Assembly: GCA_964430885.1 (NCBI GenBank)
Contig: CAYSHM010000006.1
Location: forward strand, 86,645 to 150,644
Origin: an uncultured archaeon
GTDB lineage: Archaea; Thermoplasmatota; Penumbrarchaeia; JASLWR01
Length of the DNA: 64,000 nt
Reading direction: 5' to 3'
Shown here: piece after piece, positions 1 to 64,000 of the stretch
How the letters are laid out: each line of letters begins with the position of its first letter
Numbering within the stretch: the stretch's first letter is position 1
The notes under the pieces: model-generated
What the model was told of the DNA's origin: nothing
The model's database searches: none
Seen by the model: only the letters and a program-made list of their open reading frames with translations
Made by a program: the position numbers and the translations under genes

Positions 1-2
1 CA

Positions 3-92
3 GCCAGGGTCGGAGAGCTTGTCTCAGTTCACGTTATTCCCAGGCCCCACGAGGAAGTAGAGGATGTTCTGCCTTCCATTGATAGGGATTAA
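3..92 (+). CDS. BMC hexamer shell protein (PduA/EutM/CcmK family, PF00936), 3' fragment; gene starts upstream of the window
   Basis: Not in the ORF track. Frame starting at base 3 reads ARVGELVSVHVIPRPHEEVEDVLPSIDRD then TAA (90-92). GELVSVHVIPRPH is the conserved C-terminal signature of PduA/EutM-type shell proteins. Confidence 0.88.
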   Translation, partial: ARVGELVSVHVIPRPHEEVEDVLPSIDRD

Positions 93-423
93 AGTAATAC
101 TGCATTAAATTGTTATTTGCAGGGATGGGCTGAAATATTCGCCTGCTCCCTTAGAGAACAGGATTTGCATTTGGAGATTTATCCTCAAAATAATAATGAT
201 ATTCTTTTAGGAAGATCATCTGAATGTTTTATCCTGCAATTTACTCAATAGGATTAAATCGAATTGATATCTATGGTGATCATGAAAGCAAAGGCCATAT
301 GTCAATTACTTCCAGATTGAAATGCGGGTAGTATTGTTACCTTTGATATCAAGATCCGGGATATGGAATGTATGGCCTAAACACCACGAAAAAATTCAAG
401 AATAGTGATAATGAAGTGATACA

Positions 424-1863
424 ATGGAAAGGGAGGAAGCGATCAAAAGGATAACCGAAGAGGTTCTTGCAAGAATTAGGGGCGCATCTTCGGGTAATTC
501 TTTGAATACCTCACAGGGATCTGCCGCGGATCAATCCGAAAAGGGACGGAGTGCACCTTATTTAGCCTCTGGGGGAAAATCCATTATTATGATACTCAGC
601 GGAGACCGGACTATTGAGGATCTGAGAGAGGACATCAGTTCCATATGCAGTAGCCAGAAGGTTGAAATGATAGTGGTATCCGATTGGGCTCTTAGGTCCT
701 TCAACATCTTTAAACTCAAGGGTTTAGCTCCTGGGATAAAACTGCTCCAGGAGGGGGACATATTGGGCAGCAAGACAATATCAGACATCTTATCAGACGT
801 TGACTCGGTCTATGTTCTCGACCTGGATATTCCCAGTGCTTCGCGTATTGCAGATTTTGCTCCAGTGCTGCCTGCTGAAAGGGTTATCACAGGGGCAATT
901 ATTTCCGGTAAAAGCGTTATCTGTTCACATGCACTTCTGAGCCCAATGGCAGGGGAGCTAACTCCTCCATGCGCCCGTGAGGCCATTTCCGCAGTTGAGA
1001 AGAAGCTCGTGGCCGTCGGTGTTGCCATGCTTGGTTCGGGGACTTCTTTCAGTGATAATGAAGCAGTGGAACAGGCCCTAGCCCGCTGCCCGGCGGGTGA
1101 AGGAGAATGTATTGGATGCGGATTGTGCGTGAACCTGAACACAGCAGGCGTGGAGAACATCTTTTCAGCCGGAGCCCAGAGGATTAGTACGGCTACCGGA
1201 TTGGATACCCCCAATCCAGATATGGCTCGTATGATAGATCACACGCTGCTGAAACCCGCTGCCACAGAGGATGATATCCGGGAGCTATGTGATGAGGCTA
1301 GAAGATACAATTTCGCTACGGTATGTGTTAATCCATCCCATGTAGCCCTTGCAGCAAGGGAGCTGAGAGGAACGGATGTTGGTATCACCACTGTCATCGG
1401 TTTCCCCCTGGGAGCAACAACCCATACCGCAAAGTCCATTGAGACCCGGGATGCAATAGCCAATGGCGCCAATGAGATAGATATGGTGGTTAACGTTGGC
1501 GCTCTGAAGGCTGGCAACGATGATCTGGTAAAAAGGGATATTGCGTCAGTGGTGAACGCTGCAGGCAATGATGCTATTGTCAAGGTGATTCTTGAGACCT
1601 CTCTGCTGAATGACGAGGAGAAGGTCAGGGGCTGCCTGCTCTCAAAGATGGCCGGGGCGGATTATGTGAAGACATCCACTGGTTTTGGTCCTGGCGGCGC
1701 TACCGTAGAGGATATCCGCTTAATGAGGCAGACTGTGGGCCCAGATATGGGGGTTAAGGCCTCTGGAGGGATCAGAAATACAGACGATGCCAATGCCATG
1801 CTTGAAGCAGGTGCTTCAAGGATAGGTGCTAGTGCTTCAGTTGCCATTGTTAAGGGCGCATGA
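424..1863 (+). CDS. deoC: Deoxyribose-phosphate aldolase with N-terminal encapsulation-peptide-like helix, flavoprotein-like domain and Cys cluster
   Basis: C-terminal ~215 aa carry DERA motifs [34 protein letters not shown] (Schiff-base Lys), KASGGIR and GASRIGAS. The ~265-aa extension begins [20 protein letters not shown] and contains [14 protein letters not shown]. Confidence 0.9.
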
Positions 1864-1976
1864 GCCAAGGATCTCTTAAATATCCATTCCAGGTATACTA
1901 ACTACCAAATGGAAGTCGCCTAGTTGCATGAAACTAGTGCAAGCTGTAGTAAATAATGCATGAAGGGATTGGATAA

Positions 1977-3836
1977 ATGAATGAAAAAGACCTCCAAAGG
2001 GACGATGGTCCCGCTACAGGGAATACCATGGAAAATGAAGAGGAGTTTTCATACACTTCCGGTGAAATAACCGGCAAATCTCCCATGGAGCAAACTCTGG
2101 ATCAAGGTCTTCAATTTCTCGAATACCTCCAAAAGCGGAAGGAAACATACAGGGCGGTCAAACTATATTTTCATAATGACATGGACGGTTTTGCTTCCTC
2201 ACTTCTTGTGAACCATCTCCTGACAAAGATCGGTTATGAAATTCCTCTGGAGAACATACACCCCTTGGCTCATGTCAACCTGAATAATGTGGCAATAGAT
2301 GAACAGCATCTATTTTTCTTTGTAGATATACGGCCCCCTAGCTCAGCTTTCAAAGAATCAAGTCTGGCGGGAGAGGATAGACCTTTCATGGAAAATGTTT
2401 TCTGTGTGGATCATCACACAACCCTGGATTCACCCCTTTCACCCCATGCGAATTTCTTTCTTTACAACTATGAGATCGATGATATTCTTCCATCCACTGC
2501 CACCTTCCTGATGTATTATCTTGTAATGCTTGAGAAAGGGATCAGGGGAACCTACGGTGCCCTCATGAGGGAATGGATGACGAACCCCCCCATGAACACA
2601 AGATATCTTCTGCTACAGGCCACCATTGCTGATCATCTTCATCTTCTGTCGGAAAAGCTACCCAATAATCCCCTGAGGTATCTATCCAACCTGCTTATTG
2701 AGGATATGGATGCCTATGTGCTCCTATCAATAACCACCTCACTGCTGCTGGGAGGGGACGGCGGACATATGGATATGTTCAGGCAACTATATTCCGAAGC
2801 CCTGGGGAATATCAATCAGGAATTAATGGCCCAGAAATTAGAGAACAATCTTTCTCAGGTACTTTCGCTTTTTGAATTCGTGGATATTCTCATGAAGAAG
2901 CGTAAGGAATTCATCGATGATATGGCCAAGGATATGGATGGGGAGATCCAGAGAACAGAAGCTGGGATCAGCGGAATGACGGATACCCTGAATAACTATA
3001 ACACCGCAGCCGATAAGATCAAGGAGGAACTCTCATTCCAGAATATAGCTATGGGGAAACTGAAGGATCTTCGAAATGATTACATGGGTATCAGGGAGCA
3101 GATGACGCGTTTAGAGAACCAGATAGGTATTGAGTTGGGAAGGCTTGAAAAACAGAAAGTTCTCAGATACCATCTTGTGGCTGAAGGAGACATCAATTTA
3201 TCAGTTTTCCTGCCACCCCAGAACAATGATCAGGTTAGAGGCATACTGTCATCACTTCTATTTTATCACGGTAATAACAACATCATCATAGAGGAGAAGA
3301 CATCCAAGGCCGTGTGGAGTTCAAGGGGTTATGAGGGAAAGGAATTGGAAAGCTTCCTGACAACAGTATCGGTGGACATGGAGAAATTGATGGAACTGAA
3401 GGAACATCAGGAGGCGGTGGAGGAATTTAAGGGAGATCCAACCATAATTGAGAAGCTTGAATTGGATGAGAGGTCCCCTCCTTTGATATCTGTGGAGAAC
3501 CGATATATCGGACAGATGGGTGGCAGGAGTAGGATATTCGGCGGTATCATTACCAGCAATGTCACCCTTGATGCTAGCACTTTGGTTCAAGACAGAGGAG
3601 GTAATGAACTACAGTCCATACTTACGGTTCCTCACCAGCGGTTCTGGATATCAACTATACAAGCAATAAAGGAAAAATTCAAGGAGAGCCAGTGGTTCAC
3701 AGTACAGGTGGAAGGGGGTGCAAGCTTGGGCGAGATACTCTCAGACCAGTGGGAGCTGCTGCTGATGCATTTCATGGGCAATAGGATGTCATACAGGATT
3801 TTTGAACTGAAAAGCAATGGTCAAGATGGCATCTGA
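1977..3836 (+). CDS. DHH-family phosphoesterase-like protein with coiled-coil insertion
   Basis: DHH motifs FHNDMDG, FVD, VDHH and TIAD; heptad-rich central ~90 aa; degenerate DHHA1-like GG..GG (MGGRSRIFGG). Confidence 0.6.
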   Translation: MNEKDLQRDDGPATGNTMENEEEFSYTSGEITGKSPMEQTLDQGLQFLEYLQKRKETYRAVKLYFHNDMDGFASSLLVNHLLTKIGYEIPLENIHPLAHVNLNNVAIDEQHLFFFVDIRPPSSAFKESSLAGEDRPFMENVFCVDHHTTLDSPLSPHANFFLYNYEIDDILPSTATFLMYYLVMLEKGIRGTYGALMREWMTNPPMNTRYLLLQATIADHLHLLSEKLPNNPLRYLSNLLIEDMDAYVLLSITTSLLLGGDGGHMDMFRQLYSEALGNINQELMAQKLENNLSQVLSLFEFVDILMKKRKEFIDDMAKDMDGEIQRTEAGISGMTDTLNNYNTAADKIKEELSFQNIAMGKLKDLRNDYMGIREQMTRLENQIGIELGRLEKQKVLRYHLVAEGDINLSVFLPPQNNDQVRGILSSLLFYHGNNNIIIEEKTSKAVWSSRGYEGKELESFLTTVSVDMEKLMELKEHQEAVEEFKGDPTIIEKLELDERSPPLISVENRYIGQMGGRSRIFGGIITSNVTLDASTLVQDRGGNELQSILTVPHQRFWISTIQAIKEKFKESQWFTVQVEGGASLGEILSDQWELLLMHFMGNRMSYRIFELKSNGQDGI

Positions 3837-4097
3837 TTTTCTGCACCTGAAATATGATCACTTCACTTCGATAGCCTATCATCCAATGATATATTCCAAT
3901 GAAAAATTTTAAAAATGATACACCTTTTCCACTTACAGAACCGAATAGGAGTTTTTTCGGGGATAATATGAACTAAAAAATGTTATACTTGGTGTAACAT
4001 AAACATGGATTCATAGTGTATTGGTTTGATCAATCAAAGTGCTAAGGGGATTGAATTGATCTTGGTGATCTCCCGAGGAGATACAAGAGGTGGATAG

Positions 4098-4985
4098 ATG
4101 AACATTGAGAACAAGTTATGGTTTGGAATCATAGTAGGTGCAGTTGTTTTGCTGATAGTTTCAGTTATTCTTTATGCTACATTCAAAGAGGAAAACGTTG
4201 AGGAAGGAAAGACCTCCATTCCTGTAATTCTAGAGGGTTATGAGATAGAGTACAAATATACGGTCCGAATCGGCGGACCTAACGGACCGGTATATGATTC
4301 CAATATGGACAATATCATAAACTCATCTCTGGTTGAGAAAACGGTTTTCTATAATAACTATGCTCAATGGCCGGAACGTTTCATAGTTGGTGAGCACCCG
4401 GCCGATGCGGAATTACCTTCCTTCAGCGATCATTTCATTGGACATGAGGAAGGGGACCATTTCAATTTCGTTCTTTCGGGGGTGAGCCGTCTAGAATATA
4501 ACGACAGTAAAAGGGTGGAAATACCTGTGAAGGAGAAGATACCTCTCTATGAGACAGTGAACAAAGAGCAGTTCAAATCATCGTTAGGAGCTGTGGATTT
4601 GAAGGTTGGTATGATATATAATCATGGTTTTTGGGGATGGGAAATTGAGATTTTTGAATTTATCGACGAGAATAATATGACAATTTATCACAGACCTGAG
4701 ATAGGTTACGAAATAGATGTTCTTCCCTGGTCTTCCGAAGTGAAGGATGTATCATCTGAAACGGGTTTCATAACTCTGAATCATGATCTGACAGATAAAG
4801 ATCTTCTAAAGGGCCAGTTCTACCCCTTTGAATACACGGATTATTCTGACCATTTTGATAATATGAACAATCCGGGTTACATCCAACAGCTTGGTCCGAA
4901 TTATATAGTGATCGAGTTCAATGATGAACGCGCAGGTGCGGATATTTATTTTGATATAGAGATAGTGAGGATTCTGAATTCCTGA
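4098..4985 (+). CDS. Membrane-anchored FKBP/SlyD-type peptidyl-prolyl isomerase with large insertion
   Basis: N-terminal TM (LWFGIIVGAVVLLIVSVILY); FKBP elements Y...G.VYDSN, IGHEEGD and IEFNDERAGADIYFDIEIVRI (cf. DFNHPLAGKTL.F.V.V); GAGGTGG RBS. Confidence 0.7.
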   Translation: MNIENKLWFGIIVGAVVLLIVSVILYATFKEENVEEGKTSIPVILEGYEIEYKYTVRIGGPNGPVYDSNMDNIINSSLVEKTVFYNNYAQWPERFIVGEHPADAELPSFSDHFIGHEEGDHFNFVLSGVSRLEYNDSKRVEIPVKEKIPLYETVNKEQFKSSLGAVDLKVGMIYNHGFWGWEIEIFEFIDENNMTIYHRPEIGYEIDVLPWSSEVKDVSSETGFITLNHDLTDKDLLKGQFYPFEYTDYSDHFDNMNNPGYIQQLGPNYIVIEFNDERAGADIYFDIEIVRILNS

Positions 4986-4997
4986 TGAGGTGATGTA

Positions 4998-5924
4998 ATG
5001 GCAAGGAAAAGAAGCGTGGACGGATCAAAAAGAGGAAAACACGGCGGAGACGCATCCATGTTCGATGATATCGATGAGTACAGTATAAGGGAAGAGGTGA
5101 GGGGTTCGGTCATGAAGGAGTCATCCCGCAGAAAAGCCTTAATGCCTTATGTGGTTCTGGTACTTGTAATATTAGCAATAATAGGAGGGTATTTTGCCTA
5201 CATGTATCTTATAAAGGAAGACAAGGATACACCTGCTTCTGATTTCAATGAGGATAATTCCTTCATTGCAGATGTGGAGATAAAGGTAGAGACCAAGACC
5301 GATGGTGATGGAAGCCACAGCCCTTTTGATTACAGTATGCACAAGGTTGATCCTTCTAGGGGAACCCAATACCTGCTTTTGATCAAGAACAAGGGTGAAG
5401 AAAAGGATTCTTTCCGATTGACTGCGGACAATCCCAGCGGTTGGTCAGTCACCTTCGAAGGTGGTAATGTCATGACGGACATGTCCCCGGGGTACTGGGA
5501 TTACAAGATAATGACCATAAAGGTGACTGATTCAAGTGATTCCTATAGGGACATAAAGATTACAGCTACTTCATTATCAGACCCGTTAGTAAAGGACAGT
5601 ATTATCACCAAGAACACAGTGGAATCTCTTCCTCCTGGCGAAGCAGATCTGAACAATGATCCGGCTAAGGTAGATTACAATTTGGTATATTACGGCGGAG
5701 GAACTTCCGGGGAGAAGGGCTGGTATCATAATCAGGGTAGCGAGTTCGAGGCCACAAATGTTATTCAGGGGTTCAAGGAGGCCATCAAGGGAATGAGAGT
5801 AGGCCAGACCAAAGTAATAGAGGTTCCACCTGAAAAGGGATATGGTCCGGATGATGAGAAGCATGTTGGCGGCCGTCCCCTGGTCTTCGAGATCACAATG
5901 CTGGATGTCAACACCAATAATTAG
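4998..5924 (+). CDS. Membrane-anchored Ig-like domain plus FKBP-type peptidyl-prolyl isomerase
   Basis: Single TM near aa 50-72; Ig-like segment (IKNKGEEKDSFRLT..PSGWSVTF); C-terminal FKBP VIQGFKEAIKGMRVGQTKVIEVPPEKGYG..GRPLVFEITML; GAGGTGA RBS. Confidence 0.8.
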   Translation: MARKRSVDGSKRGKHGGDASMFDDIDEYSIREEVRGSVMKESSRRKALMPYVVLVLVILAIIGGYFAYMYLIKEDKDTPASDFNEDNSFIADVEIKVETKTDGDGSHSPFDYSMHKVDPSRGTQYLLLIKNKGEEKDSFRLTADNPSGWSVTFEGGNVMTDMSPGYWDYKIMTIKVTDSSDSYRDIKITATSLSDPLVKDSIITKNTVESLPPGEADLNNDPAKVDYNLVYYGGGTSGEKGWYHNQGSEFEATNVIQGFKEAIKGMRVGQTKVIEVPPEKGYGPDDEKHVGGRPLVFEITMLDVNTNN

Positions 5925-6167
5925 AACGATCAAGTTCGACCAGCTAAGTGCCGACCCACAAAGCAAAAACTCAATCATCCCTCGTTTGGAAACAATGGGT
6001 TTGATTTGTAAGTTAATTATTAATAGGAGTTTGAGGAATAAGGGTCGGAAATGGAATCCTTTGGCATTTGGGTATAATAGTGTATATTGAATGACATGGG
6101 AACTCCGATTTAATCAATAACTATAGTTCACACTGATGAATATTAATGGATAAGGAGAGGTGTAAGG

Positions 6168-6446
6168 ATGAAGTTGCCAAGAAGGATAAAAACGTACTGT
6201 CCGTTCTGCAAGGTCCACACGGAGCATAAGGTGGAAAATGTGAAGAAGAAGAAGGCTTCTGAGCTGAAATGGGGACAGAGACGTTTCAGAAAGGTAATGA
6301 GAGGGTACAGGGGATTTCCCAGACCCAAACCCGAAGGCAGGGAAAAACCAACCAAAAGAATATATCTACGAAAAAGGTGCACCCAGTGCAATAAAGCTCA
6401 TCAGAGCAAATGTTTCAGATCAGGGAAATTTGCGTTCAAGGATTGA
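6168..6446 (+). CDS. rpl44e: 50S ribosomal protein L44e
   Basis: [42 protein letters not shown] and RCTQC zinc ribbon; archaeal operon context. Confidence 0.97.
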
Positions 6447-6451
6447 TAATT

Positions 6452-6667
6452 ATGCATATACAAAAACAGACCAAGTATTTGGATACACCTAACAGCAAAT
6501 ACTTAAAGGTGAAATGTCACGACTGCATGAACGAGCAGGTAATATTCAACAAGGCCAGTAATGTTGTGAAATGTTTGGTTTGCGGGGCTACTTTAGCAGA
6601 ACCCACCGGCGGAATGGCCAAGGTAAAGAGTAAGATATTGGCCGTTGTTGACAGAAAGTACAGATGA
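6452..6667 (+). CDS. rps27e: 30S ribosomal protein S27e
   Basis: [20 protein letters not shown]...[19 protein letters not shown] at 6452 is preferred over the track start 6410, which overlaps rpl44e. Confidence 0.96.
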
Positions 6668-6681
6668 AGGTAGAGATTTAT

Positions 6682-7455
6682 ATGGCAAACCGATTCGAAT
6701 GGCCTTTGGAAGATGAACTGGTTGTATGTACCGTAAAAAGGGTTCTTGATTATGGTGCTTTTGTTACCCTGGATGAATATCAGGATAAAGAAGGCTTCAT
6801 CCATATTGCTGAGATCGCTTCCGGTTGGGTCAAATATATCGGCAACCATATTAGAGAAAAGGCCAAGGTTGTTACCAAGGTCCTTCGTGTGGATCCTCGA
6901 AGGGAGCATATAGATCTCTCCTTGAAGAGGGTCAATGACCACCAGAAGAGGGCAAAGATACAGGAGTGGAGAAGAAATACCAAGATGCTGAAGCTCTTCG
7001 AACTTCTCTCAAAAAGAATAGAGAAAGAGCTGAAATTGTGTTATAGAGAGTTTGGTTTCTCACTGATGGAGAAATACGGCTCCCTTTATAACTCCTTTGA
7101 AGCGGTATCTATCAATAACAATGTCCTTGAAGAGGACGGTTTCCAGGGAGACTGGGTGGAGCATTTTGTTGATATTGCACGGACCAATATAACTCCCCCC
7201 TATGTATCCATTTCAGAGAAAATATACCTATTCTCTCCTGCTCCCAATGGAGTGGAACATGTTAAGGAAGCTATAGGTTCGGTGATCAAAAATTCCGAGG
7301 AAAACGTCAAGATCACCTATGTAGGGGCGCCGGAATACCGGATCTCCGTCATCGCCCGCGATTATAAAAATGCGGAATCAGTAATGGCTAATACTGCAGG
7401 AGATGTTATTGATAAGATAACATCAACGGGCGGTTATGGTTCATTCGATAGATAA
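6682..7455 (+). CDS. eif2a: Translation initiation factor 2 subunit alpha (aIF2alpha)
   Basis: S1 domain WPLEDELVVCTV..YGAFVTLDEY..EGFIHIAEIASGWVKYI, HIDLSLKRV and YVGAPEYRI. Alternative start at 6664. Confidence 0.96.
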   Translation: MANRFEWPLEDELVVCTVKRVLDYGAFVTLDEYQDKEGFIHIAEIASGWVKYIGNHIREKAKVVTKVLRVDPRREHIDLSLKRVNDHQKRAKIQEWRRNTKMLKLFELLSKRIEKELKLCYREFGFSLMEKYGSLYNSFEAVSINNNVLEEDGFQGDWVEHFVDIARTNITPPYVSISEKIYLFSPAPNGVEHVKEAIGSVIKNSEENVKITYVGAPEYRISVIARDYKNAESVMANTAGDVIDKITSTGGYGSFDR

Positions 7456-7481
7456 ATAATTTTTTCAAGAGGGCATGGATC

Positions 7482-7661
7482 ATGAAGCATTTTTTATTCA
7501 AGTGTTCAGAATGTTCAGTCTATACTATGGACCAACAATGCCCAGAATGCGGTAATACAGCTTGGGCTGTGGAACCCCCTCGTTTTTCACCACAGGACCG
7601 TTGGGGGAAATACCGCAGAAAGTTATTACTTAACTTGGAGAATGATGAGAATGATGGATAG
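7482..7661 (+). CDS. nop10: H/ACA RNP protein Nop10
   Basis: 59-aa ORF below the track cut-off: MKHFLFKCSECSVYTMDQQCPECGNTAWAVEPPRFSPQDRWGKYRRKLL. It sits in the canonical position between aIF2alpha and PAC2. Confidence 0.93.
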   Translation: MKHFLFKCSECSVYTMDQQCPECGNTAWAVEPPRFSPQDRWGKYRRKLLLNLENDENDG

Positions 7662-8418
7662 TGTGATCTTCCAAAAGGAAAATGTTCCCGATTGCCAGAA
7701 TGCGGTATTGATAGAGGGATTACCGGGAATAGGACGGGTAGGTCAGATAGCAGCAGATTATTTGGTGGAAAAATTGAATTCGGAAAAATTTATCACAATT
7801 TATTCACCCTTCTTTCCTCCTCAGGTTATGGTTGATGATGAGGGTCTGGTTCATCCCATGATTCAGGAAATGCATCACTGCATCACTAAATCAGGACGTC
7901 ATTTACTGTTCTTAACCGGAGACTATCAGGGTTTGACTGGCGAAGCCCAGTATGCTCTCAGTCATGAAGTATTGAAACTCGCAAGCTCCATGGATGTGAA
8001 AGAGATCATAACTCTAGGTGGTTACGGTGTTAGAAAGATACTTGAAGAACCCAGGGTACTCGGTGCTGCCACTTCAAATGAAATTGTCTCCAAAATGGAG
8101 GAATTTCAGGTTGTGTTCAAAAGCGAACACCCCACGGGCGGTATTGTAGGAGCATCCGGTATATTGCTTGGATTGGCTCCGCTGTTTGATCTTGAAGGGG
8201 TTTGCCTAATGGGTGAGACCCATGGTGCCTATCCAGATCATATTGCTGCAAAGATGATATTGAAGGTGCTGGATGCATATCTGGATCTGGATCTTGTTTA
8301 TGATGATCTGGATGAACCCTCTCCCGCCCTGGAGGCCCTGAAGGCCCAGATAAAGGAAATGGATCAGGAAGCAGAAAAAGGTTACAAGGAAGAACAAGAA
8401 CTGAACTATTTTGTATGA
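7642..8418 (+). CDS. Proteasome assembly chaperone PAC2 family protein
   Basis: LIEGLPGIGRVGQIAADYL, GDYQ, IITLGGY, GGIVGASGILLG, CLMGET and D..AAK; conserved operon position after nop10. The start may be 7651 or 7654. Confidence 0.9.
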   Translation: MMRMMDSVIFQKENVPDCQNAVLIEGLPGIGRVGQIAADYLVEKLNSEKFITIYSPFFPPQVMVDDEGLVHPMIQEMHHCITKSGRHLLFLTGDYQGLTGEAQYALSHEVLKLASSMDVKEIITLGGYGVRKILEEPRVLGAATSNEIVSKMEEFQVVFKSEHPTGGIVGASGILLGLAPLFDLEGVCLMGETHGAYPDHIAAKMILKVLDAYLDLDLVYDDLDEPSPALEALKAQIKEMDQEAEKGYKEEQELNYFV

Positions 8419-8584
8419 TTTACCTTGATCTTTTATGAATTACCGATGATCTCTCACCGGACTCTATTTCTTTCTTTCCAGCAGCTCTCTTTCTGAAAAG
8501 GATTCCAAAAATATTATTAGATGTAAGTTCGATGTAGTGTAGCATAGTAATTTTTTCAAGCTGCATAAGTATGTACATAGGGTT

Positions 8585-11500
8585 ATGGGAGTTCATCATA
8601 TGGCCGCAACTTTTTCAGGTAAGAAAGGTATCTATTCAGTTATTTTAATAATTATTATTATTTTATGTGGTTACTCAGGTTTTATCCCATTGGTGTTGAG
8701 GAATGAAGACCAATTTATATGTTCCTTATTGCCGTCCGATCCAAATTCTGAGGACAATGATGAGATTATAGATGGCAATATTGATAATGATATAATTACA
8801 AGAGGGAAAGGTTGGTTCTACCAAATGATCGACTTTCGGGACGAATCGGGTTTGGGGCAATCACCTTCTGCCAGATTTGACTCCATAGGGAATCTTCATG
8901 TAGGGTACGAGGATAGAGAAGCGGACCGCTTGAAATATACTTACTGGAACGGAAACCAATGGGATATCCAAGTAATTGCCGGTTCAGATCCGGGGGATCC
9001 CATTGATACGGAAGGGCGTCCTTATATGGTGCTTGATGATATTGATAGTCCCCATTTTGCCTATATTGATGATGATGAACACCTCAAGCACACTTACTGG
9101 GACAACGACCATTGGGCCCATGAAATTGTGGATGGCATTTCCCAGTGCAAGGGTTATACTCCTCTGGTAATAGATGGGAACGGCAGTATTCATGTGACGT
9201 ATTATGATTCTATTATTACTGCCTTGAAGTATGCCTATTTCGATGGTAATTTCTGGAATGCCACCGTTGTGGATTCATTCGGAGACGTGGGTGAGTATTG
9301 TTCAATAGCCGTGGATTCGGAGAACAATCCCCATATTAGCTATTTTAATGATTCGGCGGACGATCTTAAATATGCAACCTTTAACGGAATGTCCTGGAGC
9401 AACCAAACAGTTGATTCCACGGGTTTTGTAGGCCAATACACATCTATAGCAATCGGGACTGATCAGCACCCTAGGATCAGTTACAGAGACGTGACCAACC
9501 GATTTCTGAAATTTGCGTTCTTCTTCAACGGGAACTGGACCATCGAATCCGCAGATTCAACACCCCAGGATGTTGGAAAGGACTGCAGTCTTTTTCTGGA
9601 TTCATCGGATAATCCTCATATTTCATATTTTGATGATTCCTGGAATGACCTGAGGTATGTTCATCATGACGGTGAGCAGTGGAACATGGGGATAATAGAT
9701 TCCGATTCAACAGCTGGAGACTACACCTGTATTGCTCTAAATGGGACTGACAGTCCTCACATTTTTTATCATAGGGAAAATGACGGCGAGCATACCTTGG
9801 AATATGCAAATCTGATAGAGGAGTACAGCAACCCTTTCCTAATTTCAGATGAGACTGCCGAGTATGGTACTACAGGTGAAAAGCTCCAGTTCAATATAAG
9901 CGCGGGCGATAATTTTGCAGTTAAGAATGTTAAGGTGAATTGGGAACACAACGGAACCAGCGAGAACCTTTCCCTTGTTGAGGGTAATTCATTTTGGATT
10001 GGAGAGGCCGAAATAGAGCACGATTTGGCTACTCTAAACTATACTATCTACATAGAGGATTACTGTCAGAACCATTACAATAGCCATCAGTTCAGAGTAA
10101 ATATCAGTGATGATGACCTTCCGGTGATTATTGGTGATTCAAGTCCGAATTTCGGAACTACTGGTGATATTTTTAGATTTAATATAACTGCCTATGATAA
10201 TATTGGACTGGATACTATAAAAGTCAACTGGACCCATGGGAATCTGGCTGGAAATACTACATTGACCGAATCCATAGATGGCTATTGGAATTCCAGTATA
10301 ATACTTGATCATAACCTTAGCGATATGAACTATACTATCTTCATAAATGATACATCAAACAACAGCATAACAGTGCCGGGGGTACCAGTGAATATTTCAG
10401 ATGATGATCTTCCGGTTCTCATAGAAGACATGTCCCCTCTATCAGGAACAACAGGTGATGATTTCCTTATACAATTGTCACTGGATGATAATATAGGTGT
10501 TGAAGGTGCATTCGTGAACTGGAGTCACGGCGGTTTAGATGATAATATCTCCTTGGTGCTGCAAAGGGGTCGATGGACCAGGACAATACAGCTGGACCAT
10601 AACCTTTCTGATTTGCAGTACTATGTATTCTTCAATGATACCTCTGGTAACAGCAATGCAACCCCGGTTCTCAATATAGAAGTTCACGACAATGACCTTC
10701 CCTATCTGGATGACATAAGCCCTGACAATGGCACCACAGGGGATCCGTTCGAGTTCAGAATCACTACTGGAGACAATATAGATGTCGGAAGTGTTAATAT
10801 ATCCTGGGAACATGGGAATCTGAGCGGTAATGCTCCTCTTGCTGAGGAAGGCCCCAACCTTTGGATGGGCACCATCTTTCTCGACCATTCCATTGAACAT
10901 CTATCCTATTATGTGCAGGTAAATGATACCGCAGGCAACAGTGTCAATCATCAGGGGCCAATGGTCCATGTAATGGATAACGATGATCCTTTTATTCAGA
11001 ATGATAATTCCAGCGGCACAGGATCCACCGGTGATAATTACACGTTTTTGATACAGCCTTTGGATGATGTTTGGGTCAGCAGTGTGCTTGTCGACTGGAA
11101 TCACGGTGAGGCCGATGGCAGGCTAGAACTGATCAAGAACAATACTGGATTCTGGGAGGGCATTGTTTCTCTAGTTGATGATATTGGTGATCTGGAATAT
11201 ACAGTACAGATAAACGATAGTTCGGGAAATTATCACATTAGTTCCAAGCGTTTCATTATGATATTGGATAATGATATTCCTATGATTAGGGAGAACAACT
11301 GTCCGAATTTCGGGACCACTGGCGATGAATATATTTTCAGTATGGAACCATGGGATAATATCGAGGTTGATAGTGTCAATGTGAGTTTTAATCATGGTCC
11401 GATGGATGAAAACATTGAGCTAGAAAAAGGACTTGGTGATTCCTGGTCTGCTAAGATTTACATGGCTCATTCTCTATCGAATCTCGAATATTCCTTTCAG

Positions 11501-13192
11501 GTAAATGATACTTCAGGTAATTTTTATCGAAATGAATTGACAAATGTCCAAGTATTCGATAACGATGACCCCCAATTCATATCCAATCTTACCCTTGGGA
11601 CCTCAACAACCGGGGGAAATATCATATTCAAAATCAATGCCAAGGACAATATTGGGATACAGAGCGTGAAAGTGCAGTACAGTTATGGTGAGCCCTGGGC
11701 CGAATTCACCTACTTGATTCCATATGTAGGCAATTTCACCTATGAAAAGACCATTGTGACATATGATACCATTGATCCCCTGTTTTACCGATTCATTATT
11801 GAAGATAGCAATGGTAACTCTTTCACCACTGATTATTCACCCATACTGATATCGGATAATGACGATCCGGTTATTATACATGATGATACCCCCCGGCGGG
11901 TATCTCTGCTGGAATTCCTGAATTTCCAAGTCAATACGGTAGATAATGTGGGGCTGGACAATGTCAAGGTGTATTTTGGATACGGAGTAAATGTAAACCT
12001 TACAATTCTGGAACTGACTTCAAACGAGCAGATGGAAGAAAATTATACCGGTATTCTAGTCCTGGACATCAATGCAACAGCTGATCTTCTATATTTTATC
12101 CGGGCAGTTGATACAAGCGGCAACCAAGCAACTACAAAAATGAAAATGATCAATATATCTGAACTCCATGAGGATTTTGACGGCGATGGAATAATAGATT
12201 TTAGGGATGAAGATGATGACAACGATACCATCCCGGATGACTGGGAGATCAATTTCGGTCTTAACCCTTACAACCGATCTGACAGTTCAAATGACATGGA
12301 AGGAGACGGACTTATGAACCTCTATGAATACCAGAATGGTTTGAATCCGACCTCCAACGATACAGATAATGACGGAATGCCTGACGGTTGGGAGGTCATA
12401 AACAATTTGGATCCCTTGAAGAACGATGCGAATCTCGATCCAGATCGGGATAATCTGCCGAATACTGACGAATACCGAATTGGAAGTGATCCCCGAAATC
12501 ATGATTCAGACGGTGATTACTGGACAGATGGTGATGAGGTTACAAGAGGCTCTGATCCCCTTGATATCAATTCTTTCCCTTCGGATCCGGGAGATGATGG
12601 AATACTCTTTAATCTGTTTGGAATTGGTATAGATATAAAGGATATATTGGGTATTACCGCGTCCCTGCTTTCCTTCCTTCTAGCATATCTACTGTTAACC
12701 AGAAGAAGACGAAAGTATCAGCATTATGTTTTGAAAATTGCCGAGATCAATGATCTTGATAAGCTGGTTGAATATTATCGGGTGGAAATATTAACTGCCA
12801 TCAAGAATGAGCAGATCACACCTCATCATGCAGTAATAATCAAAGAGGATTATACCAAACGCAGGGAAGAATTACAGGATATGGATAATTCCGGGGACGG
12901 ATCGAGAGAGGAAATCGCACATTCTTCAATTTCAAAAGAAGATGATGAACAGGATTCCGAAAGTGATGAAGCAGGTTTTTCAGCCCCAGTCCTTGACGAA
13001 GATCAACACCCGGAACAGAATGACCATGATGTCGATGAAATTCTAACCGATTCAGAAAAATCAGCCGATGATTTTGAGACCAGTCCTGATGATGATGAAG
13101 ATGATGTTGATTTTGAGATCGATACTTCCTTTGATGAAGACGACAATGTAATAACTCCGGCTGATCTTTTTGAGGATAACTTCGATATGTAG
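8585..13192 (+). CDS. Large membrane-anchored surface protein: 7-blade beta-propeller, 8 Ig-like repeats, DxDxDG Ca-binding repeats, TM, acidic tail
   Basis: N-terminal hydrophobic segment; seven repeats of W...VD..G.VG.Y.SIA.D...PHISY...LKYA; eight ~97-aa GTTGD..DNIG repeats; D.DGDG.PD.WE motifs; TM followed by RRRRK. Confidence 0.75.
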   Translation: MGVHHMAATFSGKKGIYSVILIIIIILCGYSGFIPLVLRNEDQFICSLLPSDPNSEDNDEIIDGNIDNDIITRGKGWFYQMIDFRDESGLGQSPSARFDSIGNLHVGYEDREADRLKYTYWNGNQWDIQVIAGSDPGDPIDTEGRPYMVLDDIDSPHFAYIDDDEHLKHTYWDNDHWAHEIVDGISQCKGYTPLVIDGNGSIHVTYYDSIITALKYAYFDGNFWNATVVDSFGDVGEYCSIAVDSENNPHISYFNDSADDLKYATFNGMSWSNQTVDSTGFVGQYTSIAIGTDQHPRISYRDVTNRFLKFAFFFNGNWTIESADSTPQDVGKDCSLFLDSSDNPHISYFDDSWNDLRYVHHDGEQWNMGIIDSDSTAGDYTCIALNGTDSPHIFYHRENDGEHTLEYANLIEEYSNPFLISDETAEYGTTGEKLQFNISAGDNFAVKNVKVNWEHNGTSENLSLVEGNSFWIGEAEIEHDLATLNYTIYIEDYCQNHYNSHQFRVNISDDDLPVIIGDSSPNFGTTGDIFRFNITAYDNIGLDTIKVNWTHGNLAGNTTLTESIDGYWNSSIILDHNLSDMNYTIFINDTSNNSITVPGVPVNISDDDLPVLIEDMSPLSGTTGDDFLIQLSLDDNIGVEGAFVNWSHGGLDDNISLVLQRGRWTRTIQLDHNLSDLQYYVFFNDTSGNSNATPVLNIEVHDNDLPYLDDISPDNGTTGDPFEFRITTGDNIDVGSVNISWEHGNLSGNAPLAEEGPNLWMGTIFLDHSIEHLSYYVQVNDTAGNSVNHQGPMVHVMDNDDPFIQNDNSSGTGSTGDNYTFLIQPLDDVWVSSVLVDWNHGEADGRLELIKNNTGFWEGIVSLVDDIGDLEYTVQINDSSGNYHISSKRFIMILDNDIPMIRENNCPNFGTTGDEYIFSMEPWDNIEVDSVNVSFNHGPMDENIELEKGLGDSWSAKIYMAHSLSNLEYSFQVNDTSGNFYRNELTNVQVFDNDDPQFISNLTLGTSTTGGNIIFKINAKDNIGIQSVKVQYSYGEPWAEFTYLIPYVGNFTYEKTIVTYDTIDPLFYRFIIEDSNGNSFTTDYSPILISDNDDPVIIHDDTPRRVSLLEFLNFQVNTVDNVGLDNVKVYFGYGVNVNLTILELTSNEQMEENYTGILVLDINATADLLYFIRAVDTSGNQATTKMKMINISELHEDFDGDGIIDFRDEDDDNDTIPDDWEINFGLNPYNRSDSSNDMEGDGLMNLYEYQNGLNPTSNDTDNDGMPDGWEVINNLDPLKNDANLDPDRDNLPNTDEYRIGSDPRNHDSDGDYWTDGDEVTRGSDPLDINSFPSDPGDDGILFNLFGIGIDIKDILGITASLLSFLLAYLLLTRRRRKYQHYVLKIAEINDLDKLVEYYRVEILTAIKNEQITPHHAVIIKEDYTKRREELQDMDNSGDGSREEIAHSSISKEDDEQDSESDEAGFSAPVLDEDQHPEQNDHDVDEILTDSEKSADDFETSPDDDEDDVDFEIDTSFDEDDNVITPADLFEDNFDM

Positions 13193-13268
13193 AAAATGGG
13201 GGAAAATGAAAACTTGATGAGAATATGATGGTAAATTCAATATTTATTACCATTTTTATGTTCAATGG

Positions 13269-14189
13269 GTGTTAAATTTGGATGGGACAGTCTCTAAAGA
13301 GTTCAGGAAGGATATCGTGAACAGTTATTCAGGTCTAGAGGAATTGCCGCGCTTTCCGATTCTAGATAATCATTTGCATCTGGACCCCTCAGGTTGCGCC
13401 CCCCGAGTATTGAAGGATTTTGTTGATTTTGGAGGTACCCATATTGTAGTGGTTCACAAACCCTATCGGCAGAGACCCATTTTAAAAAAGGATGATTTCA
13501 ATAAGAGCTTTGATATTACTGTAGGTCTTGCAGATAACATAGAGAACGATACTCCCCTCTCAGTAATCAAAATGATAGGTCCTTATCCGGTGAACCTTAT
13601 TCATCTGGAAAAAAAACACGGACTTGAAAAAGCTGAGGATATAATGATCCAAGGTATGGAATTGGCTGGCAAGTATGTCGAAGAAGGGAAGGCTCAGGGC
13701 ATAGGGGAGATAGGTCGGCCTCATTTTGATGTGCATCCCGAAATAATCGATGCATCCAACCGAATACTAGAGCATGGCCTTTCAATTGCCAGTGATCTGG
13801 AGTGTCCGGTTCATCTTCATACAGAGTCGGGGAATTCCGAACTTTTTCTGGAGATATCATATATGGCAAAAAGAGCCGGTTGTGATCTGGACAAGGTTGT
13901 GAAGCATTTCTCGGGACCAATGGTGGATCTTATTGAAAACCATGGTCTTTTTCCATCCGTTCTAGCAAGCAGCAGAAATGTGAAAACCGCAGTTGTCAAG
14001 AATACTAGATTTGTAATGGAAACAGATTATATGGATGATCCCAAAAGACCTGGGGCCGTGATGGTTCCCAAGACCATACCTAAAAGGACATTTGAATTGA
14101 TATCCAAAGGTCTTTTGGATGAAAAGGGAGTATATGATATTCATTCATATTGGCCAGGCCGGATCTACAACATGGATTTTGATCTGTAG
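13269..14189 (+). CDS. Archaeal TatD-related metal-dependent hydrolase
   Basis: DNHLHLD, GEIGRPHF, HLHTE, VVKHF and METDYMDDPKRPGAVM.PKTIP motifs. Confidence 0.85.
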   Translation: MLNLDGTVSKEFRKDIVNSYSGLEELPRFPILDNHLHLDPSGCAPRVLKDFVDFGGTHIVVVHKPYRQRPILKKDDFNKSFDITVGLADNIENDTPLSVIKMIGPYPVNLIHLEKKHGLEKAEDIMIQGMELAGKYVEEGKAQGIGEIGRPHFDVHPEIIDASNRILEHGLSIASDLECPVHLHTESGNSELFLEISYMAKRAGCDLDKVVKHFSGPMVDLIENHGLFPSVLASSRNVKTAVVKNTRFVMETDYMDDPKRPGAVMVPKTIPKRTFELISKGLLDEKGVYDIHSYWPGRIYNMDFDL

Positions 14190-14241
14190 TAATAATGGGC
14201 TGATATTGATCAATAGGATGTATGCTAGGCCCCTCTAAATC

Positions 14242-15192
14242 TCATTTTTTCTTCTTGCCCTTCTTATTTTCCTCGCCTAAATTGAGTTTGCCAGTATTTA
14301 GAAGTATTTTGAGGTCTTCAAGTCCCATCTTTTCGCTGTTATCAAGCTTCTTCTTGGCCACTGCTATCTTTTCTCTCTTGGAAAGCCTGATCCTGTCCCC
14401 CTTGAACCTGCTTTTCTTTCTCTTCAGATAAGAATGATCCTTTCGAATACGGTCCTTGGCCATTTTCACTGCCTGGGTAGTGAGGTTCAGATCATTCACC
14501 TCTCTTTTGAGATCCTCAATCTTTTTCTTGATGTCGTCAATGTTCTTGCTGACATTGTTCTTCTCCTTGAACTTGGCAATGGATTCAAAATGTGCATCCT
14601 GTGAGGTTTTTTTAATCTCATTTATTTCTTGAAGAATCGTATTCTTTTTCTTCTCGTTTTCCTTGAGCTGGTGATAGTTTTCTGTGATTTTCTGATGTTT
14701 CTCATCCGCTATTGCGGATATTTGTGTTCTCTTTCTTAGATCTATGAACATCGAATAAATGCGTATCTCTTCCTTGAGGCTAATCTCTCTGGTCAATAAG
14801 GTCTTGAACTGCTCAATTAGTGAATTCTCAAGATAACCCAGGGTTCCTCTGGCTTCTTTGTTGAATTCGTTTCTTTCGCCCTTGAGTTCCTTTATATTTT
14901 CCGCATGTTTATCCATGTTCTTCTGGTATTTCTTGAAATCGTTCCACATTGGTTTGAGTTTTGTCTGAAGTGCATCCCTCTTTTTCTGGAGCTCCTTCCC
15001 TTCCTTTATCAGTTTTTTAACCAGTGCGATCTGTTCCCCTTTCTTCTTGTAGAGTTCATCTATCTCATTTCTTTTCCGGTCTATTAACGTTATTGTATCA
15101 CTAAGCTTTTTTTCCTTGGATTGGGAGAGCTTCTCCTTGCTTTGTATAGCTTTATCAAGTTCTTCCTTTGTCTCGAATATTTCCTGCGGCAT
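14242..15192 (-). CDS. Archaeal coiled-coil protein (COG1340-like)
   Basis: Continuous heptads; C-terminal KMGLEDLKILL resembles the family end motif. ATG at 15192 follows a GGGGAG RBS (track start 15267). Confidence 0.6.
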   Translation of the reverse strand: MPQEIFETKEELDKAIQSKEKLSQSKEKKLSDTITLIDRKRNEIDELYKKKGEQIALVKKLIKEGKELQKKRDALQTKLKPMWNDFKKYQKNMDKHAENIKELKGERNEFNKEARGTLGYLENSLIEQFKTLLTREISLKEEIRIYSMFIDLRKRTQISAIADEKHQKITENYHQLKENEKKKNTILQEINEIKKTSQDAHFESIAKFKEKNNVSKNIDDIKKKIEDLKREVNDLNLTTQAVKMAKDRIRKDHSYLKRKKSRFKGDRIRLSKREKIAVAKKKLDNSEKMGLEDLKILLNTGKLNLGEENKKGKKKK

Positions 15193-15193
15193 A

Positions 15194-16351
15194 TTACTCC
15201 CCCCTATCTTCTGCTTTTTCGGGTGTTCCGTTTCCCTTTTTATCTTCCCCAGTTTCCTTCGGATCATTTTTTTCTTCAGGTTCTTCGATTAATTCGAACT
15301 CAATAATACTGCTCTGTTCTTCAAGTTTTTTGTCATCTGTTTCCTTTTGATCCTTATCCGTTTTCTTTTCATCTTCCTTGGTCTTGATCACCTTTTCCGG
15401 ACGATCGGCGGACACTTCATTTATTTTTTCTTTGTTCTCAATAGAGGCACCCTGTGGTTCGGAAGTTTCTTGTTTTTCCTTAATTTCCTTTTCCACACCC
15501 GCTACATTTTCCGCCATTTTTCTCTTGGTCTCACCTTTAACCACAATAGGTTTGTCATTTTTTGTTTTTATTTCCTTCTCTTTATAAACCGGTATTTCCC
15601 TGTTTGTCCAATATTCCAACGCTTCATCGTGCTTTATTATCCATCTCTTCATCCTTTCCAGTTCCCAGTTGTTTGTATTGAATTCCTTTTTAATTTTAAC
15701 AAGTTCTTCATGATGGACGTTTCCTTCCTTGACAAGTTCAAGCATGGTACCATGAACCTTTTCCTTATCCACCATTGTTTGGAGGATCTCCTTTTCAAGC
15801 CGGGATATTTCATCCTCCCTTTCCTTATCCTTTTCAATACGTCTGTTGATCTTGTTGATCTGGGCATAACACAGTTTTGCCTCTTCCATTAACCGCCTTT
15901 CGGTTTCAAGGTCGATACCTTCAGTCTCCAGTTTCCAATCTACATCTCTCAGTTGGGATTGGTACATTCTCATTCGTTTGCTGTCATCGGATGATAATTT
16001 GGATTCATTTATCAGGGTCAGATAACGGTCTTTGTTTTCCTTGATTTTCCTGAAAAGAGAGGTACGTATTTCCTTCTTCTCCTGAACCATTTTATTATAA
16101 TTATCCCTCTCTTTTTGGATAGTCTTGATCTTATCCTCAAGTCCGGGCAGGGTCTTTTCCAGTTCCAGGATTTTATCCTTGTAAGTACTAGCAAAAGTAT
16201 CATGTTTCTGAATAACTAAGGATATCAACCGCTCCTCAGTTATGGTCTTCAAGTCTTCATTCTGGATGATTCCCTCTGCATTCTGTATTATTTCCTTCAA
16301 AATAATCCCTCTAAAATTAAAAATATATTGGTTGTAAAAAGATTTCAACAA
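15194..16351 (-). CDS. Archaeal coiled-coil protein (COG1340-like) with charged C-terminal tail
   Basis: Heptad repeats; core LRDVDWKLETEGIDLETERRLMEE. The real start is probably TTG at 16300 after a GAGGG RBS. Confidence 0.6.
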   Translation of the reverse strand: MLKSFYNQYIFNFRGIILKEIIQNAEGIIQNEDLKTITEERLISLVIQKHDTFASTYKDKILELEKTLPGLEDKIKTIQKERDNYNKMVQEKKEIRTSLFRKIKENKDRYLTLINESKLSSDDSKRMRMYQSQLRDVDWKLETEGIDLETERRLMEEAKLCYAQINKINRRIEKDKEREDEISRLEKEILQTMVDKEKVHGTMLELVKEGNVHHEELVKIKKEFNTNNWELERMKRWIIKHDEALEYWTNREIPVYKEKEIKTKNDKPIVVKGETKRKMAENVAGVEKEIKEKQETSEPQGASIENKEKINEVSADRPEKVIKTKEDEKKTDKDQKETDDKKLEEQSSIIEFELIEEPEEKNDPKETGEDKKGNGTPEKAEDRGE

Positions 16352-16389
16352 AAACCATTATTGCAACATTTTATGGATAATAAAAGAAA

Positions 16390-16412
16390 GAAGGGGAGCC
16401 ACGTTCCCCTTC
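16390..16412 (-). terminator. Probable intrinsic terminator hairpin
   Basis: GAAGGGGA-gccacgt-TCCCCTTC perfect 8-bp stem, followed on the minus strand by TTTCTTTTATT, ~80 nt after the stop at 16492. Confidence 0.5.
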
Positions 16413-16491
16413 CATGCATTTTTATTTTTCAATTACCGGATTGTTAGTTTGTTGTTTTTCAAAAAATGTTTGTTTCAAGTTTCATCCTTGA

Positions 16492-17055
16492 TTATCTAAG
16501 ACGTCCTCTGGCACCGCAGTTAGAGCAGGTGATTTCAATGGGTCTCTCATCAGAGGTAACTGTGATATTACTTCCGCACTTGGGACACTTGATCTTTGTT
16601 GCCTCCTTCTTCTCCTCTTCCTCTTCCTCTTCCTCTTCTTCTTCGCCCCATTGTTCTTCAGTTTCCTCTTCTTCCTCTTCCTCTTCCTCTTCTTCTACCT
16701 CTTCTTCCTCCTCCACTTCCTCTTCCTCTTCCACTTCCTCTTCCACTTTTTCTTCTACTGGTTTGGATCCCCTGGAACTAAGATAATCGGAAAGTGCTGC
16801 ACGAACTACATCACCAACGGAAACTTTTTCCTCACTCATTACTTTATTAACGCCCATAACTATCTTCTCAGGTATAACAACATGGATCTCCTCTGCGCCG
16901 TCCAATTCCTCTTCCAGATTTTCCAGAGCTCCAGCCATTGTGCTGATCCTCATGTCGCCATTTGCCATTTTGTCCTGAATTCGGGCTACTATTTCTTCCT
17001 TGGTGAGCCATTCTCCTGATACCTGTATTGTACCTTCATCAAGATTGATTTTCAT
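16492..17055 (-). CDS. Hypothetical protein: helical N-domain, ribbon-helix-helix-like segment, poly-Glu linker, C-terminal zinc ribbon
   Basis: IHVVIPEKIVMGVNKV....SVGDVVRAALSDYL (RHH-like); E-rich tract; KCPKCGSNITVTSDERPIEITCSNCGARGRL; GGGGG RBS. Confidence 0.65.
   Translation of the reverse strand: MKINLDEGTIQVSGEWLTKEEIVARIQDKMANGDMRISTMAGALENLEEELDGAEEIHVVIPEKIVMGVNKVMSEEKVSVGDVVRAALSDYLSSRGSKPVEEKVEEEVEEEEEVEEEEEVEEEEEEEEEEETEEQWGEEEEEEEEEEEKKEATKIKCPKCGSNITVTSDERPIEITCSNCGARGRLR
16600..16760. repeat. Low-complexity GAA/GAG tract encoding a poly-Glu linker
   Basis: Runs of TCTTCC/TCC on the + strand, in frame within 16492..17055. Confidence 0.8.
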
Positions 17056-17324
17056 TGTATAATTCCCCCTTTGTAAGGTTGCTTATAATATCATATCGAC
17101 ACATTATCATATTATTCAGTGCGTTCTATTTAGATATGAATTGTGCTATATATTATTTCTCTTGTATTTATTTATTCCGCTGTTACTCTATTACTGTACA
17201 CCACCATGGTTTATGAATAATAATCAGTTTTTTTTTATTCCTTCAATGGTCTATTGTTGAATGCAATTATTCAGATGTGATTGGTAAACCACATAGGAGC
17301 TAACGATTTCAGTTTCAATTGGTT

Positions 17325-20300
17325 CTATTGGCGAGGCGGACGGGGAGGTAAATTATCACTGCTGTTTTCAGTAGGCTCTTCTTCATTGGCCAGATCGCCC
17401 GTGAGCTCCTCCTCTTCGGATGACGGCCCATTCTCTTCTCCGTCGGTCCCTTCAGCAGTCCCTTCCTGGTTATCCATACTGCTCCTGTTATCATCAAATT
17501 CATCCTCTGCTTCGAATTCATCCTCTGCTTCGAATTCATCCTCTTGAAGCACTTCTTCCTCCAACATCCTATCCTCGGTTTTCCCCTTGTCCTCCTTTTT
17601 GGTTTTCATTATGTAAATGGCCATGGCGGTCCCTACTCCTAGAATGAGAATCACTAAAGCTATCAATATAATCCAGAGAGTAGTATTTCCCGAACCGGGA
17701 TCCTTGTCCGAATCGTCATCGTCATCATCTGATGCAGAACCGAAATATGATGTTGGAAAGGAATCAATATTGTGCTTCCATGTCTTTGTTTTTCCGTCAT
17801 ACTCGGCAGTTATCTCGGTTCCATCTGGTATGCCGGTATATCCAATTAGGCTGAATGTAACCTTTCCATCCTTACCAGTGGTACCAGCATAGTCCCGATT
17901 TCCCAAACTGAACGTAACGATGACACCCTCAAGCGGTTTGCTTCCATCCATGAAAGGTCCCATTTTAACATCGGCGCCTGATATATCAAGATACATGTCT
18001 CCCAGATCCACATCTGCACCTTCTATCTTGAAGGATATTGTTTTGTCATCATAACCATCAGCAGATAGGACAAGATCATATGAACCGTTGGGTAGTGATG
18101 CAGTGAACACACCATTGGTATCAAGGGTGATATTGATTCTATCCTGACCTTTTGTTATATAACCCTGGGCATTGACTGGGGCAACCTTTCCGCCAACGGA
18201 ATACTTGGTCAAGGCGGTTGTAGTGAATTGGAATGTGAGGTCACTGTCCAATTCTTGACCGTCAATGTCTTTTACACCTTGGAGGTCTATCTGATAGATA
18301 GTATCCTCTTCGAAACCATCTTTTGGTGTGAAGGTGAAATTGTATTTATCGATCCATGTGCTTCCTTGGATGAAGGGAGTGATAATGACGGTGTCACCCA
18401 GAGTGAAAGAAGTGTAATCCATCATTTTAGTGAATTCGACTATTATGGTAGAATTGAGCGGTATGTCGACACTTCCGTCCAATGGGTAAGTTGTAACAAC
18501 CATTGGCAGCTCTAATTCCACAACAGATAGAGCGTATTCAGAATCAATGGTATAGGTTGAGGAACCGTCATCCACAAGTACCTGAAGGTAGTATCTCCCG
18601 ATCTCCAGATCCGATGTGTTCCACGAATAACTTTCCTCGAATGGATCAAGATATGACAGTAAGAACAAAGTTGTGTTATCTCTCTCTTCATAATAATAAA
18701 GGGTAAGGTTTGTATCAGAAATTGGACCCGGATCTCCGCCTATATTCAAATGGACAATGAATTTCTCCTTTCCTTCATATATGGTAAAATTTTCATCTTT
18801 TAATGAATCGAATTGGAAGGTGAATGGCACCGGCGGAGCAGTTACCTCTCCGGGACTCACAGCTCCTATCTTCCAGTCATCCTTTGAATTGGTGTCGAGA
18901 TAATTCACTCCCGCTCCTCCGGTCAATCTGCTGAGGCTCTGTCCCTGGGAAATGTTGGTCACATTGATACATGACGAAGTTAGATTGTTATCCCAGTCGG
19001 CCCCGTCTCTCAGTGAACTGATATCCAATATTTCATGGGCGGTCAAGGTTCCCTCCGACTGCCAGGCTACAGCATCATGAACCAAATCTTCGGTATCTGC
19101 CAATATCACTTGGTCTCCGCCGGTACTTAGCACTCCATTGCTTGCGCTTGTATATATGTCGATTATGCCGTCGCCATTCCCTTCCATGCTGCCGTTTTCG
19201 CTCGCCATGGTATCATTGTTAAAGTGTATGAGCAGATATTCATCACTAGCAATGACAGTTCCATCGAAGAAATGGTCGGTATTCCCATCAATGTCATCTA
19301 TCCACCATCCTGTTATATCCGCACCATCCCCCAGATTTCCATCATCCACGCAGAAAATCTCAACCCAATTATCACCTGTTTCCGGTTTGAACATGACCTC
19401 CGTTATAAGCAGGATAGGTTCAGGTGCTGGCTCGGCAATCGTTATTGTAAACAAACTGCTGAATCTTGGCTGATTTGTTCCATCCTCGGCAGCAATCCTG
19501 AACTTAATAACACTTCCCAATGCCTGCCCGGGGATACTTGCACACCAGTTATTATCTCCTGCTATTTCATCTATCCCCGTTCCATCATCCTTCATAATTA
19601 TTTCATTTTGGTCAGCATCATTGAGGGTCCAGTTGATCACAGCCCTTGTCACACTCACATCGTCAGTGATCCTTGCTGAGATGTTCAGATCTGTCATTGG
19701 GGCAAGTGTATGATTGTCGGGTAAAGGATCAAGAATAATATCAGTTATCAATGGCAGCTCATCGGCCAGGTCTCTGAAGATTCCGGGTTCGGGAATTTCA
19801 AGTATATGCCAGTCGTTTCTGGAGTTTGAGTCTGTTTCTCCTCTGCTCCTGGTTATACTGAAACCCGCGGATATATTATCCGAATCCACGCAGGCACCTG
19901 TGTTGTTGGCATCCCACTGGCCCTTAGCAACAGTATAATTCAGGTCGTCCTTTTCACCTGCTGAGAGAGTATCATTATAAGCCCAGCACACAGCGTCCAT
20001 TAGGAATCCGTCCTGATCAAAAAGTATTACTTGATCCCCCTGATAGCTAAGGCGGGTATTGCTCCCTTCAGTATATGTGTCCAGGATATTATCGCTGTTT
20101 CCGTCATCTACAGAAATCTCGTCTTCCATATCCGGGGAGTTGTAATGCATTAAGAGGATATCGCCTGTGTGAACCAAGGCATTGCCGAATGTTTTATCCC
20201 TGCTTCCGTCTTCATCATCAAGACCCCATCCAAGAATGGAATTCCCATTTCCGCTATTACCGTCATCTACAACGTAGAGTTCTACCCAGTCATTTTCTCC

Positions 20301-21536
20301 CGAGTCTGCGTTGAAATAAACTTCTGTTATATTGATGGATGGCTTGGTGCCAGGTAGATAGTAGTAGGTGAAATTCTCCGTTGTTACTGAGTTGCCCTGA
20401 TCGTCCACTGCAGTCATGTTGTATTGGATAGGTACACCTATACCCATCTGTCCTGCATCATAATCAATGGTATATGAATAATTGTCACCGGCAGAAAAGC
20501 TCATCAGGTTTACAGAAGGGTTTCCATTATTGATCACTACTGTTATGTTCACATGGTCTATGCTTCCGTCATCGGTGACATTTACCTCTACATCCACATC
20601 TGTACCTGGCTCAGGATTGCCAACGGGGTCCTGGCTTATAGAGTTGAATGTTGGAATGGATTGTGTAGGCTGGCTGATAACGGGATCTGCAGGGTTGTTC
20701 GATTCCCAGCTTGTGGTGAGGTTCTCGGTTGTTTCATCATGTCCGGTGATTCCGTTTCCATTGTTGCCTACCTCCTCAGGTTCCGCTGGAATATTTACCC
20801 TTTTATATGATTTTCCAAGATCATGTACAGATGTGTTTATCCGGATAGATGTGTTCCCATCAGCATTATAGGCCGAGGGATTACCATCGCCATCGGTATC
20901 GCTGTCTATACTCACTCCGGTCTTGTCAATTTTATAACCTTCATCATCACCCCACCATACAATGTCTACATCGCTTACAAGATCGCTAATCCCGTCCCAG
21001 TAGAACATAACCACGGTCTCGTGATCATTTGTCAGACCGGCCGTTCCTCCTATGTCAACATCAATCATATTAGGTACCCCGCTAGAATCAATCATCTCAT
21101 AATTGGGATTCTTTCCGAATTCTGCTAGGAAATCACTGCCGTCGAAAGCTACCACCATATAATCCCCGACTCCAATGCTGGTTCCTTGGGGGAACCGGCA
21201 TATGAAATCGTAACCGCCCGCGTTTGCTGAATTATCTACAATTCCATAGTAATCCACGATGTCAGCCAGATAGTAATTGGATAGGTCAATTGGGCCGCCT
21301 GTGGGATTATGGATCTCAATGAACTCCTTGACAGTTGGAGTGACGCATACCTCGGAAAGTACCAGATGGTCTGCATTTATTCTCGATCCTCCGCCTTCAG
21401 CCTGGACTCCGTATGGCCCCAATAGGGACAAGAACGGAGCACTCAGAAGGGTACAGAATAATAATAATACAGGGAGTTTCCGAAATCTATTCTTCCTGTT
21501 ATTTTTTGAATTATTTCTTTTTAACATATTGAACAC
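17325..21536 (-). CDS. Lamin-tail-domain surface protein (3 LTD-like domains, Ig-like domains, C-terminal TM, acidic tail)
   Basis: Signal peptide; HLVLSEV..EFIEIHNPT, INITEVYF..DWVELY and LLITEVMF..NWVEIF; Big_5-like VVTTYPLDGS..PLNSTIIVEF; TM LWIILIALVILILGVG. Confidence 0.75.
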   Translation of the reverse strand: MFNMLKRNNSKNNRKNRFRKLPVLLLFCTLLSAPFLSLLGPYGVQAEGGGSRINADHLVLSEVCVTPTVKEFIEIHNPTGGPIDLSNYYLADIVDYYGIVDNSANAGGYDFICRFPQGTSIGVGDYMVVAFDGSDFLAEFGKNPNYEMIDSSGVPNMIDVDIGGTAGLTNDHETVVMFYWDGISDLVSDVDIVWWGDDEGYKIDKTGVSIDSDTDGDGNPSAYNADGNTSIRINTSVHDLGKSYKRVNIPAEPEEVGNNGNGITGHDETTENLTTSWESNNPADPVISQPTQSIPTFNSISQDPVGNPEPGTDVDVEVNVTDDGSIDHVNITVVINNGNPSVNLMSFSAGDNYSYTIDYDAGQMGIGVPIQYNMTAVDDQGNSVTTENFTYYYLPGTKPSINITEVYFNADSGENDWVELYVVDDGNSGNGNSILGWGLDDEDGSRDKTFGNALVHTGDILLMHYNSPDMEDEISVDDGNSDNILDTYTEGSNTRLSYQGDQVILFDQDGFLMDAVCWAYNDTLSAGEKDDLNYTVAKGQWDANNTGACVDSDNISAGFSITRSRGETDSNSRNDWHILEIPEPGIFRDLADELPLITDIILDPLPDNHTLAPMTDLNISARITDDVSVTRAVINWTLNDADQNEIIMKDDGTGIDEIAGDNNWCASIPGQALGSVIKFRIAAEDGTNQPRFSSLFTITIAEPAPEPILLITEVMFKPETGDNWVEIFCVDDGNLGDGADITGWWIDDIDGNTDHFFDGTVIASDEYLLIHFNNDTMASENGSMEGNGDGIIDIYTSASNGVLSTGGDQVILADTEDLVHDAVAWQSEGTLTAHEILDISSLRDGADWDNNLTSSCINVTNISQGQSLSRLTGGAGVNYLDTNSKDDWKIGAVSPGEVTAPPVPFTFQFDSLKDENFTIYEGKEKFIVHLNIGGDPGPISDTNLTLYYYEERDNTTLFLLSYLDPFEESYSWNTSDLEIGRYYLQVLVDDGSSTYTIDSEYALSVVELELPMVVTTYPLDGSVDIPLNSTIIVEFTKMMDYTSFTLGDTVIITPFIQGSTWIDKYNFTFTPKDGFEEDTIYQIDLQGVKDIDGQELDSDLTFQFTTTALTKYSVGGKVAPVNAQGYITKGQDRINITLDTNGVFTASLPNGSYDLVLSADGYDDKTISFKIEGADVDLGDMYLDISGADVKMGPFMDGSKPLEGVIVTFSLGNRDYAGTTGKDGKVTFSLIGYTGIPDGTEITAEYDGKTKTWKHNIDSFPTSYFGSASDDDDDDSDKDPGSGNTTLWIILIALVILILGVGTAMAIYIMKTKKEDKGKTEDRMLEEEVLQEDEFEAEDEFEAEDEFDDNRSSMDNQEGTAEGTDGEENGPSSEEEELTGDLANEEEPTENSSDNLPPRPPRQ
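17497..17544. repeat. 18-bp tandem repeat (~2.7 copies) encoding EDEFEA
   Basis: AATTCATCCTCTGCTTCG x2 plus a partial third copy, in the acidic tail of 17325..21536. Confidence 0.85.
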
Positions 21537-21703
21537 CTGATAGAAATTACTAGAATCACATTTAAATTGTTTTGGTGGGTAAATAACAGCTTTATGAAAA
21601 AACCTTTCCTAAAAAATGGGTATATATAGATAAAAAGTTTGAAAAGATCCGAGCAGCGCAATCAGTGTATAGTGATAAATAGATAAATATGGCAATTCAG
21701 CGA

Positions 21704-24700
21704 TTAAGCCGGAATCAGAGTAGGCATGGAGGGTATTGCTTCTTCGTCATTTACATCATCGATTTTCTCACCTTCCGTTTTACCGCCCTTTTTTCCCTCA
21801 TCCTCTTCATCTGCCGGCTTCACATCCTCTCCTGATTCCTCACCGTCCATACCTTCTTCACCATCCTTTTCTGACCCGCTATCTCCTGCCCTTTCTTCGG
21901 TGACTGCTTCCCTGTTTTCATCCCCTCCTTTCTTATCTTCAGCCTCTTCTTCTCCTTGATCACCTATCTCTACTTTTTCAGGTTCTGCTTCATCCTCCTT
22001 TTTGGACTTGACAGCATAGATTACCATTGCCAAAGCAACAATAATGATCAGCGCCATCAGAATGATCAAAATGGTCCAGAGGGTCTTGTTACCCTCTTTG
22101 TTTCCCGATGCTTCCCGATTTTCAAATGCATCATAGGGATTTTCATTCCCCCAGGTCCATTCCACCTTATCCTCTTCATATCTGCCGTATATTTTCACAC
22201 CGTCGGGCAAGCTTTCCATTTCAAGCCAGAAGACAGCTTTCCCATCATTACCGGAGGTATTTTCATAATAGGTGTCATTCAGTGTGAACCATACCCTTAC
22301 GCCCTTTAGGGATTCACCATCCATTAGGAAAGGACCGATCTCTACTTTGAATTTCTTGGGCGGCTTAACAGTTTTCTGAAGAACGATATCGTCTAATATC
22401 ATATCCAGTCCGTTTACAAAAAAGGTATCCACATGTGTTGTGTATCCCGGAGAACTGATCACTATATCGTGGGACCCGTTCACGAGACGTATCTCGAAAG
22501 TATCCTTGTCAACATCTATTTCCTCTCCGTCTATCTCAACTGTGGAAGTTTCGGGAGAAATGCTGCCTTTCACATTGAATGTCGGCTGCACCTCGGTTTT
22601 GAACGTGAAGTGGTATTCATCTAAAAGCAACCGTCCCTTATTGCTCTCGACATCCTTGATAGTAATACTGTAAAGGGTATCATAATCCAGGTTATTACTT
22701 GGGTCGAATATCACCTTAACATCATCTTCCAGAGAGAAGCTCCCTTGGACAGTGGGGGTTATGATGAAAGTAGTCCCGAGGATAAATGAATCCCGATCTA
22801 TAGCCCTGTCAAACTCAACGGCAATATCCACGTTCACCGGTAATCTGTTTCCTCCATCAGCAGGCCAGCTGCTGACAATCTCAGGGGGATAGACTGGAAC
22901 ATGAACAATGACCAGGGGATGATCTGTAATCTTCTCTATCTGGCAATAGCTGGAATAGTTCACTTTTCCAATTAGGAAATAACTGCCGTTCACCACCTCG
23001 GCGGTATTCCAAAGGTAATTCTGCTCCTCGGGGATCGCGTCAGCGATCTTAACAGGGGTTGAATTACCCTTTCGGTAGAACAGTTCAAATGATAGTTGAT
23101 CATTTACCCTTGGGGCTTTCCATTCCCAATTAATACGGTAGGACTTATCCGCGTTATCGCTTGAATTGGTAAGTACTGTGAAGTTGAAATCAGGGGGCGG
23201 GGAATGTCCGCCCATTCCCGGGGAAGGTATGTTGTCCAGATACCAGTCGTCCTTTGTGTCGGTATCTATGAATAAATTCTGCGAATGATGATATCTTCTA
23301 GCGACCGATATACCGTCATCAATACCGGTAAGATTGAAACATCCTGTGATTACTGAGGAGTTCCAGGCATTTTCATGTTTAAGCTCTTCCATATCCGTTA
23401 TTTCACCAGATTTTAATGTCCCATCCCTCTGCCAAGCTATGGCATCCATTATGATATCATCCTCATTGTATAAGACAAGCTGGTCCCCGGTAGTCGCCAT
23501 TATTCCGCTGGATGCGTCAGTATAAAGATCGATTATTCCATCATCGTTCCCACCAGTAGCGTTTCCTTCATCCACACTCACATCATCATCGAAATGGATC
23601 AGTAAATAATCGCCGGTTCTCACCAGAGTTGCGCCAAATTCATACCTCGTACTTTCCATATCCGTCAATTCCCAATCCAAAAGGATATTGCCGTCTCCGC
23701 TGTTTGCATCATTGGCACAGTAGAGCTCCACCCAATCCTCTCCTGCTTCGGGTTCAAGCATGATTTCAGTAATAATTATCTCCGGGTATTGGAAGAATAG
23801 GTAGTTGTAATCATTGGAAAAGGTGATCTGACCGCCGATATCCCTGGCCATCAATTTGAAGATGATAGATGTTCCCAATTCCTTTCCAGGAATGACGCAT
23901 GTCCAGATATTATCATCCGCGGATATGTCCGCACCAGCGCCATTGTTCTCAAGGAGAATGTTAGGTTGATTAATACCTTCAAGAGACCAAATCAGTTCAG
24001 CGCTATCCAGTTCCAGTTCATCGGTAATATTTACCTCTAGAGTGATATTTGTATTGGGTTTCAATATTCCCATCTCCGCTTCAGGAGTCAATATCACCTC
24101 ACCGATAAAAGGCGCCAGGTCGGATTTATTGAAAGGCGTACCGGGATTGGGTCTATCCATTATGTACCAATCATTTTTGGTATTCGAATCCTGCTCATCC
24201 ACGCTCCTGGAAATACTTTTACCGTCTTCCACCGATTCCGAATCAACACAATCCTGATAATTTTTTGAATCCCAATGTCCCAGATCGAAAGTTACATTCA
24301 GGTCTTCCTCTTCGCTTCCTTCCAGCTCACCGGGCCCCGCCCAGCAAACCGCATCTAAGACCATTCCATCTGGATCGTACAACAGAAGCTGATCCTCAGA
24401 GTCGTCCAGCCTGGTGTTGGTAGCTTCAGAGTAAGTATCAAGTATCATATCATTGTTTCCGTCAGTGGCGTTCCACTCGTCCATTGAATCACTGTTAAAA
24501 TGAACCAGAACACTTTCACCTGTTCTAACCAGTATATTCCCGAAAACCTTATCCATTTCACCCTCGAGGTCATTGGTTCCCCAATTCATTAAGGTATTGC
24601 CAAGTCCCAAGTTGTTATCATCCAAACATAGAAGCTCTACCCAGCAGTCTGTAAGTTTCCATCCGCTGGCCTCATTATCAGGTTTGAACATTACTTCATG

Positions 24701-25915
24701 TATAAGCATATCGGGGTAAACAGCAGGTAGATAATAGTAAACCATATCTCCGCTCCGGGTCACATTGCCATGGTCATCTTCTGCTGATATATTATATTTC
24801 ACTGAAGTTGCCCGTTCCATGATCGCTTCATTCCATACCAGGACATATCCGTAGGTGGCATTCTCTATGAATATCATTGGATATGATTGATAAGGTTTTC
24901 CGTCAATGGATATGTTGATCTCCACGCCGGTGACACTTCCTTCATCAATAACGGTGGCCAGAAATGTCACATTTTCGCCCAGACCCGGATTATCTCCAAC
25001 AGGTGTTTTTTTCAGGGATGTCATGATAGGGGGCCCCCCCACGGGACTGGTTACAGTCGGATTTGCCGTGATGTTTCTCCAGAAAGAAATGGTGAGGTTC
25101 TCAGTTGTCTCATCATGTCCAGTCTTTCCATTGCCGCCGGCAGGTATCTCTTCAGCCTCCTCCATGGGGGCTATTCTAGTGAAGGAATTATCCTCTGGAT
25201 GGGCCGATGTGTGAATGGGAGGAAAGGTTGAAGCATCGTTGGCATAGGTACTTTCGTCAAGATCCCCGTCAAGGTCAGAATCGATGCTTACTCCGCTCTT
25301 GTCAACCTTGTAATCCTCATCATTCCCCCACCAAACTATATCTACATCCCTTACAAGGTCCATGACACCGTCCCAATAAAATAGTACAAGGGTTTCACCC
25401 GAATCGGTTAGGGATGCACTTCCGCCTATAAATCCCCGTGTTTCATTCATTCTAGGGCTGAAACCTTCCTGAAGTATATAATTCGGCCTTATGCTGTAGG
25501 CATCTATGAAGCCCACCTCGTCGAAGGCGATTATCTGATGCTCCCAAGGGGATATGGTACTATCCGTGGGAAATGACGCTATGAAATCCGTGGCCAATTG
25601 CTGGTTGAATCCCAGGAGCAAGTTGGTGATGTTGTAATAATCGGTAATGTCCGCGATATAATAATTGTCTAAGGAAATTGTATTATCAGTGGGATTCATT
25701 ATCTCTATGAATTCCAAATTCCCGGGTTTCACCTTTACTTCGTTGATCACCAGGTGGTCCATCAAGGCCCTTGCATCGTTCTTTGCTTCTCCGTTCCTCT
25801 CTGAAAAAGCGACATTGGACGCGGAAAAACAATTCACCAGCAGAAATAATGTCATCAGCATTATTGCACTTCTTGTTGGGCGAATACCTATATTTTTTAC
25901 AGATGGACTTTTCAT
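21704..25915 (-). CDS. Lamin-tail-domain surface protein, tandem paralog of 17325..21536
   Basis: Same domain order; shared blocks such as FYWDG..DLV.DVDIVWWG.DE.YK.DK.GVSIDSD.DGD and GNG.TGHDETTENLT. Confidence 0.75.
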   Translation of the reverse strand: MKSPSVKNIGIRPTRSAIMLMTLFLLVNCFSASNVAFSERNGEAKNDARALMDHLVINEVKVKPGNLEFIEIMNPTDNTISLDNYYIADITDYYNITNLLLGFNQQLATDFIASFPTDSTISPWEHQIIAFDEVGFIDAYSIRPNYILQEGFSPRMNETRGFIGGSASLTDSGETLVLFYWDGVMDLVRDVDIVWWGNDEDYKVDKSGVSIDSDLDGDLDESTYANDASTFPPIHTSAHPEDNSFTRIAPMEEAEEIPAGGNGKTGHDETTENLTISFWRNITANPTVTSPVGGPPIMTSLKKTPVGDNPGLGENVTFLATVIDEGSVTGVEINISIDGKPYQSYPMIFIENATYGYVLVWNEAIMERATSVKYNISAEDDHGNVTRSGDMVYYYLPAVYPDMLIHEVMFKPDNEASGWKLTDCWVELLCLDDNNLGLGNTLMNWGTNDLEGEMDKVFGNILVRTGESVLVHFNSDSMDEWNATDGNNDMILDTYSEATNTRLDDSEDQLLLYDPDGMVLDAVCWAGPGELEGSEEEDLNVTFDLGHWDSKNYQDCVDSESVEDGKSISRSVDEQDSNTKNDWYIMDRPNPGTPFNKSDLAPFIGEVILTPEAEMGILKPNTNITLEVNITDELELDSAELIWSLEGINQPNILLENNGAGADISADDNIWTCVIPGKELGTSIIFKLMARDIGGQITFSNDYNYLFFQYPEIIITEIMLEPEAGEDWVELYCANDANSGDGNILLDWELTDMESTRYEFGATLVRTGDYLLIHFDDDVSVDEGNATGGNDDGIIDLYTDASSGIMATTGDQLVLYNEDDIIMDAIAWQRDGTLKSGEITDMEELKHENAWNSSVITGCFNLTGIDDGISVARRYHHSQNLFIDTDTKDDWYLDNIPSPGMGGHSPPPDFNFTVLTNSSDNADKSYRINWEWKAPRVNDQLSFELFYRKGNSTPVKIADAIPEEQNYLWNTAEVVNGSYFLIGKVNYSSYCQIEKITDHPLVIVHVPVYPPEIVSSWPADGGNRLPVNVDIAVEFDRAIDRDSFILGTTFIITPTVQGSFSLEDDVKVIFDPSNNLDYDTLYSITIKDVESNKGRLLLDEYHFTFKTEVQPTFNVKGSISPETSTVEIDGEEIDVDKDTFEIRLVNGSHDIVISSPGYTTHVDTFFVNGLDMILDDIVLQKTVKPPKKFKVEIGPFLMDGESLKGVRVWFTLNDTYYENTSGNDGKAVFWLEMESLPDGVKIYGRYEEDKVEWTWGNENPYDAFENREASGNKEGNKTLWTILIILMALIIIVALAMVIYAVKSKKEDEAEPEKVEIGDQGEEEAEDKKGGDENREAVTEERAGDSGSEKDGEEGMDGEESGEDVKPADEEDEGKKGGKTEGEKIDDVNDEEAIPSMPTLIPA

Positions 25916-26151
25916 GCTAACAGACTCCTATTTCATATAGTGAATTAATAATTACATAATTCTATGATTACAATAAGTATCGAATTATTCGCAATTATCT
26001 ATTCCATATTCATTATATTTCAACATAATTCAAAGTATGAAATAGATATAAAACACTTTTTGGATTAAAATCAATAAATTATTTGATAGATCATCAACAG
26101 GAAATACTGATAATGGTCCGGAGGCAATCCCGTCTGGATGGTTATTATACA

Positions 26152-27477
26152 TCAGCAATTATTCTGGACAAAATCACCAATAATGGTTTCCAGAGGCACA
26201 CCGCTGACCTGGACAAGCTCATAGTTGATCTTGACGACCTTTTTCTTTATATCCAATATTTTTCCAAGGTCCAGTGGGGTTCCCTGAATAACAACATCAG
26301 CATCAGAGAAATTGATAGTATCCTCAAGTTCCTTCCTCTGGACATCGCTGTATCCCATAGCAGGCAGTATCTGTTCCAGGTGCGGAAACTTCTCAAATGT
26401 AGCCTTAATCGAACCGACAGCGAATTTTCGGGGATCTATCAATTCACCCACACCCATCCTCTTTGCATAGATGAACCCGGCACCGAAGGGCATGTTACCG
26501 TGTGTAACGCTTGGTCCGTCCTCTACAACAAGAACCCTCTTGTTCAGCAGGCTTTCCATCTTTTCGGACCCTACTGATGAGGCAGCCTCTATCACCAGGG
26601 CTTTGGGATTGATCTTTCTGATATTGTCCCTGACCCTTTCGATATCCTCAAGATCAGCAGAAACCACCTTGTTGATAATCACAATGTCAGCAAGCCTTAG
26701 GGATATCTCTCCTGGATAGTGACCCACTTCATCTCCGGCTCTCAGCGGATCAAGCACTGTCATATACAGGTCAGCATGGTAGAACGAAAAATCATTGTTC
26801 CCTCCGTCCCAGATGACAATATCCGCTTCTTTTTCCGCCTGCCTGAGAATGGCCTCATAGTCAACCCCTGCATACACTATGGTATTGTTCTCAATATGGG
26901 GTTCATATTCCTCCCTTTCCTCAAAGGTGCAATCGTGATCCTCAAGATCCTGATATGTTTCGAATCTTTGAACCCGCATTGCTTCAAGATCACCATATGG
27001 CATGGGATGGCGGATGACCGCTACCTTCTTGCCCAATCCTCTCAGTATATTCACGATTGTTCTGGAAGTCTGGCTCTTGCCGCATCCCGTCCTAGTGGCA
27101 CAGATGGCGATTAAGGGTTTCAGGGATTTCACCATTGTGTTCTTGGTTCCCATGAGTTTGAAATCCGCTCCGGCGGTATTGACGATGGAGGCAATTCTGA
27201 TGACTTCTGCTGCCGGCAGGTCGCTGTAGGCAAGTATACATTCATCGATATCATTTTCCCCGATTAACTCCGGCAGGTTTTCCTCGGGCACGATAGGTAC
27301 CCCGTTTGGATATAGCTCACCTGACATTGATGCCGGAAACATCTTATCGTCGATGAAGGGTATCTGTGTGGCTGTGAATGCAACCACCTCGTAATCTCTA
27401 TTATCCTTGAAATGCGTCAGGAAATTATGAAAATCCCTTCCAGCGGCTCCCAGTATGATTACCTTTTTTCGTACCAT
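26152..27477 (-). CDS. Cyclic 2,3-diphosphoglycerate synthetase-like P-loop protein (COG2403); probably arginine synthetase
   Basis: VIILGAAGRDFHNF, VVAFTATQIP, RTGCGKSQTSR, IRHPMPYGDL, EEREEYEPH, WDGGNND, VEDGPSVTHG and LPAMGY. Confidence 0.8.
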   Translation of the reverse strand: MVRKKVIILGAAGRDFHNFLTHFKDNRDYEVVAFTATQIPFIDDKMFPASMSGELYPNGVPIVPEENLPELIGENDIDECILAYSDLPAAEVIRIASIVNTAGADFKLMGTKNTMVKSLKPLIAICATRTGCGKSQTSRTIVNILRGLGKKVAVIRHPMPYGDLEAMRVQRFETYQDLEDHDCTFEEREEYEPHIENNTIVYAGVDYEAILRQAEKEADIVIWDGGNNDFSFYHADLYMTVLDPLRAGDEVGHYPGEISLRLADIVIINKVVSADLEDIERVRDNIRKINPKALVIEAASSVGSEKMESLLNKRVLVVEDGPSVTHGNMPFGAGFIYAKRMGVGELIDPRKFAVGSIKATFEKFPHLEQILPAMGYSDVQRKELEDTINFSDADVVIQGTPLDLGKILDIKKKVVKINYELVQVSGVPLETIIGDFVQNNC

Positions 27478-27703
27478 AATATCAGTCTCTCTATTTTTTA
27501 AAATTATTTGCTTCAGGGTGACTCGGTTAGATCAGGCATTAATACAAAAATAAAAAAATTTTATTGTATTCCCCTTCGGTTTGTCTTTTGGGAAATGGTT
27601 AATCATATAACAAATTAATCCCGAATTTGATTCATTAAAAAAAGGGGATATTACTAAGAGAACTTATTGAGCGATTCGAAGACGAAGGTATAGAAGTGAA
27701 ATA

Positions 27704-29767
27704 TTATCCATCCTCTGCCAATTTTGATTCCAATATGAATTCGATCTTCATCTCCAAATGAATTGAAGAGAACATCTCTGGATAGGTTAATGAGCGGGCG
27801 TTTATGATCACAAGTACCGTGGTGCTGTTAATCGTATCTGCAGGTGATTGGATTCTCATAACCATTACAGTTTGATTTCTACTTTCAAGATATGCTGATG
27901 AGCTTTCCCTGAACCATATGTCCAAACCGCGGTAAGGTCCCATTGTTCTCATATCTATCACAGAGGTATTAAATACATAGGTGTCATTGGTAATACCCTT
28001 GTTGGTAACGGTGATTTCAACACTGTCAATACTTGGTTCATTTCCTACTACTCTCATAAGTCTTTCGTCGGTTTCAGTGCTCATTTCTATATAGGAAACC
28101 TGGGCTCCTACAAGCACATGGTCCACAATTCTGTTTTTACCGCTCTCAATAGCGCTGAAGTTGATCTTTAACTGCGAACCTAATGGTGTATCGCCCGCAC
28201 ATTTAAACGTGATATTTACTCTGCCTACAGTATCTCCCGGCATTGAAACTTGGATTCTCTCAAGTTCGTTCCCAACCAATCCATTCATTGGTATCAGATA
28301 GGATTTCCCCTTCTGATCCTCACGGATCTTATAGTCCACAGTAATGTTCCATTTATCAAGCAGATCCGGTCTCAGTTCTCTGAAATCATGATAGGATAAT
28401 GAGAAGGTCAGAGAATAATCACCCTCGCCTTCGCCGGTATTGTTCAGATATAGCTGAATTGAGACACTGCCATTGGGAGACAGGGACCTGATCGGGTCGT
28501 TGTAGTGGATATGGATGTCAGGCAGTGTTTGTTTCTCATCCATTATCTCCAGAGGTGCAGGTATGAAGCATAGGACTAGAATTGCCACGGAAACAACTCC
28601 AATAATCTTTTCTTTTGACCTCAGGGGTGTGATGTCGTTTAAAGGCGGAGGATGTTTGATACCTAGAAGTATAATAAGCAGTGAAAAGAGGAGCCATCCA
28701 GAGAAGAAGAAGTAGCCCATTACCAGAAGGGCCCCCACAGTGATAAAGGACAAGTATTTCGCTTTCTCACCCAGAAGTCCTCTCCATATATGTCCCCCAT
28801 CCAGCTGTCCTGCGGGAAGCAGGTTGAATGCGGTAATAAGGAGCCCCACCCAACCGGCAAAAGCAGTGGGATGGAGCAGATCAAAACTTCCCGTATTAAT
28901 AAAATTTGAAATGAACATGAACAGAAGAGGCTCTCCTAGGACCATAGTACTTTCTGCAGAAGCGTCCATTACACCGGGGAATTCCTGGGTAAGAAAGAAT
29001 CCTATGATGGTAACGGGTATTGCAACAATAAAACCGGCGATCGGTCCAGCTGCACCTATTTGGATCAGGGTTTTCTTCGAGGGAATGGGTTCTTTGATCT
29101 TAATGAACGCTCCGAATGTTCCCAAGAAACCTATGAATGGAGGGATGGGGATGAAGTATGGGAAAGTAGCACTGACCTTATTTCGTACGCTAGCAAGATA
29201 ATGTGCAGATTCATGGGTTCCCAGAATCAAGAGGAGAGGAAGGGCGAATGATAGGCTTCCGTAAAGGAGGAGCTTCGGAACAGTAAGCACCTCAAAAATG
29301 GATAAGAAGGCACCCCAATCACCGCCGAAATTGGATTCCCAACCTGTGTAGGAAGCCCAAAGCATGGAACCTGCCCAAATAGTTGTAATCAAGGTTAGTA
29401 TGAAGAGAATGACGTTCCATTTGGTTATTCTCTTTTCTTCCGGGGGCGCTCTAAATATATATATCTCCGCCCGTCCCATCTTTATTTGGATCTTTGCAAG
29501 AAATCCCATATCCTTTAATTGGGTTCGGAAGTTCTCGTATTCCCTGTTCAAAATCTGCTTGAATTCCTCTCCTGCTGAATTGGGATATTTGGATATATTA
29601 TAGATTATATAGCCCTTGGTCCTATGAGAACCATCTATCTTGAAATATCGGTTCAGAAGTGAAGTGATGGATTCATATTCCAAATCGGTGAAGAAATCAT
29701 TGGGGATTCCTTTGTTTTCAAGATCCCTTCTACCGGTCACCCTGTCAAAGAATCCCTTTCTTACCAC
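27704..29767 (-). CDS. Site-2 protease (M50) with C-terminal soluble Ig-like extension
   Basis: HESAH zinc motif, GTFGAFI, AAGPIAG and NLLPAGQLDGG; multiple TMs; ~280-aa beta-rich C-terminus. Confidence 0.9.
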   Translation of the reverse strand: MVRKGFFDRVTGRRDLENKGIPNDFFTDLEYESITSLLNRYFKIDGSHRTKGYIIYNISKYPNSAGEEFKQILNREYENFRTQLKDMGFLAKIQIKMGRAEIYIFRAPPEEKRITKWNVILFILTLITTIWAGSMLWASYTGWESNFGGDWGAFLSIFEVLTVPKLLLYGSLSFALPLLLILGTHESAHYLASVRNKVSATFPYFIPIPPFIGFLGTFGAFIKIKEPIPSKKTLIQIGAAGPIAGFIVAIPVTIIGFFLTQEFPGVMDASAESTMVLGEPLLFMFISNFINTGSFDLLHPTAFAGWVGLLITAFNLLPAGQLDGGHIWRGLLGEKAKYLSFITVGALLVMGYFFFSGWLLFSLLIILLGIKHPPPLNDITPLRSKEKIIGVVSVAILVLCFIPAPLEIMDEKQTLPDIHIHYNDPIRSLSPNGSVSIQLYLNNTGEGEGDYSLTFSLSYHDFRELRPDLLDKWNITVDYKIREDQKGKSYLIPMNGLVGNELERIQVSMPGDTVGRVNITFKCAGDTPLGSQLKINFSAIESGKNRIVDHVLVGAQVSYIEMSTETDERLMRVVGNEPSIDSVEITVTNKGITNDTYVFNTSVIDMRTMGPYRGLDIWFRESSSAYLESRNQTVMVMRIQSPADTINSTTVLVIINARSLTYPEMFSSIHLEMKIEFILESKLAEDG

Positions 29768-29901
29768 TTATAATCCCTTCAACGCTGTTGAACTAGGTAA
29801 TCTGGCCCAGATAAAATATAGAAATGAATAGGTATGGAATAACATTTACCAGTTCTACCTATCGGCATATAAATATATTTATTATTGTTTTTACTGGAAC
29901 C

Positions 29902-30228
29902 CTACATCTCCCAGGCTTGTCTACTGATCCCATCCTCGGACCATTTTTTCTTTGTTCTTTTGATCCGTTTCTTGGGTTTATCGTCCTTCAATCTGATCCT
30001 TCCCGGGAAATATTTTAATATCACTACCTCACCGATTGAGTTCACCCATCTGAAGGGAACCGATACATCCAATCCTGCATCTATGAGCATGGGATTAGTA
30101 TTTGTCAAAAGAAGTTGATCGATGTTCTCGTTCACCATATCGATTATCAGGTTGCTCACAACTCCAAGGTACTTTCCTTTGGGGGTGTACACATCCAATG
30201 AGATTATTTCAGTGTATTCAACTAGCAT
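29902..30228 (-). CDS. PRC-barrel domain protein
   Basis: LDVYTPKGKYLGVVSNLIID...VSVPFRWVNSIGEVVILK; GAGGGAG RBS. Confidence 0.88.
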   Translation of the reverse strand: MLVEYTEIISLDVYTPKGKYLGVVSNLIIDMVNENIDQLLLTNTNPMLIDAGLDVSVPFRWVNSIGEVVILKYFPGRIRLKDDKPKKRIKRTKKKWSEDGISRQAWEM

Positions 30229-30273
30229 TTATAATACTCCCTCTATAATGTTTAATAGATGATGGTCCTGCAT

Positions 30274-30294
30274 GGGAAATCAGACTGATTTCCC
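30274..30294. promoter_or_regulatory. Perfect 10-bp inverted repeat; candidate operator or 5'-UTR hairpin
   Basis: GGGAAATCAG-A-CTGATTTCCC, 46 nt upstream of the PRC-barrel start codon. Confidence 0.4.
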
Positions 30295-30508
30295 TTTATT
30301 ACATGAACAGTTCCAAGCATATCAGTCAATTGATAAGCACATAATAGCGCTCACCTTAATAAAAGTTATCGGAGTATTGCTTTTCAATTATAGCCCAAAA
30401 TGGTCAATATGATGATATTGAAGGTTAGGTCGATCCATAAGCGTTTATATCCCTAATTTTAGTGGATTATTAGAGAGCAGGTGGGGAAATTGAAAAGGAT
30501 GAATGGGG

Positions 30509-31957
30509 TCATTTACTGTTGATTACAATAGTCCTTCCCATAATGTCGCCTATCCTTTGAGAAAGGGAATTCCTTCTGATGAACAGGATGTTCACCAGGA
30601 ATAGTCCGCAACATAGTTCGATAAATCGTCCCACGGTTCTGGCGAATATTTTGTCCAGGGAAGGTGGATCACCATTAACATCCACGATCCTAATGCTAGT
30701 TATGATCTTACCGGGGGTCCTTTTGGTTGCATATTCCAAAATAACGAAATAGAAGAAAAGAACAATCCCCCATGAGGAAACCAATATGTATAAATCTATG
30801 ACAAAGCCCAGATTGGGGTCGAAGTTCAGCCATAAACTGAAAAGTATTATGGTCAGTATCAGAATTATTACCTGATCAATCATGAACGCACCAATCCTCC
30901 TTCTCAAGCTTGCCAATCTGTTTGCTTTCGTATCTTCCAATAGATTGAGTAAAAAACCGCATGTTATCAAACATCTTCTGGATATCTCACTATCTACCTG
31001 AGAATTCCTTGAATATTCCCTAAGTAGCCGGTAGTCCCTTTTAGCTTCGGAGTGTATAAGACTTTCATAATTACCTATATTTTTCACTTTGCCCTTATGG
31101 TCTGTTCTAAGGATTGCGTTTATCTGGCCAATTTTTTCCCGAACACTTTTTTCTGCATATCTTACCGCTGATAGGTCTTCACCTTTTTCAAATAGCTCGT
31201 GGGCCCTTGCGTGATACAGATCGATTCGATCGGGTTCTGCAAATTCAGGGCTTTTGTCATTTTGTATTTGAACAGTAGTCCCAGGCTCAAATGGTTCATT
31301 TGATTCCTTGGGGAACATTTTTATTAGCAGCTGATAATAAGGAAATGTTAGTATCAGAGTGAGCAAAGGAATTATTACCAGAAGGTCCAGGGTATGCGCG
31401 CCTCCAATTATACCGACACCCCCTACATCATAACCTAGATAGTCCACCCTAACAAGGTCCGCACCTATCAACACTCCTAAAGCGCTGATGCAGAAAGCCG
31501 ATGGTATCATTTTTTCCCATGTACTGAAAGTGGAATACAGCGCGGCAAATACAGTACTGGCTACAACAGGCAGCAGGTAATCAGGAAACCTTGAAATGAT
31601 GCCTAATCCCGGTTCAATACTGCTCGATATGAAGGTAAGTCCCGCAACCACAGAGGTACCCAATATTATCCATATAGGATTCAGCTTATTGGTATACCAA
31701 AAATAGAAGGAAAGGAACATTGGGAACAGCCCTCCTGATAGTTCTATGCCTATCCAGGATTTCTGTGTAATAAGAATTGGGAATGAGCCTATACAAAAAA
31801 GTATGCCCAAGGCGAATCCCAGAACGACCTCCCTTCTCAGATGGATGTTGCGGGCCAATCTTGGAAATTCGCAGTTGATTATATAGAGCAAATTCAAACC
31901 AATGAAAGGTGCTAGGATCAATGTCAGACTTCCGATTATATTGATGATCAGACTCAT
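30509..31957 (-). CDS. Membrane protein: DUF1614-like N-domain, helical middle domain, RDD C-domain
   Basis: GIELSGGLFP, GVLIGADL and IIGGA.TLD (DUF1614-like); ASLRRRIGAFMID..TPGK..IRIV..QRIGD..GRTIV (RDD). Confidence 0.65.
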   Translation of the reverse strand: MSLIINIIGSLTLILAPFIGLNLLYIINCEFPRLARNIHLRREVVLGFALGILFCIGSFPILITQKSWIGIELSGGLFPMFLSFYFWYTNKLNPIWIILGTSVVAGLTFISSSIEPGLGIISRFPDYLLPVVASTVFAALYSTFSTWEKMIPSAFCISALGVLIGADLVRVDYLGYDVGGVGIIGGAHTLDLLVIIPLLTLILTFPYYQLLIKMFPKESNEPFEPGTTVQIQNDKSPEFAEPDRIDLYHARAHELFEKGEDLSAVRYAEKSVREKIGQINAILRTDHKGKVKNIGNYESLIHSEAKRDYRLLREYSRNSQVDSEISRRCLITCGFLLNLLEDTKANRLASLRRRIGAFMIDQVIILILTIILFSLWLNFDPNLGFVIDLYILVSSWGIVLFFYFVILEYATKRTPGKIITSIRIVDVNGDPPSLDKIFARTVGRFIELCCGLFLVNILFIRRNSLSQRIGDIMGRTIVINSK

Positions 31958-32329
31958 GCTGTATCAGCTCAAAAACGGGTAATAATAATAATATTGGTTT
32001 AATATTACTTGAAATCGATTGTTTGTATTATTTTGTAGGGATTGGCCCCTGCGATGCTCCATTTCAATATTCTCAAGGATGATTTCTGATAAAAAATGGA
32101 ACCTAGCTCGACACTTTCAAATATATTTCATCTCAACATGACTTTTACAGAAATTTTAATTAACCCTATACTATCTTATTCTCAATAATCAAAAAGAACG
32201 GCCCTGAAAATGGCTTTGAGGTCAATCCTCTTCAGTTCGTGAATGTTCCATCCGGGGTAGTTGATGAATAATGTTGTCGGACAATACTATTCTTGAAAGG
32301 TTTCCTTCTAAAACCAGAAGTGTGTGAAC

Positions 32330-34693
32330 ATGGACAATAGGAATTTGCCCATTAAATTGGAAGACCAACTTGTTCTTCACCTCTTGAATTTCGGAGGTTT
32401 TGAAGAGGAGTACAAGGTTCCTTTCCCCATATCCCAGTTAGGTATCGCACGCATTCTGAATGCAACCAGGTCTCATATCTCCTACTATATTAAGAAAATG
32501 AAGAGAAAAGGGATCATTGTTGAGAGATTAGGCCGGATCATTGATCTCCCCAGAAAAAGAAAGGTATATTTTCTCACCGATGAAGGACGAGAATATGGCC
32601 GGGAACTTGCAGAAAAGATCATGAGAGAAGGTCTGGAAATAGATTTTCGTGGTACAGTTATAACCATCACTCTGGATAGAGGAATATTTGAGAAAAAAAT
32701 GACATCGGCGCTTGCTTTGATTCTGGAAAAGGTTGTAAGGGAATTCCCTCAAATTCCGACTGCAGTTCAGGATGAAGAGGAAGATTATCTGATCAATCTA
32801 CCAGGTCAATTGGTCCATCCTGCTTATGGTGAATTGATCACTCCAGAGATGCTGGAACTGGTAGAAGAGGCCATTGATAAAGGCCGGAATATTGTCTTGG
32901 ATTCACCTGCAGAACCTGAACTATCCTTTACATGTCTGGAAGCGTTGGCTCTTAAGATTCAGGAATTCTGCAATGTGTTCATTTGGGATTTCAACCGACT
33001 CACAACGAGAAACGAGATACACACTCAGCTTCTGAACTTCATAGGAAGGATGGGTGATCATTCCCTTCAGTCATGGGGATATGACGAAATAGAGACTGAG
33101 GAATTTACAGAGAAGTACAGGGACATAATCACCGGCCTCCCCCTAGTTATTTTGGTAAGGATCAACTTTTCTTCTGGAAATCTTCTTACCATGGAATCGA
33201 AGGAGCACCTTTTGGAAATTGCCTCCAAGGGTAAAATACCTATTATCATGGGGAACAGTTGCGGTCTAGCGGAAGATGATCCGATATTATCCCGGATCTA
33301 TGGTGATGAAGCATCCCTATTGAAGTTGGCATTGTCACCGCCCGGGAAGGATGATTTGCTACTCATCGCGAAAAAAATAAGAGGTGCTCGGGAGGATGAA
33401 TTGAACCAATTGGAGCAGGGCTTCAAAGAAATGTGCACCCTATGTTCCCAAGCTCCCTTGATATTGGCGAATATTCTGGTCAGTCCCGGGGAATTTAAAA
33501 GGGATCACCTTATTCAGACCTTGGGTTTTTCATCTGAATTACTAGATGCTTTGGAATTGGATGAACTTTCCATTCTCCATGCAATGTGTGGACTTTCCCA
33601 CCCTATTGGAAAGGAGCAGCTAAATGAGAAGACCCTTGCAAAATTGGATGAACTCAATTCAAAGCTGTTGGTCTATAAGACCGAGGTAGGGTATTGGCTT
33701 GGTCCAAAAATAAGGCGTTTGGTTTGCGGAAATTCCACAGATAAAGAAATTGCAACGAACTTGCTGGAATTTTACAGGGGGACCCATTATCTGAATGAAC
33801 ATCAGGTTCTGGATACCATAACCCTGTTATTTGAAGCCGCAAATTATCTGAAAAGCCTCGTTTGGGCAGTTGATTGGAGCAGACTTTATCTCGAAAATCC
33901 TTCATTCATTGTAGATATGGATAAACTGCATTTACTGTACGAAGAAATTGATGAAATCAATCTATCCAGAGAAGTAAATGGTTTACTCATATTACTGCGT
34001 GTTTGTCTTCAGATATTCAAGGGCAATCTGGATGAGGCTGAAACCCTGGCAAATGAAGTTCTGCTCACTGGGGAACAGATGAAAAATGTCACAATTCTGA
34101 CCAGGGCCAACTATCTTCTGGGAAAGATATATCTCAAGAGGGGGGATCTCCAGGGTTCTTTAGAAAGGTTTGTGGTTTCCTATAACCTTTCAATAACTAA
34201 GGATGAACAGCTGAGTTCCTCTCTTGCTGCACTCTCGATATCTGCGATCTACGGAGGGATGGGGGAGTTGAACCGGGCCTTGGCCTATATAGATATGGCT
34301 GCAGGAGCTGATAAAGGCATGTTTTTCTCACCTCTGGTTACAACCGTTTATGCAGCCCAGGCCAGGTTATATAAGGAAAAGGATATTTTGACAAGGGTGG
34401 TCTCGGGTTTGACCAAGGCTGGGGACATGGCCATGAGGACTGGTCGGCCAGACGAGGGTTTCAAGTATATGATGGCCAAGGCCGAGGCGCTTTCCGAAGC
34501 GGGTCATGACAAAGAGGCGGCCTATATTCTGGAAAGTGTGGCAAGAAGGGCGGAGGAGAAGGGTGATGGTCATATAATGCTTCTTGCCTTCAACAGCCTA
34601 TGGGAAAGATGTTATGCCGATGGAACCCTGTTTCATCAGATATACAAGCAGAAATCCCAGCATCTTTCAGCCATGCTCAAAAGAAATCATTAG
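32330..34693 (+). CDS. Winged-helix / degenerate NTPase / TPR-repeat putative regulator
   Basis: SQLGIARILNATRSHIS..IKKM...RKVYFLTDEG wHTH; TPR-like helices (ANYLLGKIYLKRGDLQGSLERF, GELNRALAYI); no intact Walker A. Track start is GTG at 32324. Confidence 0.65.
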   Translation: MDNRNLPIKLEDQLVLHLLNFGGFEEEYKVPFPISQLGIARILNATRSHISYYIKKMKRKGIIVERLGRIIDLPRKRKVYFLTDEGREYGRELAEKIMREGLEIDFRGTVITITLDRGIFEKKMTSALALILEKVVREFPQIPTAVQDEEEDYLINLPGQLVHPAYGELITPEMLELVEEAIDKGRNIVLDSPAEPELSFTCLEALALKIQEFCNVFIWDFNRLTTRNEIHTQLLNFIGRMGDHSLQSWGYDEIETEEFTEKYRDIITGLPLVILVRINFSSGNLLTMESKEHLLEIASKGKIPIIMGNSCGLAEDDPILSRIYGDEASLLKLALSPPGKDDLLLIAKKIRGAREDELNQLEQGFKEMCTLCSQAPLILANILVSPGEFKRDHLIQTLGFSSELLDALELDELSILHAMCGLSHPIGKEQLNEKTLAKLDELNSKLLVYKTEVGYWLGPKIRRLVCGNSTDKEIATNLLEFYRGTHYLNEHQVLDTITLLFEAANYLKSLVWAVDWSRLYLENPSFIVDMDKLHLLYEEIDEINLSREVNGLLILLRVCLQIFKGNLDEAETLANEVLLTGEQMKNVTILTRANYLLGKIYLKRGDLQGSLERFVVSYNLSITKDEQLSSSLAALSISAIYGGMGELNRALAYIDMAAGADKGMFFSPLVTTVYAAQARLYKEKDILTRVVSGLTKAGDMAMRTGRPDEGFKYMMAKAEALSEAGHDKEAAYILESVARRAEEKGDGHIMLLAFNSLWERCYADGTLFHQIYKQKSQHLSAMLKRNH

Positions 34694-34789
34694 GCTATAC
34701 CCATACCTTATCTTCGGGATCAGAAAGCAGTTGTTTGTTTTATAATATCTATATTCTGAAAACTGAACTAGCGCTAGTATAGTAATTCA

Positions 34790-35083
34790 TCATTGCCAAT
34801 GATTGATATAAAGGAAGATCAGGCCTGCGATATATCCGAGGTTGATCAGGAATATAAGGATTGTTATAAGATAAAAGCTCTTCTTATTGGTCTTATGGCG
34901 AAACAACAACATTGCTGATACCGCACCATATACGCCAGCGAGAAGTGCGAGAATATGAAGTGTTTTTTCGGGAATTCTATATGCTTTCTTCTTTGCTTTC
35001 CGCTTATCGATCCAGTATATAAAAAAAGTGATAAAATTGAACAATAGGACGCCTGCAAGGATCCACAATATAAAATTTTCCAT
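34790..35083 (-). CDS. DUF1294 family membrane protein
   Basis: YWIDKRKAKKKAYRIPEKTLHILALLAGVYGA..AMLLFRHKTNK. ATG at 35083 (track start 35113). Confidence 0.88.
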   Translation of the reverse strand: MENFILWILAGVLLFNFITFFIYWIDKRKAKKKAYRIPEKTLHILALLAGVYGAVSAMLLFRHKTNKKSFYLITILIFLINLGYIAGLIFLYINHWQ

Positions 35084-35133
35084 GTGGCTTTCACCGTGAA
35101 AGGTATATACCAATTCTATTATGTAAAAATGGA

Positions 35134-36324
35134 TTATTCATGATAGGACAGACTGATTGCCCAGTCGCCCTTTGACAATTTCGTTGAATTCTTGAAGTTC
35201 AATATGGGTTTGCCCTTCTTGTATATTGTGATCACCTTGTCACCGGGTCCGATGGGGATTTCCTTAACAAGCATAGGTTTATCGACAACATGCTGGTTTA
35301 TATCTAATCCTTCAGTTTCCTGACATACGTCAACTATGAAATCCACCACATGTTTCTCGTCAACGGAGTTGGCCAGAAGTAATCCGTTGACCTTTGAGCT
35401 CGGGACCATAGACTTCACACCCGCATGTTCAATAACGTCCATATTCTCTTCATCCTTGACAGCAAGGATTACCTTGATATTTTTGTTCAATCTCTTGGCC
35501 TTGAGGCTCATCATTACATTGTTCTCATCATTGAGTATGGGAAGAATAATGGTCTTGGCAGTATCTATATCTGCCTTCCCCAAAACTTCAGTATCGAGAG
35601 CGCTTCCGGGGATGAGCTGGATTCCCTTATCTTTCATCTCTATGAAATCCTGGTTTTCATCAATAACAACACATTTAAGACCCCTGGAGGTCAATTCCTC
35701 GTAAGTTACCTTGCTGGTGGAGTTCCACCCCACAAGTATTACATGATCCTTTAACTTTTTCTTTTTCAGTCCGCGCATCTTCATAAAGCTGACCTCCACT
35801 AATCGAGAGCCCAGTTCCCCGATAACAAGACCAATAGTACTTATACCGAGCATACCTACGGCATAGTATAGTATCCTGCCCCAGGTGGTAACAGGGGAAA
35901 AATCTCCGAAACCAACCGTTGTAACTGTGGTAAATGTCCAGTAGAAGGATGTATGGTAATCATACAGTTCACCTAGTTCAACATTTACCTCGGCTATAGC
36001 CCGATTGGTTTTATTGTCCTTTAAATTGTTATCATCCAAGTATTGCTGTATTGCGGTTTTGTTATCATTTTCGATACCCTGGTTCTCAAAATATCTGAAA
36101 CCAAATGTTCCCAGGCCGAATGTTATGAGTACCAAAAAGAATATGATCTGAAGATTCCGGTTCTTCAGTACCGCAAAAATCGTCCGAAAGAATTTGGATA
36201 GAACAACGAACATCAAAGAGCCTATGAACAAATGAATAAATATCTTTTCCCTTATTTTATCGGGTTTTGGCGAATAATATGTGATCCAAGTACCAGACCT
36301 GATGATGTGGCTCAAGTTGTCCAT
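35134..36324 (-). CDS. 2-TM potassium channel with RCK (TrkA_N) domain, MthK-like
   Basis: SFYWTFTTVTTVGFGD selectivity filter; DHVILVGW RCK start. Start is either 36324 (abuts the cbf5 stop) or 36213. Confidence 0.9.
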   Translation of the reverse strand: MDNLSHIIRSGTWITYYSPKPDKIREKIFIHLFIGSLMFVVLSKFFRTIFAVLKNRNLQIIFFLVLITFGLGTFGFRYFENQGIENDNKTAIQQYLDDNNLKDNKTNRAIAEVNVELGELYDYHTSFYWTFTTVTTVGFGDFSPVTTWGRILYYAVGMLGISTIGLVIGELGSRLVEVSFMKMRGLKKKKLKDHVILVGWNSTSKVTYEELTSRGLKCVVIDENQDFIEMKDKGIQLIPGSALDTEVLGKADIDTAKTIILPILNDENNVMMSLKAKRLNKNIKVILAVKDEENMDVIEHAGVKSMVPSSKVNGLLLANSVDEKHVVDFIVDVCQETEGLDINQHVVDKPMLVKEIPIGPGDKVITIYKKGKPILNFKNSTKLSKGDWAISLSYHE

Positions 36325-37332
36325 CTATTTATGTTTCCACATACTAGGATAGGTATATTTCTTCATAATGACCTTTTTAGTAACAACTGCTATACCGTTT
36401 CCTGCTTCCAGAACCGCATTTGCGGAAAGTGTGCTTTTACCCAATCCAATGATCTCCCCTTTTCGGCTCATAATGGCGACACGCTCACCGGAATTGAGGT
36501 CCTTCTGTACCTGAAGTATTCCCGTAACCGCCAGATCGGCCCCGTGGCAAACGGCATCAACAGCGGTATCCTTGGCGATAACCCGGGGTAAACCCCCCAC
36601 CATTTTCTCCAATGGGTTCAGGATTTCCCTTAATAGTGTTCCATTACCAGATCCTTCATATATTTCCCAGCCGTCCTTCAGGGAATGAAGAGTATGGATA
36701 TTCTCCTCGTCGAAGGGACCCACCTTGGTTCTCCTAAGGGCCTTCAACTGTCCGCCCACTCCCAAAGCATCTCCGATATCCACAGCAAGGGTCCGAATAT
36801 AGGTGCCCCCTTGACAACCGACCCTTATTAGGATGTCCCGTCCTTTGATCTCCAGAAGATTCAGGTAATATATTGTTCTTATGCGGAGCCTTCTTTTTAC
36901 AGCGCTTTTCCTGGGCGGAAACTGGTAGATGTCTCCTGTGAAATCCTCAAAGACCTTCCTGATCCGTTTCTCGCTGCAATCCCTGTGAAGATGTATTATT
37001 CCCACGTACTCTTTTCCGGCATCCTTTAATGCATCCACGATGCGTGTGGCTCTCCCCACGGCCACAGGAAGAACTCCAGTTACCTGCGGGTCCAATGTGC
37101 CGCAATGTCCTGTCTTCTTGACCTTCAGGATGTCCCTTACCCATGATGAAACCTGATGACTGGTAGGGCCGGCCGGTTTATCCAGGAGAATTAGTCCTCC
37201 TTCAATAATTTCAGGTATTGTCCTTTCATCCGGTTTCTTACCTGAATCGAACATAATTATGTCTTTTTCCTTTATGAGGAATTGACGTTTTTTTTTCCTG
37301 ATTTCCACGGGTAATTGACCTTTTTCGTCCAT
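36325..37332 (-). CDS. cbf5: RNA-guided pseudouridine synthase Cbf5 (TruB family)
   Basis: LDKPAGPTSHQV, GHCGTLDPQVTG, IYQFPP..SAVKR.LRIR and GTYIRTL; PUA domain AVDAVCHGADLAV.GI. Confidence 0.95.
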   Translation of the reverse strand: MDEKGQLPVEIRKKKRQFLIKEKDIIMFDSGKKPDERTIPEIIEGGLILLDKPAGPTSHQVSSWVRDILKVKKTGHCGTLDPQVTGVLPVAVGRATRIVDALKDAGKEYVGIIHLHRDCSEKRIRKVFEDFTGDIYQFPPRKSAVKRRLRIRTIYYLNLLEIKGRDILIRVGCQGGTYIRTLAVDIGDALGVGGQLKALRRTKVGPFDEENIHTLHSLKDGWEIYEGSGNGTLLREILNPLEKMVGGLPRVIAKDTAVDAVCHGADLAVTGILQVQKDLNSGERVAIMSRKGEIIGLGKSTLSANAVLEAGNGIAVVTKKVIMKKYTYPSMWKHK

Positions 37333-37354
37333 AGCTTATTCACCGTTGCAGTCA

Positions 37355-39187
37355 TCAATCCACAGTAAGCGTCTTGCTGAGGTTTTTAGGGTAATCTGGA
37401 TCGATTCCCTTGAATTTGGACCAGTAATATGCCAGCAGCTGGAGGGGTATTACATTGATTAGGGGTGCCAGGTTCGGCCCGGCCCTCTGGGTTGCCAGGA
37501 AATGAGTGGCATTTTCCCGTAGGGGTCTGGAATCCTCGCTTATGACAATGACCTTTCCCTTTCTGCATGACACCTCGTTCATATGGGATATTATCATATA
37601 GGTGTCCTCCGGGGTTGTTACATATATCACGGGATAGCCCTTCTCCACAATGGATAAGGGCCCATGCTTGAACTCGCTGGAGTACATCCCTTCGCAATGA
37701 GCGTATGTGATCTCTTTGATCTTCAGCGCGCCTTCCATTGCAATGCCGTGACATGTACTGTATCCCAGGCAATAACAATCCTCGACGTTGATCATCTTCT
37801 TTGCCATTCCCCTGCATTTGGTATCTACCTTTGTTATTGTGCGTGAAAGCAGGTTCGGGAGTGTGAACAGTTCTTTCAGCAGTTTGCGGTATTTCTTTTC
37901 AGAGAGAGTTCGGTTCCTCCATCCCAGTCTTAAGGCAAGGTAATAGAACATGACCAGCTGGTTAACAAAAGTTTTTGTTGCAGGTACACTTATTTCCAGA
38001 TCACACACAAGGGGTAGGTATATGTCCGTGTTCAGCATCAATGTTGATCCCAGAACATTCAGTATTCCGAGGACTTTGCCCTTCTCCGTCTTTCTAAGGA
38101 AGTTCAATCCGTTGATAATGTCCTTTGTTTCCCCGGATTGCGAAACGAAAATGACACAATCATCATCCTGAATTGAGTAGCCGTATGCGTCAATGAACTG
38201 ACCTGCGATTACAGGGATCACCGGTTTTGCGGCAAATTTGTTGAAGAAGTATGAACCGGTTACCGTGGCATTATATGATGAACCGCATGCTACGATATAC
38301 AATCGGTTTGATTCCTTGATTGCGGTTATGAAATCTTCAGTAAAGGCGGAGGCCTCAAGATTGTCAAGAAGCATGGCCGCCCGTTTTGGCTGATCGTGGA
38401 TCTCCTTCAGCATGAAGTGTTCGAAACCTCCCTTGGTTGCATTCTCAGGATCGAGATCGCTTTCCTTTGCCTCTCTTTCAATGCGTTCCCCGGTTTCCAG
38501 GGAGAAAATCTCATAGTCCTGATGATCATATCTTATCACTTCTCCGTCGTACAGGCTGAGTATCCTGTTTGTCAGAGGCAATATCGATGGCAGATCGCTT
38601 GAACAGCAGATAAAACCATCTCCAATACCCATATACAGGCTGCTTCCCTTTTTGACAGCATATATCTCGTTCTTTTTTTCAGAGGTGATCAAATATGCAT
38701 AGTCGCCCACGAGGTCCTCATTACTCCGCATAATAGCTTCCTTCATGTTCTTATAATTGTTATCCAGATATTTCTCTACTGTGTGGACCACCATTTCCCC
38801 ATCGTTCCAGCCTCTAACATTGTGGCCTTCTTTGATATAGAGTTCCTTCAATTGGGTGCAGTTAACGATATTTCCATTATGGGCGCCAACCATTTTACCG
38901 GAACAGTCAAGATGCGGCTGTGCGTTCCTTTTGGATGGTCTGCCGAATGTTGCCCATCTAAGCTGTATGATCCCTCTTGATCCCTTCATGTTCTCAAGTT
39001 CATAGTTCTCGGCGACCTGCTCAATGGTCCCGGCGTCCTTTCTGAGATCGATTTGTCCCTTTTCATCAACAGTGGCGATTCCAACAGAGTCATATCCCCT
39101 GTAAACCAGCTTTTTTCCAGCCTCGAGAATTATCTTACCGAGTTCAGGATTGTTCCTGTCAAATACAATACCGAATATTCCACACAT
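37355..39187 (-). CDS. glmS: Glutamine--fructose-6-phosphate transaminase (isomerizing)
   Basis: MCGIFG, YRGYDS, RWAT, HNGNI, FMLKEIHDQP, SQSGET, VPATKTF, EGALKIKEI, KHGP and NLSKTLTVD. Confidence 0.93.
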   Translation of the reverse strand: MCGIFGIVFDRNNPELGKIILEAGKKLVYRGYDSVGIATVDEKGQIDLRKDAGTIEQVAENYELENMKGSRGIIQLRWATFGRPSKRNAQPHLDCSGKMVGAHNGNIVNCTQLKELYIKEGHNVRGWNDGEMVVHTVEKYLDNNYKNMKEAIMRSNEDLVGDYAYLITSEKKNEIYAVKKGSSLYMGIGDGFICCSSDLPSILPLTNRILSLYDGEVIRYDHQDYEIFSLETGERIEREAKESDLDPENATKGGFEHFMLKEIHDQPKRAAMLLDNLEASAFTEDFITAIKESNRLYIVACGSSYNATVTGSYFFNKFAAKPVIPVIAGQFIDAYGYSIQDDDCVIFVSQSGETKDIINGLNFLRKTEKGKVLGILNVLGSTLMLNTDIYLPLVCDLEISVPATKTFVNQLVMFYYLALRLGWRNRTLSEKKYRKLLKELFTLPNLLSRTITKVDTKCRGMAKKMINVEDCYCLGYSTCHGIAMEGALKIKEITYAHCEGMYSSEFKHGPLSIVEKGYPVIYVTTPEDTYMIISHMNEVSCRKGKVIVISEDSRPLRENATHFLATQRAGPNLAPLINVIPLQLLAYYWSKFKGIDPDYPKNLSKTLTVD

Positions 39188-39209
39188 ATCTTCAGGCTAT
39201 GGAATGGAT

Positions 39210-39219
39210 TTTATTTAAG
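39210..39219 (-). promoter_or_regulatory. Candidate TATA box for a leaderless glmS transcript
   Basis: Minus strand reads CTTAAATA ~24-31 nt upstream of the ATG; no Shine-Dalgarno visible. Confidence 0.4.
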
Positions 39220-39297
39220 CTCACGGCCTAGAGTTTAATTTTTAAGAACCATTTTAGAGAAATACTCGAAACCCGTCTACTGGGCATTTTAGTTTCT

Positions 39298-40806
39298 CTA
39301 TTTGTTGATCTTCAGTAAAGGCGGAATATATTTCTTCTTGAGGGAGGACCCGCTGAATAGAGCTAGAACTGTGAATATCTCCAGTCTGCCGATCCACATC
39401 AATAGGGCAAGAATGATCTTGCTGGCATCAGGAAGGAATGCGAAATCCTTGGTAGGTCCTACCTGGTACAAACCCGGACCGACATTTCCAATACATGCCG
39501 CAGTGGCCGATGCGCCGGATATTATATCCAATCCCAATCCTATTACAGCGCCCGTTCCCAGCAGGAATAGCAGCAGATAGATCAGGAAAAAGGATGTGAT
39601 ATTGTCTATAAGGGATTCAGAGATGGCTTTTCCGCCTAAGGTGACGGGTATGACCCTTCTGCTTCTCCCCAGTTTACGGAACTTGCGTAGAATGACCTTC
39701 AGAAGGATAACTATCCGGATATTCTTGATGCCTCCCCCAGTAGATCCGGCCGAACCGCCCACGAACATTAGCATCAATAGAATGAAACGGGCCATCTCTG
39801 GCCACGCATTAAAATCGGCAGTAGCATAACCTGTTGTACTGATTATGGAAGCGGTTTGGAAGAATGACAATCTCAGACTGTCACCAGCATTTGAATTGGC
39901 ATCATGTATGAAGAAGGCGATTATCACCGATGACATTAGAAATATGGTGATATAGCATCTGAATTCCGCATCCCTCAGCATCTCCTTGACATTCCCTCTG
40001 AAGGCATAATATATTAGAGCGAAGTTCACGCCGCAGATGACCATGAAAACGGTTATTGTCCATTGAATGGCAGGTGAAAATGCGGCGATGGAATCCACAG
40101 TGGATGAGAAACCTCCTGTTGCCATTGTTGTGAATGTGTGGTAAAGAGCATTATAGGGGTTCATTCCCAGTAAAAATAAAGCGGTGAACTCTACTATGGA
40201 AAAACCAAGATATAATAGCCACATGACCTTTGCCGTGTGGGTGACCCGGGGTTTAAGCCTGGTGATGGTAGGACCCGGGGATTCAGCCTTGATCAGTTTT
40301 ATACCTCCCCTGGTGAACTTGGATAAAATAGCGACCGACAGGACTATAACTCCCATTCCGCCCAACCACTGTATCAATGCCCTCCAGAGCATTATGCTGT
40401 GGGCATAATTATCAAGATAATCACCTGTTTCCACATGGAGAACCGTGGCCCCCGTGGTTGTGAGTCCGGACATGGATTCGAAGAAAGCGTCCACGAAGCT
40501 TGGAAGGGTATTGCTCAGCATGAAAGGAGTAGTGCTGATAAGGGCAATGATAAGCCAGCTTAGAGCGACAATGGCAAAGGCTTCCACATCCAGAAAATCA
40601 TAGGGTCTCCCCAGTCTTTCCAATAACAGTCCGAGGGTAATTGTGAACAGTATGAGAAAAAGGAAATAGAATGCATTGGCAGGATATATGCCGCCTATCA
40701 GGGGTTTTTCCCAGTAAATCAATGATACCACAAGGGGGATGAGCATGAAGAAGGAGAAGAACTTCAATAATGTTCCAATGTTACCCAGAATGACTCGCCA
40801 TCTCAT
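39298..40806 (-). CDS. trkH: Trk potassium uptake permease
   Basis: FFESMSGLTTTGAT, QWLGGMG, ATGGFS, STTGY, GGSAGSTGGGIK, GNVGPG and WIGRLEI. ATG at 40806 after a GAGGTG RBS (track start 40815). Confidence 0.95.
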   Translation of the reverse strand: MRWRVILGNIGTLLKFFSFFMLIPLVVSLIYWEKPLIGGIYPANAFYFLFLILFTITLGLLLERLGRPYDFLDVEAFAIVALSWLIIALISTTPFMLSNTLPSFVDAFFESMSGLTTTGATVLHVETGDYLDNYAHSIMLWRALIQWLGGMGVIVLSVAILSKFTRGGIKLIKAESPGPTITRLKPRVTHTAKVMWLLYLGFSIVEFTALFLLGMNPYNALYHTFTTMATGGFSSTVDSIAAFSPAIQWTITVFMVICGVNFALIYYAFRGNVKEMLRDAEFRCYITIFLMSSVIIAFFIHDANSNAGDSLRLSFFQTASIISTTGYATADFNAWPEMARFILLMLMFVGGSAGSTGGGIKNIRIVILLKVILRKFRKLGRSRRVIPVTLGGKAISESLIDNITSFFLIYLLLFLLGTGAVIGLGLDIISGASATAACIGNVGPGLYQVGPTKDFAFLPDASKIILALLMWIGRLEIFTVLALFSGSSLKKKYIPPLLKINK

Positions 40807-40816
40807 TCGTGGCACC

Positions 40817-42178
40817 TCAAATGATCAATCCTTTTCCCTTGAAGTAGCGGTCCATCTGTTCCATCATTTCCTGGTAGCAGAATAGGAGGACTCTATCTCT
40901 CTTCTCCAGTTTGAAATCTCCTCCAGGTATAACTGTATTTCCGCCTCTCAATACCCCAATAATCAAAACACCCCTGGGCAGTTTAATTTTGTTAATCTTC
41001 TTGCCCTTTACCGAGGACCTCTTTCCCACCTTTGTCTCGAATACTATCACATCGCCTCCGTACAGGGGAATGGTCTTGAGAATTCCGAGATATCCTATCT
41101 CCCTTAGCAAAGCTTCCACGGTGAGGTTGTCTATGGAAAGAGCCAGGTCAATACCTATGGTCTCAAGAGTTCCTTTCATGGAGGTCTTGTTTATGAGGGA
41201 TATGACCTTTGGTATTTTATAAACCTTTGCAAGGAGGGATACCAGGACATTGATACCTTCCTTCCGGGTCATAGCAACAACGGCATCCATCTCTTTCAAT
41301 CCTTCCTCGAGAATCAATTTTTTATCCGTGGGATCTCCGTTGATGACCACACTGTCCTTCAGTATGGATGCTGCACGTTTGCACCTTTTGATATTATCAG
41401 AGATAAGTGTAACATTGATGTTCTTCCTTTCCAAACGCCTGGCGAGATGAATGGCCATATCTCCTACGCCAATTATCATCACATCATCGGTTCTGTCGCC
41501 CTTATTTCCCTCGACACGGCCTACAAGTTTTCTGATATTATGGATCTTGTCCGGAGAGTCAAGAACTAGAAGCAGCCGGTCTCCCTTTTTTATCCGGGTC
41601 TTTCCCTCGGGTATGATCACCTTTATGCCCCTGAATATGCCTCCAACTAATATTCCCTTGGGTAGGTTGATCTCTCCTAATTTCTTGCGGCACATGGAGG
41701 ATGAATGGTCTATCTTCGCCTCTAAGAGCATCATTTTTCCCTTGGCCATTGCAGTTCGGTTCATTAGAGCAGGTATGGATATGATGTTCATTATCTTTTC
41801 AACAACCAATAGTTTAGGACAAACCGCAATGTCAATACCGATGGAGGAGAACTTCATTGATACAGGTTCATTGATATAGCTCAGGTTGTTCAATCTAGCT
41901 ATGGTCTTGACACCCCTTGATTTGGCAATCACGCATCCCAGCATGTTTGCTTCATCATCATTCGTGACGCCGAAATAGAATTCCGCCATGTCGATCTGTG
42001 CCGAATCAAGGACCTCCATTTTCCCTCCGTCCCCATGATAAATCCTGACATCCAAGGCGCGGGCTCTATCTACATTTACTTTCTTCTTTTCAATGATAGT
42101 AATATCATGACCAACCCTGGTGAGGGATTCGGCAATGCTCAGACCCACGTCACCGGCACCGGAAATAATTATGTACAT
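40817..42178 (-). CDS. trkA: Trk potassium uptake regulatory subunit (2x RCK)
   Basis: MYIIISGAGDVG, a second VMIIGVG and two RCK_C segments; abuts trkH. Confidence 0.93.
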   Translation of the reverse strand: MYIIISGAGDVGLSIAESLTRVGHDITIIEKKKVNVDRARALDVRIYHGDGGKMEVLDSAQIDMAEFYFGVTNDDEANMLGCVIAKSRGVKTIARLNNLSYINEPVSMKFSSIGIDIAVCPKLLVVEKIMNIISIPALMNRTAMAKGKMMLLEAKIDHSSSMCRKKLGEINLPKGILVGGIFRGIKVIIPEGKTRIKKGDRLLLVLDSPDKIHNIRKLVGRVEGNKGDRTDDVMIIGVGDMAIHLARRLERKNINVTLISDNIKRCKRAASILKDSVVINGDPTDKKLILEEGLKEMDAVVAMTRKEGINVLVSLLAKVYKIPKVISLINKTSMKGTLETIGIDLALSIDNLTVEALLREIGYLGILKTIPLYGGDVIVFETKVGKRSSVKGKKINKIKLPRGVLIIGVLRGGNTVIPGGDFKLEKRDRVLLFCYQEMMEQMDRYFKGKGLII

Positions 42179-42377
42179 GCCTTGGGCACCTCTACGATCA
42201 AAGCTCTAGGGAACGATAATTGTTAAACCCTGATTTGTCTTAATGAAGGATATCAAATAAATTCCTAGAGATAATATATAATGAATCATACAATGAAATA
42301 GGGACATTCAGATGGCAGGTTCAGGATATGAATGTTATGCTATAAGTAATTACAGATGGTATATTCCCAGGGTCCCC

Positions 42378-43589
42378 TTAATGATTCAGGACCTTCTTCA
42401 CCCGTTCAAGAATGAAATCAATATTTTCCCTGGAAATTATCAGAGGCGGAGCGAATCTGATGGTCTGACCGTGGGTATCCTTGGCTAGAACACCCATCTC
42501 CATTAGACGCTGACAGTACGGCCGGGCGCCGCCATATTCCCTTTTAAGTTCCACACCGATAAGAAGTCCCTTTCCGCGTATTTCCTTGATGAGCGGACTT
42601 TCAAGGGACTTCAGTCCTTCTTTGAAATATTTACCCATTTCGGTTGCCCTGTGGGGAAGATTTTCTTCAAGAATAATATCAATAGCCTCAGAAGCAATAG
42701 CACTGCCGAGGGGATTACCTCCAAATGTACTGCCGTGCTCGCCGGGACCGATAACATCCAGTATATTCCAGGTGGTAATTATGCCGGATACTGGAAAAAC
42801 ACCTCCACCCAAAGCCTTGCCTACTATCAAAATGTCAGGTTTTGCATCCTCATACATATGTGCGAAGAGCTTACCAGTCCTGCCGAGACCGGTCTGTATC
42901 TCGTCGAATATCAGAAGAACATTATGTTCCGTGCATATTTTTCTCACCTTTTTCAGATAACCCTCCGGAGGAACAATGACACCGCCTTCCCCCTGTATGG
43001 GTTCAACAAGGAAAGCCGCTGTATCGGGAGTGATGACTCTCTCCAACGCTTCCGGATCGCCGAAAGGAATGCTCTTGAATCCCGGTGTGAAAGGCCCGAA
43101 TCCCTTTCGGTTCACCTCATCGGAAGAGAATCCTACAATTGTAGTGGTACGCCCATGAAAATTGTTATCGCATACTATGATCTGTGCTTTGTCGGCCTTG
43201 ACCTTCTTCTTCATATATCCCCATTTCCGAGCTGTCTTAATTGCCGTTTCCACAGCTTCGGCACCTGTGTTCATAGGTAGAACAGCTTCCATTTGAGCGC
43301 ATTTTGCCAATTTCTCCAAGAAATGGGGCAGCTTATCATTATGAAAGGCCCTGCTGGTCAGAGTAACTCTTTGGGATTGTTCCATCAGGACATTCATTAT
43401 CCTCGGGTGCACATGACCATGATTCACCGCACTGTACGAGGAAAGACAATCCAGATATTTTTTTCCTTCAACATCCCATACCCATACACCTTGGGCCCGG
43501 GATATGACCACAGGTATCGGTTTGTAATTATGTGCTCCGTATTTTTGCTCAAGTTCAATATATTCATTAGAAGACTGCATTTTTACCAC
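42378..43589 (-). CDS. rocD: Ornithine--oxo-acid aminotransferase
   Basis: YGAHNYKP, YSAVNHGH.HP, LTSRAF, MNTGAEAVETAIK.ARKWGY, EPIQGEGG, DEIQTGLGRTG, GKALGGG and HGSTFGGNP. The start may be ATG 43580. Confidence 0.93.
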   Translation of the reverse strand: MVKMQSSNEYIELEQKYGAHNYKPIPVVISRAQGVWVWDVEGKKYLDCLSSYSAVNHGHVHPRIMNVLMEQSQRVTLTSRAFHNDKLPHFLEKLAKCAQMEAVLPMNTGAEAVETAIKTARKWGYMKKKVKADKAQIIVCDNNFHGRTTTIVGFSSDEVNRKGFGPFTPGFKSIPFGDPEALERVITPDTAAFLVEPIQGEGGVIVPPEGYLKKVRKICTEHNVLLIFDEIQTGLGRTGKLFAHMYEDAKPDILIVGKALGGGVFPVSGIITTWNILDVIGPGEHGSTFGGNPLGSAIASEAIDIILEENLPHRATEMGKYFKEGLKSLESPLIKEIRGKGLLIGVELKREYGGARPYCQRLMEMGVLAKDTHGQTIRFAPPLIISRENIDFILERVKKVLNH

Positions 43590-43767
43590 CTTTAAGCTAC
43601 TGCCGATAGGATTATTGGTTGTTAGATCATGCTTTCAGTTACAGAGTCATCAGAAGTATGAAAAGCAGACAGGTAATTTGCTAATGAGATATTTAAAACT
43701 TGAAGTGATAAAGCTCTAAAGGCTGAAAAAATGACTAGGATTCAGTGTTAAATCTCGGACTATTGCT

Positions 43768-46700
43768 TCAGCTTTTCTCGGCTTTGAGGGATGAACGGAG
43801 CTGATTAAGGGTGGATAGAACATCCTCGTAATCTTCATTTCCTGCAGTAGGTCCATTTGTCCTTTTGTCTCCGTGGTTTGCCGGTGGAGGAGGAGGGTTT
43901 TGGGTTTCAGATACTGATGCAGGGGGTTTAGGGGGTATAGGTTCATGAGGTGTTTCCATTAGGGAAGGAACTTCATTCGGTGAAGGGATTGGTTTAGAAT
44001 CAGGTTGAGGTTTCTCAGCAGCAGTCCTGTTGGATTCTAATGTTTGAGTAGGCTTTCCCGATAGTTTCTCCATTAACTCTTTTCTCTGTGAATCAAGATT
44101 TTCCAGTTTGATCTGTAACGGAGCGGTCTCTAATTCTGGGGCATTCCTAGCCTGAAGGTCCGCCAGCTGTTGGGTGATATTGATCTTGAAGCGGTCCAGG
44201 GTTTGCAGAAGTTCCTTTGTCTCTCCCATATCCTTCTGGTTTTGTTCATCCTCCCCTCCTTGCTTTGTTATTTCCTTTTCTCCAGCTGTAACCTTCTGAA
44301 CCGCTCTCGGCGGTCTGGCTTTAGGCGGCTGAGCTTTTGCTTTTTCACCTTGGGAAGCTGTTTCTCTTCGTTTTTTCTGGTTTCTAGCTCCTTGTGCAAA
44401 GGAAGGCGGTCGGGAAGGTACTGCTCCAGTCTGCTGTTGAGGAGCGGGGCCTACCTGTGCCTGAGTTTGGTTCGGCCCCCCAGCTGCTCCTGGCTGCGGC
44501 CCGCCGTATCCTTGGGGAGAACCTGCACCTGATTGATATCCCTGGGATGGTATTCCACCATACACCGGTCCCATGTTGGACTGTCCCATTCCCATTGCCA
44601 GAAGGTCCATTGAAGCGTCCTGGGGTTCTGATTCTCTGTCATCCACGTCCTTCTTTTTCTTCCAGATGAACAGAGCAATACCCAATCCAAGACCGAGAAC
44701 TATAATAATGATCAGTATGAACCACACCCAGGAAGCACCTGATCCCCCGTTTCCTTCAGAAGATGATTCCCTTTCAGATTTCTCAAATGGAATCGATTGG
44801 GAGATGTCCGTATCCGCTGAGACCGCTTTCACAAAGAACTTTGAAGCCATGAGGTCCAAATCGGGCCAATGAACAGTTAGTTTAATATCCCTATCGTCCT
44901 TTGGATGGAGCAGAAATGAATCATGTTCGAGTTGGGTAAAGCTGTCGAAGGCACCAAGAACCGTCAATGTGATCTCTTCAGGTACATTTCCATCATTGCT
45001 GACGGTGACATTGAATGTTGTGGTGTACCCTTCCTTCAGCTGTGTCAATTGGATAGTATCAAATTCTATTGAGATATCATGTTCAGGTTCAAAATCCAGA
45101 TCGACCTTGAACGAACGAATATTACTCCTAAATGTACTGTACACACCGAAGAAGGAGACCTCCACCATCCAGTAATATGTCATGCCGTCGATAAGTTCTT
45201 CAGTGGTATATGAATTCGCTATAATTCCCTCCCTTACAGGAGATATTTGATCAGGGAACAATCCCATATGAACGGCGTATGAAGGGGAGCGTTCGGTATA
45301 ATTTATATCCCACTTCAATTCCGGTGTATTATCGGACAGAGTGATCTGATCCAATGGGTATGTCTGGAATATCCCTACATCAGGGCATTCGGTCCAGTCA
45401 TGGATGTTGACAAAAATGCTCTTATCTCTTCTATCACCGTCCTTATCCTTTACAGTGAGAGCTATGGAGAACTCCCCCACTGAAAGCATGGACACCGGGG
45501 TTATGTTCAGTATATTATTGTTTTTTACAGTAGCGCTTATGAAGTTGGTCTTTGCTGTTTTGATACTCCAAACCAGTTCCTCTTTGGGGTCTTCGGTGTC
45601 CCAGGCTAGGTCCCACAGGGAGAACTCCCTGCTTCGGTGGCTGTAAAGATGGAACACTGTGAATTCCTCGAAGATCTCAGGCGGATTGTTCATCAGCTCA
45701 AGTGTACTGTTGTAATAGTACCAGGGAGCCATACCGTGGTCCCGGTCTTCCAGGGAAACCCTGATTCTGTACTGTCCTAGTTCATGATCCAAAGTAGTAT
45801 TGAAACATACGCTGAAATTGATGCCGTCCTCATTGTGGTTCACTGGGAGAGGAGTCCAGTCTGAAGTGCTGTTTTTTACCTCGACCCGGGCATCCAAAAT
45901 GTCCGATCCGTCCTCAAGATCTACAGGATCTATCCAGATCACCCCGCATTCCCCTCGATGGAAAACAGAGGGTGATAGGGTCAGGTTAGCAACACTCGGT
46001 AGATTGTTGTGGAGATTGATCTGATGGTTCATATCGTACCAATCCGATACCGACCCATCTTTATCTTCAGCTCTTATTCTGATATCATAAAGGCCGGGTT
46101 TGGATGTTTTTGGAAATGTGAGGTCGAAACCCCATTTACCCTCATTGTCATCGAAGATGGGTTCCGTGAAAATATCGGACCGCCAGGTAATTGTTTCTTC
46201 ATCAGAAAGCGAGTATTGGGCTGCTACAGCCAATTCGTCCTCGTAATCCTCCTCGTCTGAAACTGCCACGTACATTGTGGATGTTTCCGTTCTGAAAAGT
46301 GATACAGGCCCTAGAATATTTTCGATGACAGGTTTATTGTTGATCACTCTGAGGCCCTGGGCTTTTGTTTCCCAGTTACTGTATAGTCCGTTAGGGTCCT
46401 GGAACCTCACCCTGATGTCGTAATAACCGGTCTCAGTATCCAGTTCAGGCTCGAAGTCAACGTACCACCAATTGCCCTGGGAAACTGGATTTGTGAACAT
46501 GGAGTCACTCCATGGATTACCTCCTGGGTTGCGAAGTTTATATTGGAATTCAGCGGTTAATTGGTCAGGTAGTGAGAAATAGCTTTCAGTTCTACCGTAA
46601 ACTCTGGTGGTATTTCCACGTTTAACCGATGTTTTGGGAATATTTATTTCCGGCTGGATCGGGGGAGCTGTGAGTAGCCAAACATCAATGGTACCATCCC

Positions 46701-47682
46701 TTGAGGCGGATGCGATCATCTCGTCATCCGGAGACCAGTCAACAGATGATACTGCCTGTGTATGACCCGTGAAATTGACATAGGTATACCCGGTGTCCGG
46801 ATCCCATACCTTAACATCCCGATCAGCCGAACCGGTTACGATCTTGGAACTGTCCAATGACCAGTCCACACATAGAACATCATCTATATGCTCCTCATAG
46901 ACAAAAAGCTCAGCACCGGTGTCTGCATTCCAGATTTTCACAGTATTGTCCGATGATGCAGTTGCTAACTTAGTACCGTCTTGAGACCAGGCAACGTCGT
47001 TGACAGTATCCGAATGACTGGTCAATTCCTGATCCACATTACCGTTCTGAGGGTTCCAAATGAATACCTTGGAATCATTACCTCCCGAAGCTATCTCATC
47101 TCCCCCGGGCGACCAATCCACACACCGAACCTGATCTGTATGCTGGGTGAAGGATAGTATTTCCATATCGTCAGGATTTGCCACATTCCAGTACCAGATA
47201 AGTATCTCACCGTCCTCTGAACAGGATACCACCTTGTCGCTGTTCGGGGACCATGAAATATCTGTGACCCTATTGTCAGGAACACCGTCATAGTGACCCA
47301 GAAAAGTAGCTTCAGAATTACCGGTTATGGTGCTCCATACCTTTGCTTTTCCTGAAGCACTACTACTGGCAATGTGCATTTCATTAGGCGACCATTCTGC
47401 TGAAAGGACATCGTCAGAATGCATCGCATAACGTATCCTCTCGTCAGTTTCGTTCCATTTCCATATCATAGCGTCGCCGTCGGAATCGCAGCTGACCAGC
47501 TCTGTACTGTTGGGGGCCCATGATACACAATTAACGAAACCGTCATGGTTCCTGAAGGAGTTGTCAGAGAGATAATCATCTATTGTGGCATTGGTGTTGA
47601 TCACGAAGGGAAATGACGCACCGATCAGGATCAAAATTATTAGAAAATTCAGGATTGTATTTCTCATTATGTTCGTTTTCAA
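43768..47682 (-). CDS. Single-pass surface protein with 7 WD40 repeats, Ig-like stalk and long Pro/Gln-rich tail
   Basis: Signal peptide; seven H...V..V.WSP....IAS.S.D..V.IW repeats; TM WVWFILIIIIVLGLGLGIALFIW then KKKK; ~290-aa tail. Confidence 0.8.
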   Translation of the reverse strand: MKTNIMRNTILNFLIILILIGASFPFVINTNATIDDYLSDNSFRNHDGFVNCVSWAPNSTELVSCDSDGDAMIWKWNETDERIRYAMHSDDVLSAEWSPNEMHIASSSASGKAKVWSTITGNSEATFLGHYDGVPDNRVTDISWSPNSDKVVSCSEDGEILIWYWNVANPDDMEILSFTQHTDQVRCVDWSPGGDEIASGGNDSKVFIWNPQNGNVDQELTSHSDTVNDVAWSQDGTKLATASSDNTVKIWNADTGAELFVYEEHIDDVLCVDWSLDSSKIVTGSADRDVKVWDPDTGYTYVNFTGHTQAVSSVDWSPDDEMIASASRDGTIDVWLLTAPPIQPEINIPKTSVKRGNTTRVYGRTESYFSLPDQLTAEFQYKLRNPGGNPWSDSMFTNPVSQGNWWYVDFEPELDTETGYYDIRVRFQDPNGLYSNWETKAQGLRVINNKPVIENILGPVSLFRTETSTMYVAVSDEEDYEDELAVAAQYSLSDEETITWRSDIFTEPIFDDNEGKWGFDLTFPKTSKPGLYDIRIRAEDKDGSVSDWYDMNHQINLHNNLPSVANLTLSPSVFHRGECGVIWIDPVDLEDGSDILDARVEVKNSTSDWTPLPVNHNEDGINFSVCFNTTLDHELGQYRIRVSLEDRDHGMAPWYYYNSTLELMNNPPEIFEEFTVFHLYSHRSREFSLWDLAWDTEDPKEELVWSIKTAKTNFISATVKNNNILNITPVSMLSVGEFSIALTVKDKDGDRRDKSIFVNIHDWTECPDVGIFQTYPLDQITLSDNTPELKWDINYTERSPSYAVHMGLFPDQISPVREGIIANSYTTEELIDGMTYYWMVEVSFFGVYSTFRSNIRSFKVDLDFEPEHDISIEFDTIQLTQLKEGYTTTFNVTVSNDGNVPEEITLTVLGAFDSFTQLEHDSFLLHPKDDRDIKLTVHWPDLDLMASKFFVKAVSADTDISQSIPFEKSERESSSEGNGGSGASWVWFILIIIIVLGLGLGIALFIWKKKKDVDDRESEPQDASMDLLAMGMGQSNMGPVYGGIPSQGYQSGAGSPQGYGGPQPGAAGGPNQTQAQVGPAPQQQTGAVPSRPPSFAQGARNQKKRRETASQGEKAKAQPPKARPPRAVQKVTAGEKEITKQGGEDEQNQKDMGETKELLQTLDRFKINITQQLADLQARNAPELETAPLQIKLENLDSQRKELMEKLSGKPTQTLESNRTAAEKPQPDSKPIPSPNEVPSLMETPHEPIPPKPPASVSETQNPPPPPANHGDKRTNGPTAGNEDYEDVLSTLNQLRSSLKAEKS

Positions 47683-47852
47683 AATGGCCTACCCCCATTT
47701 ATCAATTTAGCCTGATGAATTTGGATTAAAAATTGAATTTATTTATTATTCAAGATATTATATATATATTTATACCTGTAACTATTTCATATTCAGTGTT
47801 GGTATCATAACCTGAACGGTAATTAAAATTGAGATTTTACAGGTGTGTACGG

Positions 47853-49481
47853 ATGAACGAGGCTTTGGATATTGCCATAATCAATCTGTGTCAAGTTGTC
47901 TGTGTAGGGAAGGATCAGCCCTTTAAGAAGGGACCTGATCTCCATAACCTTAACCTCATTGAGACGGGGGATATAGGTATAAAGAACGGGCGGATAGTCT
48001 TTGTAGGTAAAGGTCTTCCGGAAAAAGGAAGGATAGATGATACCACTCGAATAATAGACGGCCGGGGATGCATTGCTCTGCCGGGTTTTGTTGACCCGCA
48101 TACGCATTTAATTTTCTCTGGTACCCGTGAGCATGAACTGGAGATGAAGCTCCTGGGTCACAGCTATATGGAAATACTGAAAGCCGGCGGAGGGATATTA
48201 TACACTGTCAAAAGGACCCGTAATGCATCTTTGGATGACCTTATGGATGAAGCTAGCCAAAGGCTGGACCGCATGCTCCTTCACGGAACCACAACCGCTG
48301 AGGCCAAAAGCGGTTACGGTTTGGATACTGAAACGGAACTCAGGTCACTTAAGGTCATATCACTCCTGAACAGTTCACACCCCGTCGATCTGATACCCAC
48401 ATTTCTGGGGGCTCATGCTCTTCCTCCGGAGTATAATAGTCATGAGGATTATGTGGACCATGTGATAACCGATATGCTCCCCAGGATAGTCAGGGAAGGT
48501 TTGGCCCACTACTGCGATGTTTTTCTTGAAAAAGGAGTGTTCGAGGTGAATGAATCCCGAAGATTGCTGTCTGCAGCCAGGGACCTTGGCCTTCTGCTGA
48601 AACTTCATGTTGACGAGATAGAAAACCTAGGGGGAACTGATCTGGCTTGCGAACTCGGTGCGGTTTCTGCGGAGCATCTGGTAAAGACCACGTCCCGTCA
48701 GATCCGTGAATTAGCGGAGAACAGGATCGCCTGCATATTCCTTCCGGGAACTCCTTTCTCATTGATGGACGGTCATTATCCGGCGGCAAAGGAGTTCATA
48801 GATGAAGGATGCATAGTCTCATTGGCCACAGACCTGAACCCGAATTGTATGTGTGTGAATATCCAGTTCATTTTGAGTCTGGCAGTTTATAATATGGGTA
48901 TGACCCCTGCTCAGGTGATAAGCGCTTCAACTCTGAATGCAGCATTTTCCATAGGAAAGCAGGATGAGATAGGATCAATAGAGGTTGGGAAGAGAGCCGA
49001 CATATCAGTTCTCGATCTTGATGATTATCGGAAATTACCCTACCAATTCGGTGTGAATCATATCAGACATGTCATTAAGAATGGAAATATCGAGGTTTTC
49101 AATGGGAAATTGGTGAACCGTGAGAGGTCGGTCTACATCTATGCCTTCAAAGACGATTGCCTTTTACTGGTAAAGAGCAGAAAGCGGAAGGGATGGGAGG
49201 TTCCTGGCGGAAAAATGAAACCCGGAGAATCAATTGAGGAAACGGCTCTGAGAGAGTTCATGGAGGAAACTGGTCATGATCTTCAGATAGTGAAGACTGC
49301 TGGTAAAGTGGTCTACGGCAGGGTTGGAAAGATGAAGGGTGATTTCGATAAAGAAGAGATCGAGAAAATAGGCTTATTCCACAAGCTCCCTGATGCCCTA
49401 AATTTTCCCAAGTCTGAATTTATTGCTTTTATTAAAGCGTCCCCAAAGGATATAACCCCTGATTGGATATATGGTAGGTGA
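47853..49481 (+). CDS. hutI: Imidazolonepropionase fused to a C-terminal Nudix hydrolase
   Basis: PGFVDPHTH, GGGILYTV, EAKSGYGL, TFLGAHA, LHVDEI and ATDLNP; then Nudix box GGKMKPGESIEETALREFMEETG. ATG at 47853 after AGGTG (track start 47829). Confidence 0.9.
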   Translation: MNEALDIAIINLCQVVCVGKDQPFKKGPDLHNLNLIETGDIGIKNGRIVFVGKGLPEKGRIDDTTRIIDGRGCIALPGFVDPHTHLIFSGTREHELEMKLLGHSYMEILKAGGGILYTVKRTRNASLDDLMDEASQRLDRMLLHGTTTAEAKSGYGLDTETELRSLKVISLLNSSHPVDLIPTFLGAHALPPEYNSHEDYVDHVITDMLPRIVREGLAHYCDVFLEKGVFEVNESRRLLSAARDLGLLLKLHVDEIENLGGTDLACELGAVSAEHLVKTTSRQIRELAENRIACIFLPGTPFSLMDGHYPAAKEFIDEGCIVSLATDLNPNCMCVNIQFILSLAVYNMGMTPAQVISASTLNAAFSIGKQDEIGSIEVGKRADISVLDLDDYRKLPYQFGVNHIRHVIKNGNIEVFNGKLVNRERSVYIYAFKDDCLLLVKSRKRKGWEVPGGKMKPGESIEETALREFMEETGHDLQIVKTAGKVVYGRVGKMKGDFDKEEIEKIGLFHKLPDALNFPKSEFIAFIKASPKDITPDWIYGR

Positions 49482-49485
49482 TAGA

Positions 49486-50052
49486 ATGTCTAGCCGAGCT
49501 TTACTGATAATTGATGTTCAGAACGACCTTTGTCCCGGAGGTAGTATGGCGATCGAGGGTGGTGAAAATATATTAAGAACCCTCAACAGATACATACAGC
49601 GTTTAAAGGTCCACTTTTTTGCATCTCGAGACTGGCATCCAGCTAAAACCAACCATTTCACGCCTTATGGAGGTGAATATCCCCCCCATTGTGTTCGGGA
49701 TACTTTCGGTGCGATGTTCCCCACAAATCTGAAATTGCCCGCCTCAACGATTGTCATCAGCAAGGGAATGGGACCCAGAGAGGAAGGTGTTTCTGCATTC
49801 AATGGTTATGATAATAAGGGAAGAAGTTTCGATGTTATTCTGGACGACATGGGAATAGGCTCCCTTTACGTATGCGGTCTTGGAACTGAACTTGGTGTGA
49901 AGGAGACGGTGATAGATGCCCTCGAACGTGGATATGTAGTCAAGCTTCTGACCGATGCTATCGGCGGTGTTGATGCTGGTGGGGCACGGTTGGCAATGGA
50001 AGAGATGGAGGCCTTAGGTGCGGATATGATCAACCTGCGGGATCTTGGCTGA
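49486..50052 (+). CDS. Nicotinamidase-like isochorismatase-family protein (catalytic Cys position reads Gly)
   Basis: ALLIIDVQNDLCPGG, SRDWHP, PPHCV, ISKG, SAF and GLGTELGV. ATG at 49486 after GGTGA (track start 49471). Confidence 0.8.
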   Translation: MSSRALLIIDVQNDLCPGGSMAIEGGENILRTLNRYIQRLKVHFFASRDWHPAKTNHFTPYGGEYPPHCVRDTFGAMFPTNLKLPASTIVISKGMGPREEGVSAFNGYDNKGRSFDVILDDMGIGSLYVCGLGTELGVKETVIDALERGYVVKLLTDAIGGVDAGGARLAMEEMEALGADMINLRDLG

Positions 50053-50084
50053 AATGAATTATCGGTCATCCAAGGTATCAAAGA

Positions 50085-50498
50085 CTATTTCCTTCTTCTG
50101 TCCCGCTCGTCATCCTCCTGCTGAATCTCCCTTTTAAGCAGCTCATGGTGCCATTTCTCCACAATAAAACTGTCCGACCAAGGACAATATGTGTCCTTTA
50201 TGGCACAGCCACGGTCAGGATCGAATATTACGGGATACAGCTGGCAACCCAAAGGTCTTATATCGTATATGGAGCAATTACCGCGGTCAAGAAAAAAACA
50301 ATTTCCGTCCACATTCTTCAGCTGGATGTATCCGTCGACCTTAATGGTGAAATTACTGAACCCCGCCTTTCTAATGGCACGTAGGTCCTTAAGGGATAAG
50401 GTCATTTCGGTATTCTGACAGCAACGGTAGCAACTGTGCACCCTGCAGGGCGATATTCCTCCTGAAACCGGAGGTCTGAGCTCAGTCATAATTACCAC
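50085..50498 (-). CDS. YkgJ family cysteine-cluster protein
   Basis: C...CYRCC, GNCFFL...CSIY.IRP.GC.LYP. Confidence 0.85.
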   Translation of the reverse strand: MVIMTELRPPVSGGISPCRVHSCYRCCQNTEMTLSLKDLRAIRKAGFSNFTIKVDGYIQLKNVDGNCFFLDRGNCSIYDIRPLGCQLYPVIFDPDRGCAIKDTYCPWSDSFIVEKWHHELLKREIQQEDDERDRRRK

Positions 50499-51010
50499 TG
50501 GTCTTTCTTTATGGGATTCAGGGTTATACCTGACTGACCCATGTAGTTTCCGCTCTTCTCTTCGTATAGAGATGAAGGAATGCTAGTCAGACGCTGGATC
50601 ACCAGTTGGACAATCCTCTCACCTGGCTTCAGAATGATGTCTGAATGAGAGCAGTTAAGAAAACTCAGGGTCAGAGTTCCCTCGAATCCCGCATCGATCT
50701 TGCCGAAAGCGGGTAGAAATCCCTTTCTGGCGAATGTTGTCCGTATCCAGCATTCTCCAACTAGATTAGGTCCGAACCTGAGCTTTTCCTGAGTAGATAT
50801 TATGAAACGGGATTTGGATGGTATAAGGGTCATTTCATTGGTCACGGTTTTCATCAGTTCGGGTATCAAAATTTCGCCTATTCTAAGGTCGTATCCGTTT
50901 GGCGTCAGGTCCTTTTCCCTGAAGGGTTGTATGGACAGTTCGTTATGCTCAATGGCTGAAATTATATCTACATCGCTGAGAATCGAGATTATATCACTTC
51001 CAATTATCAT
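50492..51010 (-). CDS. dcd: dCTP deaminase / dUTPase family protein
   Basis: ILSDVDI, LTPNGYDLR, RTTFARKG, GKIDAGFEGTLT, GERIVQL and SGNYMGQSG. Confidence 0.85.
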   Translation of the reverse strand: MIIGSDIISILSDVDIISAIEHNELSIQPFREKDLTPNGYDLRIGEILIPELMKTVTNEMTLIPSKSRFIISTQEKLRFGPNLVGECWIRTTFARKGFLPAFGKIDAGFEGTLTLSFLNCSHSDIILKPGERIVQLVIQRLTSIPSSLYEEKSGNYMGQSGITLNPIKKDQW

Positions 51011-51282
51011 TTTAATAAATGCTATCGATATGAAAATTATTATTTATACAGGTATTGATAATACAGCCAATTATATTTTGCTTGAAAATTTCTATTTCCT
51101 ATAGCTGAACATATCTAGATTATCTCATATGTTTCCGCTTTACAGACAATATTAAGAACCAACTAGCTTTAAATATTTTTTGAACCAAAACCTAGATCTA
51201 TACAATATTGATAAAATGAGCAATTGGATATCAGGATAACGATCATAAAAGAATTATATATTTTCACTGCTATAGCTGTTTC

Positions 51283-52287
51283 GTGAACAAAGCGGTCAAA
51301 GTAAAGGGATTGGTGAAATTCTTCCCGGAAAAAAGATCATTATTTCAGAATTTCGGAAGATCCGCAAATAAAAATGATTCTCCAAAGGGTATCTATGCCC
51401 TCAAAGGACTGAATCTCACGGTAGGGGTGAACCAGATATTCGGACTTCTAGGACCCAATGGTGCTGGTAAGACCACCCTAATTAAGACACTTAACTGCCT
51501 CATCCCTCCTACTAGAGGATCCGTTGAGGTATTGGGTATGGATCTATCAAAGGACCGAGAGAACATTCTGTCAAAGGTCGGTTATATGCCTGAGATCCCT
51601 TCATTTTATTCTGGAGTCACTACGGAAAAAATTGTGGAGTATTATTCCAAGCTTTATGGTTATCAAGGGGAGGAAGGTTCCCAAAGGGTAGACACTGTAT
51701 TGGAAATGGTTGATATGGAAGCAAACCGTAAAAAGAAAACAGACGACCTGTCATTTGGAATGAAGAAGCGTCTCTCCCTGGCTGTTTCGGTGATCAATGA
51801 TCCTGAGCTCCTGATACTTGACGAACCTACAGGCGGTTTGGACCCCAAGGGTAAGAAGGATTTTCAGGAGATGATAAGGGAACTATGCACAAGAGGGCGT
51901 ACGGTGATCATGTCCTCACACATCCTTCCTGAGGTCCAGCAGATGTGCAGTCATGCAGGTATAATATTGAAAGGAAAACTGATCAGCTCCGGTTCAATGA
52001 GTTCACTCCAGAAAACCATGCTGGGAGGTGAGACCGTAAAGATCCGAATAAGGATATCAGGCGAGGGAGAATCACCTAGAGAAGATATCAGCGCATTGGA
52101 GGGAGTGAAGAGGTTGGAAATGGTTGATGAGGAATTGATCATTTTTGCTTTGGACGGCGAACTAAGCGTAAAGGTGAATGAAATACTGGCAAATAAAGGT
52201 TGGAAGGTAAGTTCTCTTGTCATCGAGGAGCCGGAGCTTGAAGATATCTTCATGCATCATACTGAGGGTCGGAGTAGGAAGGGTTAA
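51283..52287 (+). CDS. ABC-2 type transporter ATP-binding protein
   Basis: GPNGAGKTT, LSFGMKKR, LILDEPTGGLD and SSHIL; TTATATAT ~25 nt upstream. Confidence 0.92.
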   Translation: MNKAVKVKGLVKFFPEKRSLFQNFGRSANKNDSPKGIYALKGLNLTVGVNQIFGLLGPNGAGKTTLIKTLNCLIPPTRGSVEVLGMDLSKDRENILSKVGYMPEIPSFYSGVTTEKIVEYYSKLYGYQGEEGSQRVDTVLEMVDMEANRKKKTDDLSFGMKKRLSLAVSVINDPELLILDEPTGGLDPKGKKDFQEMIRELCTRGRTVIMSSHILPEVQQMCSHAGIILKGKLISSGSMSSLQKTMLGGETVKIRIRISGEGESPREDISALEGVKRLEMVDEELIIFALDGELSVKVNEILANKGWKVSSLVIEEPELEDIFMHHTEGRSRKG

Positions 52288-52354
52288 TCTTAATGATTCT
52301 TTTAGAATTTATAAAATTTATCTTAATCCAATATTGATAGAATTTGGGGCGTTT

Positions 52355-53149
52355 TCATTCCAGTGTAAGCATTAATTCATTCAAACCTTCAATTTCGATT
52401 TCGTCCCCGGCCCAGTTGGAAATGATATCGCCGAAATCAGTTGATAACCTATTGACAATTTCCTTCATTTTGCTGATGGCAGGTTCAACATCCTCTCCCT
52501 TTCCAATGACAATAAGATAAAACCCTATACCCTCTTCTATCAGTATGTTATGGTCCCCTTTCTTGATATTCTTCAGGTTTCCCTCAACGGATAATGAATC
52601 GGATATGAACATCTTAACAGCAGTGAACATCCCGCCAAATGTATCATCATCCAAGTTCAGGTCCTCTCTAACGGTTTTTTTATACATCACTAGACCACCT
52701 TCTTTCAAAAGCATTACATAGGTAGTTGTAAATGTATCGAACTTTGTCAAGGATCTCTTCTTTGTAATAGCGTTTTCAACTGCACCAAAGAGCTTCTTGC
52801 TTTTTACAGGTTTAACAATAAAATCCAGAGCGCCCTTTTTAATTGCATCCACACCTGTTGTTATATCATCAACGGCACTTATCATGATGACCTGAACATT
52901 GGGGTCCTTATTTTTGATCAAGGACAAACATTCCAGACCGCTCATTTGGGGCATATTGATGTCTAGAAGGACCACAGAAGGTTCCACCTTTTCCATCATT
53001 TCGAGGGCTCTAATGCCGTTATCGGCAGTAAATACAGGATAATTCCTTTTTTCCAGAAGCCTGCTGAAAGTAACCCTTATGAAACTCTCATCATCCACAA
53101 TCAGTATCTTTTCCTCTGAAACATCTATCCCGTCAAGATCGTTTTCCAT
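52355..53149 (-). CDS. Response regulator receiver fused to a longin/roadblock-like C-terminal domain
   Basis: ILIVDDE, LLDINMP, MISA and FIVKP; C-domain DDDTFGGMFTAVKMFISDS...ILIEEG..YLIVI....NWAGD. ATG at 53149 (track start 53173). Confidence 0.8.
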   Translation of the reverse strand: MENDLDGIDVSEEKILIVDDESFIRVTFSRLLEKRNYPVFTADNGIRALEMMEKVEPSVVLLDINMPQMSGLECLSLIKNKDPNVQVIMISAVDDITTGVDAIKKGALDFIVKPVKSKKLFGAVENAITKKRSLTKFDTFTTTYVMLLKEGGLVMYKKTVREDLNLDDDTFGGMFTAVKMFISDSLSVEGNLKNIKKGDHNILIEEGIGFYLIVIGKGEDVEPAISKMKEIVNRLSTDFGDIISNWAGDEIEIEGLNELMLTLE

Positions 53150-53342
53150 TGAACAGCCCCGATATAACAGCATTCAAATCCATAGTTGCGGATTAATATA
53201 TTCAGTATGAAATCATCTAAGTTAGTATCAATACCCAGTTACTGAAATATGTAATTGTATTAGAATATTATATCATATTTTGCAAAATAGTAAAACTTAT
53301 ATTAAAACTCTACAGTCCAAAGTAATTCCACAACTCTACCGA

Positions 53343-56300
53343 TCAAGCTACCCAGAACTCAGATACTCTGCTCTTGACACGGGTTATGTTGTCGAATCTT
53401 ATAGCAATCATATCTGCGTCGTTCTCGCCGTGAGGCATTCGATGAATATGATAATCAGTATGGTCCTTGATATTGTTCTCAATATAATCCTGCCAGGCGT
53501 TGGCTACCGAGGATGATATATTTATATAGATCATCTCGCCACCCCCCAGCTCGAAAACCATCGGGTGTGAATGGACCAGTGAGAACTCTATACCAGTGGA
53601 CATCAGAGCTGAAGGCGACGGATTCTGGTTGGAGGATGATATGCTGTACATATCTAGAGTAAGAACTGTCTCATTTCCTATCTTTTCAATCTTGAAAACC
53701 GGTCCGGAAGTGATATATGGGCTGTCGCTGCCCCAATGGCTCTCCACAACAGCGCCCAGCTCGAGTCGGTATTCGCGGTCAGCAGCATGCTGAAGATAAG
53801 GTATGAACTTCACTCCGCCCCAGCCGATCATCCTCCCCTTGCTTCCGATCTCCATTGACAGAAACGGCATCTCTTCGTTGTAGCGCAGATGCCCTTCCTT
53901 TCCAGAACTGCCCACCAATGGAACTGAAGGGGATTTTGTATCTAGAGGTACGAATATGTTGCTTCCTGATATATTGTTCAGAGCCAATCGGTCCATACCG
54001 CTCTTCATGTCCATGAAATCCATCCTTACATCATCCAGGTAGTTCTCCTCGGCATCCTCGGTGTATCTGGGGACATAAAAAGCCAGTACAAGAGTGATTA
54101 TCAGTACAAGTATGGATACAACCATTATGGTACCCACCACAGATGAAACAGCCTTTTGGTCCGTTCTTTTATCTAAGCTAGTCTTCTTTCTATGTGAGAT
54201 TTTGCCAGAGAAAAACGATAACATAATTCCGGTACTCAGAAGAAGTAAAACAGCTGGGGCCAGAATTCCATTATCAGTCAGATCTTCTTCGGGTGTGATT
54301 TTCCCAGATAGACTTGTTATTTCAGTGATGCTTCTGGTGTTTTCAATAATCCAGAAATTATTATAGGTCATGTCAATGGCTGTGAATTCCCCGTCATAGA
54401 CCTGAACTCTTACCATGTAACGGCCGGGATCCATGGCTACTATATCCCAGGAATAACTAGATACATTCCAATAACCTGAGGCTATGCCCACCCAGTTCAC
54501 TCCGTTATCTATGCTGTAAAACAGGCTTGTATAAAGCACAGCTCCAGCATCAGGGTCTGACGCTATCCATGTGATATTGATAGAAGGTTCACTGTAAAAG
54601 CCACCTAATGAATATCCGATGGTTATTCCCCGGATAACCGGCGATTCCTGAATAATATTGCTCGCCAGTATTAGTCTGTAGCGGATGTATTGGTTGTTGC
54701 CAATGGATTCTAAAGTCCAGTTCCCAGGATTGGTGGAATTTTCTTGTATAGATATCCAATTAGACCATGAGGTATTATCCGATGAAATGGCTACATGAAC
54801 TGTTACTGAGGTCTGTAAAGGGATTACTCCATCGATATCGATGAAATCGAATATGACTGATTCTCCGCCGTTGAATCCTCCAGATATATATACACCAGAA
54901 GGCTTGTATTCCAGTACCAAACTGGTAGTGAAGTAGGTGGGACTGTTCATTCCCTGGTTGGTGGACCAGTCGAAATTGGCCCCAATATCACGCTGGAAGT
55001 CGAAGATTCTCATCTCCTGGGTTATGGGGGAGTTCCCGTCCCTGAAATAATCGAAGTAAAAGTCGGTCCCAGTTCCAATAATGTAAGCTCTATAGCCAAC
55101 TCCTGTTGAGTATACATTATTAAAATTTCCGTTATTGTTTGTATCCGCCTGCAGTCCCAGCTGGGTGAATCTGATATCCGGAGTCCCGTCTTTATTGAAA
55201 TCAATATAATAGTTGAAATTACCCCCGTAGTTGCGGATAAATATGCCCTGTTCGTCATTTACTTCGTCATATGCAAGTTTCAATTCCTCTTCGGGGCCGT
55301 AATCGAAATCCCGAGTATATTCCGAATCAACTCCATCAGCGCTTATATTCTGATCTTTATCTATTTCGGTCCACCCTTCATTCTCATCGGCATAAAGTTT
55401 CAGTTCACCATAAGTGGAATTCCAATCGATCCAGGTTATATTGCCGTCCTGGAAATCGGAATCGGTCTCATCAATGAATTTGAGAGTATCTGAACCTATA
55501 GGAGTAAGAAGTTCAACACTAGGTGCCTCATTGATGTTCTCCACCGCGAAATTCCCATCTGATATATCATAGGATGTTTCTATTCCGTCAAAGGCCATGA
55601 CCATGATCTGATAATCAACACCGTCACTCAAAATATTTGTATCCCATGTATATATTCCGTCATTGGGTGTGCCCATTACAAGCACGATCCAAGTAACACC
55701 GTTATCGGGACTGTAGTACAGGTCTACCTCCGTGATCTGATCGTGTGGGTCTTCATCATAAGCGGTCCATTGAATATCATAATAAGCATTTATTATTTCT
55801 CCGCTGATAGGCCTATCGATTTGGGTAAATGGCGGAGAGTTGTAATTGTCTATATGGACTGGTTCAGTTGTTGTATTTGTGCCGATTTTTGTTCCGTCTG
55901 ATGCAGAGATCCTAATGAAATAATCACCGTCAGAATATGCAGTTGTATCCCAGAAATATACACCATCATTGGTCTCGTTCTCGGAAAGGATGATCCAATT
56001 GTCACCATCAAGGCTGTATTCTATTGATATATTCACCTCATCCCCGTCACGGTCCCAGGCATCCCAGGATATGGGTATTGTTCCGGTCACAATCTCCCGG
56101 CCAACCGGATAGACTATACTAACCCTGGGTCTTGTGTTATGCAGCGAAGTGACTGTGAATTGGATTTCGTTATAATAGATGTCCCCTGTGGCGGAATTTT
56201 CCGAAGTAACCTTTAACCAATAGGTGCCAGGATCAATCTCTTCAGGCAGGGTCAATCTGGGACTCTTGTAGGTCACAAGGCTCGTCAAGCTGTTATCCAA

Positions 56301-58499
56301 CATCATAATGTCCCTGACCCCCATGCCAAGCTTAGTAAGGTTGACTTCAACATTTTTTACAAGCTCGGGAGCACCGCTGCCCATCAATCTTGCATAAATA
56401 ACAACGGTCTTCTTTCCTTCAATACTTATATCTATGCTTCGGGGTTCGGCCCAAGTGGATACGATGGAAAATGAATTTGGTCCCCCTGTGTTATTGAATA
56501 TGGATTGAATTTCATTTTCATTAGGATTTTTGGTAACACCTTCTGCAAAAAATGAATCCTCAAATATTGTTTTCTTTGTTCTCAGATTATATAGATATAC
56601 ATTGACCTTGGCTGTTGTATCGGGTTCAAAGATATAATATGACCATGTTTCACCAGGCTGGAATCTCTCGATGTTCTGGGAGCCGGTGTTCTTATGGAAT
56701 GTCCCGTCTCCCAATTTCACGAACTCCTTGTTTATATCGTTGAAATACAGCCTCACCTCGTAATCCTCCACATCCAGGAATTCTCCTCCCTGATGGTAAA
56801 GAGTGATTTTTCCTGTGCTGTTGGCACTTATAATATCCCAGGAGCCTTCCATTTCCACATAATCGATATCTTCGGGTTTCTCTACATTGTAAACCCAGAA
56901 AGCGAGTATGGAGGCTAGAACAACCGTGATAGCAACCATAAGGATAGTTCCTATTACCGGTGATACACCATTCTTGTCTCTTTTAGATCGTCTGTTCCGG
57001 GAAGCTCTACCTTTTTCCGAATGGGATTCCCCGCCTTTGACCTTACACTTAGTTTCTTTCCTCTTCTTTCTTATCCTCATCTCCATGATCAATCCCCCCA
57101 AAGAAATCAATAAAAGAACAATGCTAGCAATAATCAGGGTGACTGCGGTGAGGCCTATTCCTTCATCATCCTTCCCAGTTTTGTCATCGTTGGGATTGTC
57201 TGAATCGGATATGTCATCATCTCCAGAGGTGTCATCCCCCGTTGTATCGTCATCACTGGTTATGTCATCATCCTCTGTTGAATCGTCATCTCCAGATGTG
57301 TCATCATCTTCTGATTCAGGCCCACCATTATCCACAGAAATATTATAGAAATCCATTATGAACGCGGTATCGGTGGACCTTGTCATATTGATGAACCATA
57401 TCTCATTTATTTCAGTATTTTCAATACCATTCAAAGTATACAGATCCCCGGTATAGGTTGTAATGAAATAGTTCCCCGCACTCGCCAAATCGCCCGTTTC
57501 TGTAGGCAGGTGGTATTTGGGAAGAATAACATTATAAAGAGGATCCAAAAGACCAATGTCCTTCAGCTGCAGGTATCTAACCGCTGGTTCCCAGGCATCA
57601 ATGGTTTTCTTGATAGTTGATCCAGGTATGTCGGAATAACCATATTCTCCCACAAGATGCGGAGGGACATCCAATAGTTTGCCAAGATGATTTTTTTCCT
57701 CTGTGATATAGAAGCTTAGGTTCAGATTGTCCTCTCTATTCAAGGTCAAACCGTCCAGAATGGCCTCCAGAAAATGCAATTCAACCTTTTTAGAAATACC
57801 TGATTCTTCACTGCCGTGAAGATGAATTTTCCCCTGATCTGGGTTCTTAGAACCAATATTTGATCTGGCAATAAGTATGTCATTTGATCTGAATTCGATA
57901 TTGTTTGAAAACTCGATTTCCGTACCTAAGATGTAGACAATTGTGGAATTGATCTCGGCATTTCCATTGATGTCAAATATGCAGTTGGAAATCCTTATGA
58001 CCTTTCCCTTGAAAATAGCACTGTTAGCATGAATGGTTTCCTCCATTAGGTCTAAAGTACCGTACCCAAGGGAATTCAGGTATTCGTTGGTAATTATCTT
58101 GGAGTCCTCGATAACTATACTGTTTCCTGATCCATGATTGTTCTGGGACTTTATTATTCTGAAATGACTGGGTGTATTGAATGTAGAGTTCATAATACTT
58201 ATAGACGAATCAGGACCGAGGACGAAAGTCACATCTGCAGAGTTCCAGGTGATATCCTTAATTTCCAGGTCTGCCCCCTCATTAAGCAGAACTATTGTTG
58301 TATCATTGAAGACAGGATGCTCTGAATCATCCCATACAATGGAATCCGTGAGAATCAGAGATCCCCCTCTATTAAGCGTACTAGCTGCTTCTGCAGAAGT
58401 TAAGTCAGTAATGGGTGAAACCATAAGCTGAAGAAGAATAAATGTCCCCAGTATGCCTATAAGAGTACCATCCTTTCCTATGTTCGCCGTTCGTTTCAT
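53343..58499 (-). CDS. Giant multi-module type IV pilin-like protein with two internal class III signal peptides
   Basis: RDKNG|VSPVIGTILMVAITVVLASILAFWV (aa 511/512) and DQKA|VSSVVGTIMVVSILVLIITLVLAFYVP (aa 1450/1451); Ig-like repeats (W.A.D.D...YS.DNG..W); ATG directly abuts the upstream stop. Confidence 0.75.
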   Translation of the reverse strand: MKRTANIGKDGTLIGILGTFILLQLMVSPITDLTSAEAASTLNRGGSLILTDSIVWDDSEHPVFNDTTIVLLNEGADLEIKDITWNSADVTFVLGPDSSISIMNSTFNTPSHFRIIKSQNNHGSGNSIVIEDSKIITNEYLNSLGYGTLDLMEETIHANSAIFKGKVIRISNCIFDINGNAEINSTIVYILGTEIEFSNNIEFRSNDILIARSNIGSKNPDQGKIHLHGSEESGISKKVELHFLEAILDGLTLNREDNLNLSFYITEEKNHLGKLLDVPPHLVGEYGYSDIPGSTIKKTIDAWEPAVRYLQLKDIGLLDPLYNVILPKYHLPTETGDLASAGNYFITTYTGDLYTLNGIENTEINEIWFINMTRSTDTAFIMDFYNISVDNGGPESEDDDTSGDDDSTEDDDITSDDDTTGDDTSGDDDISDSDNPNDDKTGKDDEGIGLTAVTLIIASIVLLLISLGGLIMEMRIRKKRKETKCKVKGGESHSEKGRASRNRRSKRDKNGVSPVIGTILMVAITVVLASILAFWVYNVEKPEDIDYVEMEGSWDIISANSTGKITLYHQGGEFLDVEDYEVRLYFNDINKEFVKLGDGTFHKNTGSQNIERFQPGETWSYYIFEPDTTAKVNVYLYNLRTKKTIFEDSFFAEGVTKNPNENEIQSIFNNTGGPNSFSIVSTWAEPRSIDISIEGKKTVVIYARLMGSGAPELVKNVEVNLTKLGMGVRDIMMLDNSLTSLVTYKSPRLTLPEEIDPGTYWLKVTSENSATGDIYYNEIQFTVTSLHNTRPRVSIVYPVGREIVTGTIPISWDAWDRDGDEVNISIEYSLDGDNWIILSENETNDGVYFWDTTAYSDGDYFIRISASDGTKIGTNTTTEPVHIDNYNSPPFTQIDRPISGEIINAYYDIQWTAYDEDPHDQITEVDLYYSPDNGVTWIVLVMGTPNDGIYTWDTNILSDGVDYQIMVMAFDGIETSYDISDGNFAVENINEAPSVELLTPIGSDTLKFIDETDSDFQDGNITWIDWNSTYGELKLYADENEGWTEIDKDQNISADGVDSEYTRDFDYGPEEELKLAYDEVNDEQGIFIRNYGGNFNYYIDFNKDGTPDIRFTQLGLQADTNNNGNFNNVYSTGVGYRAYIIGTGTDFYFDYFRDGNSPITQEMRIFDFQRDIGANFDWSTNQGMNSPTYFTTSLVLEYKPSGVYISGGFNGGESVIFDFIDIDGVIPLQTSVTVHVAISSDNTSWSNWISIQENSTNPGNWTLESIGNNQYIRYRLILASNIIQESPVIRGITIGYSLGGFYSEPSINITWIASDPDAGAVLYTSLFYSIDNGVNWVGIASGYWNVSSYSWDIVAMDPGRYMVRVQVYDGEFTAIDMTYNNFWIIENTRSITEITSLSGKITPEEDLTDNGILAPAVLLLLSTGIMLSFFSGKISHRKKTSLDKRTDQKAVSSVVGTIMVVSILVLIITLVLAFYVPRYTEDAEENYLDDVRMDFMDMKSGMDRLALNNISGSNIFVPLDTKSPSVPLVGSSGKEGHLRYNEEMPFLSMEIGSKGRMIGWGGVKFIPYLQHAADREYRLELGAVVESHWGSDSPYITSGPVFKIEKIGNETVLTLDMYSISSSNQNPSPSALMSTGIEFSLVHSHPMVFELGGGEMIYINISSSVANAWQDYIENNIKDHTDYHIHRMPHGENDADMIAIRFDNITRVKSRVSEFWVA
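57211..57310. repeat. Degenerate 15-18-bp repeats encoding a DDDTSG-like acidic linker
   Basis: DDDTSGDDDSTEDDDITSDDDTTGDDTSGDDD, just before the first internal TM. Confidence 0.7.
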
Positions 58500-59777
58500 T
58501 TACACCACCAGATTAAATAGTACCAGGCCCGTGAACAGCATAATGGATATATGCTTAAAACCTCCTTTCACGGTACCGTCCAACATAACGCCTACCATAA
58601 TACCTCCGCCGATCCCCTGGACGAATATTGCCAATAGAGAGTAATCCTCAAGGGTTTGGAGGGTTTCCTCGGATAATCCTCCGCTGAATGATTCAGGAAG
58701 TGCTTCGGAGTCTGAGAGTTCACTGTCCTCTGCTTCGCCGGTTATCATCTGGTTATCCTGAGCATATATTGGTGCAAGAGTACTCATGAGAAGTGAGACC
58801 ACCAGAAGGAACACCATGAAGGAGATGTAGATAATGACCATGTATGTACTCATACGCTTGCTCCTCTCAGTATTCAGATACTCGATCTCCTGTGCATCTT
58901 TGGCCGCACCATGGAGCACATCGCTGATCTTTCCTCCTGACACAGAAGCTTCAGCTATCAGAGCTATGGATTTTCGGGTCAACGGAGTTTTTACACGTTC
59001 ACCGAATAATTTAAGGGCCCTGGGCAGGGTTAAACCCCATTCTAAATGGGCTGCAAGTTTCTCCAGATCCTTCTGAATTATACCGTAATTGCCGTCCGCA
59101 GCCTTCTTTATTGCTTTGTGGAGCGGAAGTCCTGTTGAAACCGTTTCTGCCAGATCCAGAAGCAGTTCAGGTATACGTTTATTGATCAATTCCTCCCTTC
59201 TGCTCTCGTAGTATGTGTAATAGATGCCCACAGGTGTGGTGAAACCTATTACAGTCAATATCATGAAATCAAGGGATGAAAGAAAGGTTATGCTCCCTTT
59301 GTAGGCGAGTAGCGAGAACAGGGCGAAAATTCCTGATAGGATGAGTGCTATACCGTAAGTTAGCCTTCTGAAAGCAAAGAACTTCATCTCCTGCCAGTCA
59401 CCATGATATTTTCTCGATGTTGTAATCTCCCCTCCGACCTCCTTGATGTAGAGGACCAGGGGGAAAACAGCAATTATTATACTGATCATAGGAATAATCA
59501 CAACATTGTCATATTTCGCACTTGCTAAGGAAAGTGATTCGGGATTTGAGAAAATCAGCAGAACCGAGATGAGAGATATTAGAAATAATATCACTATTAT
59601 TATAGTGATCCTTCTACCAGTAAGGAAGAAGCTGAGAGTTCTAGCCTTCTTGTGCTCACCCATGCCGTCCTCCTCGGGGGGAACTTCTTGATACCTGCTA
59701 TCGGTATCTAAGGACAGGGATTCCATCCATTGGTCGGTGTATATTTCCTTTTTCTGTTTGTCTTTATTATCCTTCAT
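58500..59777 (-). CDS. Type IV pilus platform protein (TadC / T2SS F family)
   Basis: IPELLLDLAETVSTGLPL..AI, YG, WG.TL..AL, SGG.ISDVL and YMVIIYISFMVFL. ATG at 59777 after GGAGGTGA (track start 59867). Confidence 0.88.
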   Translation of the reverse strand: MKDNKDKQKKEIYTDQWMESLSLDTDSRYQEVPPEEDGMGEHKKARTLSFFLTGRRITIIIVILFLISLISVLLIFSNPESLSLASAKYDNVVIIPMISIIIAVFPLVLYIKEVGGEITTSRKYHGDWQEMKFFAFRRLTYGIALILSGIFALFSLLAYKGSITFLSSLDFMILTVIGFTTPVGIYYTYYESRREELINKRIPELLLDLAETVSTGLPLHKAIKKAADGNYGIIQKDLEKLAAHLEWGLTLPRALKLFGERVKTPLTRKSIALIAEASVSGGKISDVLHGAAKDAQEIEYLNTERSKRMSTYMVIIYISFMVFLLVVSLLMSTLAPIYAQDNQMITGEAEDSELSDSEALPESFSGGLSEETLQTLEDYSLLAIFVQGIGGGIMVGVMLDGTVKGGFKHISIMLFTGLVLFNLVV

Positions 59778-59796
59778 GATGTTCACCTCCTTTCTT

Positions 59797-61035
59797 TCAG
59801 TTATCCCTCGAACTCTTGAACAGCAGTATAAATCCGAATAATGAAGCAGGCATAAGTAGAAGCACAACCATCTTCAGAAGTGCCATTGATGAAGATGTTG
59901 CCTGAGCGTCCACAAGACTCATGATCAGCGCAATTATGAATAGGAACAGGGGCCCGGCGATGGCGACCACAACAAATGTTTCGGCCAATATGTCCATCTT
60001 CTCCATCTTGTCCTTCAGTTCTATCCTGCTCTCTGTTGAATACTGTTTTGATCTGTCCATAAGATAGTCTTTGATGGCGTTCCCTGATAAAATGGTGGTT
60101 ATCAATCCCTGAAGGAAGTCCCGAAACTTCTTTGAGGGGCTTCTGGAAATTGCTCTTTTAAGGGCTGTGATGGTGTCCTCTTTGAATATCTCGACATCCC
60201 TAACTATAAACGCAGCCTCCTTGGATAGCTCGCCATAGATATTCTTTCTCGATAATATTGCGAAGATCTTGATTATATTAACATTGGAGGCGGTAAGAGC
60301 GCTCATAAAATTGGTAGCAGAAGGGAGCTCCTTGTCAATACCGGCCTGCAGAGTGGATAATCGGGATGAGGGAAATGATATGTAGTAAGCATAGGTTATT
60401 ACCGATGGAAATAACCCAAAGAACACAATGATGAAGATACCTATCATCTGGAGGTTTGCAATATCAGGTATCTGAGCGATTAGGAAGATTACGAAAGCAG
60501 AGAACAGAATGCCTGCGGCCGATGCGATCAGGACCGATGTGAACCATTTGGCTATGTAGACCTCAGGTCTGATATCCAACCGGATCTTGACAAGTTTTGA
60601 CGGCAGGGCAGGATAACGGGAGATCGATTTTCTTGCATAGTTTCCAAAGAGTTTCATTGAAAAACTTTCAAATCCATAACTTCTTTCTTGGGACTTTTCA
60701 TCACGCTTTGATTTTTTCAGCTTGAATAGATAATAAAGGTATGTACTGACACCTGGGGCTACACCCACAGCAAGGAACAGTAAAATAAATGCCATTGCTC
60801 CGATTTCAGGCATGGTGAAGATAAGTGCGATTATTATAACTGCAGATAAGGCCAAACCTATCATACCGGAAAGAAGTACTGCAAGTATCCATACTGTCAA
60901 GTAATCTTCTGGGATTTCTTCTATACCACTCCTGAGTATGTTCATTTCAAGTTTGGGATGATTGTCCAATATTCCTTCGGCAGTATCCCTTACTTGGGAA
61001 TAAAAGGTTCCCTGTTTCCTGTTATTTTTAGGCAT
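59797..61035 (-). CDS. Type IV pilus platform protein (TadB/FlaJ-like, T2SS F family)
   Basis: IDKELPSATNFMSAL, YGELSKEA..IVRDVE, SPSKKFRDFLQG..TTILSG and LAETFV. Confidence 0.88.
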   Translation of the reverse strand: MPKNNRKQGTFYSQVRDTAEGILDNHPKLEMNILRSGIEEIPEDYLTVWILAVLLSGMIGLALSAVIIIALIFTMPEIGAMAFILLFLAVGVAPGVSTYLYYLFKLKKSKRDEKSQERSYGFESFSMKLFGNYARKSISRYPALPSKLVKIRLDIRPEVYIAKWFTSVLIASAAGILFSAFVIFLIAQIPDIANLQMIGIFIIVFFGLFPSVITYAYYISFPSSRLSTLQAGIDKELPSATNFMSALTASNVNIIKIFAILSRKNIYGELSKEAAFIVRDVEIFKEDTITALKRAISRSPSKKFRDFLQGLITTILSGNAIKDYLMDRSKQYSTESRIELKDKMEKMDILAETFVVVAIAGPLFLFIIALIMSLVDAQATSSSMALLKMVVLLLMPASLFGFILLFKSSRDN

Positions 61036-61067
61036 GATCCTTCCCTCCTTTTTTTATTTTACCCGAA

Positions 61068-63464
61068 TCACTCCTCCGAGAGGGTTCCGTGATCCTCAGC
61101 ATATTCTTCATCATTGTTCAATGCCTCAACACCCTCTTCAGTGAGCCTCCCGCCAGCTCCGCATTGACTGCATCGGAACTCAAATGGCCGGTTTTTGCTC
61201 TTGATATTAATTATATTGCGGCACTGACATCGAATCTTCAAGCTTTTATTGGAATCGTCGGATCGGGGTTCTTCTTTCTCTAAATTACTACTTTCGCTAG
61301 TTTCCATATTGGCCTTTTCCAGCTGATCCTTGAAACATTCCTCTATTCCATCGCCAATGGTCTTCTCTCCTCCCTCAATCGAGCATTTCTCCTTTAGCTC
61401 CTGGAGTTCTTTCACTTCCTCCTCTTCGCCGTCCCATTCCTGATCGTCCTCATAATCCTCCTTTTCTTCCTCCGCATCATCCCCATTATAATCCATGGAC
61501 CATACCTCAACACCATCTTCCTCATCATCATCCAATACATGGGCGGGGACCTCAAGTATGTCATCCAATTCAAGCGGTTTGGGGGGTTTGGAAGGCTTTG
61601 CGAGCTGACTCCCCCACTCCTTGCTTTCCATAGGTATCAGATCTTCGCTTCCCATGGGAACAAGGGCCTTGCTTTCCACCTTTTCCTCCTTACTGGCCTT
61701 CTGTATTGTGATCCGTTTTCTTTTCTTCGTTCCTCTGCATACGAATGGCCCGTCCTTGCTGAACATCTTCATTACCTTTTTTGGATTCTTGTAATACTGG
61801 GAAATAATACTGACAAACTCATCATACTCCCTTATATTGTTGGACTCCATGCATTTGATTATTCTTTCTCTTCTCTTGAGCTCCCTAATTAGTGCCTTCC
61901 GGTCCAAATTGGTTAGTTCCATGATCTTATCGAAAAGAATCGAATCTCCTAAAAATGAAAATGTATCATCCTCTGGATTCCAATTGAATACCTGGCCGGT
62001 TATCAGATCATTCGTCTCAGATTGGAATTTGCGTATTTCGACAACGCTTTTCACACGTCTTACATATTTGTCGCCGATCATTGTCGGCGTAAGGATTATC
62101 ACAAAATCAAGGGCCTGCAGCAGTGATCTAGGGATATTGATAGGGGGAGATTCCAATCTCTGCACAAGGGTTTTCTGTGAGTGAGCATGGATTGTGCTCA
62201 TGGTTGTATGGCCAGTAGCCATTGCCTGGAAAAGAACATAGGTTTCCCTGCCTCTGACCTCGCCCATTATTATATATTTAGGCCGCTGTCTAAGGGCCGC
62301 CTTGGCAAGATCGAACATGTCGATGTCCCCTCTTACCTTGCCGCCGCCAGAGCTTCCCTGGAGACTCTCACGGGTAACCCCGGCGATCCAGTTCTCATGG
62401 GGCAGGTTCAGTTCATGGGTGTCCTCTATTGATACGATCTTCTTATTGGGATCAATAAACAGGGAGGTTGCATTGAGCATAGTGGTCTTCCCAGATGCAG
62501 TACCGCCTGCGAACATCATGGAGAATCCGTATTGAGTAGCTATCCATAGAAAGGCCGCCATAATAGGTGTGATGGTCTTGTTTCTAACCAAGTCTATGGG
62601 GGTCATGGGTTTTTCTTTGAACCTCCGGATAGTGAATGACGAACCTCCTATGGTAACTTCGTTGGAAAGTGTAGCGTGGAGCCTTGAGCCATCAGGCATT
62701 GTAGCATCCAGAATGGGCTCGGCTATGGTTATGGACCTGTTGCTTCGCTGGGCCAGGGATATGACATAGGAATCAAGAACGTCATCGTCATTGAACAAGA
62801 TATTGGTTCTTAGTGACTGGTGTTTCCTGTGATCTACAAAGACATGCCTTCCTGGTCCGTCACAGGAGATGTCCTCTATATCACCATCTTTCATTATGGG
62901 ATCTATCTTCCCGTACCCGATGAAATCCCTGTTAATATAGTATTTCAGCTTTTTCAATTCCTCAGCATCTACATCCATGGAATATCTATTTATTATATTC
63001 CTAATGCCCTTGGCCATGTATGATTTTTTCCGTGTATATTTTTCCCGTTTCTTATGGCTCTTCTTCTTGATGAACAAAGGGCTGTCAGAGAATATGCCTC
63101 TGGTTCTCAGCTTGTGCCTCCTTCTGTCTTTGCTCCTTTTCTTCGATCCAGTAACGTCATTGTCATCAAGACCTACCTGGTCGGCTTCACCCATTGCTTT
63201 GTTCTGGGGGTCCATCTGCTTCAGAAAATCCATATTGCTCATGTAATATAGTACAAGGGACTCCTTCAGGAATTCTAAGTCCCGCTTTTCCTTTTTGGAC
63301 ATTTTTGGTTCGTTGACAACATACCGTTCCAGATCTGTTTCTAGATCTTTTACTATATCCACTTTCACAAGTCCGTTCTCAAATGTTTTGGAATCTAGAA
63401 TCTGGAAGCCTTCTTGTTCACGATTTAGAGAATTATTTGTTTTTTTATTTTTAGAAGTAGGCAT
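61068..63464 (-). CDS. Type II/IV secretion (pilus assembly) ATPase with acidic tail and C-terminal zinc ribbon
   Basis: GYGKIDPIM.D.DIEDISCDG, FTIRRF, GGTASGKTT, SIEDTHE, LRQRP, MGEVRG and TGH..STIHA. ATG at 63464 after GAGGGGTGA (track start 63473). Confidence 0.93.
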   Translation of the reverse strand: MPTSKNKKTNNSLNREQEGFQILDSKTFENGLVKVDIVKDLETDLERYVVNEPKMSKKEKRDLEFLKESLVLYYMSNMDFLKQMDPQNKAMGEADQVGLDDNDVTGSKKRSKDRRRHKLRTRGIFSDSPLFIKKKSHKKREKYTRKKSYMAKGIRNIINRYSMDVDAEELKKLKYYINRDFIGYGKIDPIMKDGDIEDISCDGPGRHVFVDHRKHQSLRTNILFNDDDVLDSYVISLAQRSNRSITIAEPILDATMPDGSRLHATLSNEVTIGGSSFTIRRFKEKPMTPIDLVRNKTITPIMAAFLWIATQYGFSMMFAGGTASGKTTMLNATSLFIDPNKKIVSIEDTHELNLPHENWIAGVTRESLQGSSGGGKVRGDIDMFDLAKAALRQRPKYIIMGEVRGRETYVLFQAMATGHTTMSTIHAHSQKTLVQRLESPPINIPRSLLQALDFVIILTPTMIGDKYVRRVKSVVEIRKFQSETNDLITGQVFNWNPEDDTFSFLGDSILFDKIMELTNLDRKALIRELKRRERIIKCMESNNIREYDEFVSIISQYYKNPKKVMKMFSKDGPFVCRGTKKRKRITIQKASKEEKVESKALVPMGSEDLIPMESKEWGSQLAKPSKPPKPLELDDILEVPAHVLDDDEEDGVEVWSMDYNGDDAEEEKEDYEDDQEWDGEEEEVKELQELKEKCSIEGGEKTIGDGIEECFKDQLEKANMETSESSNLEKEEPRSDDSNKSLKIRCQCRNIINIKSKNRPFEFRCSQCGAGGRLTEEGVEALNNDEEYAEDHGTLSEE

Positions 63465-63723
63465 AATCTTCACCCCTCTAGAAGCAAGAAAAAAATTTAT
63501 TTATAATCTATAAACATTAACTATATGGGAATATATAATATTATACACAAATCTGTTACATATTCACTGCATAAGATTTACAGGTTGAATAAACTACCAT
63601 TATATACGTATGCCTAATAAATTAACAAAATCAGTGTCATTATTTCGGATATTCAAGTGGGGCTTTCATGTAATTGAATATTGGGACACACATATTTATA
63701 ATAATTATCCATTTAACCCAGGT

Positions 63724-64000
63724 ATGATCGATGAGCTTAAAATCCACATCGAGAGCAAGAAGGAACTCTATTCACTCCTGGAGCGTGCTTTCTATTACGA
63801 GGAGATGATGGAGAACGATCTCGATTGGAACGCATTTCTTTTCATGGGTGTGAAGTTCAGGACGGTCATCTTCAAATTGGCACACGATTCTTCCCGTCAC
63901 AAGGAAAACATTGAAGAAATAGCTTCAAATCTTGAGGGTATGTATATAGGTTATATTCATTTTATCAACAATAAATGGGGAAAGTCCTTCATGTACCGAA
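63724..64000 (+). CDS. Partial ORF, possibly ferritin-like helical protein (runs off the window)
   Basis: Open frame MIDELKIHIESKKELYSLLERAFYYEEMMENDL...FKLAHDSSRHKENIEEI with no stop before the window end; L..A...E and D/E..H spacing resembles ferritin-like helices. Confidence 0.45.
   Translation, partial: MIDELKIHIESKKELYSLLERAFYYEEMMENDLDWNAFLFMGVKFRTVIFKLAHDSSRHKENIEEIASNLEGMYIGYIHFINNKWGKSFMYR

Follow-up and report, generated by a model that had tools for sequence, protein, structure and literature searches.

The window (the whole stretch of DNA that was analysed, 64,000 nt) opens inside the tail of an operon of 12 genes and roughly 10 kb, G000:C6:78594-88507. G000 is the genome that holds the window and C6 its contig; G001 and G002 are genomes from two further genera within its order. 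The first part of the window carries the following genes.

1..95 (3-92 translated), + strand: BMC-H shell hexamer gene, C-terminal part, 30 final codons and stop (PF00936)
424..1863, + strand: Flav-DERA, 479 aa (deoC TIGR00126)
1977..3836, + strand: RecJ-like DHH/DHHA1 protein, 619 aa (weak DHH and RecJ_archaeal matches)
4098..4985, + strand: 295-aa protein, no Pfam family (same position in G002, 40% identity)
4998..5924, + strand: 308 aa, FKBP-type peptidyl-prolyl isomerase domain at the C-terminus (PF00254, 44 bits)
6168..6446, + strand: L44e (PF00935, 88.5 bits; same position in G002, 83% identical)
6410..6667, + strand: S27e (PF01667, 82.5 bits; the listed start is probably too far upstream)
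6664..7455, + strand: aIF2 alpha (PF07541, 96 bits; S1, 36 bits)
7482..7661, + strand: Nop10 (PF04135, 69.6 bits)
7642..8418, + strand: PAC2-family proteasome assembly chaperone (PF09754, 156 bits)

The translation of positions 3-92, ARVGELVSVHVIPRPHEEVEDVLPSIDRD, is followed by a stop and is the C-terminus of BMC-H. It had been read as the tail of a PF00936 hexamer with most of its locus upstream of the window, and both points are borne out. The complete gene (G000:C6:86443-86736, 97 aa) starts 202 nt ahead of the window, and its product matches PF00936 above cut-off, at 93.1 bits over model positions 1-75 of 75 and the NCBIfam CsoS1/EutM-like models at 119 and 117 bits. The upstream 8 kb of C6 (Tdp to H), followed by Flav-DERA, make up a complete sugar-phosphate-utilisation (SPU) operon in the order Tdp, flavoprotein-like DUF, P, AldDH, RnfC/PduS-like NADH dehydrogenase, Ts, P, TPI, RpiB, P, H, Flav-DERA. 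The shell genes are one BMC-H, three BMC-P pentamers (PF03319, at 96, 52 and 66 bits, above cut-off) and two trimers, one a PduT-like tandem with a CPGK motif (tandem BMC-T, 147 bits) and one CcmP-like and double-stacking. The top-scoring models of the trimers are CcmP (256 bits) and PduT (145 bits), both scores being below the equivalog cut-offs of 340 and 250.

The cargo genes encode Flav-DERA, an acylating PduP/EutE-type aldehyde dehydrogenase (Aldedh; PRK15398, 655 bits, cut-off 403), an RnfC/PduS-like flavin/Fe-S NADH dehydrogenase (Complex1_51K, RnfC_N and 4Fe-4S matches, above cut-offs), a bacterial-type triosephosphate isomerase (TIM) and RpiB (LacAB_rpiB, 182 bits), both above cut-off, and the DUF, which resembles flavoprotein/PDU_like clusters. 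Flav-DERA, AldDH, TPI and the DUF begin with amphipathic helices that resemble one another and lead into linkers; these helices are putative encapsulation peptides. The pentamer, aldehyde dehydrogenase and RpiB for which an upstream search had been advised are all in the operon. The hallmarks of the SPU type (BMC-H with BMC-P, a DeoC-type aldolase, PF01791, with RpiB, PF02502, and an acylating AldDH) occur together here and, judged from its genes alone, the locus is a complete SPU-type microcompartment operon inside an archaeal chromosome.

Flav-DERA had been described as a DeoC with N-terminal additions, and this is what is found: residues 267-476 match deoC TIGR00126 at 287 bits (cut-off 117), and the ~260 residues at the start form an extension that homologues keep. 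The putative encapsulation helix (about residues 1-20) and its linker are followed by a flavoprotein-like domain in the middle of the protein and then by the cysteines C222, C229, C232 and C235. The four cysteines and the DERA motifs are invariant in the alignment (n=16), and proteins built in this way are widespread, at 43-62% identity. A GAAGTGA at 412-418 lies 5 nt ahead of the ATG; the 3′ end of the 16S rRNA contains GGATCACCTCC, and GGAGG/AGGTGA-like sites precede most genes of the operon and its neighbours. The resemblance of the deoC site to those of neighbouring genes, pointed out earlier, is thus real, but because bacteria and archaea both use sites of this kind it is uninformative on the origin of the gene.

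G000 is a metagenome-type assembly of 44 contigs (91.6% complete, 1.4% estimated contamination) and the nearest named relatives of the operon are bacterial, both of which would suit the joining of a bacterial BMC operon to archaeal DNA in a chimeric contig or bin, as would the GC content (44.5-47.7% for the operon and 43.2% for the contig). However, the order operon, RecJ-like, FKBP, L44e, aIF2 alpha is found again, at 34-84% identity, in G001:C119 and G002:C50, with S27e between L44e and aIF2 alpha as part of the order kept in the two other genera; L44e was not detected as an ORF in the G001 locus. The RecJ-like gene is directly 3′ of Flav-DERA in all three genomes, the FKBP protein is at the same position in G001 and G002 (56-59% identity), and the junction with 5-6 downstream archaeal genes is common to both. 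The four downstream genes rpl44e, rps27e, aIF2 alpha and nop10, previously named from the sequence, have their Pfam matches and all lie on the + strand, and upstream of the operon the same contig (150 kb, zero N) carries an archaeal RqcH gene (539 bits), so that archaeal genes flank it on both sides. Logan contigs of 34,885 and 51,925 nt, each from a single run, cover window 1-8418 with 0 differences and cross the junction unbroken, though the two DNA runs are possibly source samples of the assembly and so do not count as independent data. The tetranucleotide distance of the operon to the genome mean, 0.0121, is ordinary for G000 (70th percentile of 282 windows), and PF00936 is present in 4/4 genomes of the order. 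Conserved order, junction-spanning single-run contigs, host-like composition and the upstream RqcH together argue that the contig is not chimeric. An assembly or binning artefact is already contradicted, and we give a chimera almost no credence. The original prediction, that an archaeon encodes an SPU-type BMC, had named what would speak against it: a break at the junction, an upstream frame that does not complete PF00936, and a genome lacking a pentamer or other BMC genes. None of these is found, and the linkage that was to be sought in independent relatives is kept in G001 and G002.

The operon host is most probably an archaeon of the Thermoplasmatota. Its 16S gene scores 1504 bits against the archaeal SSU model, and the earlier guess of this phylum fits one NCBI label, ‘Candidatus Thermoplasmatota archaeon’, on a 35%-identical homologue; besides this label, the phylum name draws on the agreement of the locus with the published description of Thermoplasmatota microcompartments (below). 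The best PDB match of the proteasome beta subunit is 1pma_B, which we take to be from Thermoplasma acidophilum; the best matches of the alpha subunit are other entries. G000 gave no actin-family match, and this speaks against an Asgard host. The order comprises only 4 species genomes. PF00936 is present in 5/41 relatives, and PF03319 in only 5/401 genomes sampled from the phylum.

The best named full-length relative of Flav-DERA, at 45% identity, is in a Polyangia MAG, where MNdh, P, TPI and Flav-DERA are arranged collinearly, and the operon TPI scores 175 bits against TIGR00419 and 37 bits against the archaeal-type model. In a tree made with FastTree only, the sequences from archaea fall into a single clade of 14 rows (SH-like support 96), and support is weak (82-93) on the branches joining this clade to the group with the Polyangia sequence. 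The operon would have entered this small archaeal order from bacteria by an old horizontal transfer, to be inherited since beside the ribosomal-protein cluster.

Seven subtypes of bacterial SPU microcompartments have been distinguished (Sutter et al. 2021, PMC8217296). The operon shares with them the DeoC-type aldolase and RpiB, AldDH, the BMC-P triplet and a CcmP-like Tdp, and with Myxococcota loci (the Polyangia MAG) a collinear order at 41-43% identity; it differs in its archaeal host and in that neither PTAC nor acetate kinase was found in G000. That archaeal BMCs would be new, a claim that was to fall with any earlier report of such loci, no longer holds, since a preprint of November 2025 describes SPU-type archaeal microcompartments (AMCs) in Hodarchaeales, the Thermoplasmatota order JASLWR01 and a DPANN lineage (bioRxiv 10.1101/2025.11.08.687404; PMC12747264). 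In its text, the JASLWR01 type has an additional Tdp, has lost one H copy and lacks PTAC. The G000 locus fits this description, with its extra Tdp, one BMC-H (as in G001), three BMC-P, no PTAC found and, likewise, nearest bacterial relatives among Myxococcota; the relative G002 keeps a second BMC-H. With Hodarchaeales AMC I/II, as set out there, G000 shares the Flav-DERA fusion, AldDH, MNdh with the CPGK Ts trimer, RpiB, three pentamers, a TPI as in type II and a K-rich P2 tail. However, in those AMCs H is present in two or three copies, Tdp is missing, and PTAC occurs with or without citrate synthase. Identity with the Hodarchaeales (Asgard) AMC was rejected on one H, the presence of Tdp, no PTAC found and no actin match. 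Pathway and shell assembly are proposed, and partly tested, for the Hodarchaeales homologues, the shell having been shown, in that text, only there (PMC12747264).

By gene content, from which both substrate and flux are deduced, deoxyribose-5-phosphate from DNA or nucleoside breakdown would enter the shell and be cleaved by DERA, giving glyceraldehyde-3-phosphate as well as acetaldehyde. The trapped acetaldehyde would be oxidised to acetyl-CoA with formation of NADH, whose electrons the NADH dehydrogenase would send outward via the Fe-S trimer. In metabolosomes generally, the recycling of CoA inside the shell by PduL/PTAC belongs to the core. PduL had been expected here, but there is no match to PTAC (PF06130) anywhere in 91.6%-complete G000, nor was acetate kinase found in it. 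For this reason it is proposed that acetyl-CoA probably exits the shell, perhaps (a conjecture) through the gated Tdp trimer, and that a cytosolic ADP-forming acetyl-CoA synthetase would convert it to acetate and ATP; G000 has two fused ACD-like genes (515 and 365 bits, below the equivalog cut-off of 567). In two metatranscriptome runs 8 short contigs match with 0-1 differences; of these, 3 lie in Flav-DERA. Expression of the operon is possible; the RNA-library contigs may be carried-over DNA.

The main substrate of a real compartment could be another: ribose-5-phosphate (for RpiB), triose phosphates (for TPI, which has a targeting-like N-terminal helix), or the compartment could be an acetaldehyde/redox sink. 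That a DeoB-type phosphopentomutase (deoxyribose-1-phosphate to 5-phosphate) was not found in G000 would agree with this, and only 4 PNP_UDP_1 phosphorylases were found there. However, the conserved signature enzyme is DERA, in which the catalytic-motif residues do not vary, its partner is an acylating acetaldehyde dehydrogenase, and the SPU type, defined by these enzymes, is tied to DNA-degradation products (PMC8217296). We consider a different main substrate quite improbable. An SPU microcompartment in an archaeon, with a deoxyribose-phosphate pathway and an old bacterial transfer, is the explanation that we hold with good, though not full, confidence as a reading of the genes.

The gene 3′ of Flav-DERA is lineage-restricted: a search of 5.8 billion sequences gave only 13 homologues. 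Its 619-aa product has invariant DHH-type motifs and a ~120-residue coiled-coil insert, scores 30.8 bits against RecJ_archaeal (cut-off 360) and has a structure model of pLDDT 70.1. The 28 Foldseek matches listed of 29 (E<=0.001) are all of the RecJ/Cdc45 family, at TM 0.22-0.30. The protein thus shares with RecJ and RecJ-Cdc45 (GAN) nucleases the DHH-type motifs, with RecJ, RecJ-Cdc45 and Cdc45 as its only top model matches, but differs from the family in its very low sequence similarity, its low TM range and its insert. It is RecJ-like and a predicted nuclease. Elsewhere G000 has a canonical RecJ gene (520 bits) and a second RecJ-like gene (335 bits), against the same cut-off.

Outside the main operon, a conserved satellite three-gene shell cluster includes a BMC protein with a disordered basic linker of ~95 residues and, after it, a winged-helix domain that has only weak HxlR/DeoR-like matches. 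The P2 pentamer of G000 has a K-rich disordered tail (58 aa, 26 K/R), which looks independently gained because G001, G002 and the Polyangia homologue lack it. The satellite protein, with its BMC domain at the N-terminus and a basic or DNA-binding part behind it, is likened by architecture to EutK, an ethanolamine-utilisation shell protein with a nucleic-acid-binding C-terminus, in which a BMC domain comes first and a positively charged domain last (PMC12487888); it differs from EutK in its long linker and winged helix, and in belonging to a three-gene satellite and not to a eut operon. When EutK is lost, Eut compartments are described as remaining stuck at the poles of the cell (PMC12487888), and the P2 tail and the winged-helix protein may, in the way proposed for EutK, position or partition compartments on the nucleoid, instead of capturing DNA as food. 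The satellite trio is also in G003, where the main operon was not found, in keeping with such a role; however, G003 is 88% complete, so its operon may be merely unassembled, and the Hodarchaeales P2 tail binds DNA and RNA, which the preprint's text reads as nutrient capture (PMC12747264). Nucleoid positioning is for us a tentative reading, with the odds somewhat against it. From the RecJ-like DHH gene behind DERA, the winged-helix BMC hexamer, the K-rich pentamer tail of G000 and the fact that no phosphotransacylase was found, the Thermoplasmatota version might be a distinct organelle variant built around DNA, in which the shell tethers DNA, the nuclease feeds it in and CoA crosses the shell. 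We regard this variant as unlikely on present evidence. Metabolosomes usually keep a private CoA pool, and such a variant, if true, would break that rule.

To our knowledge, protein-shelled metabolic organelles have long been regarded as an invention of bacteria alone. In the 2021 catalogue the word ‘archaea’ occurs 0 times (PMC8217296). Their stable inheritance in archaeal chromosomes means that gene transfer can carry an entire self-assembling organelle from one domain into another, a point already made by the preprint, whose text centres on Asgard archaea (PMC12747264). The additions here are modest: an independent check against artefact for the Thermoplasmatota case and a clean 150-kb operon context. 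The main text of the preprint has zero occurrences of HTH, helix-turn-helix, satellite, EutK, DHH and RecJ, so that the RecJ-like gene and the satellite shell trio are unmentioned there (PMC12747264). Absent from that main text are the RecJ-like neighbour, the DNA-binding shell module, and the combination of no PTAC or acetate kinase found in G000 with ACD-like genes present. These three leads concern the supply of the compartment and its handling of CoA.

The frame that opens the window (bases 3-92, ARVGELVSVHVIPRPHEEVEDVLPSIDRD, then a stop) had been taken for the end of a hexamer shell protein, and upstream it is completed to a 97-aa ORF that matches PF00936 from end to end with 93.1 bits. 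The window is the final 64 kb of contig C6 of the source genome G000 (150,644 nt, zero N), and the 8 kb upstream of the hexamer (BMC-H) gene is a tight row of genes on one strand, whose intergenic spacing ranges from -23 to 331 nt. As had been anticipated, most of the locus is upstream of the window: eleven operon genes, named by Pfam and NCBIfam, precede the gene for the flavoprotein-like/DERA protein (Flav-DERA).

Genes of the operon in order, with the gene that follows (BMC-P, pentamer; Ts and Tdp, trimers)
Gene 1: CcmP-like double-stacking trimer (Tdp), 209 aa; 256 bits (cut-off 340)
Gene 2: flavoprotein-like DUF, 263 aa; no Pfam match, resembles flavoprotein/PDU_like clusters
Gene 3: BMC-P, 97 aa; PF03319
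Gene 4: PduP/EutE-type aldehyde dehydrogenase (AldDH), 476 aa; PRK15398, 655 bits
Gene 5: RnfC/PduS-like NADH dehydrogenase (MNdh), 453 aa; Nuo51 FMN domain, SLBB, two 4Fe-4S motifs, C-terminal RnfC_N
Gene 6: PduT-like tandem trimer with CPGK (Ts), 185 aa; PF00936, two domains
Gene 7: BMC-P (P2), 171 aa, 58-residue tail with 26 K/R; G000:C6:83835-84350; PF03319
Gene 8: bacterial-type TPI, 304 aa, 55-residue N-terminal extension; PF00121
Gene 9: RpiB, 161 aa; PF02502
Gene 10: BMC-P, 100 aa; PF03319
Gene 11: BMC-H, 97 aa; PF00936, 93.1 bits
Gene 12: Flav-DERA, 479 aa; window 424-1863; deoC, 287 bits
Following gene: RecJ-like DHH/DHHA1 protein with coiled-coil insert; window 1977-3836

The upstream search for microcompartment genes thus returned three PF03319 genes, the aldehyde dehydrogenase and RpiB, but the PduL-type phosphotransacylase (PTAC, PF06130) is without a match genome-wide. 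A protein-atlas search with the DUF led to flavoprotein-like bacterial clusters. In an alignment of Flav-DERA sequences (n=16) the conserved parts are an N-terminal helix, the flavoprotein-like domain and the DERA core; C222, C229, C232 and C235 are invariant, and the conserved core includes D353, K387 and K416, which sit within the motifs that carry the catalytic Asp, Lys and Lys in E. coli DERA. Similar amphipathic helices are present at the N-terminus of AldDH, TPI, the DUF and Flav-DERA, and may act there as encapsulation peptides do. Eight short metatranscriptome contigs match the region, three of them within Flav-DERA, which is only a hint of expression; stretches of the window that RNA contigs of runs X3 and X4 leave uncovered carry no weight either way.

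A bacterial-type shell locus in an archaeal genome could be the product of a chimeric contig. The 16S gene of G000 is archaeal (1504 bits), an archaeal-type RqcH gene (539 bits) precedes the operon by about 22 kb, and DERA is followed on its own strand by genes for L44e, S27e, aIF2alpha, Nop10 and PAC2. The order of operon, RecJ-like gene (600-623 aa), FKBP protein, L44e and aIF2alpha is repeated, as the original prediction had hoped for relatives, on contig C119 of G001 and contig C50 of G002, which represent two further genera within the family of G000, with 34-84% identity to the G000 counterparts. L44e is undetected as an ORF in G001, where PAC2 is additionally in place, and a 295-aa protein is at its expected place also in G002. 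Continuity across window 1-8418 is borne out by single-run contigs from two runs (34,885 and 51,925 nt), each spanning it with 0 differences, though the two runs may be the source samples, so that their agreement speaks against an effect of the assembler but does not amount to independent data. Ranked against 282 ten-kb genome windows (median 0.0101, 95th percentile 0.0177), the tetranucleotide distance of the operon, 0.0121, falls on the 70th percentile. With archaeal neighbours, synteny, run contigs and composition taken together, a chimeric origin of C6 is very unlikely. The ribosome-binding site of deoC had also been offered as a sign of archaeal origin; it was examined and dropped because such sites cannot tell the domains apart. 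G000 was also searched for actin-family genes and none was found, which argues against an Asgard host. The best PDB match of the proteasome beta subunit is 1pma_B, from Thermoplasma acidophilum, and the alpha subunit is closer to other archaeal entries, a mixed and weak signal. The host is most probably a member of the Thermoplasmatota.

PF00936 genes occur in all four species genomes of the order (G000 to G003) and, among 41 relatives, in five: these four and G005, which belongs to another family of the same class. PF03319 was found in the same five of 401 genomes, an even draw from the phylum covering 162 genera. The sugar-phosphate-utilisation (SPU) gene set is intact in three genomes; G003 (88% complete) has a satellite shell cluster only. 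G005 is not counted as a second archaeal lineage with shells, its shell genes being on contigs of 6,854 and 1,881 nt, too short to verify anything archaeal.

The affinities of the operon are bacterial. Its TPI is bacterial-type, and a genome scan with Flav-DERA (598 confirmed of 600 matched stretches) gave, among the 80 named loci listed, mostly plain bacterial DERA genes and no archaeal record. Only two of those 80 extend into Flav-DERA's N-terminal half, one from a Polyangia (Myxococcota) MAG (45% identity) and the other from Candidatus Ozemobacter (40%). The Polyangia contig shares with the G000 operon the order MNdh, P, TPI, Flav-DERA at 41-43% identity. In a FastTree phylogeny of 142 rows, all kept (82 tblastn-derived, the window protein and rows P0002-P0060), the 14 rows of the archaeal order fall into a single clade (SH-like support 96), nested in a fusion-protein group whose sole named member is the Polyangia sequence; the branches connecting the two have support of just 82-93. 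This agrees with the published tree of PMC12747264, and is not independent proof of it.

That preprint (bioRxiv, 18 November 2025) describes 'Archaeal microcompartments' in 66 of 111 Hodarchaeales genomes, and also in the Thermoplasmatota order JASLWR01 and the DPANN lineage SpSt-1190, as SPU metabolosomes from Myxococcota. Shells were reported there to assemble in vitro and in E. coli, with DNA bound by the K/R-rich P2 tail. JASLWR01, according to it, has an extra Tdp gene, has lost one H copy and lacks PTAC, and in these three respects G000 is exactly as that text describes. In G002 an additional BMC-H gene is kept between those for Ts and P2 (G002:C50:9659-9886), so that loss of one H copy is non-uniform within the order. 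The P2 of G000 has a K/R-rich tail similar to that of Hodarchaeales, for which the DNA binding was reported. In G001, G002 and the Polyangia MAG the orthologous pentamer has no such tail, which suggests independent gain in G000.

For the metabolism, deoxyribose-5-phosphate would enter the shell and be cleaved by DERA into glyceraldehyde-3-phosphate plus acetaldehyde, from which AldDH would form acetyl-CoA and NADH; the RnfC/PduS-like enzyme would pass electrons to the Fe-S trimer. In departure from the textbook metabolosome, neither PTAC nor acetate kinase was found in G000 (91.6% complete), which does have two fused genes resembling ADP-forming acetyl-CoA synthetase (C2:133648-134976 and C17:54835-56175; 515 and 365 bits, under the 567-bit equivalog cut-off). 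Conjecturally, acetyl-CoA would leave and CoA return, perhaps via the gated Tdp trimer, and ATP would be made in the cytosol in the archaeal way. G000 has four PNP_UDP_1 phosphorylases; no DeoB-type phosphopentomutase was found in it, so the substrate supply route is incomplete.

The RecJ-like gene is directly 3′ of Flav-DERA in all three genomes examined. A search of 5.8 billion sequences gave 13 homologues, itself included, found in this lineage alone, and at least 5 of the 13 agree with a Flav-DERA homologue in the length of their longest contig. The DHH-type motifs are kept. With its structural model (pLDDT 70.1, pTM 0.66) Foldseek returned 29 matches at E<=0.001, and the 28 listed are all RecJ, RecJ-Cdc45 or Cdc45, at low TM-scores (0.22-0.30). 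At other places G000 encodes a canonical RecJ and one more RecJ-like protein. It is reasonable to see in this protein a putative nuclease feeding the DERA pathway.

Shell genes also occur away from the operon:
G000:C26:44222-46000, minus strand: satellite trio of BMC-P (91 aa), a 178-aa BMC protein and a 259-aa BMC-linker-winged-helix protein
G000:C3:172678-173703, plus strand: 341-aa paralogue; a single BMC domain at the N-terminus, plus two winged-helix-like segments

The trio, convergent with an M24 peptidase gene, is kept in all four genomes of the order (also G001:C73, G002:C53 and G003:C1). In the model of the 259-aa protein, residues 1-90 take a BMC fold, 91-185 form a basic linker that is disordered, and 190-259 are a winged helix modelled with confidence. 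Its profile gave 4659 matches at E<=0.001 among 1.84 billion representatives, only 8 of them at E<=1e-30; six of these 8 cover the whole profile, and nearly all other matches listed are to the BMC domain alone. It has relatives at about 33% identity. The nearest known architecture is that of EutK, which has been linked to compartment positioning in PMC12487888. The 341-aa paralogue gene is apart from any other shell gene and its product had no usable protein-atlas match.

Directly upstream of the 341-aa paralogue gene is that of a very large secreted or anchored protein (1034 aa, G000:C3:169310-172414), and another such protein is encoded at window 8585-13192 (1535 aa); in both, Asp-rich TSP3-like calcium-binding repeats are numerous and a transmembrane segment is present at the C-terminus. 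Upstream of the window on the minus strand (G000:C6:59520-60620) is a gene for a 366-aa tRNA-guanine transglycosylase that passes the bacterial queuine-type model TIGR00430 (417 bits, cut-off 307) and falls far short of the archaeosine-type one (161 bits, cut-off 350), an odd enzyme to find in an archaeon.

The microcompartment locus is real, was correctly interpreted and is biologically notable, but the novelty claimed for it does not stand, as it is already described in the preprint PMC12747264. A full-text literature search gave no other paper linking microcompartments with Thermoplasmatota, and 'archaea' occurs 0 times in the 2021 BMC catalogue (PMC8217296). The main text of the preprint mentions neither the RecJ-like neighbour nor the satellite cluster, nor the contrast between the tailed P2 of G000 and the tailless P2 of G001, G002 and the Polyangia homologue. 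The residual interest of the locus is in the missing CoA-recycling enzyme and in the accessories specific to the lineage.

Follow-up and report, generated by a model that had tools for sequence, protein, structure and literature searches.

A putative encapsulation peptide on the flavoprotein-like and DERA fusion protein of an archaeal SPU microcompartment locus

The first 2 kb of a 64,000-nucleotide stretch of DNA from an uncultured archaeon (contig CAYSHM010000006.1, positions 86,645 to 150,644; hereafter the window) encodes the end of a BMC shell protein followed by an aldolase of the DeoC (DERA) family. The aldolase gene begins with a short amphipathic helix and a polar linker, which raises the question of whether this N-terminus addresses the enzyme to a microcompartment. 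Our analysis indicates that residues 1-20 of this DERA very probably constitute an encapsulation peptide (EP) for the SPU microcompartment encoded directly upstream. The EP conclusion for this enzyme family is already in print (PMC11585597, PMC12747264, in the parts of these papers available to us), and the protein described here is a further member of the published kind. The features encoded at the beginning of the window are listed below with their coordinates, strand and supporting evidence.

3..92, + strand: last 29 codons and stop codon of a BMC-H shell gene, 97 aa (PF00936, E 9.4e-27)
424..1863, + strand: whole cargo gene, comprising EP, linker, flavoprotein-like domain, 4-Cys motif and DERA (ORF, 479 aa)
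424..483, + strand: EP-like amphipathic helix, residues 1-20 (AlphaFold2, column entropy, profile match)
484..576, + strand: flexible S/A/G-rich linker, residues 21-51 (pLDDT, length variation, column entropy)
577..1083, + strand: HFCD-type flavoprotein-like domain (Rossmann-like), residues 52 to ~220 (domain model, fold comparison)
1087..1128, + strand: invariant C222-x6-C229-x2-C232-x2-C235, putative metal or Fe-S site (alignment)
1201..1863, + strand: DERA/DeoC TIM barrel, residues 260-479, and stop codon (PF01791, PDB profile, Foldseek)

The shell fragment that a preliminary description had noted at the start of the window turned out to be the 3' end of a complete BMC-H gene, which begins 201 nt ahead of the window (L008:18444-18737) and has its own-genome match at contig positions 86464-86691. 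The cargo gene is the last gene of a complete SPU-type locus, most of which lies just upstream of the window. The following genes are found in the 8 kb upstream of BMC-H.

8 kb upstream of BMC-H, same strand: BMC-domain protein, 209 aa
8 kb upstream of BMC-H, same strand: 263-aa protein without a Pfam family
8 kb upstream of BMC-H, same strand: BMC-P, first of three
8 kb upstream of BMC-H, same strand: aldehyde dehydrogenase (AldDH), 476 aa
8 kb upstream of BMC-H, same strand: RnfC/Nuo51-type Fe-S flavoprotein (RnfC/PduS-like NADH dehydrogenase), 453 aa
8 kb upstream of BMC-H, same strand: tandem-domain BMC-T, BMC-T(s)
8 kb upstream of BMC-H, same strand: BMC-P with a Lys-rich tail
8 kb upstream of BMC-H, same strand: triosephosphate isomerase (TPI) with a 55-residue N-terminal extension
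8 kb upstream of BMC-H, same strand: RpiB
8 kb upstream of BMC-H, same strand: third BMC-P

The genes for DERA (PF01791), RpiB (PF02502) and AldDH (PF00171) are thus gathered with the BMC-H and BMC-P genes in less than 9 kb on one strand, and the make-up of the locus matches the definition of the SPU metabolosome in the available text of Sutter et al. (PMC8217296). The shell set of the locus includes a BMC-T-like protein beside BMC-T(s). The downstream part of the contig encodes ribosomal proteins L44e and S27e, aIF2-alpha, Nop10 and a PAC2 protein, and these identify the host as an archaeon. Searches for Rfam families, tRNAs and repeats returned nothing of note, either in the window or in the 330-nt upstream gap.

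Du et al. (bioRxiv 2025, PMC12747264, available part) report archaeal SPU-type microcompartments from Hodarchaeales, with a sparser distribution in Thermoplasmatota (JASLWR01) and SpSt-1190. The locus shares with the operon of that study the SPU type, MNdh, a T(s) with a CPGK motif, three P genes and a P2 with a Lys-rich tail. It differs from the Hodarchaeales model in having a single BMC-H gene, an extra BMC-T-like gene and TPI, and in lacking PTAC; the JASLWR01 operons of the same study are likewise one H gene short, carry an additional T gene and lack PTAC, an agreement that favours a Thermoplasmatota host. A further signature is carried by RpiB. Since residues 7-152 of the query match residues 1-146 of 2vvr_A, RpiB residue 72, an Asp, lands on the position of E. 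coli Cys66 if the alignment is ungapped. Asp replaces the catalytic Cys in all SPU RpiB proteins according to the accessible text of PMC11585597, so the RpiB of this locus resembles the SPU RPIs of that paper.

The ORF of the cargo gene opens at 424, the first start codon downstream of an in-frame stop. The DeoC/LacD aldolase family PF01791 is matched at residues 270-469 only (Pfam, E 6.3e-14), which places the aldolase core about 210 residues beyond the linker. The AlphaFold2 model, built on a 50-sequence alignment, shows a confident domain at about residues 52-205, drops to low confidence at 224-262 and is confident again for the barrel, up to the C-terminus. Many homologues covering the full query, with lengths of about 460-500 aa and identities of 42-62%, were retrieved in the protein search. 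The preliminary description had placed the helix on the aldolase and makes no mention of the region in between: the linker leads into a flavoprotein-like domain and then a 4-Cys motif, and not straight into the aldolase.

The aldolase core is closely related to solved DERAs, both in the profile search against the PDB (E 1.5e-124) and in the Foldseek comparison (TM 0.97, rmsd 0.9 Å, 63-66% identity). The N-terminal 258 profile positions are covered by none of the solved DERA chains listed, which start at positions 258-275. The catalytic residues of E. coli DERA are D102, K167 and K201. The window's protein has D353, K416 and K445, which are conserved without exception in the 50 sequences and are spaced by 63 and 29 residues; the corresponding spacings of the Chloroflexi DERA residues named in the available text of PMC11585597 are 64 and 29. 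Judging from this spacing, D353, K416 and K445 may be the counterparts of the DERA catalytic residues.

The preliminary description had pointed out an I..I...VL..I amphipathic helix followed by a polar linker of about 30 residues, and both elements are present. The pattern lies within residues 1-20, where the hydrophobic residues are A6, I7, I10, V14, L15, A16 and I18, and AlphaFold2 predicts a helix at residues 3-19 with a pLDDT of about 72. Residues 21-52 (nt 484-579) consist of S, G, N, Q, T or P to 59%; these 32 positions include eight serines, five alanines, five glycines, two asparagines and two glutamines, and pLDDT falls below 50 at residues 22-46. The end coordinate of 570 that had been given for the feature lies inside the linker.

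The two elements evolve in different ways. In the alignment of 50 full-length homologues (43-60% identity), column entropy is low at helix positions 6, 7, 10, 14, 15 and 18 and high at positions 8, 12, 16 and 19, and V14 is kept in 49 of the 50 sequences. Hydrophobic positions are retained while solvent-face positions are free to vary, a conservation that appears typical of a binding helix. The linker varies between 14 and 36 aa in the same homologues (median 23), is rich in S, A, P and G and shows column entropies above 3 bits. Beyond the sequences used for the profile described below, the helix is found at the N-terminus (at least 8 bits) in 55 of 70 further listed homologues, and most helix-less cases among those 70 are 5'-truncated gene calls whose start falls within the following domain. 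Furthermore, short homologues of about 290-310 aa consist of helix, linker, Cys motif and DERA without the flavoprotein domain. Because these short forms keep the helix in the absence of the middle domain, the helix belongs to the aldolase lineage and not to the flavoprotein-like domain.

This arrangement recalls the classical EPs of PduP, PduD and EutC, which are reportedly terminal amphipathic helices of about 18 residues and are said to follow an h..hh..hh..h pattern on a poorly conserved linker. The likeness is one of helix and linker form, and no sequence homology is claimed; enzyme, locus type and domain of life are all different here.

How readily such an N-terminus arises by chance was assessed against shuffled sequences and against the genome's own ORFs. 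The Eisenberg hydrophobic moment of residues 2-19 is 0.40, which lies within the range of 0.3-0.5 quoted for EPs in the available text of PMC12747264, and the best 14-mer reaches 0.59, a value that places it among the highest 7.8% of the genome's 2105 ORFs of at least 150 aa. The value for residues 2-19 is not significant, being reached by 2725 of 10000 shuffles (27%), and amphipathicity alone was therefore left out as evidence. The simple helix pattern occurs in 332 of the 2105 ORFs. The pattern combined with a polar, hydrophobic-poor linker is found in two of them, the second being a lipoprotein-like signal sequence. A helix profile of 19 positions was derived from 49 homologues, excluding the window's own protein. 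Among the 5402 ORF N-termini of the genome, it scores that of the aldolase best (E 1e-4; runner-up 0.11). The other putative cargo of the locus escapes this profile: AldDH comes 10th (E 7.8), and neither TPI nor the 263-aa protein is within the top 25. The profile is thus family-specific, since it finds only DERA.

The relation between the helix and shell genes was analysed in a census with one genome per species and at least 80 DeoC loci, of which the 80 loci listed were classed. The simple helix pattern, applied to in-frame upstream peptides, was tried as classifier and rejected, as it gave one false positive (L067) and five false negatives. Because of these misclassifications, a long extension was defined as 20 or more residues counted from the first ATG, or as 50 or more in-frame residues combined with a profile score of at least 5 bits. 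Shell genes in the flanks were identified by tblastn with the H, T, P1 and P3 proteins of the locus (E <=1e-5), and genome-wide by PF00936.

A long N-terminal extension is present in 49 of the 80 DeoC loci listed. Shell genes lie in the fetched flank of 25 of these 49, and PF00936 is found elsewhere in the genome for 23 of the remaining 24. The exception, L031, is an extension-bearing DeoC on a 2.9-kb contig of a MAG of unknown completeness, with no PF00936 match genome-wide. The other 31 of the 80 loci listed encode DeoC without a long extension, with at most 17 residues ahead of the core; a single one of them has a shell gene in its flank, and that locus is cut by the contig end so that the N-terminus is unseen. 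Two of ten tested genomes with plain DeoC, drawn from the same 80 loci, carry PF00936. The difference between 23/24 and 2/10 gives p = 2e-5 in Fisher's test, a value that overstates independence because many of the census genomes are related. The same extension on DeoC in genomes lacking shell genes had been named in the preliminary description as the observation that would speak against cargo status; among the loci listed, 48 of the 49 extension-bearing DeoC occur in genomes with shell genes.

The same association is seen at closer range. The full-length fusion is found in three of 40 relatives searched, namely in two of three same-family genomes and in one same-class genome, and in all three a BMC gene immediately precedes it on the contig. 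The gene order in one relative (G027), RpiB, BMC-P, BMC-H, aldolase and DHH protein, is as here, and its helix is nearly identical. Another relative (G033) has a plain DeoC, and its genome contains no BMC-domain (PF00936) match. Placement away from the shell genes is also on record: an EP-bearing pfam01791 gene is distally located in genomes with HO-type compartments (Sutter et al., PMC8217296, available part).

Published work on related enzymes bears directly on the function of the helix. The accessible text of PMC11585597 (Commun Biol 2024) ascribes to every SPU-associated DERA an N-terminal extension bearing an EP-typical amphipathic helix, a feature missing from non-BMC DERAs. The protein of the window resembles the SPU DERA of that paper in its amphipathic N-terminal helix, in the moderate AlphaFold2 confidence of that helix and in its SPU locus with RpiB and AldDH. 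The two differ in architecture: the extension of the characterised SPU6 enzyme from Chloroflexi is described in the same source as about 70 residues long, with a helix of about 25-30 aa and two low-confidence strands joined directly to DERA, whereas here, in an archaeal host, the helix measures 17-20 aa and is separated from DERA by some 30 aa of linker, a flavoprotein-like domain of roughly 170 aa and the invariant C-x6-C-x2-C-x2-C motif. The closer counterpart is found in archaea. In its available part, PMC12747264 describes archaeal DERA fused to a flavoprotein domain and predicts EPs on Flav+DERA; its orthogroup OG0000006 (Flavoprotein + DERA, about 470-497 aa) comprises two-domain proteins of the same kind as ours. 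The EPs of the JASLWR01 lineage are not analysed in the main text of that preprint, as far as it was available.

Collectively, the terminal helix, the variable linker, the absence of the helix from non-shell DeoC and the co-occurrence with shell genes support the reading of this DeoC as compartment cargo that the preliminary description had proposed. We infer physical binding and encapsulation of this protein and chemistry inside the shell. The short amphipathic helix on its disordered tether of about 30 residues would act as an address tag, and its hydrophobic face, formed by I7, I10, V14, L15 and I18, would most likely dock during assembly, either onto the lumen-facing side of the shell tiles or onto helices of fellow cargo proteins, or onto both. 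The attached flavoprotein-like and DERA enzyme would thereby be carried into the SPU microcompartment encoded directly upstream, where co-encapsulated AldDH may then oxidise acetaldehyde to acetyl-CoA.

A first alternative is that the helix serves mainly in cargo-cargo aggregation and nucleates an enzyme core around which the shell closes, and is not a docking tag. Besides binding in the grooves between adjacent shell tiles, EPs promote aggregation of core proteins according to the available text of PMC11585597, and the full-length Chloroflexi SPU6 DERA of the same study is insoluble until its extension is removed. Aggregation is also favoured by the AldDH and TPI of the locus, whose N-termini display a similar h..hh..hh..h pattern when compared by eye, and by the HFCD-type middle domain, some of whose structural matches are dodecameric according to their PDB titles. 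Aggregation is nevertheless compatible with a docking tag, both activities being reported for EPs. Moreover, in the available part of Du et al. (PMC12747264), GFP-tagged enzymes are recruited to preformed shell particles and EP-deletion variants are not; a Hodarchaeales homologue was used, and this EP-dependent recruitment points to direct shell contact in that homologue. We therefore consider aggregation as the main role of the helix unlikely.

A role unrelated to encapsulation, be it in the structure or regulation of the flavoprotein domain or in binding to a membrane, draws on the commonness of amphipathic N-terminal helices (the 332 ORFs with the simple pattern) and on the unremarkable hydrophobic moment. 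It is very improbable, given that a length-variable, low-confidence tether separates the helix from the domain, that the helix persists in homologues devoid of the flavoprotein domain, and that it is missing from plain DeoC and tied to shell-gene genomes in the census above. An annotation artefact, with the true translation start downstream (e.g. at M56) and the upstream codons untranslated, can practically be dismissed: although start codons of BMC cargo are often mis-called, the error described in the available text of PMC11585597 is the opposite one of missed extensions, and the 20 codons are conserved as protein across 50 homologues, are recognised by the profile at E 1e-4 and start at the first start codon after an in-frame stop.

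With an EP at residues 1-20 as the preferred reading, the microcompartment locus of this archaeon is better viewed as a working organelle with addressed cargo than as a decayed import, a view that the present data support. The EP finding tested with a Hodarchaeales protein in the 2025 preprint would be extended to a second archaeal lineage, and a defined 20-residue tag with a matched set of shell genes becomes available for encapsulation experiments.

The domain between the linker and the 4-Cys motif is well defined when modelled alone (pLDDT 91.8). VIA-align gives Z 16.0-12.8 to eleven HFCD-type chains (EpiD, MrsD, PPC decarboxylase and UbiX) vs Z <=9.3 to unrelated folds, and Foldseek matches HFCD-type folds at E 2e-6 to 2e-4. 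The sequence signal is fainter. PF02441 is matched by 11 of the 50 homologues (best E 1.5e-5) and, in the Pfam search, is not matched by the window's own protein at E <=0.1, for which reason the domain is named flavoprotein-like; in the whole-protein profile search against the PDB, the middle domain obtains only an insignificant match to EpiD (E 0.5). A domain shared with the 263-aa protein of the locus was considered and dropped, the best BLASTP match having E 4.4.

The motif C222-x6-C229-x2-C232-x2-C235 that follows is kept without exception in the 50 sequences. The main texts of PMC11585597 and PMC12747264, as available, mention no Cys or metal motif for DERA, and the word 'cysteine' occurs 0 times in the latter. 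Either feature of this signature enzyme, the invariant Cys motif left undiscussed there or the flavoprotein-like domain, may bear on electron handling or core assembly. The EP, the HFCD-type domain and the invariant 4-Cys site might together form a redox-active, multimerising scaffold that nucleates the cargo core and feeds or senses electrons for a route of MNdh and T(s) export; we regard this as speculative and rather doubtful. The available main texts of the two papers do not mention a scaffold or redox role of the N-terminal half of DERA. The motif region itself gives weak Fer4-type Pfam matches and is modelled with a pLDDT below 50. In the wider set of homologues, a C-x(4-9)-C-x2-C-x2-C motif is found in 118 of 120 sequences, located 34-37 aa ahead of the IDHT motif.

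Between its flavoprotein-like and aldolase domains, the aldolase carries a four-cysteine motif, and the middle domain itself was assigned by its fold:

window 577-1083: middle domain of the aldolase, residues 52-220, HFCD flavoprotein fold
window 1087-1128: C-x6-C-x2-C-x2-C motif, residues 222-235

The motif is invariant in the 50 aligned sequences (50/50) and present in 118 of the 120 homologues listed, in every case 34-37 residues ahead of the IDHT motif. It may bind a metal or an Fe-S cluster; the Fer4-type Pfam matches at the motif are weak, and AF2 confidence is low across it. The main texts of PMC11585597 and PMC12747264 do not mention such a motif on DERA. The middle domain matches the HFCD flavoproteins EpiD, PPC decarboxylase and UbiX with Z of 14-16. 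Because several of the matching PDB entries are described as dodecamers in their titles, the flavoprotein-like/aldolase fusion might form multimers.

Upstream of the window (locus coordinates L008), three proteins possess an amphipathic h..hh..hh..h stretch at the N-terminus:

L008:11202-11993: 263-aa protein of no family
L008:12354-13784: aldehyde dehydrogenase
L008:16358-17272: triosephosphate isomerase

Judged from sequence, these N-termini are likely further encapsulation peptides, that of the triosephosphate isomerase lying within a 55-residue extension ahead of the TIM domain. Two more genes of this locus were compared with published systems:

L008:15836-16351: second BMC-P, Lys-rich C-terminal tail
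L008:17263-17748: RpiB, Asp at residue 72

The BMC-P tail, about 75 residues long and very high in Lys, resembles the DNA-binding disordered tail reported for archaeal P2 proteins (PMC12747264). Residue 72 of RpiB falls on Cys66 of E. coli RpiB, as positioned from the matched ranges, and Asp at this position is reported for all SPU RpiB proteins (PMC11585597). The RpiB of the locus lacks an N-terminal extension, whereas the SPU6 RpiB described in the same paper has one.

The surroundings of the aldolase gene and of the locus comprise the following features:

window 93-423: gap between BMC-H and aldolase, 330 nt
window 1977-3836: DHH (RecJ-like) gene, directly after the aldolase
window 6168-8418: L44e, S27e, aIF2-alpha, Nop10 and PAC2, same strand, archaeal gene string
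window 8585-13192: predicted large surface protein, 1535 aa, repeat-rich
L008:2478-6995: predicted large surface protein, 1505 aa, repeat-rich
L008:7171-10242: predicted large surface protein, 1023 aa, repeat-rich, PKD domains

An Rfam scan of the gap gave no match and its inverted repeats are only weak (14 nt, 86% complementary); an internal promoter is possible there. The equivalent gap in the relative G027 is about 95-140 nt, varying with the start codon taken, and a DHH gene likewise follows its aldolase. The DHH protein has no helix-linker N-terminus and is therefore unmarked as cargo by that criterion. The archaeal string, 4.3 kb downstream on the same contig and strand, shows that the compartment locus is set in an archaeal chromosomal context, and the predicted surface proteins, all of very great size, border the locus on either side.

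Outside the main locus, the source genome (G000) holds further BMC-domain matches, weak (26-42 bits) and within open frames of 194-344 aa:

G000:C3:172693-172872: weak BMC-domain match
G000:C26:44807-45296: weak BMC-domain match

The relative G028, which is without the aldolase, retains just one BMC-domain protein, of about 225 aa.

What the first reader, a model, noticed from the sequence alone, without database searches (positions are those of the whole stretch)
53343..58499. Candidate pilin polyprotein: one ORF, two internal prepilin-peptidase sites
Seen: signal peptide, ~410-aa domain, acidic linker, TM (~57085-57160), basic loop, then RDKNG|VSPVIGTILMVAITVVLA (cut between 56967 and 56966). 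A ~900-aa pilin/Ig region follows, then TM (~54205-54270), basic loop, DQKA|VSSVVGTIMVVSILV (cut between 54150 and 54149) and a ~270-aa pilin-like domain. Established: archaeal class III signal peptides ([KRD]-x-[GA] then a hydrophobic helix, e.g. AVSPVIG) are normally N-terminal and are cut on the cytoplasmic face by PibD/FlaK. Inference: each added TM returns the chain to the cytoplasm exactly where the peptidase could act, so one precursor would yield three stoichiometric products (anchored protein, giant adhesin-pilin, small pilin). It is the only pilin-like gene in the operon.
Basis: partly seen in the sequence, partly recalled or inferred. Interest (0 to 1): 0.85.

Follow-up and report, generated by a model that had tools for sequence, protein, structure and literature searches.

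The report
Fused pilin precursor with internal cleavage sites
One archaeal pilus-operon gene joins three surface proteins that relatives encode separately, which places two pilin signal-peptide cutting sites inside the chain; the same internal-site layout recurs in giant adhesins of many marine relatives.

Summary
Window 53343-58499 (-) is one 1718-aa frame with five hydrophobic segments. It has two internal class III (Pilin_N) motifs at G511|V512 and A1450|V1451. Each follows a TM helix and a strongly basic loop, giving an out-in-out-in-out topology.

Independent Logan contigs of two runs cover the whole ORF with 0 differences. A distant relative (G005, about 33% identity, 63-65% GC) keeps the B-C junction in frame.

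In 9 of 9 relatives' loci the same parts are adjacent separate genes: a giant N-terminal pilin ending in TM plus basic tail, then small DUF7289-type pilin genes. Where the contig allows, a membrane protein precedes them. So this is a read-through fusion of neighbouring genes.

The layout is not unique. Ten other giant proteins of this genome, and giant frames (most about 4500 aa) in at least 41 of 300 other Thermoplasmatota genomes, end in "SFAP motif-TM-loop-[A/G]|VSPVIA...-pilin". Position -1 is A or G in 46 of 46. In this genome the pilin part has dN/dS about 0.012.

A FlaK/PibD-type peptidase gene is present. Cleavage at the internal sites is the best reading (about 0.55) but is not shown. 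I found no description in the papers searched.

The parts
53343..58499 (-). Single 1718-aa ORF (stop codon at 53343-53345), fused A-B-C precursor
   Evidence: whole stretch in one Logan contig with 0 differences in two runs
58404..58499 (-). Residues 1-32: N-terminal Sec-type signal or anchor (MKRTANIGKDG followed by a hydrophobic stretch)
   Evidence: hydropathy segment 10-32; signal-peptide reading is by eye only
57318..58403 (-). Residues 33-394: part A, orphan outside domain
   Evidence: no homologue in 40 relatives; Atlas best score 0.77; single-sequence AF2 model at pLDDT 44, not usable
57153..57317 (-). Residues 395-449: acidic D/S/T-rich linker (27 D/E in 55 residues)
57081..57152 (-). 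Residues 450-473: TM helix 2 (stop-transfer, out to in)
   Evidence: hydropathy peak 2.76
56967..57080 (-). Residues 474-511: basic cytoplasmic loop 1 (17 K/R, 4 D/E) ending ...SKRDKNG; in-frame ATG at M474, with M472 just before it
56739..56966 (-). Residues 512-587: first internal Pilin_N domain; predicted cut G511|V512 (between 56967 and 56966)
   Evidence: Pfam 510-587; TIGR02537; PDB 8fj5_A 'Pilin_N domain-containing protein' E 4.4e-9 over 508-607
54276..56738 (-). Residues 588-1408: part B outside region with repeated Ig/BNR-like units (about 750-1010 and about 1290-1390), adhesin-like
   Evidence: repeat hits in 40 of 41 genomes; Pfam labels of database hits
54204..54275 (-). Residues 1409-1432: TM helix 4 (C-terminal anchor of part B)
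   Evidence: equivalent C-terminal TM in unfused giant pilins of relatives
54150..54203 (-). Residues 1433-1450: basic cytoplasmic loop 2 (7 K/R, 2 D/E), no in-frame ATG/GTG/TTG
53346..54149 (-). Residues 1451-1718: part C, DUF7289-type pilin-like protein; predicted cut A1450|V1451 (between 54150 and 54149)
   Evidence: AF2 model pLDDT 92 with a 61-residue N-terminal helix plus an all-beta domain
58500..59867 (-). TadC/FlaJ-like platform protein (T2SSF); its stop codon abuts the ATG of the fused ORF
59797..61035 (-). Second TadC/FlaJ-like platform protein (T2SSF)
61068..63473 (-). Type IV pilus assembly ATPase (T2SSE plus PilB3_C) with a long acidic C-terminal extension
52355..53173 (-). Response-regulator receiver protein directly downstream on the same strand

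Best explanation
The ORF is a natural read-through fusion of three neighbouring genes of a type IV pilus gene cluster in a marine Thermoplasmatota archaeon.

The three parts are:
- A: a Sec-targeted type I membrane protein.
- B: a large pilin-headed adhesin that ends in its own TM anchor.
- C: a small DUF7289-type minor pilin.

Each upstream part ends with 'TM plus basic cytoplasmic tail'. Each downstream part begins with 'basic leader-[G/A]|VS-hydrophobic helix'. The fused chain therefore inserts as a five-span out-in-out-in-out precursor, and both class III sites sit at the cytoplasmic face, where FlaK/PibD-type peptidases act.

Inferred step: the genome's FlaK/PibD-type peptidase cuts at G511|V512 and A1450|V1451. 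That would recreate the three proteins that relatives make from separate genes, in 1:1:1 amounts and in one place, beside the ATPase/TadC machine encoded just upstream.

Shown: the frame, the topology signals, the motifs, the gene-order homology, retention of the fusion in a second lineage, and a large family with the same layout under strong selection.

Inferred: insertion order, cleavage, and the use of the products in a pilus.
For: 1. Frame and motifs are real.

2. Gene-order homology. In 9 of 9 relatives' loci fetched around the C-like gene, a giant ORF ending in a TM lies directly upstream of a pilin gene of about 290 aa and then the C-like gene of about 300 aa, which has an N-terminal class III site.
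- In the 7 loci not cut by a contig end, the giant ORF (2020-2568 aa) starts with a pilin helix.
- In 5 of the 9, a protein of at least 800 aa with a C-terminal TM precedes it.
- One locus was annotated by Pfam: VWA/MAM protein, then Pilin_N+CARDB+VWA giant, then 287 aa, then DUF7289.
- The giant pilins of L014 and L020 end '...LGIISLMWVRRNAD*' and '...LLIGKLFGRYRRR*'.

3. Retention of the fusion. G005 (another family, 63-65% GC, 30-34% identity) keeps B and C in one frame across 'TM-KSGYRRGKTIPRRGLRASRTA|VSNVIG'. That loop has no ATG/GTG/TTG. P0001 loop 2 has no start codon either, so C can only become free by proteolysis.

4. Recurrence.
- 11 of the 14 Pilin_N matches in this genome lie in frames of 1498-2424 aa.
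- 10 of these end in 'PSFAP-TM-basic loop-DG|VSPVIAIILMVAITIVLAG...' followed by a pilin of about 161 aa.
- Homologues at 53-55% identity sit at the C-terminal end of 527-1816-aa database proteins.
- At least 41 of 300 other Thermoplasmatota genomes have frames of 1000 aa or more whose match starts before the TM.
- All 29 such loci that I read show the layout.

5. Selection.
- Position -1 is A (36) or G (10) in 46 of 46, while the rest of the loop ranges from basic to acidic. A small residue at -1 is the residue reported as critical for FlaK cleavage (passage of PMC4307647).
- Among 9 complete paralogues the mature pilin part has median dN 0.011, dS 0.68 and dN/dS 0.012.
- The helix is nearly identical to that of a stand-alone pilin of the same genome: C10, '...DEA|VSPVIAIILMVAITVVLAG'.

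6. Enzyme and machine.
- A 376-aa protein carries Arc_PepC_II (E 6.6e-13) and, by eye, the motifs 'MDIRTRK' and 'GGADAKG'.
- The ATPase and two T2SSF genes lie immediately upstream.
- The N-terminal part of B resembles a pilin solved as a 20-chain entry (8fj5).
Against: - No experiment and no RNA or protein data; no RNA holder was listed.
- No FlaK/PibD enzyme is known to accept a leader tethered to an upstream TM. The reviews I read describe leaders of 6-12 residues and only minimal lengths (passages).
- The peptidase candidate scores only E 0.062 on the catalytic-domain model PF01478.
- The double fusion is rare. 149 of the 150 listed C-domain relatives are stand-alone, about 260-320 aa, with the match starting at residue 43 or earlier. 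No long protein with a C-like domain was found, but that database does not seem to hold P0001 itself.
- Position -2 is N (site 1) and K (site 2), and T at the second site of G005. This position is not uniformly charged.
- Junction 1 in G005 is only 'consistent': the contig ends 7 residues into the putative TM, and the loop holds a GTG and a TTG.
- After cleavage B would still be tethered by TM4, so how it could enter a fibre is unclear.
Confidence: 0.55

Rival explanations
1. Uncleaved multi-span membrane protein. The fusion is real, but the internal class III-like helices now serve only as re-insertion (signal-anchor) helices. One five-span protein displays three outside domains. In the giant adhesins, the C-terminal pilin-like domain plus hairpin is a membrane anchor or docking stub.
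For: - The topology works equally well without cleavage.
- No known peptidase has been shown to cut tethered leaders (passages).
- The N-terminal region of one adhesin paralogue carries a 'choice-of-anchor J' domain. As I recall, this domain class is named for pairing with varied C-terminal anchors, which would fit the module acting as an anchor.
- B keeps a C-terminal TM even in unfused relatives, so not every part needs to leave the membrane.
Against: - A plain anchor helix would not need 46 of 46 A/G at -1.
- It would not need a near-invariant 29-residue helix across genera.
- It would not need dN/dS of about 0.012 over a 161-aa domain in nine paralogues whose synonymous sites differ by 0.39-0.92.
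- The helix matches that of stand-alone pilins of the same genome, which points to co-assembly. By established pilus structures, co-assembly needs a free N-terminus.
Confidence: 0.25
2. Nested genes. Internal translation starts inside the long frame make B (from M472/M474) and, in the MGII-type giant genes, the pilin (from a Met at -8/-9 or -2) as ordinary precursors with N-terminal leaders. The read-through product would be minor or incidental.
For: - In-frame ATGs at M472 and M474 sit at the end of TM2, preceded by GGGGGGA.
- 23 of 46 module sequences have a Met within -14..-1, mostly the MGII-type ones.
- A major pilin made 1:1 with a 4500-aa protein would be costly.
Against: - Loop 2 of P0001, loop 2 of G005 and the loops of all 10 paralogues of this genome contain no ATG, GTG or TTG.
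- GGGGG is no better a start marker here: it precedes 1.5% of presumed starts and 0.7% of internal Mets, whereas GGTG precedes 25% and 4%.
- Separate genes would not need the frame kept open across the junction in 29 of 29 loci read.
Confidence: 0.1
3. Artefact or decaying gene: an assembly or sequencing error, or a recent loss of stop codons without function.
For: - The assembly is a MAG from a metagenome.
- X1 and X2 may be the source samples, so they are not independent support, and junction 2 has no cover in X3 or X4.
- The fusion is absent from nearly all relatives.
Against: - Logan's independent assembly of two runs gives the identical 5157 nt. X3 and X4 contigs bridge junction 1 at 100%.
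- G005 keeps the B-C junction despite about 67% amino-acid divergence and a 20-point GC difference.
- All three parts stay open, with outside-type composition and sequons.
Confidence: 0.05

Closest known systems
Canonical archaeal type IV pilins with class III signal peptides (Pilin_N/PF07790, for example the Haloferax PilA type), processed by PibD/FlaK/EppA
   Same: Same HMM family and same site grammar: small residue at -1, VSPVIG-type start of the mature chain, a hydrophobic helix of about 20 aa, then a beta-rich domain. Same operon partners (ATPase, TadC). A FlaK/PibD-type peptidase gene is in the genome.
   Different: The sites are 511 and 1450 residues from the N-terminus, and the 'leader' is tethered to a preceding TM helix. 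Reviews describe N-terminal leaders of 6-12 residues (passage of PMC4307647). Neither census paper that I searched by 'find' mentions internal sites or fused pilins (PMC4858521; PMC13705601).
The unfused pilin cluster of related Thermoplasmatota (VWA membrane protein, giant Pilin_N adhesin with C-terminal TM, 287-aa pilin-like protein, DUF7289 protein)
   Same: Same order of parts. The same C-terminal 'TM plus basic tail' on the upstream proteins. The same N-terminal class III start on the downstream ones. C is homologous at 23-27% identity.
   Different: These are separate, tightly packed genes. Part A here is not detectably homologous to their upstream protein. The middle pilin of about 290 aa is missing here. 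B is shorter (about 900 aa against 2000-2500).
Modular (bimodular) pilins of bacteria, for example Streptococcus sanguinis PilB (seen as search listing and abstract only)
   Same: A pilin head grafted to a bulky adhesion module, as in part B.
   Different: Those have one N-terminal class III signal and no further membrane spans or downstream pilin.
C-terminal tripartite sorting signals (PGF-CTERM/archaeosortase, PEP-CTERM/exosortase); recalled, not read here
   Same: The adhesin modules carry 'short conserved motif ([P/A]SFAP)-TM-basic residues'. An exosortase/archaeosortase-family gene is in the genome.
   Different: Here the signal is not terminal. It is followed by a conserved 146-185-aa pilin. 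P0001 itself lacks the SFAP motif.
Membrane polyproteins with alternating stop-transfer and internal signal sequences (for example the structural polyproteins of enveloped RNA viruses, cut by host signal peptidase); recalled
   Same: The same topogenic logic: each stop-transfer helix is followed by a new signal that restarts export and marks a cut.
   Different: A different peptidase class, acting on the opposite (cytoplasmic) face; cellular pilus genes, not viral ones.

Membership tests
Archaeal type IV pilin / class III signal peptide protein (Pilin_N, PF07790; TIGR02537) | HMM match above the curated cut-off | tested here: met
   PF07790 at 78.1 bits against 25.2, two stretches. TIGR02537 at 35.9 against 20. 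The second site alone scores 24.3 bits, just under the cut-off.
Archaeal type IV pilin / class III signal peptide protein (Pilin_N, PF07790; TIGR02537) | Signal peptide at the N-terminus of the precursor (short leader) | tested here: not met
   The sites lie after residues 511 and 1450, each behind a TM helix.
Archaeal type IV pilin / class III signal peptide protein (Pilin_N, PF07790; TIGR02537) | G/A at -1, followed by a hydrophobic helix of about 20 residues, with the site facing the cytoplasm | tested here: met
   NG|VSPVIGTILMVAITVVLA and KA|VSSVVGTIMVVSILV. The basic loops fit the positive-inside rule. This is a topology prediction only.
Archaeal type IV pilin / class III signal peptide protein (Pilin_N, PF07790; TIGR02537) | Cleavage by a PibD/FlaK/EppA peptidase | not testable with these tools
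   Only a candidate gene was found: Arc_PepC_II at E 6.6e-13, PF01478 at E 0.062.
Archaeal type IV pilin / class III signal peptide protein (Pilin_N, PF07790; TIGR02537) | Linked to a type IV filament assembly ATPase and platform protein | tested here: met
   T2SSE plus PilB3_C ATPase and two T2SSF genes lie directly upstream on the same strand.
DUF7289 (PF23960) pilin-like proteins (part C) | HMM match above the cut-off over the domain | tested here: inconclusive
   C alone scores 21.8 bits against a cut-off of 27, over profile positions 2-55 only. 42 of 50 aligned relatives match DUF7289, best E 1e-16.
DUF7289 (PF23960) pilin-like proteins (part C) | Stand-alone protein of about 270-320 aa with the hydrophobic helix at the N-terminus | tested here: not met
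   149 of 150 listed relatives have the match starting at residue 43 or earlier. Here it starts at residue 1451.
Proteolytically processed polyprotein | One translation product cut into separate mature proteins | not testable with these tools
   Inferred from site conservation and from the lack of start codons in loop 2.
Archaeosortase/exosortase C-terminal sorting signal (for the adhesin modules seen in passing) | Motif-TM-basic cluster at the extreme C-terminus | tested here: not met
   Motif, TM and R/K are present, but 146-185 further residues follow. A sortase-family gene is present.

The most novel reading that the evidence does not exclude
Marine Thermoplasmatota, including lineages with genomes of about 2 Mb and adhesins of about 4500 aa that look like Marine Group II, routinely make surface adhesins and pilins as one multi-spanning precursor. 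A class III signal peptidase would cut at internal, TM-tethered sites. This would be a 'pilin-CTERM' biogenesis route that couples adhesin delivery to the pilus machine, possibly together with a sortase acting at the SFAP motif. The 1718-aa ORF would be a double example of the same principle.
Probability: 0.4. Interest if true: 0.85.

Novelty: new variant of a known kind. Interest (0 to 1): 0.78.

Why it matters
Class III signal peptides are treated as strictly N-terminal. Prediction tools and pilus censuses look for them only there.

If internal, TM-tethered sites are cut, the substrate range of prepilin-type (GxGD) peptidases widens. Pilin repertoires of abundant marine archaea are then under-counted. 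Giant adhesins would also become linked to type IV pili, mechanistically or at least genetically.

The ORF itself shows how such precursors arise. Neighbouring genes whose products end 'TM plus basic tail' and begin 'basic leader plus class III site' can fuse by loss of one stop codon without disturbing topology.

The claim is directly testable with small reporter constructs and a PibD enzyme.

Tried and rejected
**Searches that led nowhere**
- The search for homologous proteins on residues 440-1718 gave only 8 hits driven by the Ig/BNR-like repeats. I read the two best (P0002, P0003), which are GC-rich repeat proteins without the junctions.
- The same tool on residues 1400-1718, restricted to proteins of 944-3007 aa, gave nothing. 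P0001 itself did not appear, so that blank is weak.
- The search for related loci with single proteins (the ATPase, GlmS) found no relatives. An ATPase alignment worked and gave record titles naming Thermoplasmata, Thermoplasmatota, MGIII and Methanomassiliicoccales MAGs.
- A regex scan of those 79 ATPase loci found 19 class III motifs. 17 lay within the first 150 residues of their frames. The other 2 were read-through upstream of ordinary starts. This is a crude scan and counts as no evidence either way.

**Part A**
- No homologue in 40 relatives.
- Atlas scores of 0.77 or less.
- The single-sequence AF2 model has pLDDT 44. I discarded it and ran no fold search on it.

**Part C**
- Foldseek of the confident C model against the PDB gave 0 matches at E 0.001 or better.

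**Expression**
- No RNA holder was listed, so nothing can be said about expression.
- X3 and X4 give no cover at junction 2.

**Considered and set aside**
- An SD-driven internal start at M472: GGGGG is not enriched at starts in this genome.
- Gene conversion as the cause of the identical pilin modules: nucleotide identity is only 88-93% and dS is 0.39-0.92.
- Complex prediction was not used. Hydrophobic pilin helices would pair unspecifically, and an enzyme-substrate job is discouraged.

**Literature**
- Searches found no paper describing internal class III sites or fused pilins.
- One search used six exact phrases, among them 'pilin polyprotein', 'fused pilins', 'tandem pilin' and 'internal prepilin'. 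It returned 0 papers.
- I read only 'find' passages of PMC13705601, PMC4858521, PMC6461757 and PMC4307647. Their supplementary tables were not seen and could list such proteins.
- The wording of the Pfam and TIGRFAM family descriptions was not available to me.
Full report
**What is in the sequence**

Window 53343-58499 on the minus strand is one open frame of 1718 aa. It is the fourth gene of a same-strand cluster:
- a T2SSE ATPase with a PilB3_C domain (61068-63473);
- two T2SSF/TadC-like platform proteins (59797-61035 and 58500-59867);
- the long ORF, whose ATG directly follows the stop codon of the second TadC gene and is preceded by GGTGGTG;
- a response-regulator receiver protein (52355-53173).

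Pfam Pilin_N matches the long ORF at E 9.2e-22 in two stretches, the best at residues 510-587. The second site (about 1447-1503) also touches DUF7266 and DUF7289 below their cut-offs. TIGR02537 matches 511-536.

**Topology**

A hydropathy scan gives five hydrophobic segments: 10-32, about 450-473, about 512-535, 1409-1432 and about 1451-1476.

The two loops that precede the class III motifs are strongly basic: 17 K/R against 4 D/E in 38 residues, and 7 against 2 in 18 residues. The flanks on the other side of each helix are acidic. N-glycosylation sequons occur only in the three long predicted outside parts (6, 14 and 4; none in the loops).

By the positive-inside rule (established knowledge) the chain would run out-in-out-in-out, with both [G/A]|VS sites on the cytoplasmic face. 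That is the face where the FlaK/PibD active site is described to lie (passage of PMC4307647).

**Is the frame real?**

Four runs of one marine-metagenome study hold the stretch.
- Logan's own contigs of X1 and X2 (47,309 nt each) cover all 5157 nt with no differences or gaps. These runs may be the source of the assembly.
- Small contigs of X3 and X4 match at 100% and bridge junction 1, but do not cover junction 2.

Comparison gives stronger support. In G005, a genome of another family in the same class, two short contigs together align to residues 493-1080 and 1085-1715 at 30-35% identity.
- The second contig carries B-like sequence, a TM helix, the loop 'KSGYRRGKTIPRRGLRASRTA' and '|VSNVIGAILVFG...' plus a C-like domain, all in one frame.
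- That loop has no ATG, GTG or TTG, and the DNA is 63-65% GC against about 42% here.
- The first contig begins '...FAIAALF-RRRQRRRR...' and runs 63 further residues to 'RRDEDA|VSPIVG'. This is consistent with junction 1, but the contig ends 7 residues into the putative TM, and the loop holds a GTG and a TTG. I count it only as consistent.

**Where the fusion came from**

The C part (1445-1718), searched against 1.84 billion representatives, found 165 proteins at E 0.001 or better. In 149 of the 150 listed, the match starts at residue 43 or earlier of the target. Most targets are about 260-320 aa. 42 of 50 aligned members are DUF7289. C is therefore normally a stand-alone protein with an N-terminal class III start.

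I fetched nine loci around C-like genes in relatives.
- In 9 of 9, the C-like gene follows another pilin-like gene of about 290 aa and, before that, a giant ORF that ends in a TM helix.
- In the 7 loci not cut by a contig end, the giant ORF is 2020-2568 aa and begins with a pilin helix.
- In 5 of the 9, a protein of at least 800 aa with a C-terminal TM lies upstream.
- Two giant pilins end '...LGIISLMWVRRNAD*' and '...LLIGKLFGRYRRR*'.
- One locus annotated by Pfam reads: VWA/MAM membrane protein, Pilin_N+CARDB+VWA giant, 287 aa, DUF7289.

So the 'extra' TM helices of the 1718-aa ORF are the ordinary C-terminal anchors of the upstream proteins. Each basic loop is an upstream tail joined to a downstream leader. 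Loss of the stop between tightly packed genes gives exactly this architecture without changing any topology signal.

Part A itself has no detectable relative.

**A much larger family with the same layout**

Pfam Pilin_N matches 14 places in this genome, and 11 lie in open frames of 1498-2424 aa. Ten of these, on contigs C26 (five copies), C15 (two), C37, C2 and C1, are giant proteins with an N-terminal signal-anchor. They end in 'PPASETPSFAP-TM-short basic loop-D[G]|VSPVIAIILMVAITIVLAGVLWLWV...' followed by a domain of about 161 aa.

One of them carries a 'choice-of-anchor J' domain near its N-terminus.

Selection on the module:
- The mature pilin parts of the nine complete copies are 88-93% identical in DNA but almost identical in protein.
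- Median dN is 0.011, dS 0.68 and dN/dS 0.012.
- This is purifying selection, not recent conversion.

Spread of the module:
- Database proteins of 527-1816 aa from other samples carry the same module at 53-55% identity over 90-99% of it.
- In a sample of 300 other genomes of the phylum, at least 41 have frames of 1000 aa or more, most of them about 4500-4700 aa, whose match begins before the TM helix. A further 124 matches were not listed.
- I read 29 such loci, and all 29 show '[P/A]SF[A/T]P-like motif-TM-RR...loop-[A]|VSPVIATILMVAITVVL...' followed by 146-185 residues to the stop.

Over 46 sequences, position -1 is A (36) or G (10), -3 is D/E in 42 and -4 is D in 41. The rest of the loop ranges from basic (this genome) to acidic (the small-genome lineages).

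The helix equals that of stand-alone pilins of this genome, for example C10 '...NDEA|VSPVIAIILMVAITVVLAG'.

**Enzyme**

The genome encodes a 376-aa membrane protein with the archaeal peptidase A24 C-terminal domain (E 6.6e-13). By eye it carries 'MDIRTRK' and 'GGADAKG' motifs. The catalytic-domain model PF01478 scores only E 0.062.

An exosortase/archaeosortase-family gene is also present.

**Mechanism**

The best-supported reading is a fused precursor that inserts co-translationally. The steps would be:
1. Sec signal.
2. Stop-transfer at TM2.
3. Re-start at the pilin helix.
4. Stop-transfer at TM4.
5. Re-start at the C helix.
6. Cutting at both class III sites by the FlaK/PibD-type peptidase.

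This would give the same three proteins that relatives make separately, in equal amounts, next to the assembly machine.

Arguments for cutting rather than a permanent hairpin:
- The invariant small residue at -1 in an otherwise free-varying loop.
- The extreme constraint on the helix and domain downstream of the site.
- The identity of that helix with stand-alone pilins.
- The absence of any start codon in loop 2 (here and in G005) and in the loops of this genome's ten adhesin paralogues. Proteolysis is therefore the only way to free those pilins.

Arguments against:
- No enzyme is known to accept a TM-tethered leader.
- The candidate peptidase is divergent.
- The double fusion is rare.
- B stays tethered by TM4 in any case.

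Internal initiation is possible for B (ATG at M472/M474) and for the small-genome lineages, where 23 of 46 module sequences have a Met within 14 residues of the site. It cannot explain junction 2 or this genome's paralogues.

**Other structural information**

Residues 508-607 resemble a 'Pilin_N domain-containing protein' solved as a 20-chain entry (8fj5, E 4.4e-9).

An AF2 model of C from a 50-sequence alignment is confident (pLDDT 92, pTM 0.87). It shows a 61-residue N-terminal helix followed by an all-beta domain. There is no Foldseek match in the PDB at E 0.001 or better.

**Organism**

Record titles of the closest ATPase loci name Thermoplasmata, Thermoplasmatota, marine group III and Methanomassiliicoccales MAGs. 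The reads come from marine metagenomes. I did not obtain a name for the genome itself.

**Comparison with what is known**

The parts belong to known kinds: Pilin_N pilins, DUF7289, a PilB3-type ATPase and paired TadC genes. What is not described in the papers I could search is a class III site placed internally behind a TM helix, either as a double fusion or as a C-terminal module of giant adhesins (searches; 'find' passages of PMC4858521, PMC13705601 and PMC6461757).

**Verdict**

This is a new variant of a known kind. Its interest comes less from the single ORF than from the recurrent, strongly selected architecture that it led to.

Noticed in passing
Own genome outside the window: G000 C26:4132-35810 (five tandem genes), C15:3499-18057 (two), C37:7804-15075, C2:27760-33039, C1:244385-251278 (cut by the contig end): Ten giant surface proteins (1498-2424 aa frames) end in 'PSFAP-TM-basic loop-DG|VSPVIA...' followed by a 161-aa pilin domain. 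The pilin part is almost identical in protein but 88-93% identical in DNA (dN/dS about 0.012).
   Followed up: yes
Loci L129-L134 and L143-L162 (G070, G128, G257, G041, G254, G164 and 20 further genomes): Frames of about 2400-5500 aa (most about 4500-4700) in genomes of about 2 Mb in the same phylum carry the same module. Their loop is acidic, and often has a Met at -8/-9 or -2 from the site. That Met could be an internal start for the pilin.
   Followed up: partly
G000:C4:151981-152637 (L141) and, weaker, G000:C3:141798-142517 (L142): Exosortase/archaeosortase-family gene(s) (PF09721, E 2.4e-15 and 1.3e-3). The conserved [P/A]SFAP motif before the module's TM might be a sortase-type signal. 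This was not tested.
   Followed up: no
G000:C5, locus L021:1471-2601 (-): The only FlaK/PibD-type candidate found has a clear Arc_PepC_II domain but almost no score on Peptidase_A24. Its two Asp motifs (seen by eye) lie unusually far apart. The peptidase is divergent and may have unusual substrate handling.
   Followed up: partly
window 61068-63473 (-): The pilus ATPase (801 aa) has a C-terminal extension of about 220 aa. It is very acidic and ends in a C-x-C...C-x2-C zinc-ribbon-like motif (seen by eye).
   Followed up: no
window 17325-21536 (-) and 21704-25915 (-): Two adjacent paralogous 1403-aa proteins with Lamin Tail Domain and Big_5 domains. They are probably further surface proteins.
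   Followed up: no
window 43768-47682 (-): A 1304-aa protein with an N-terminal hydrophobic segment, a seven-blade WD40 propeller, repeated Ig-like units, a TM helix near residue 960, and a long Pro/Gln-rich tail.
   Followed up: no
window 53346-54149 (-), model mdfd8f47842e3: The globular all-beta domain of the DUF7289-type part C folds confidently (pLDDT 92) but has no Foldseek neighbour in the PDB at E 0.001 or better.
   Followed up: partly
G000:C2:72838-77838: A second type IV pilus locus in the genome has an ATPase (49% identical to the window's) and two ordinary N-terminal pilins (364- and 415-aa frames).
   Followed up: partly
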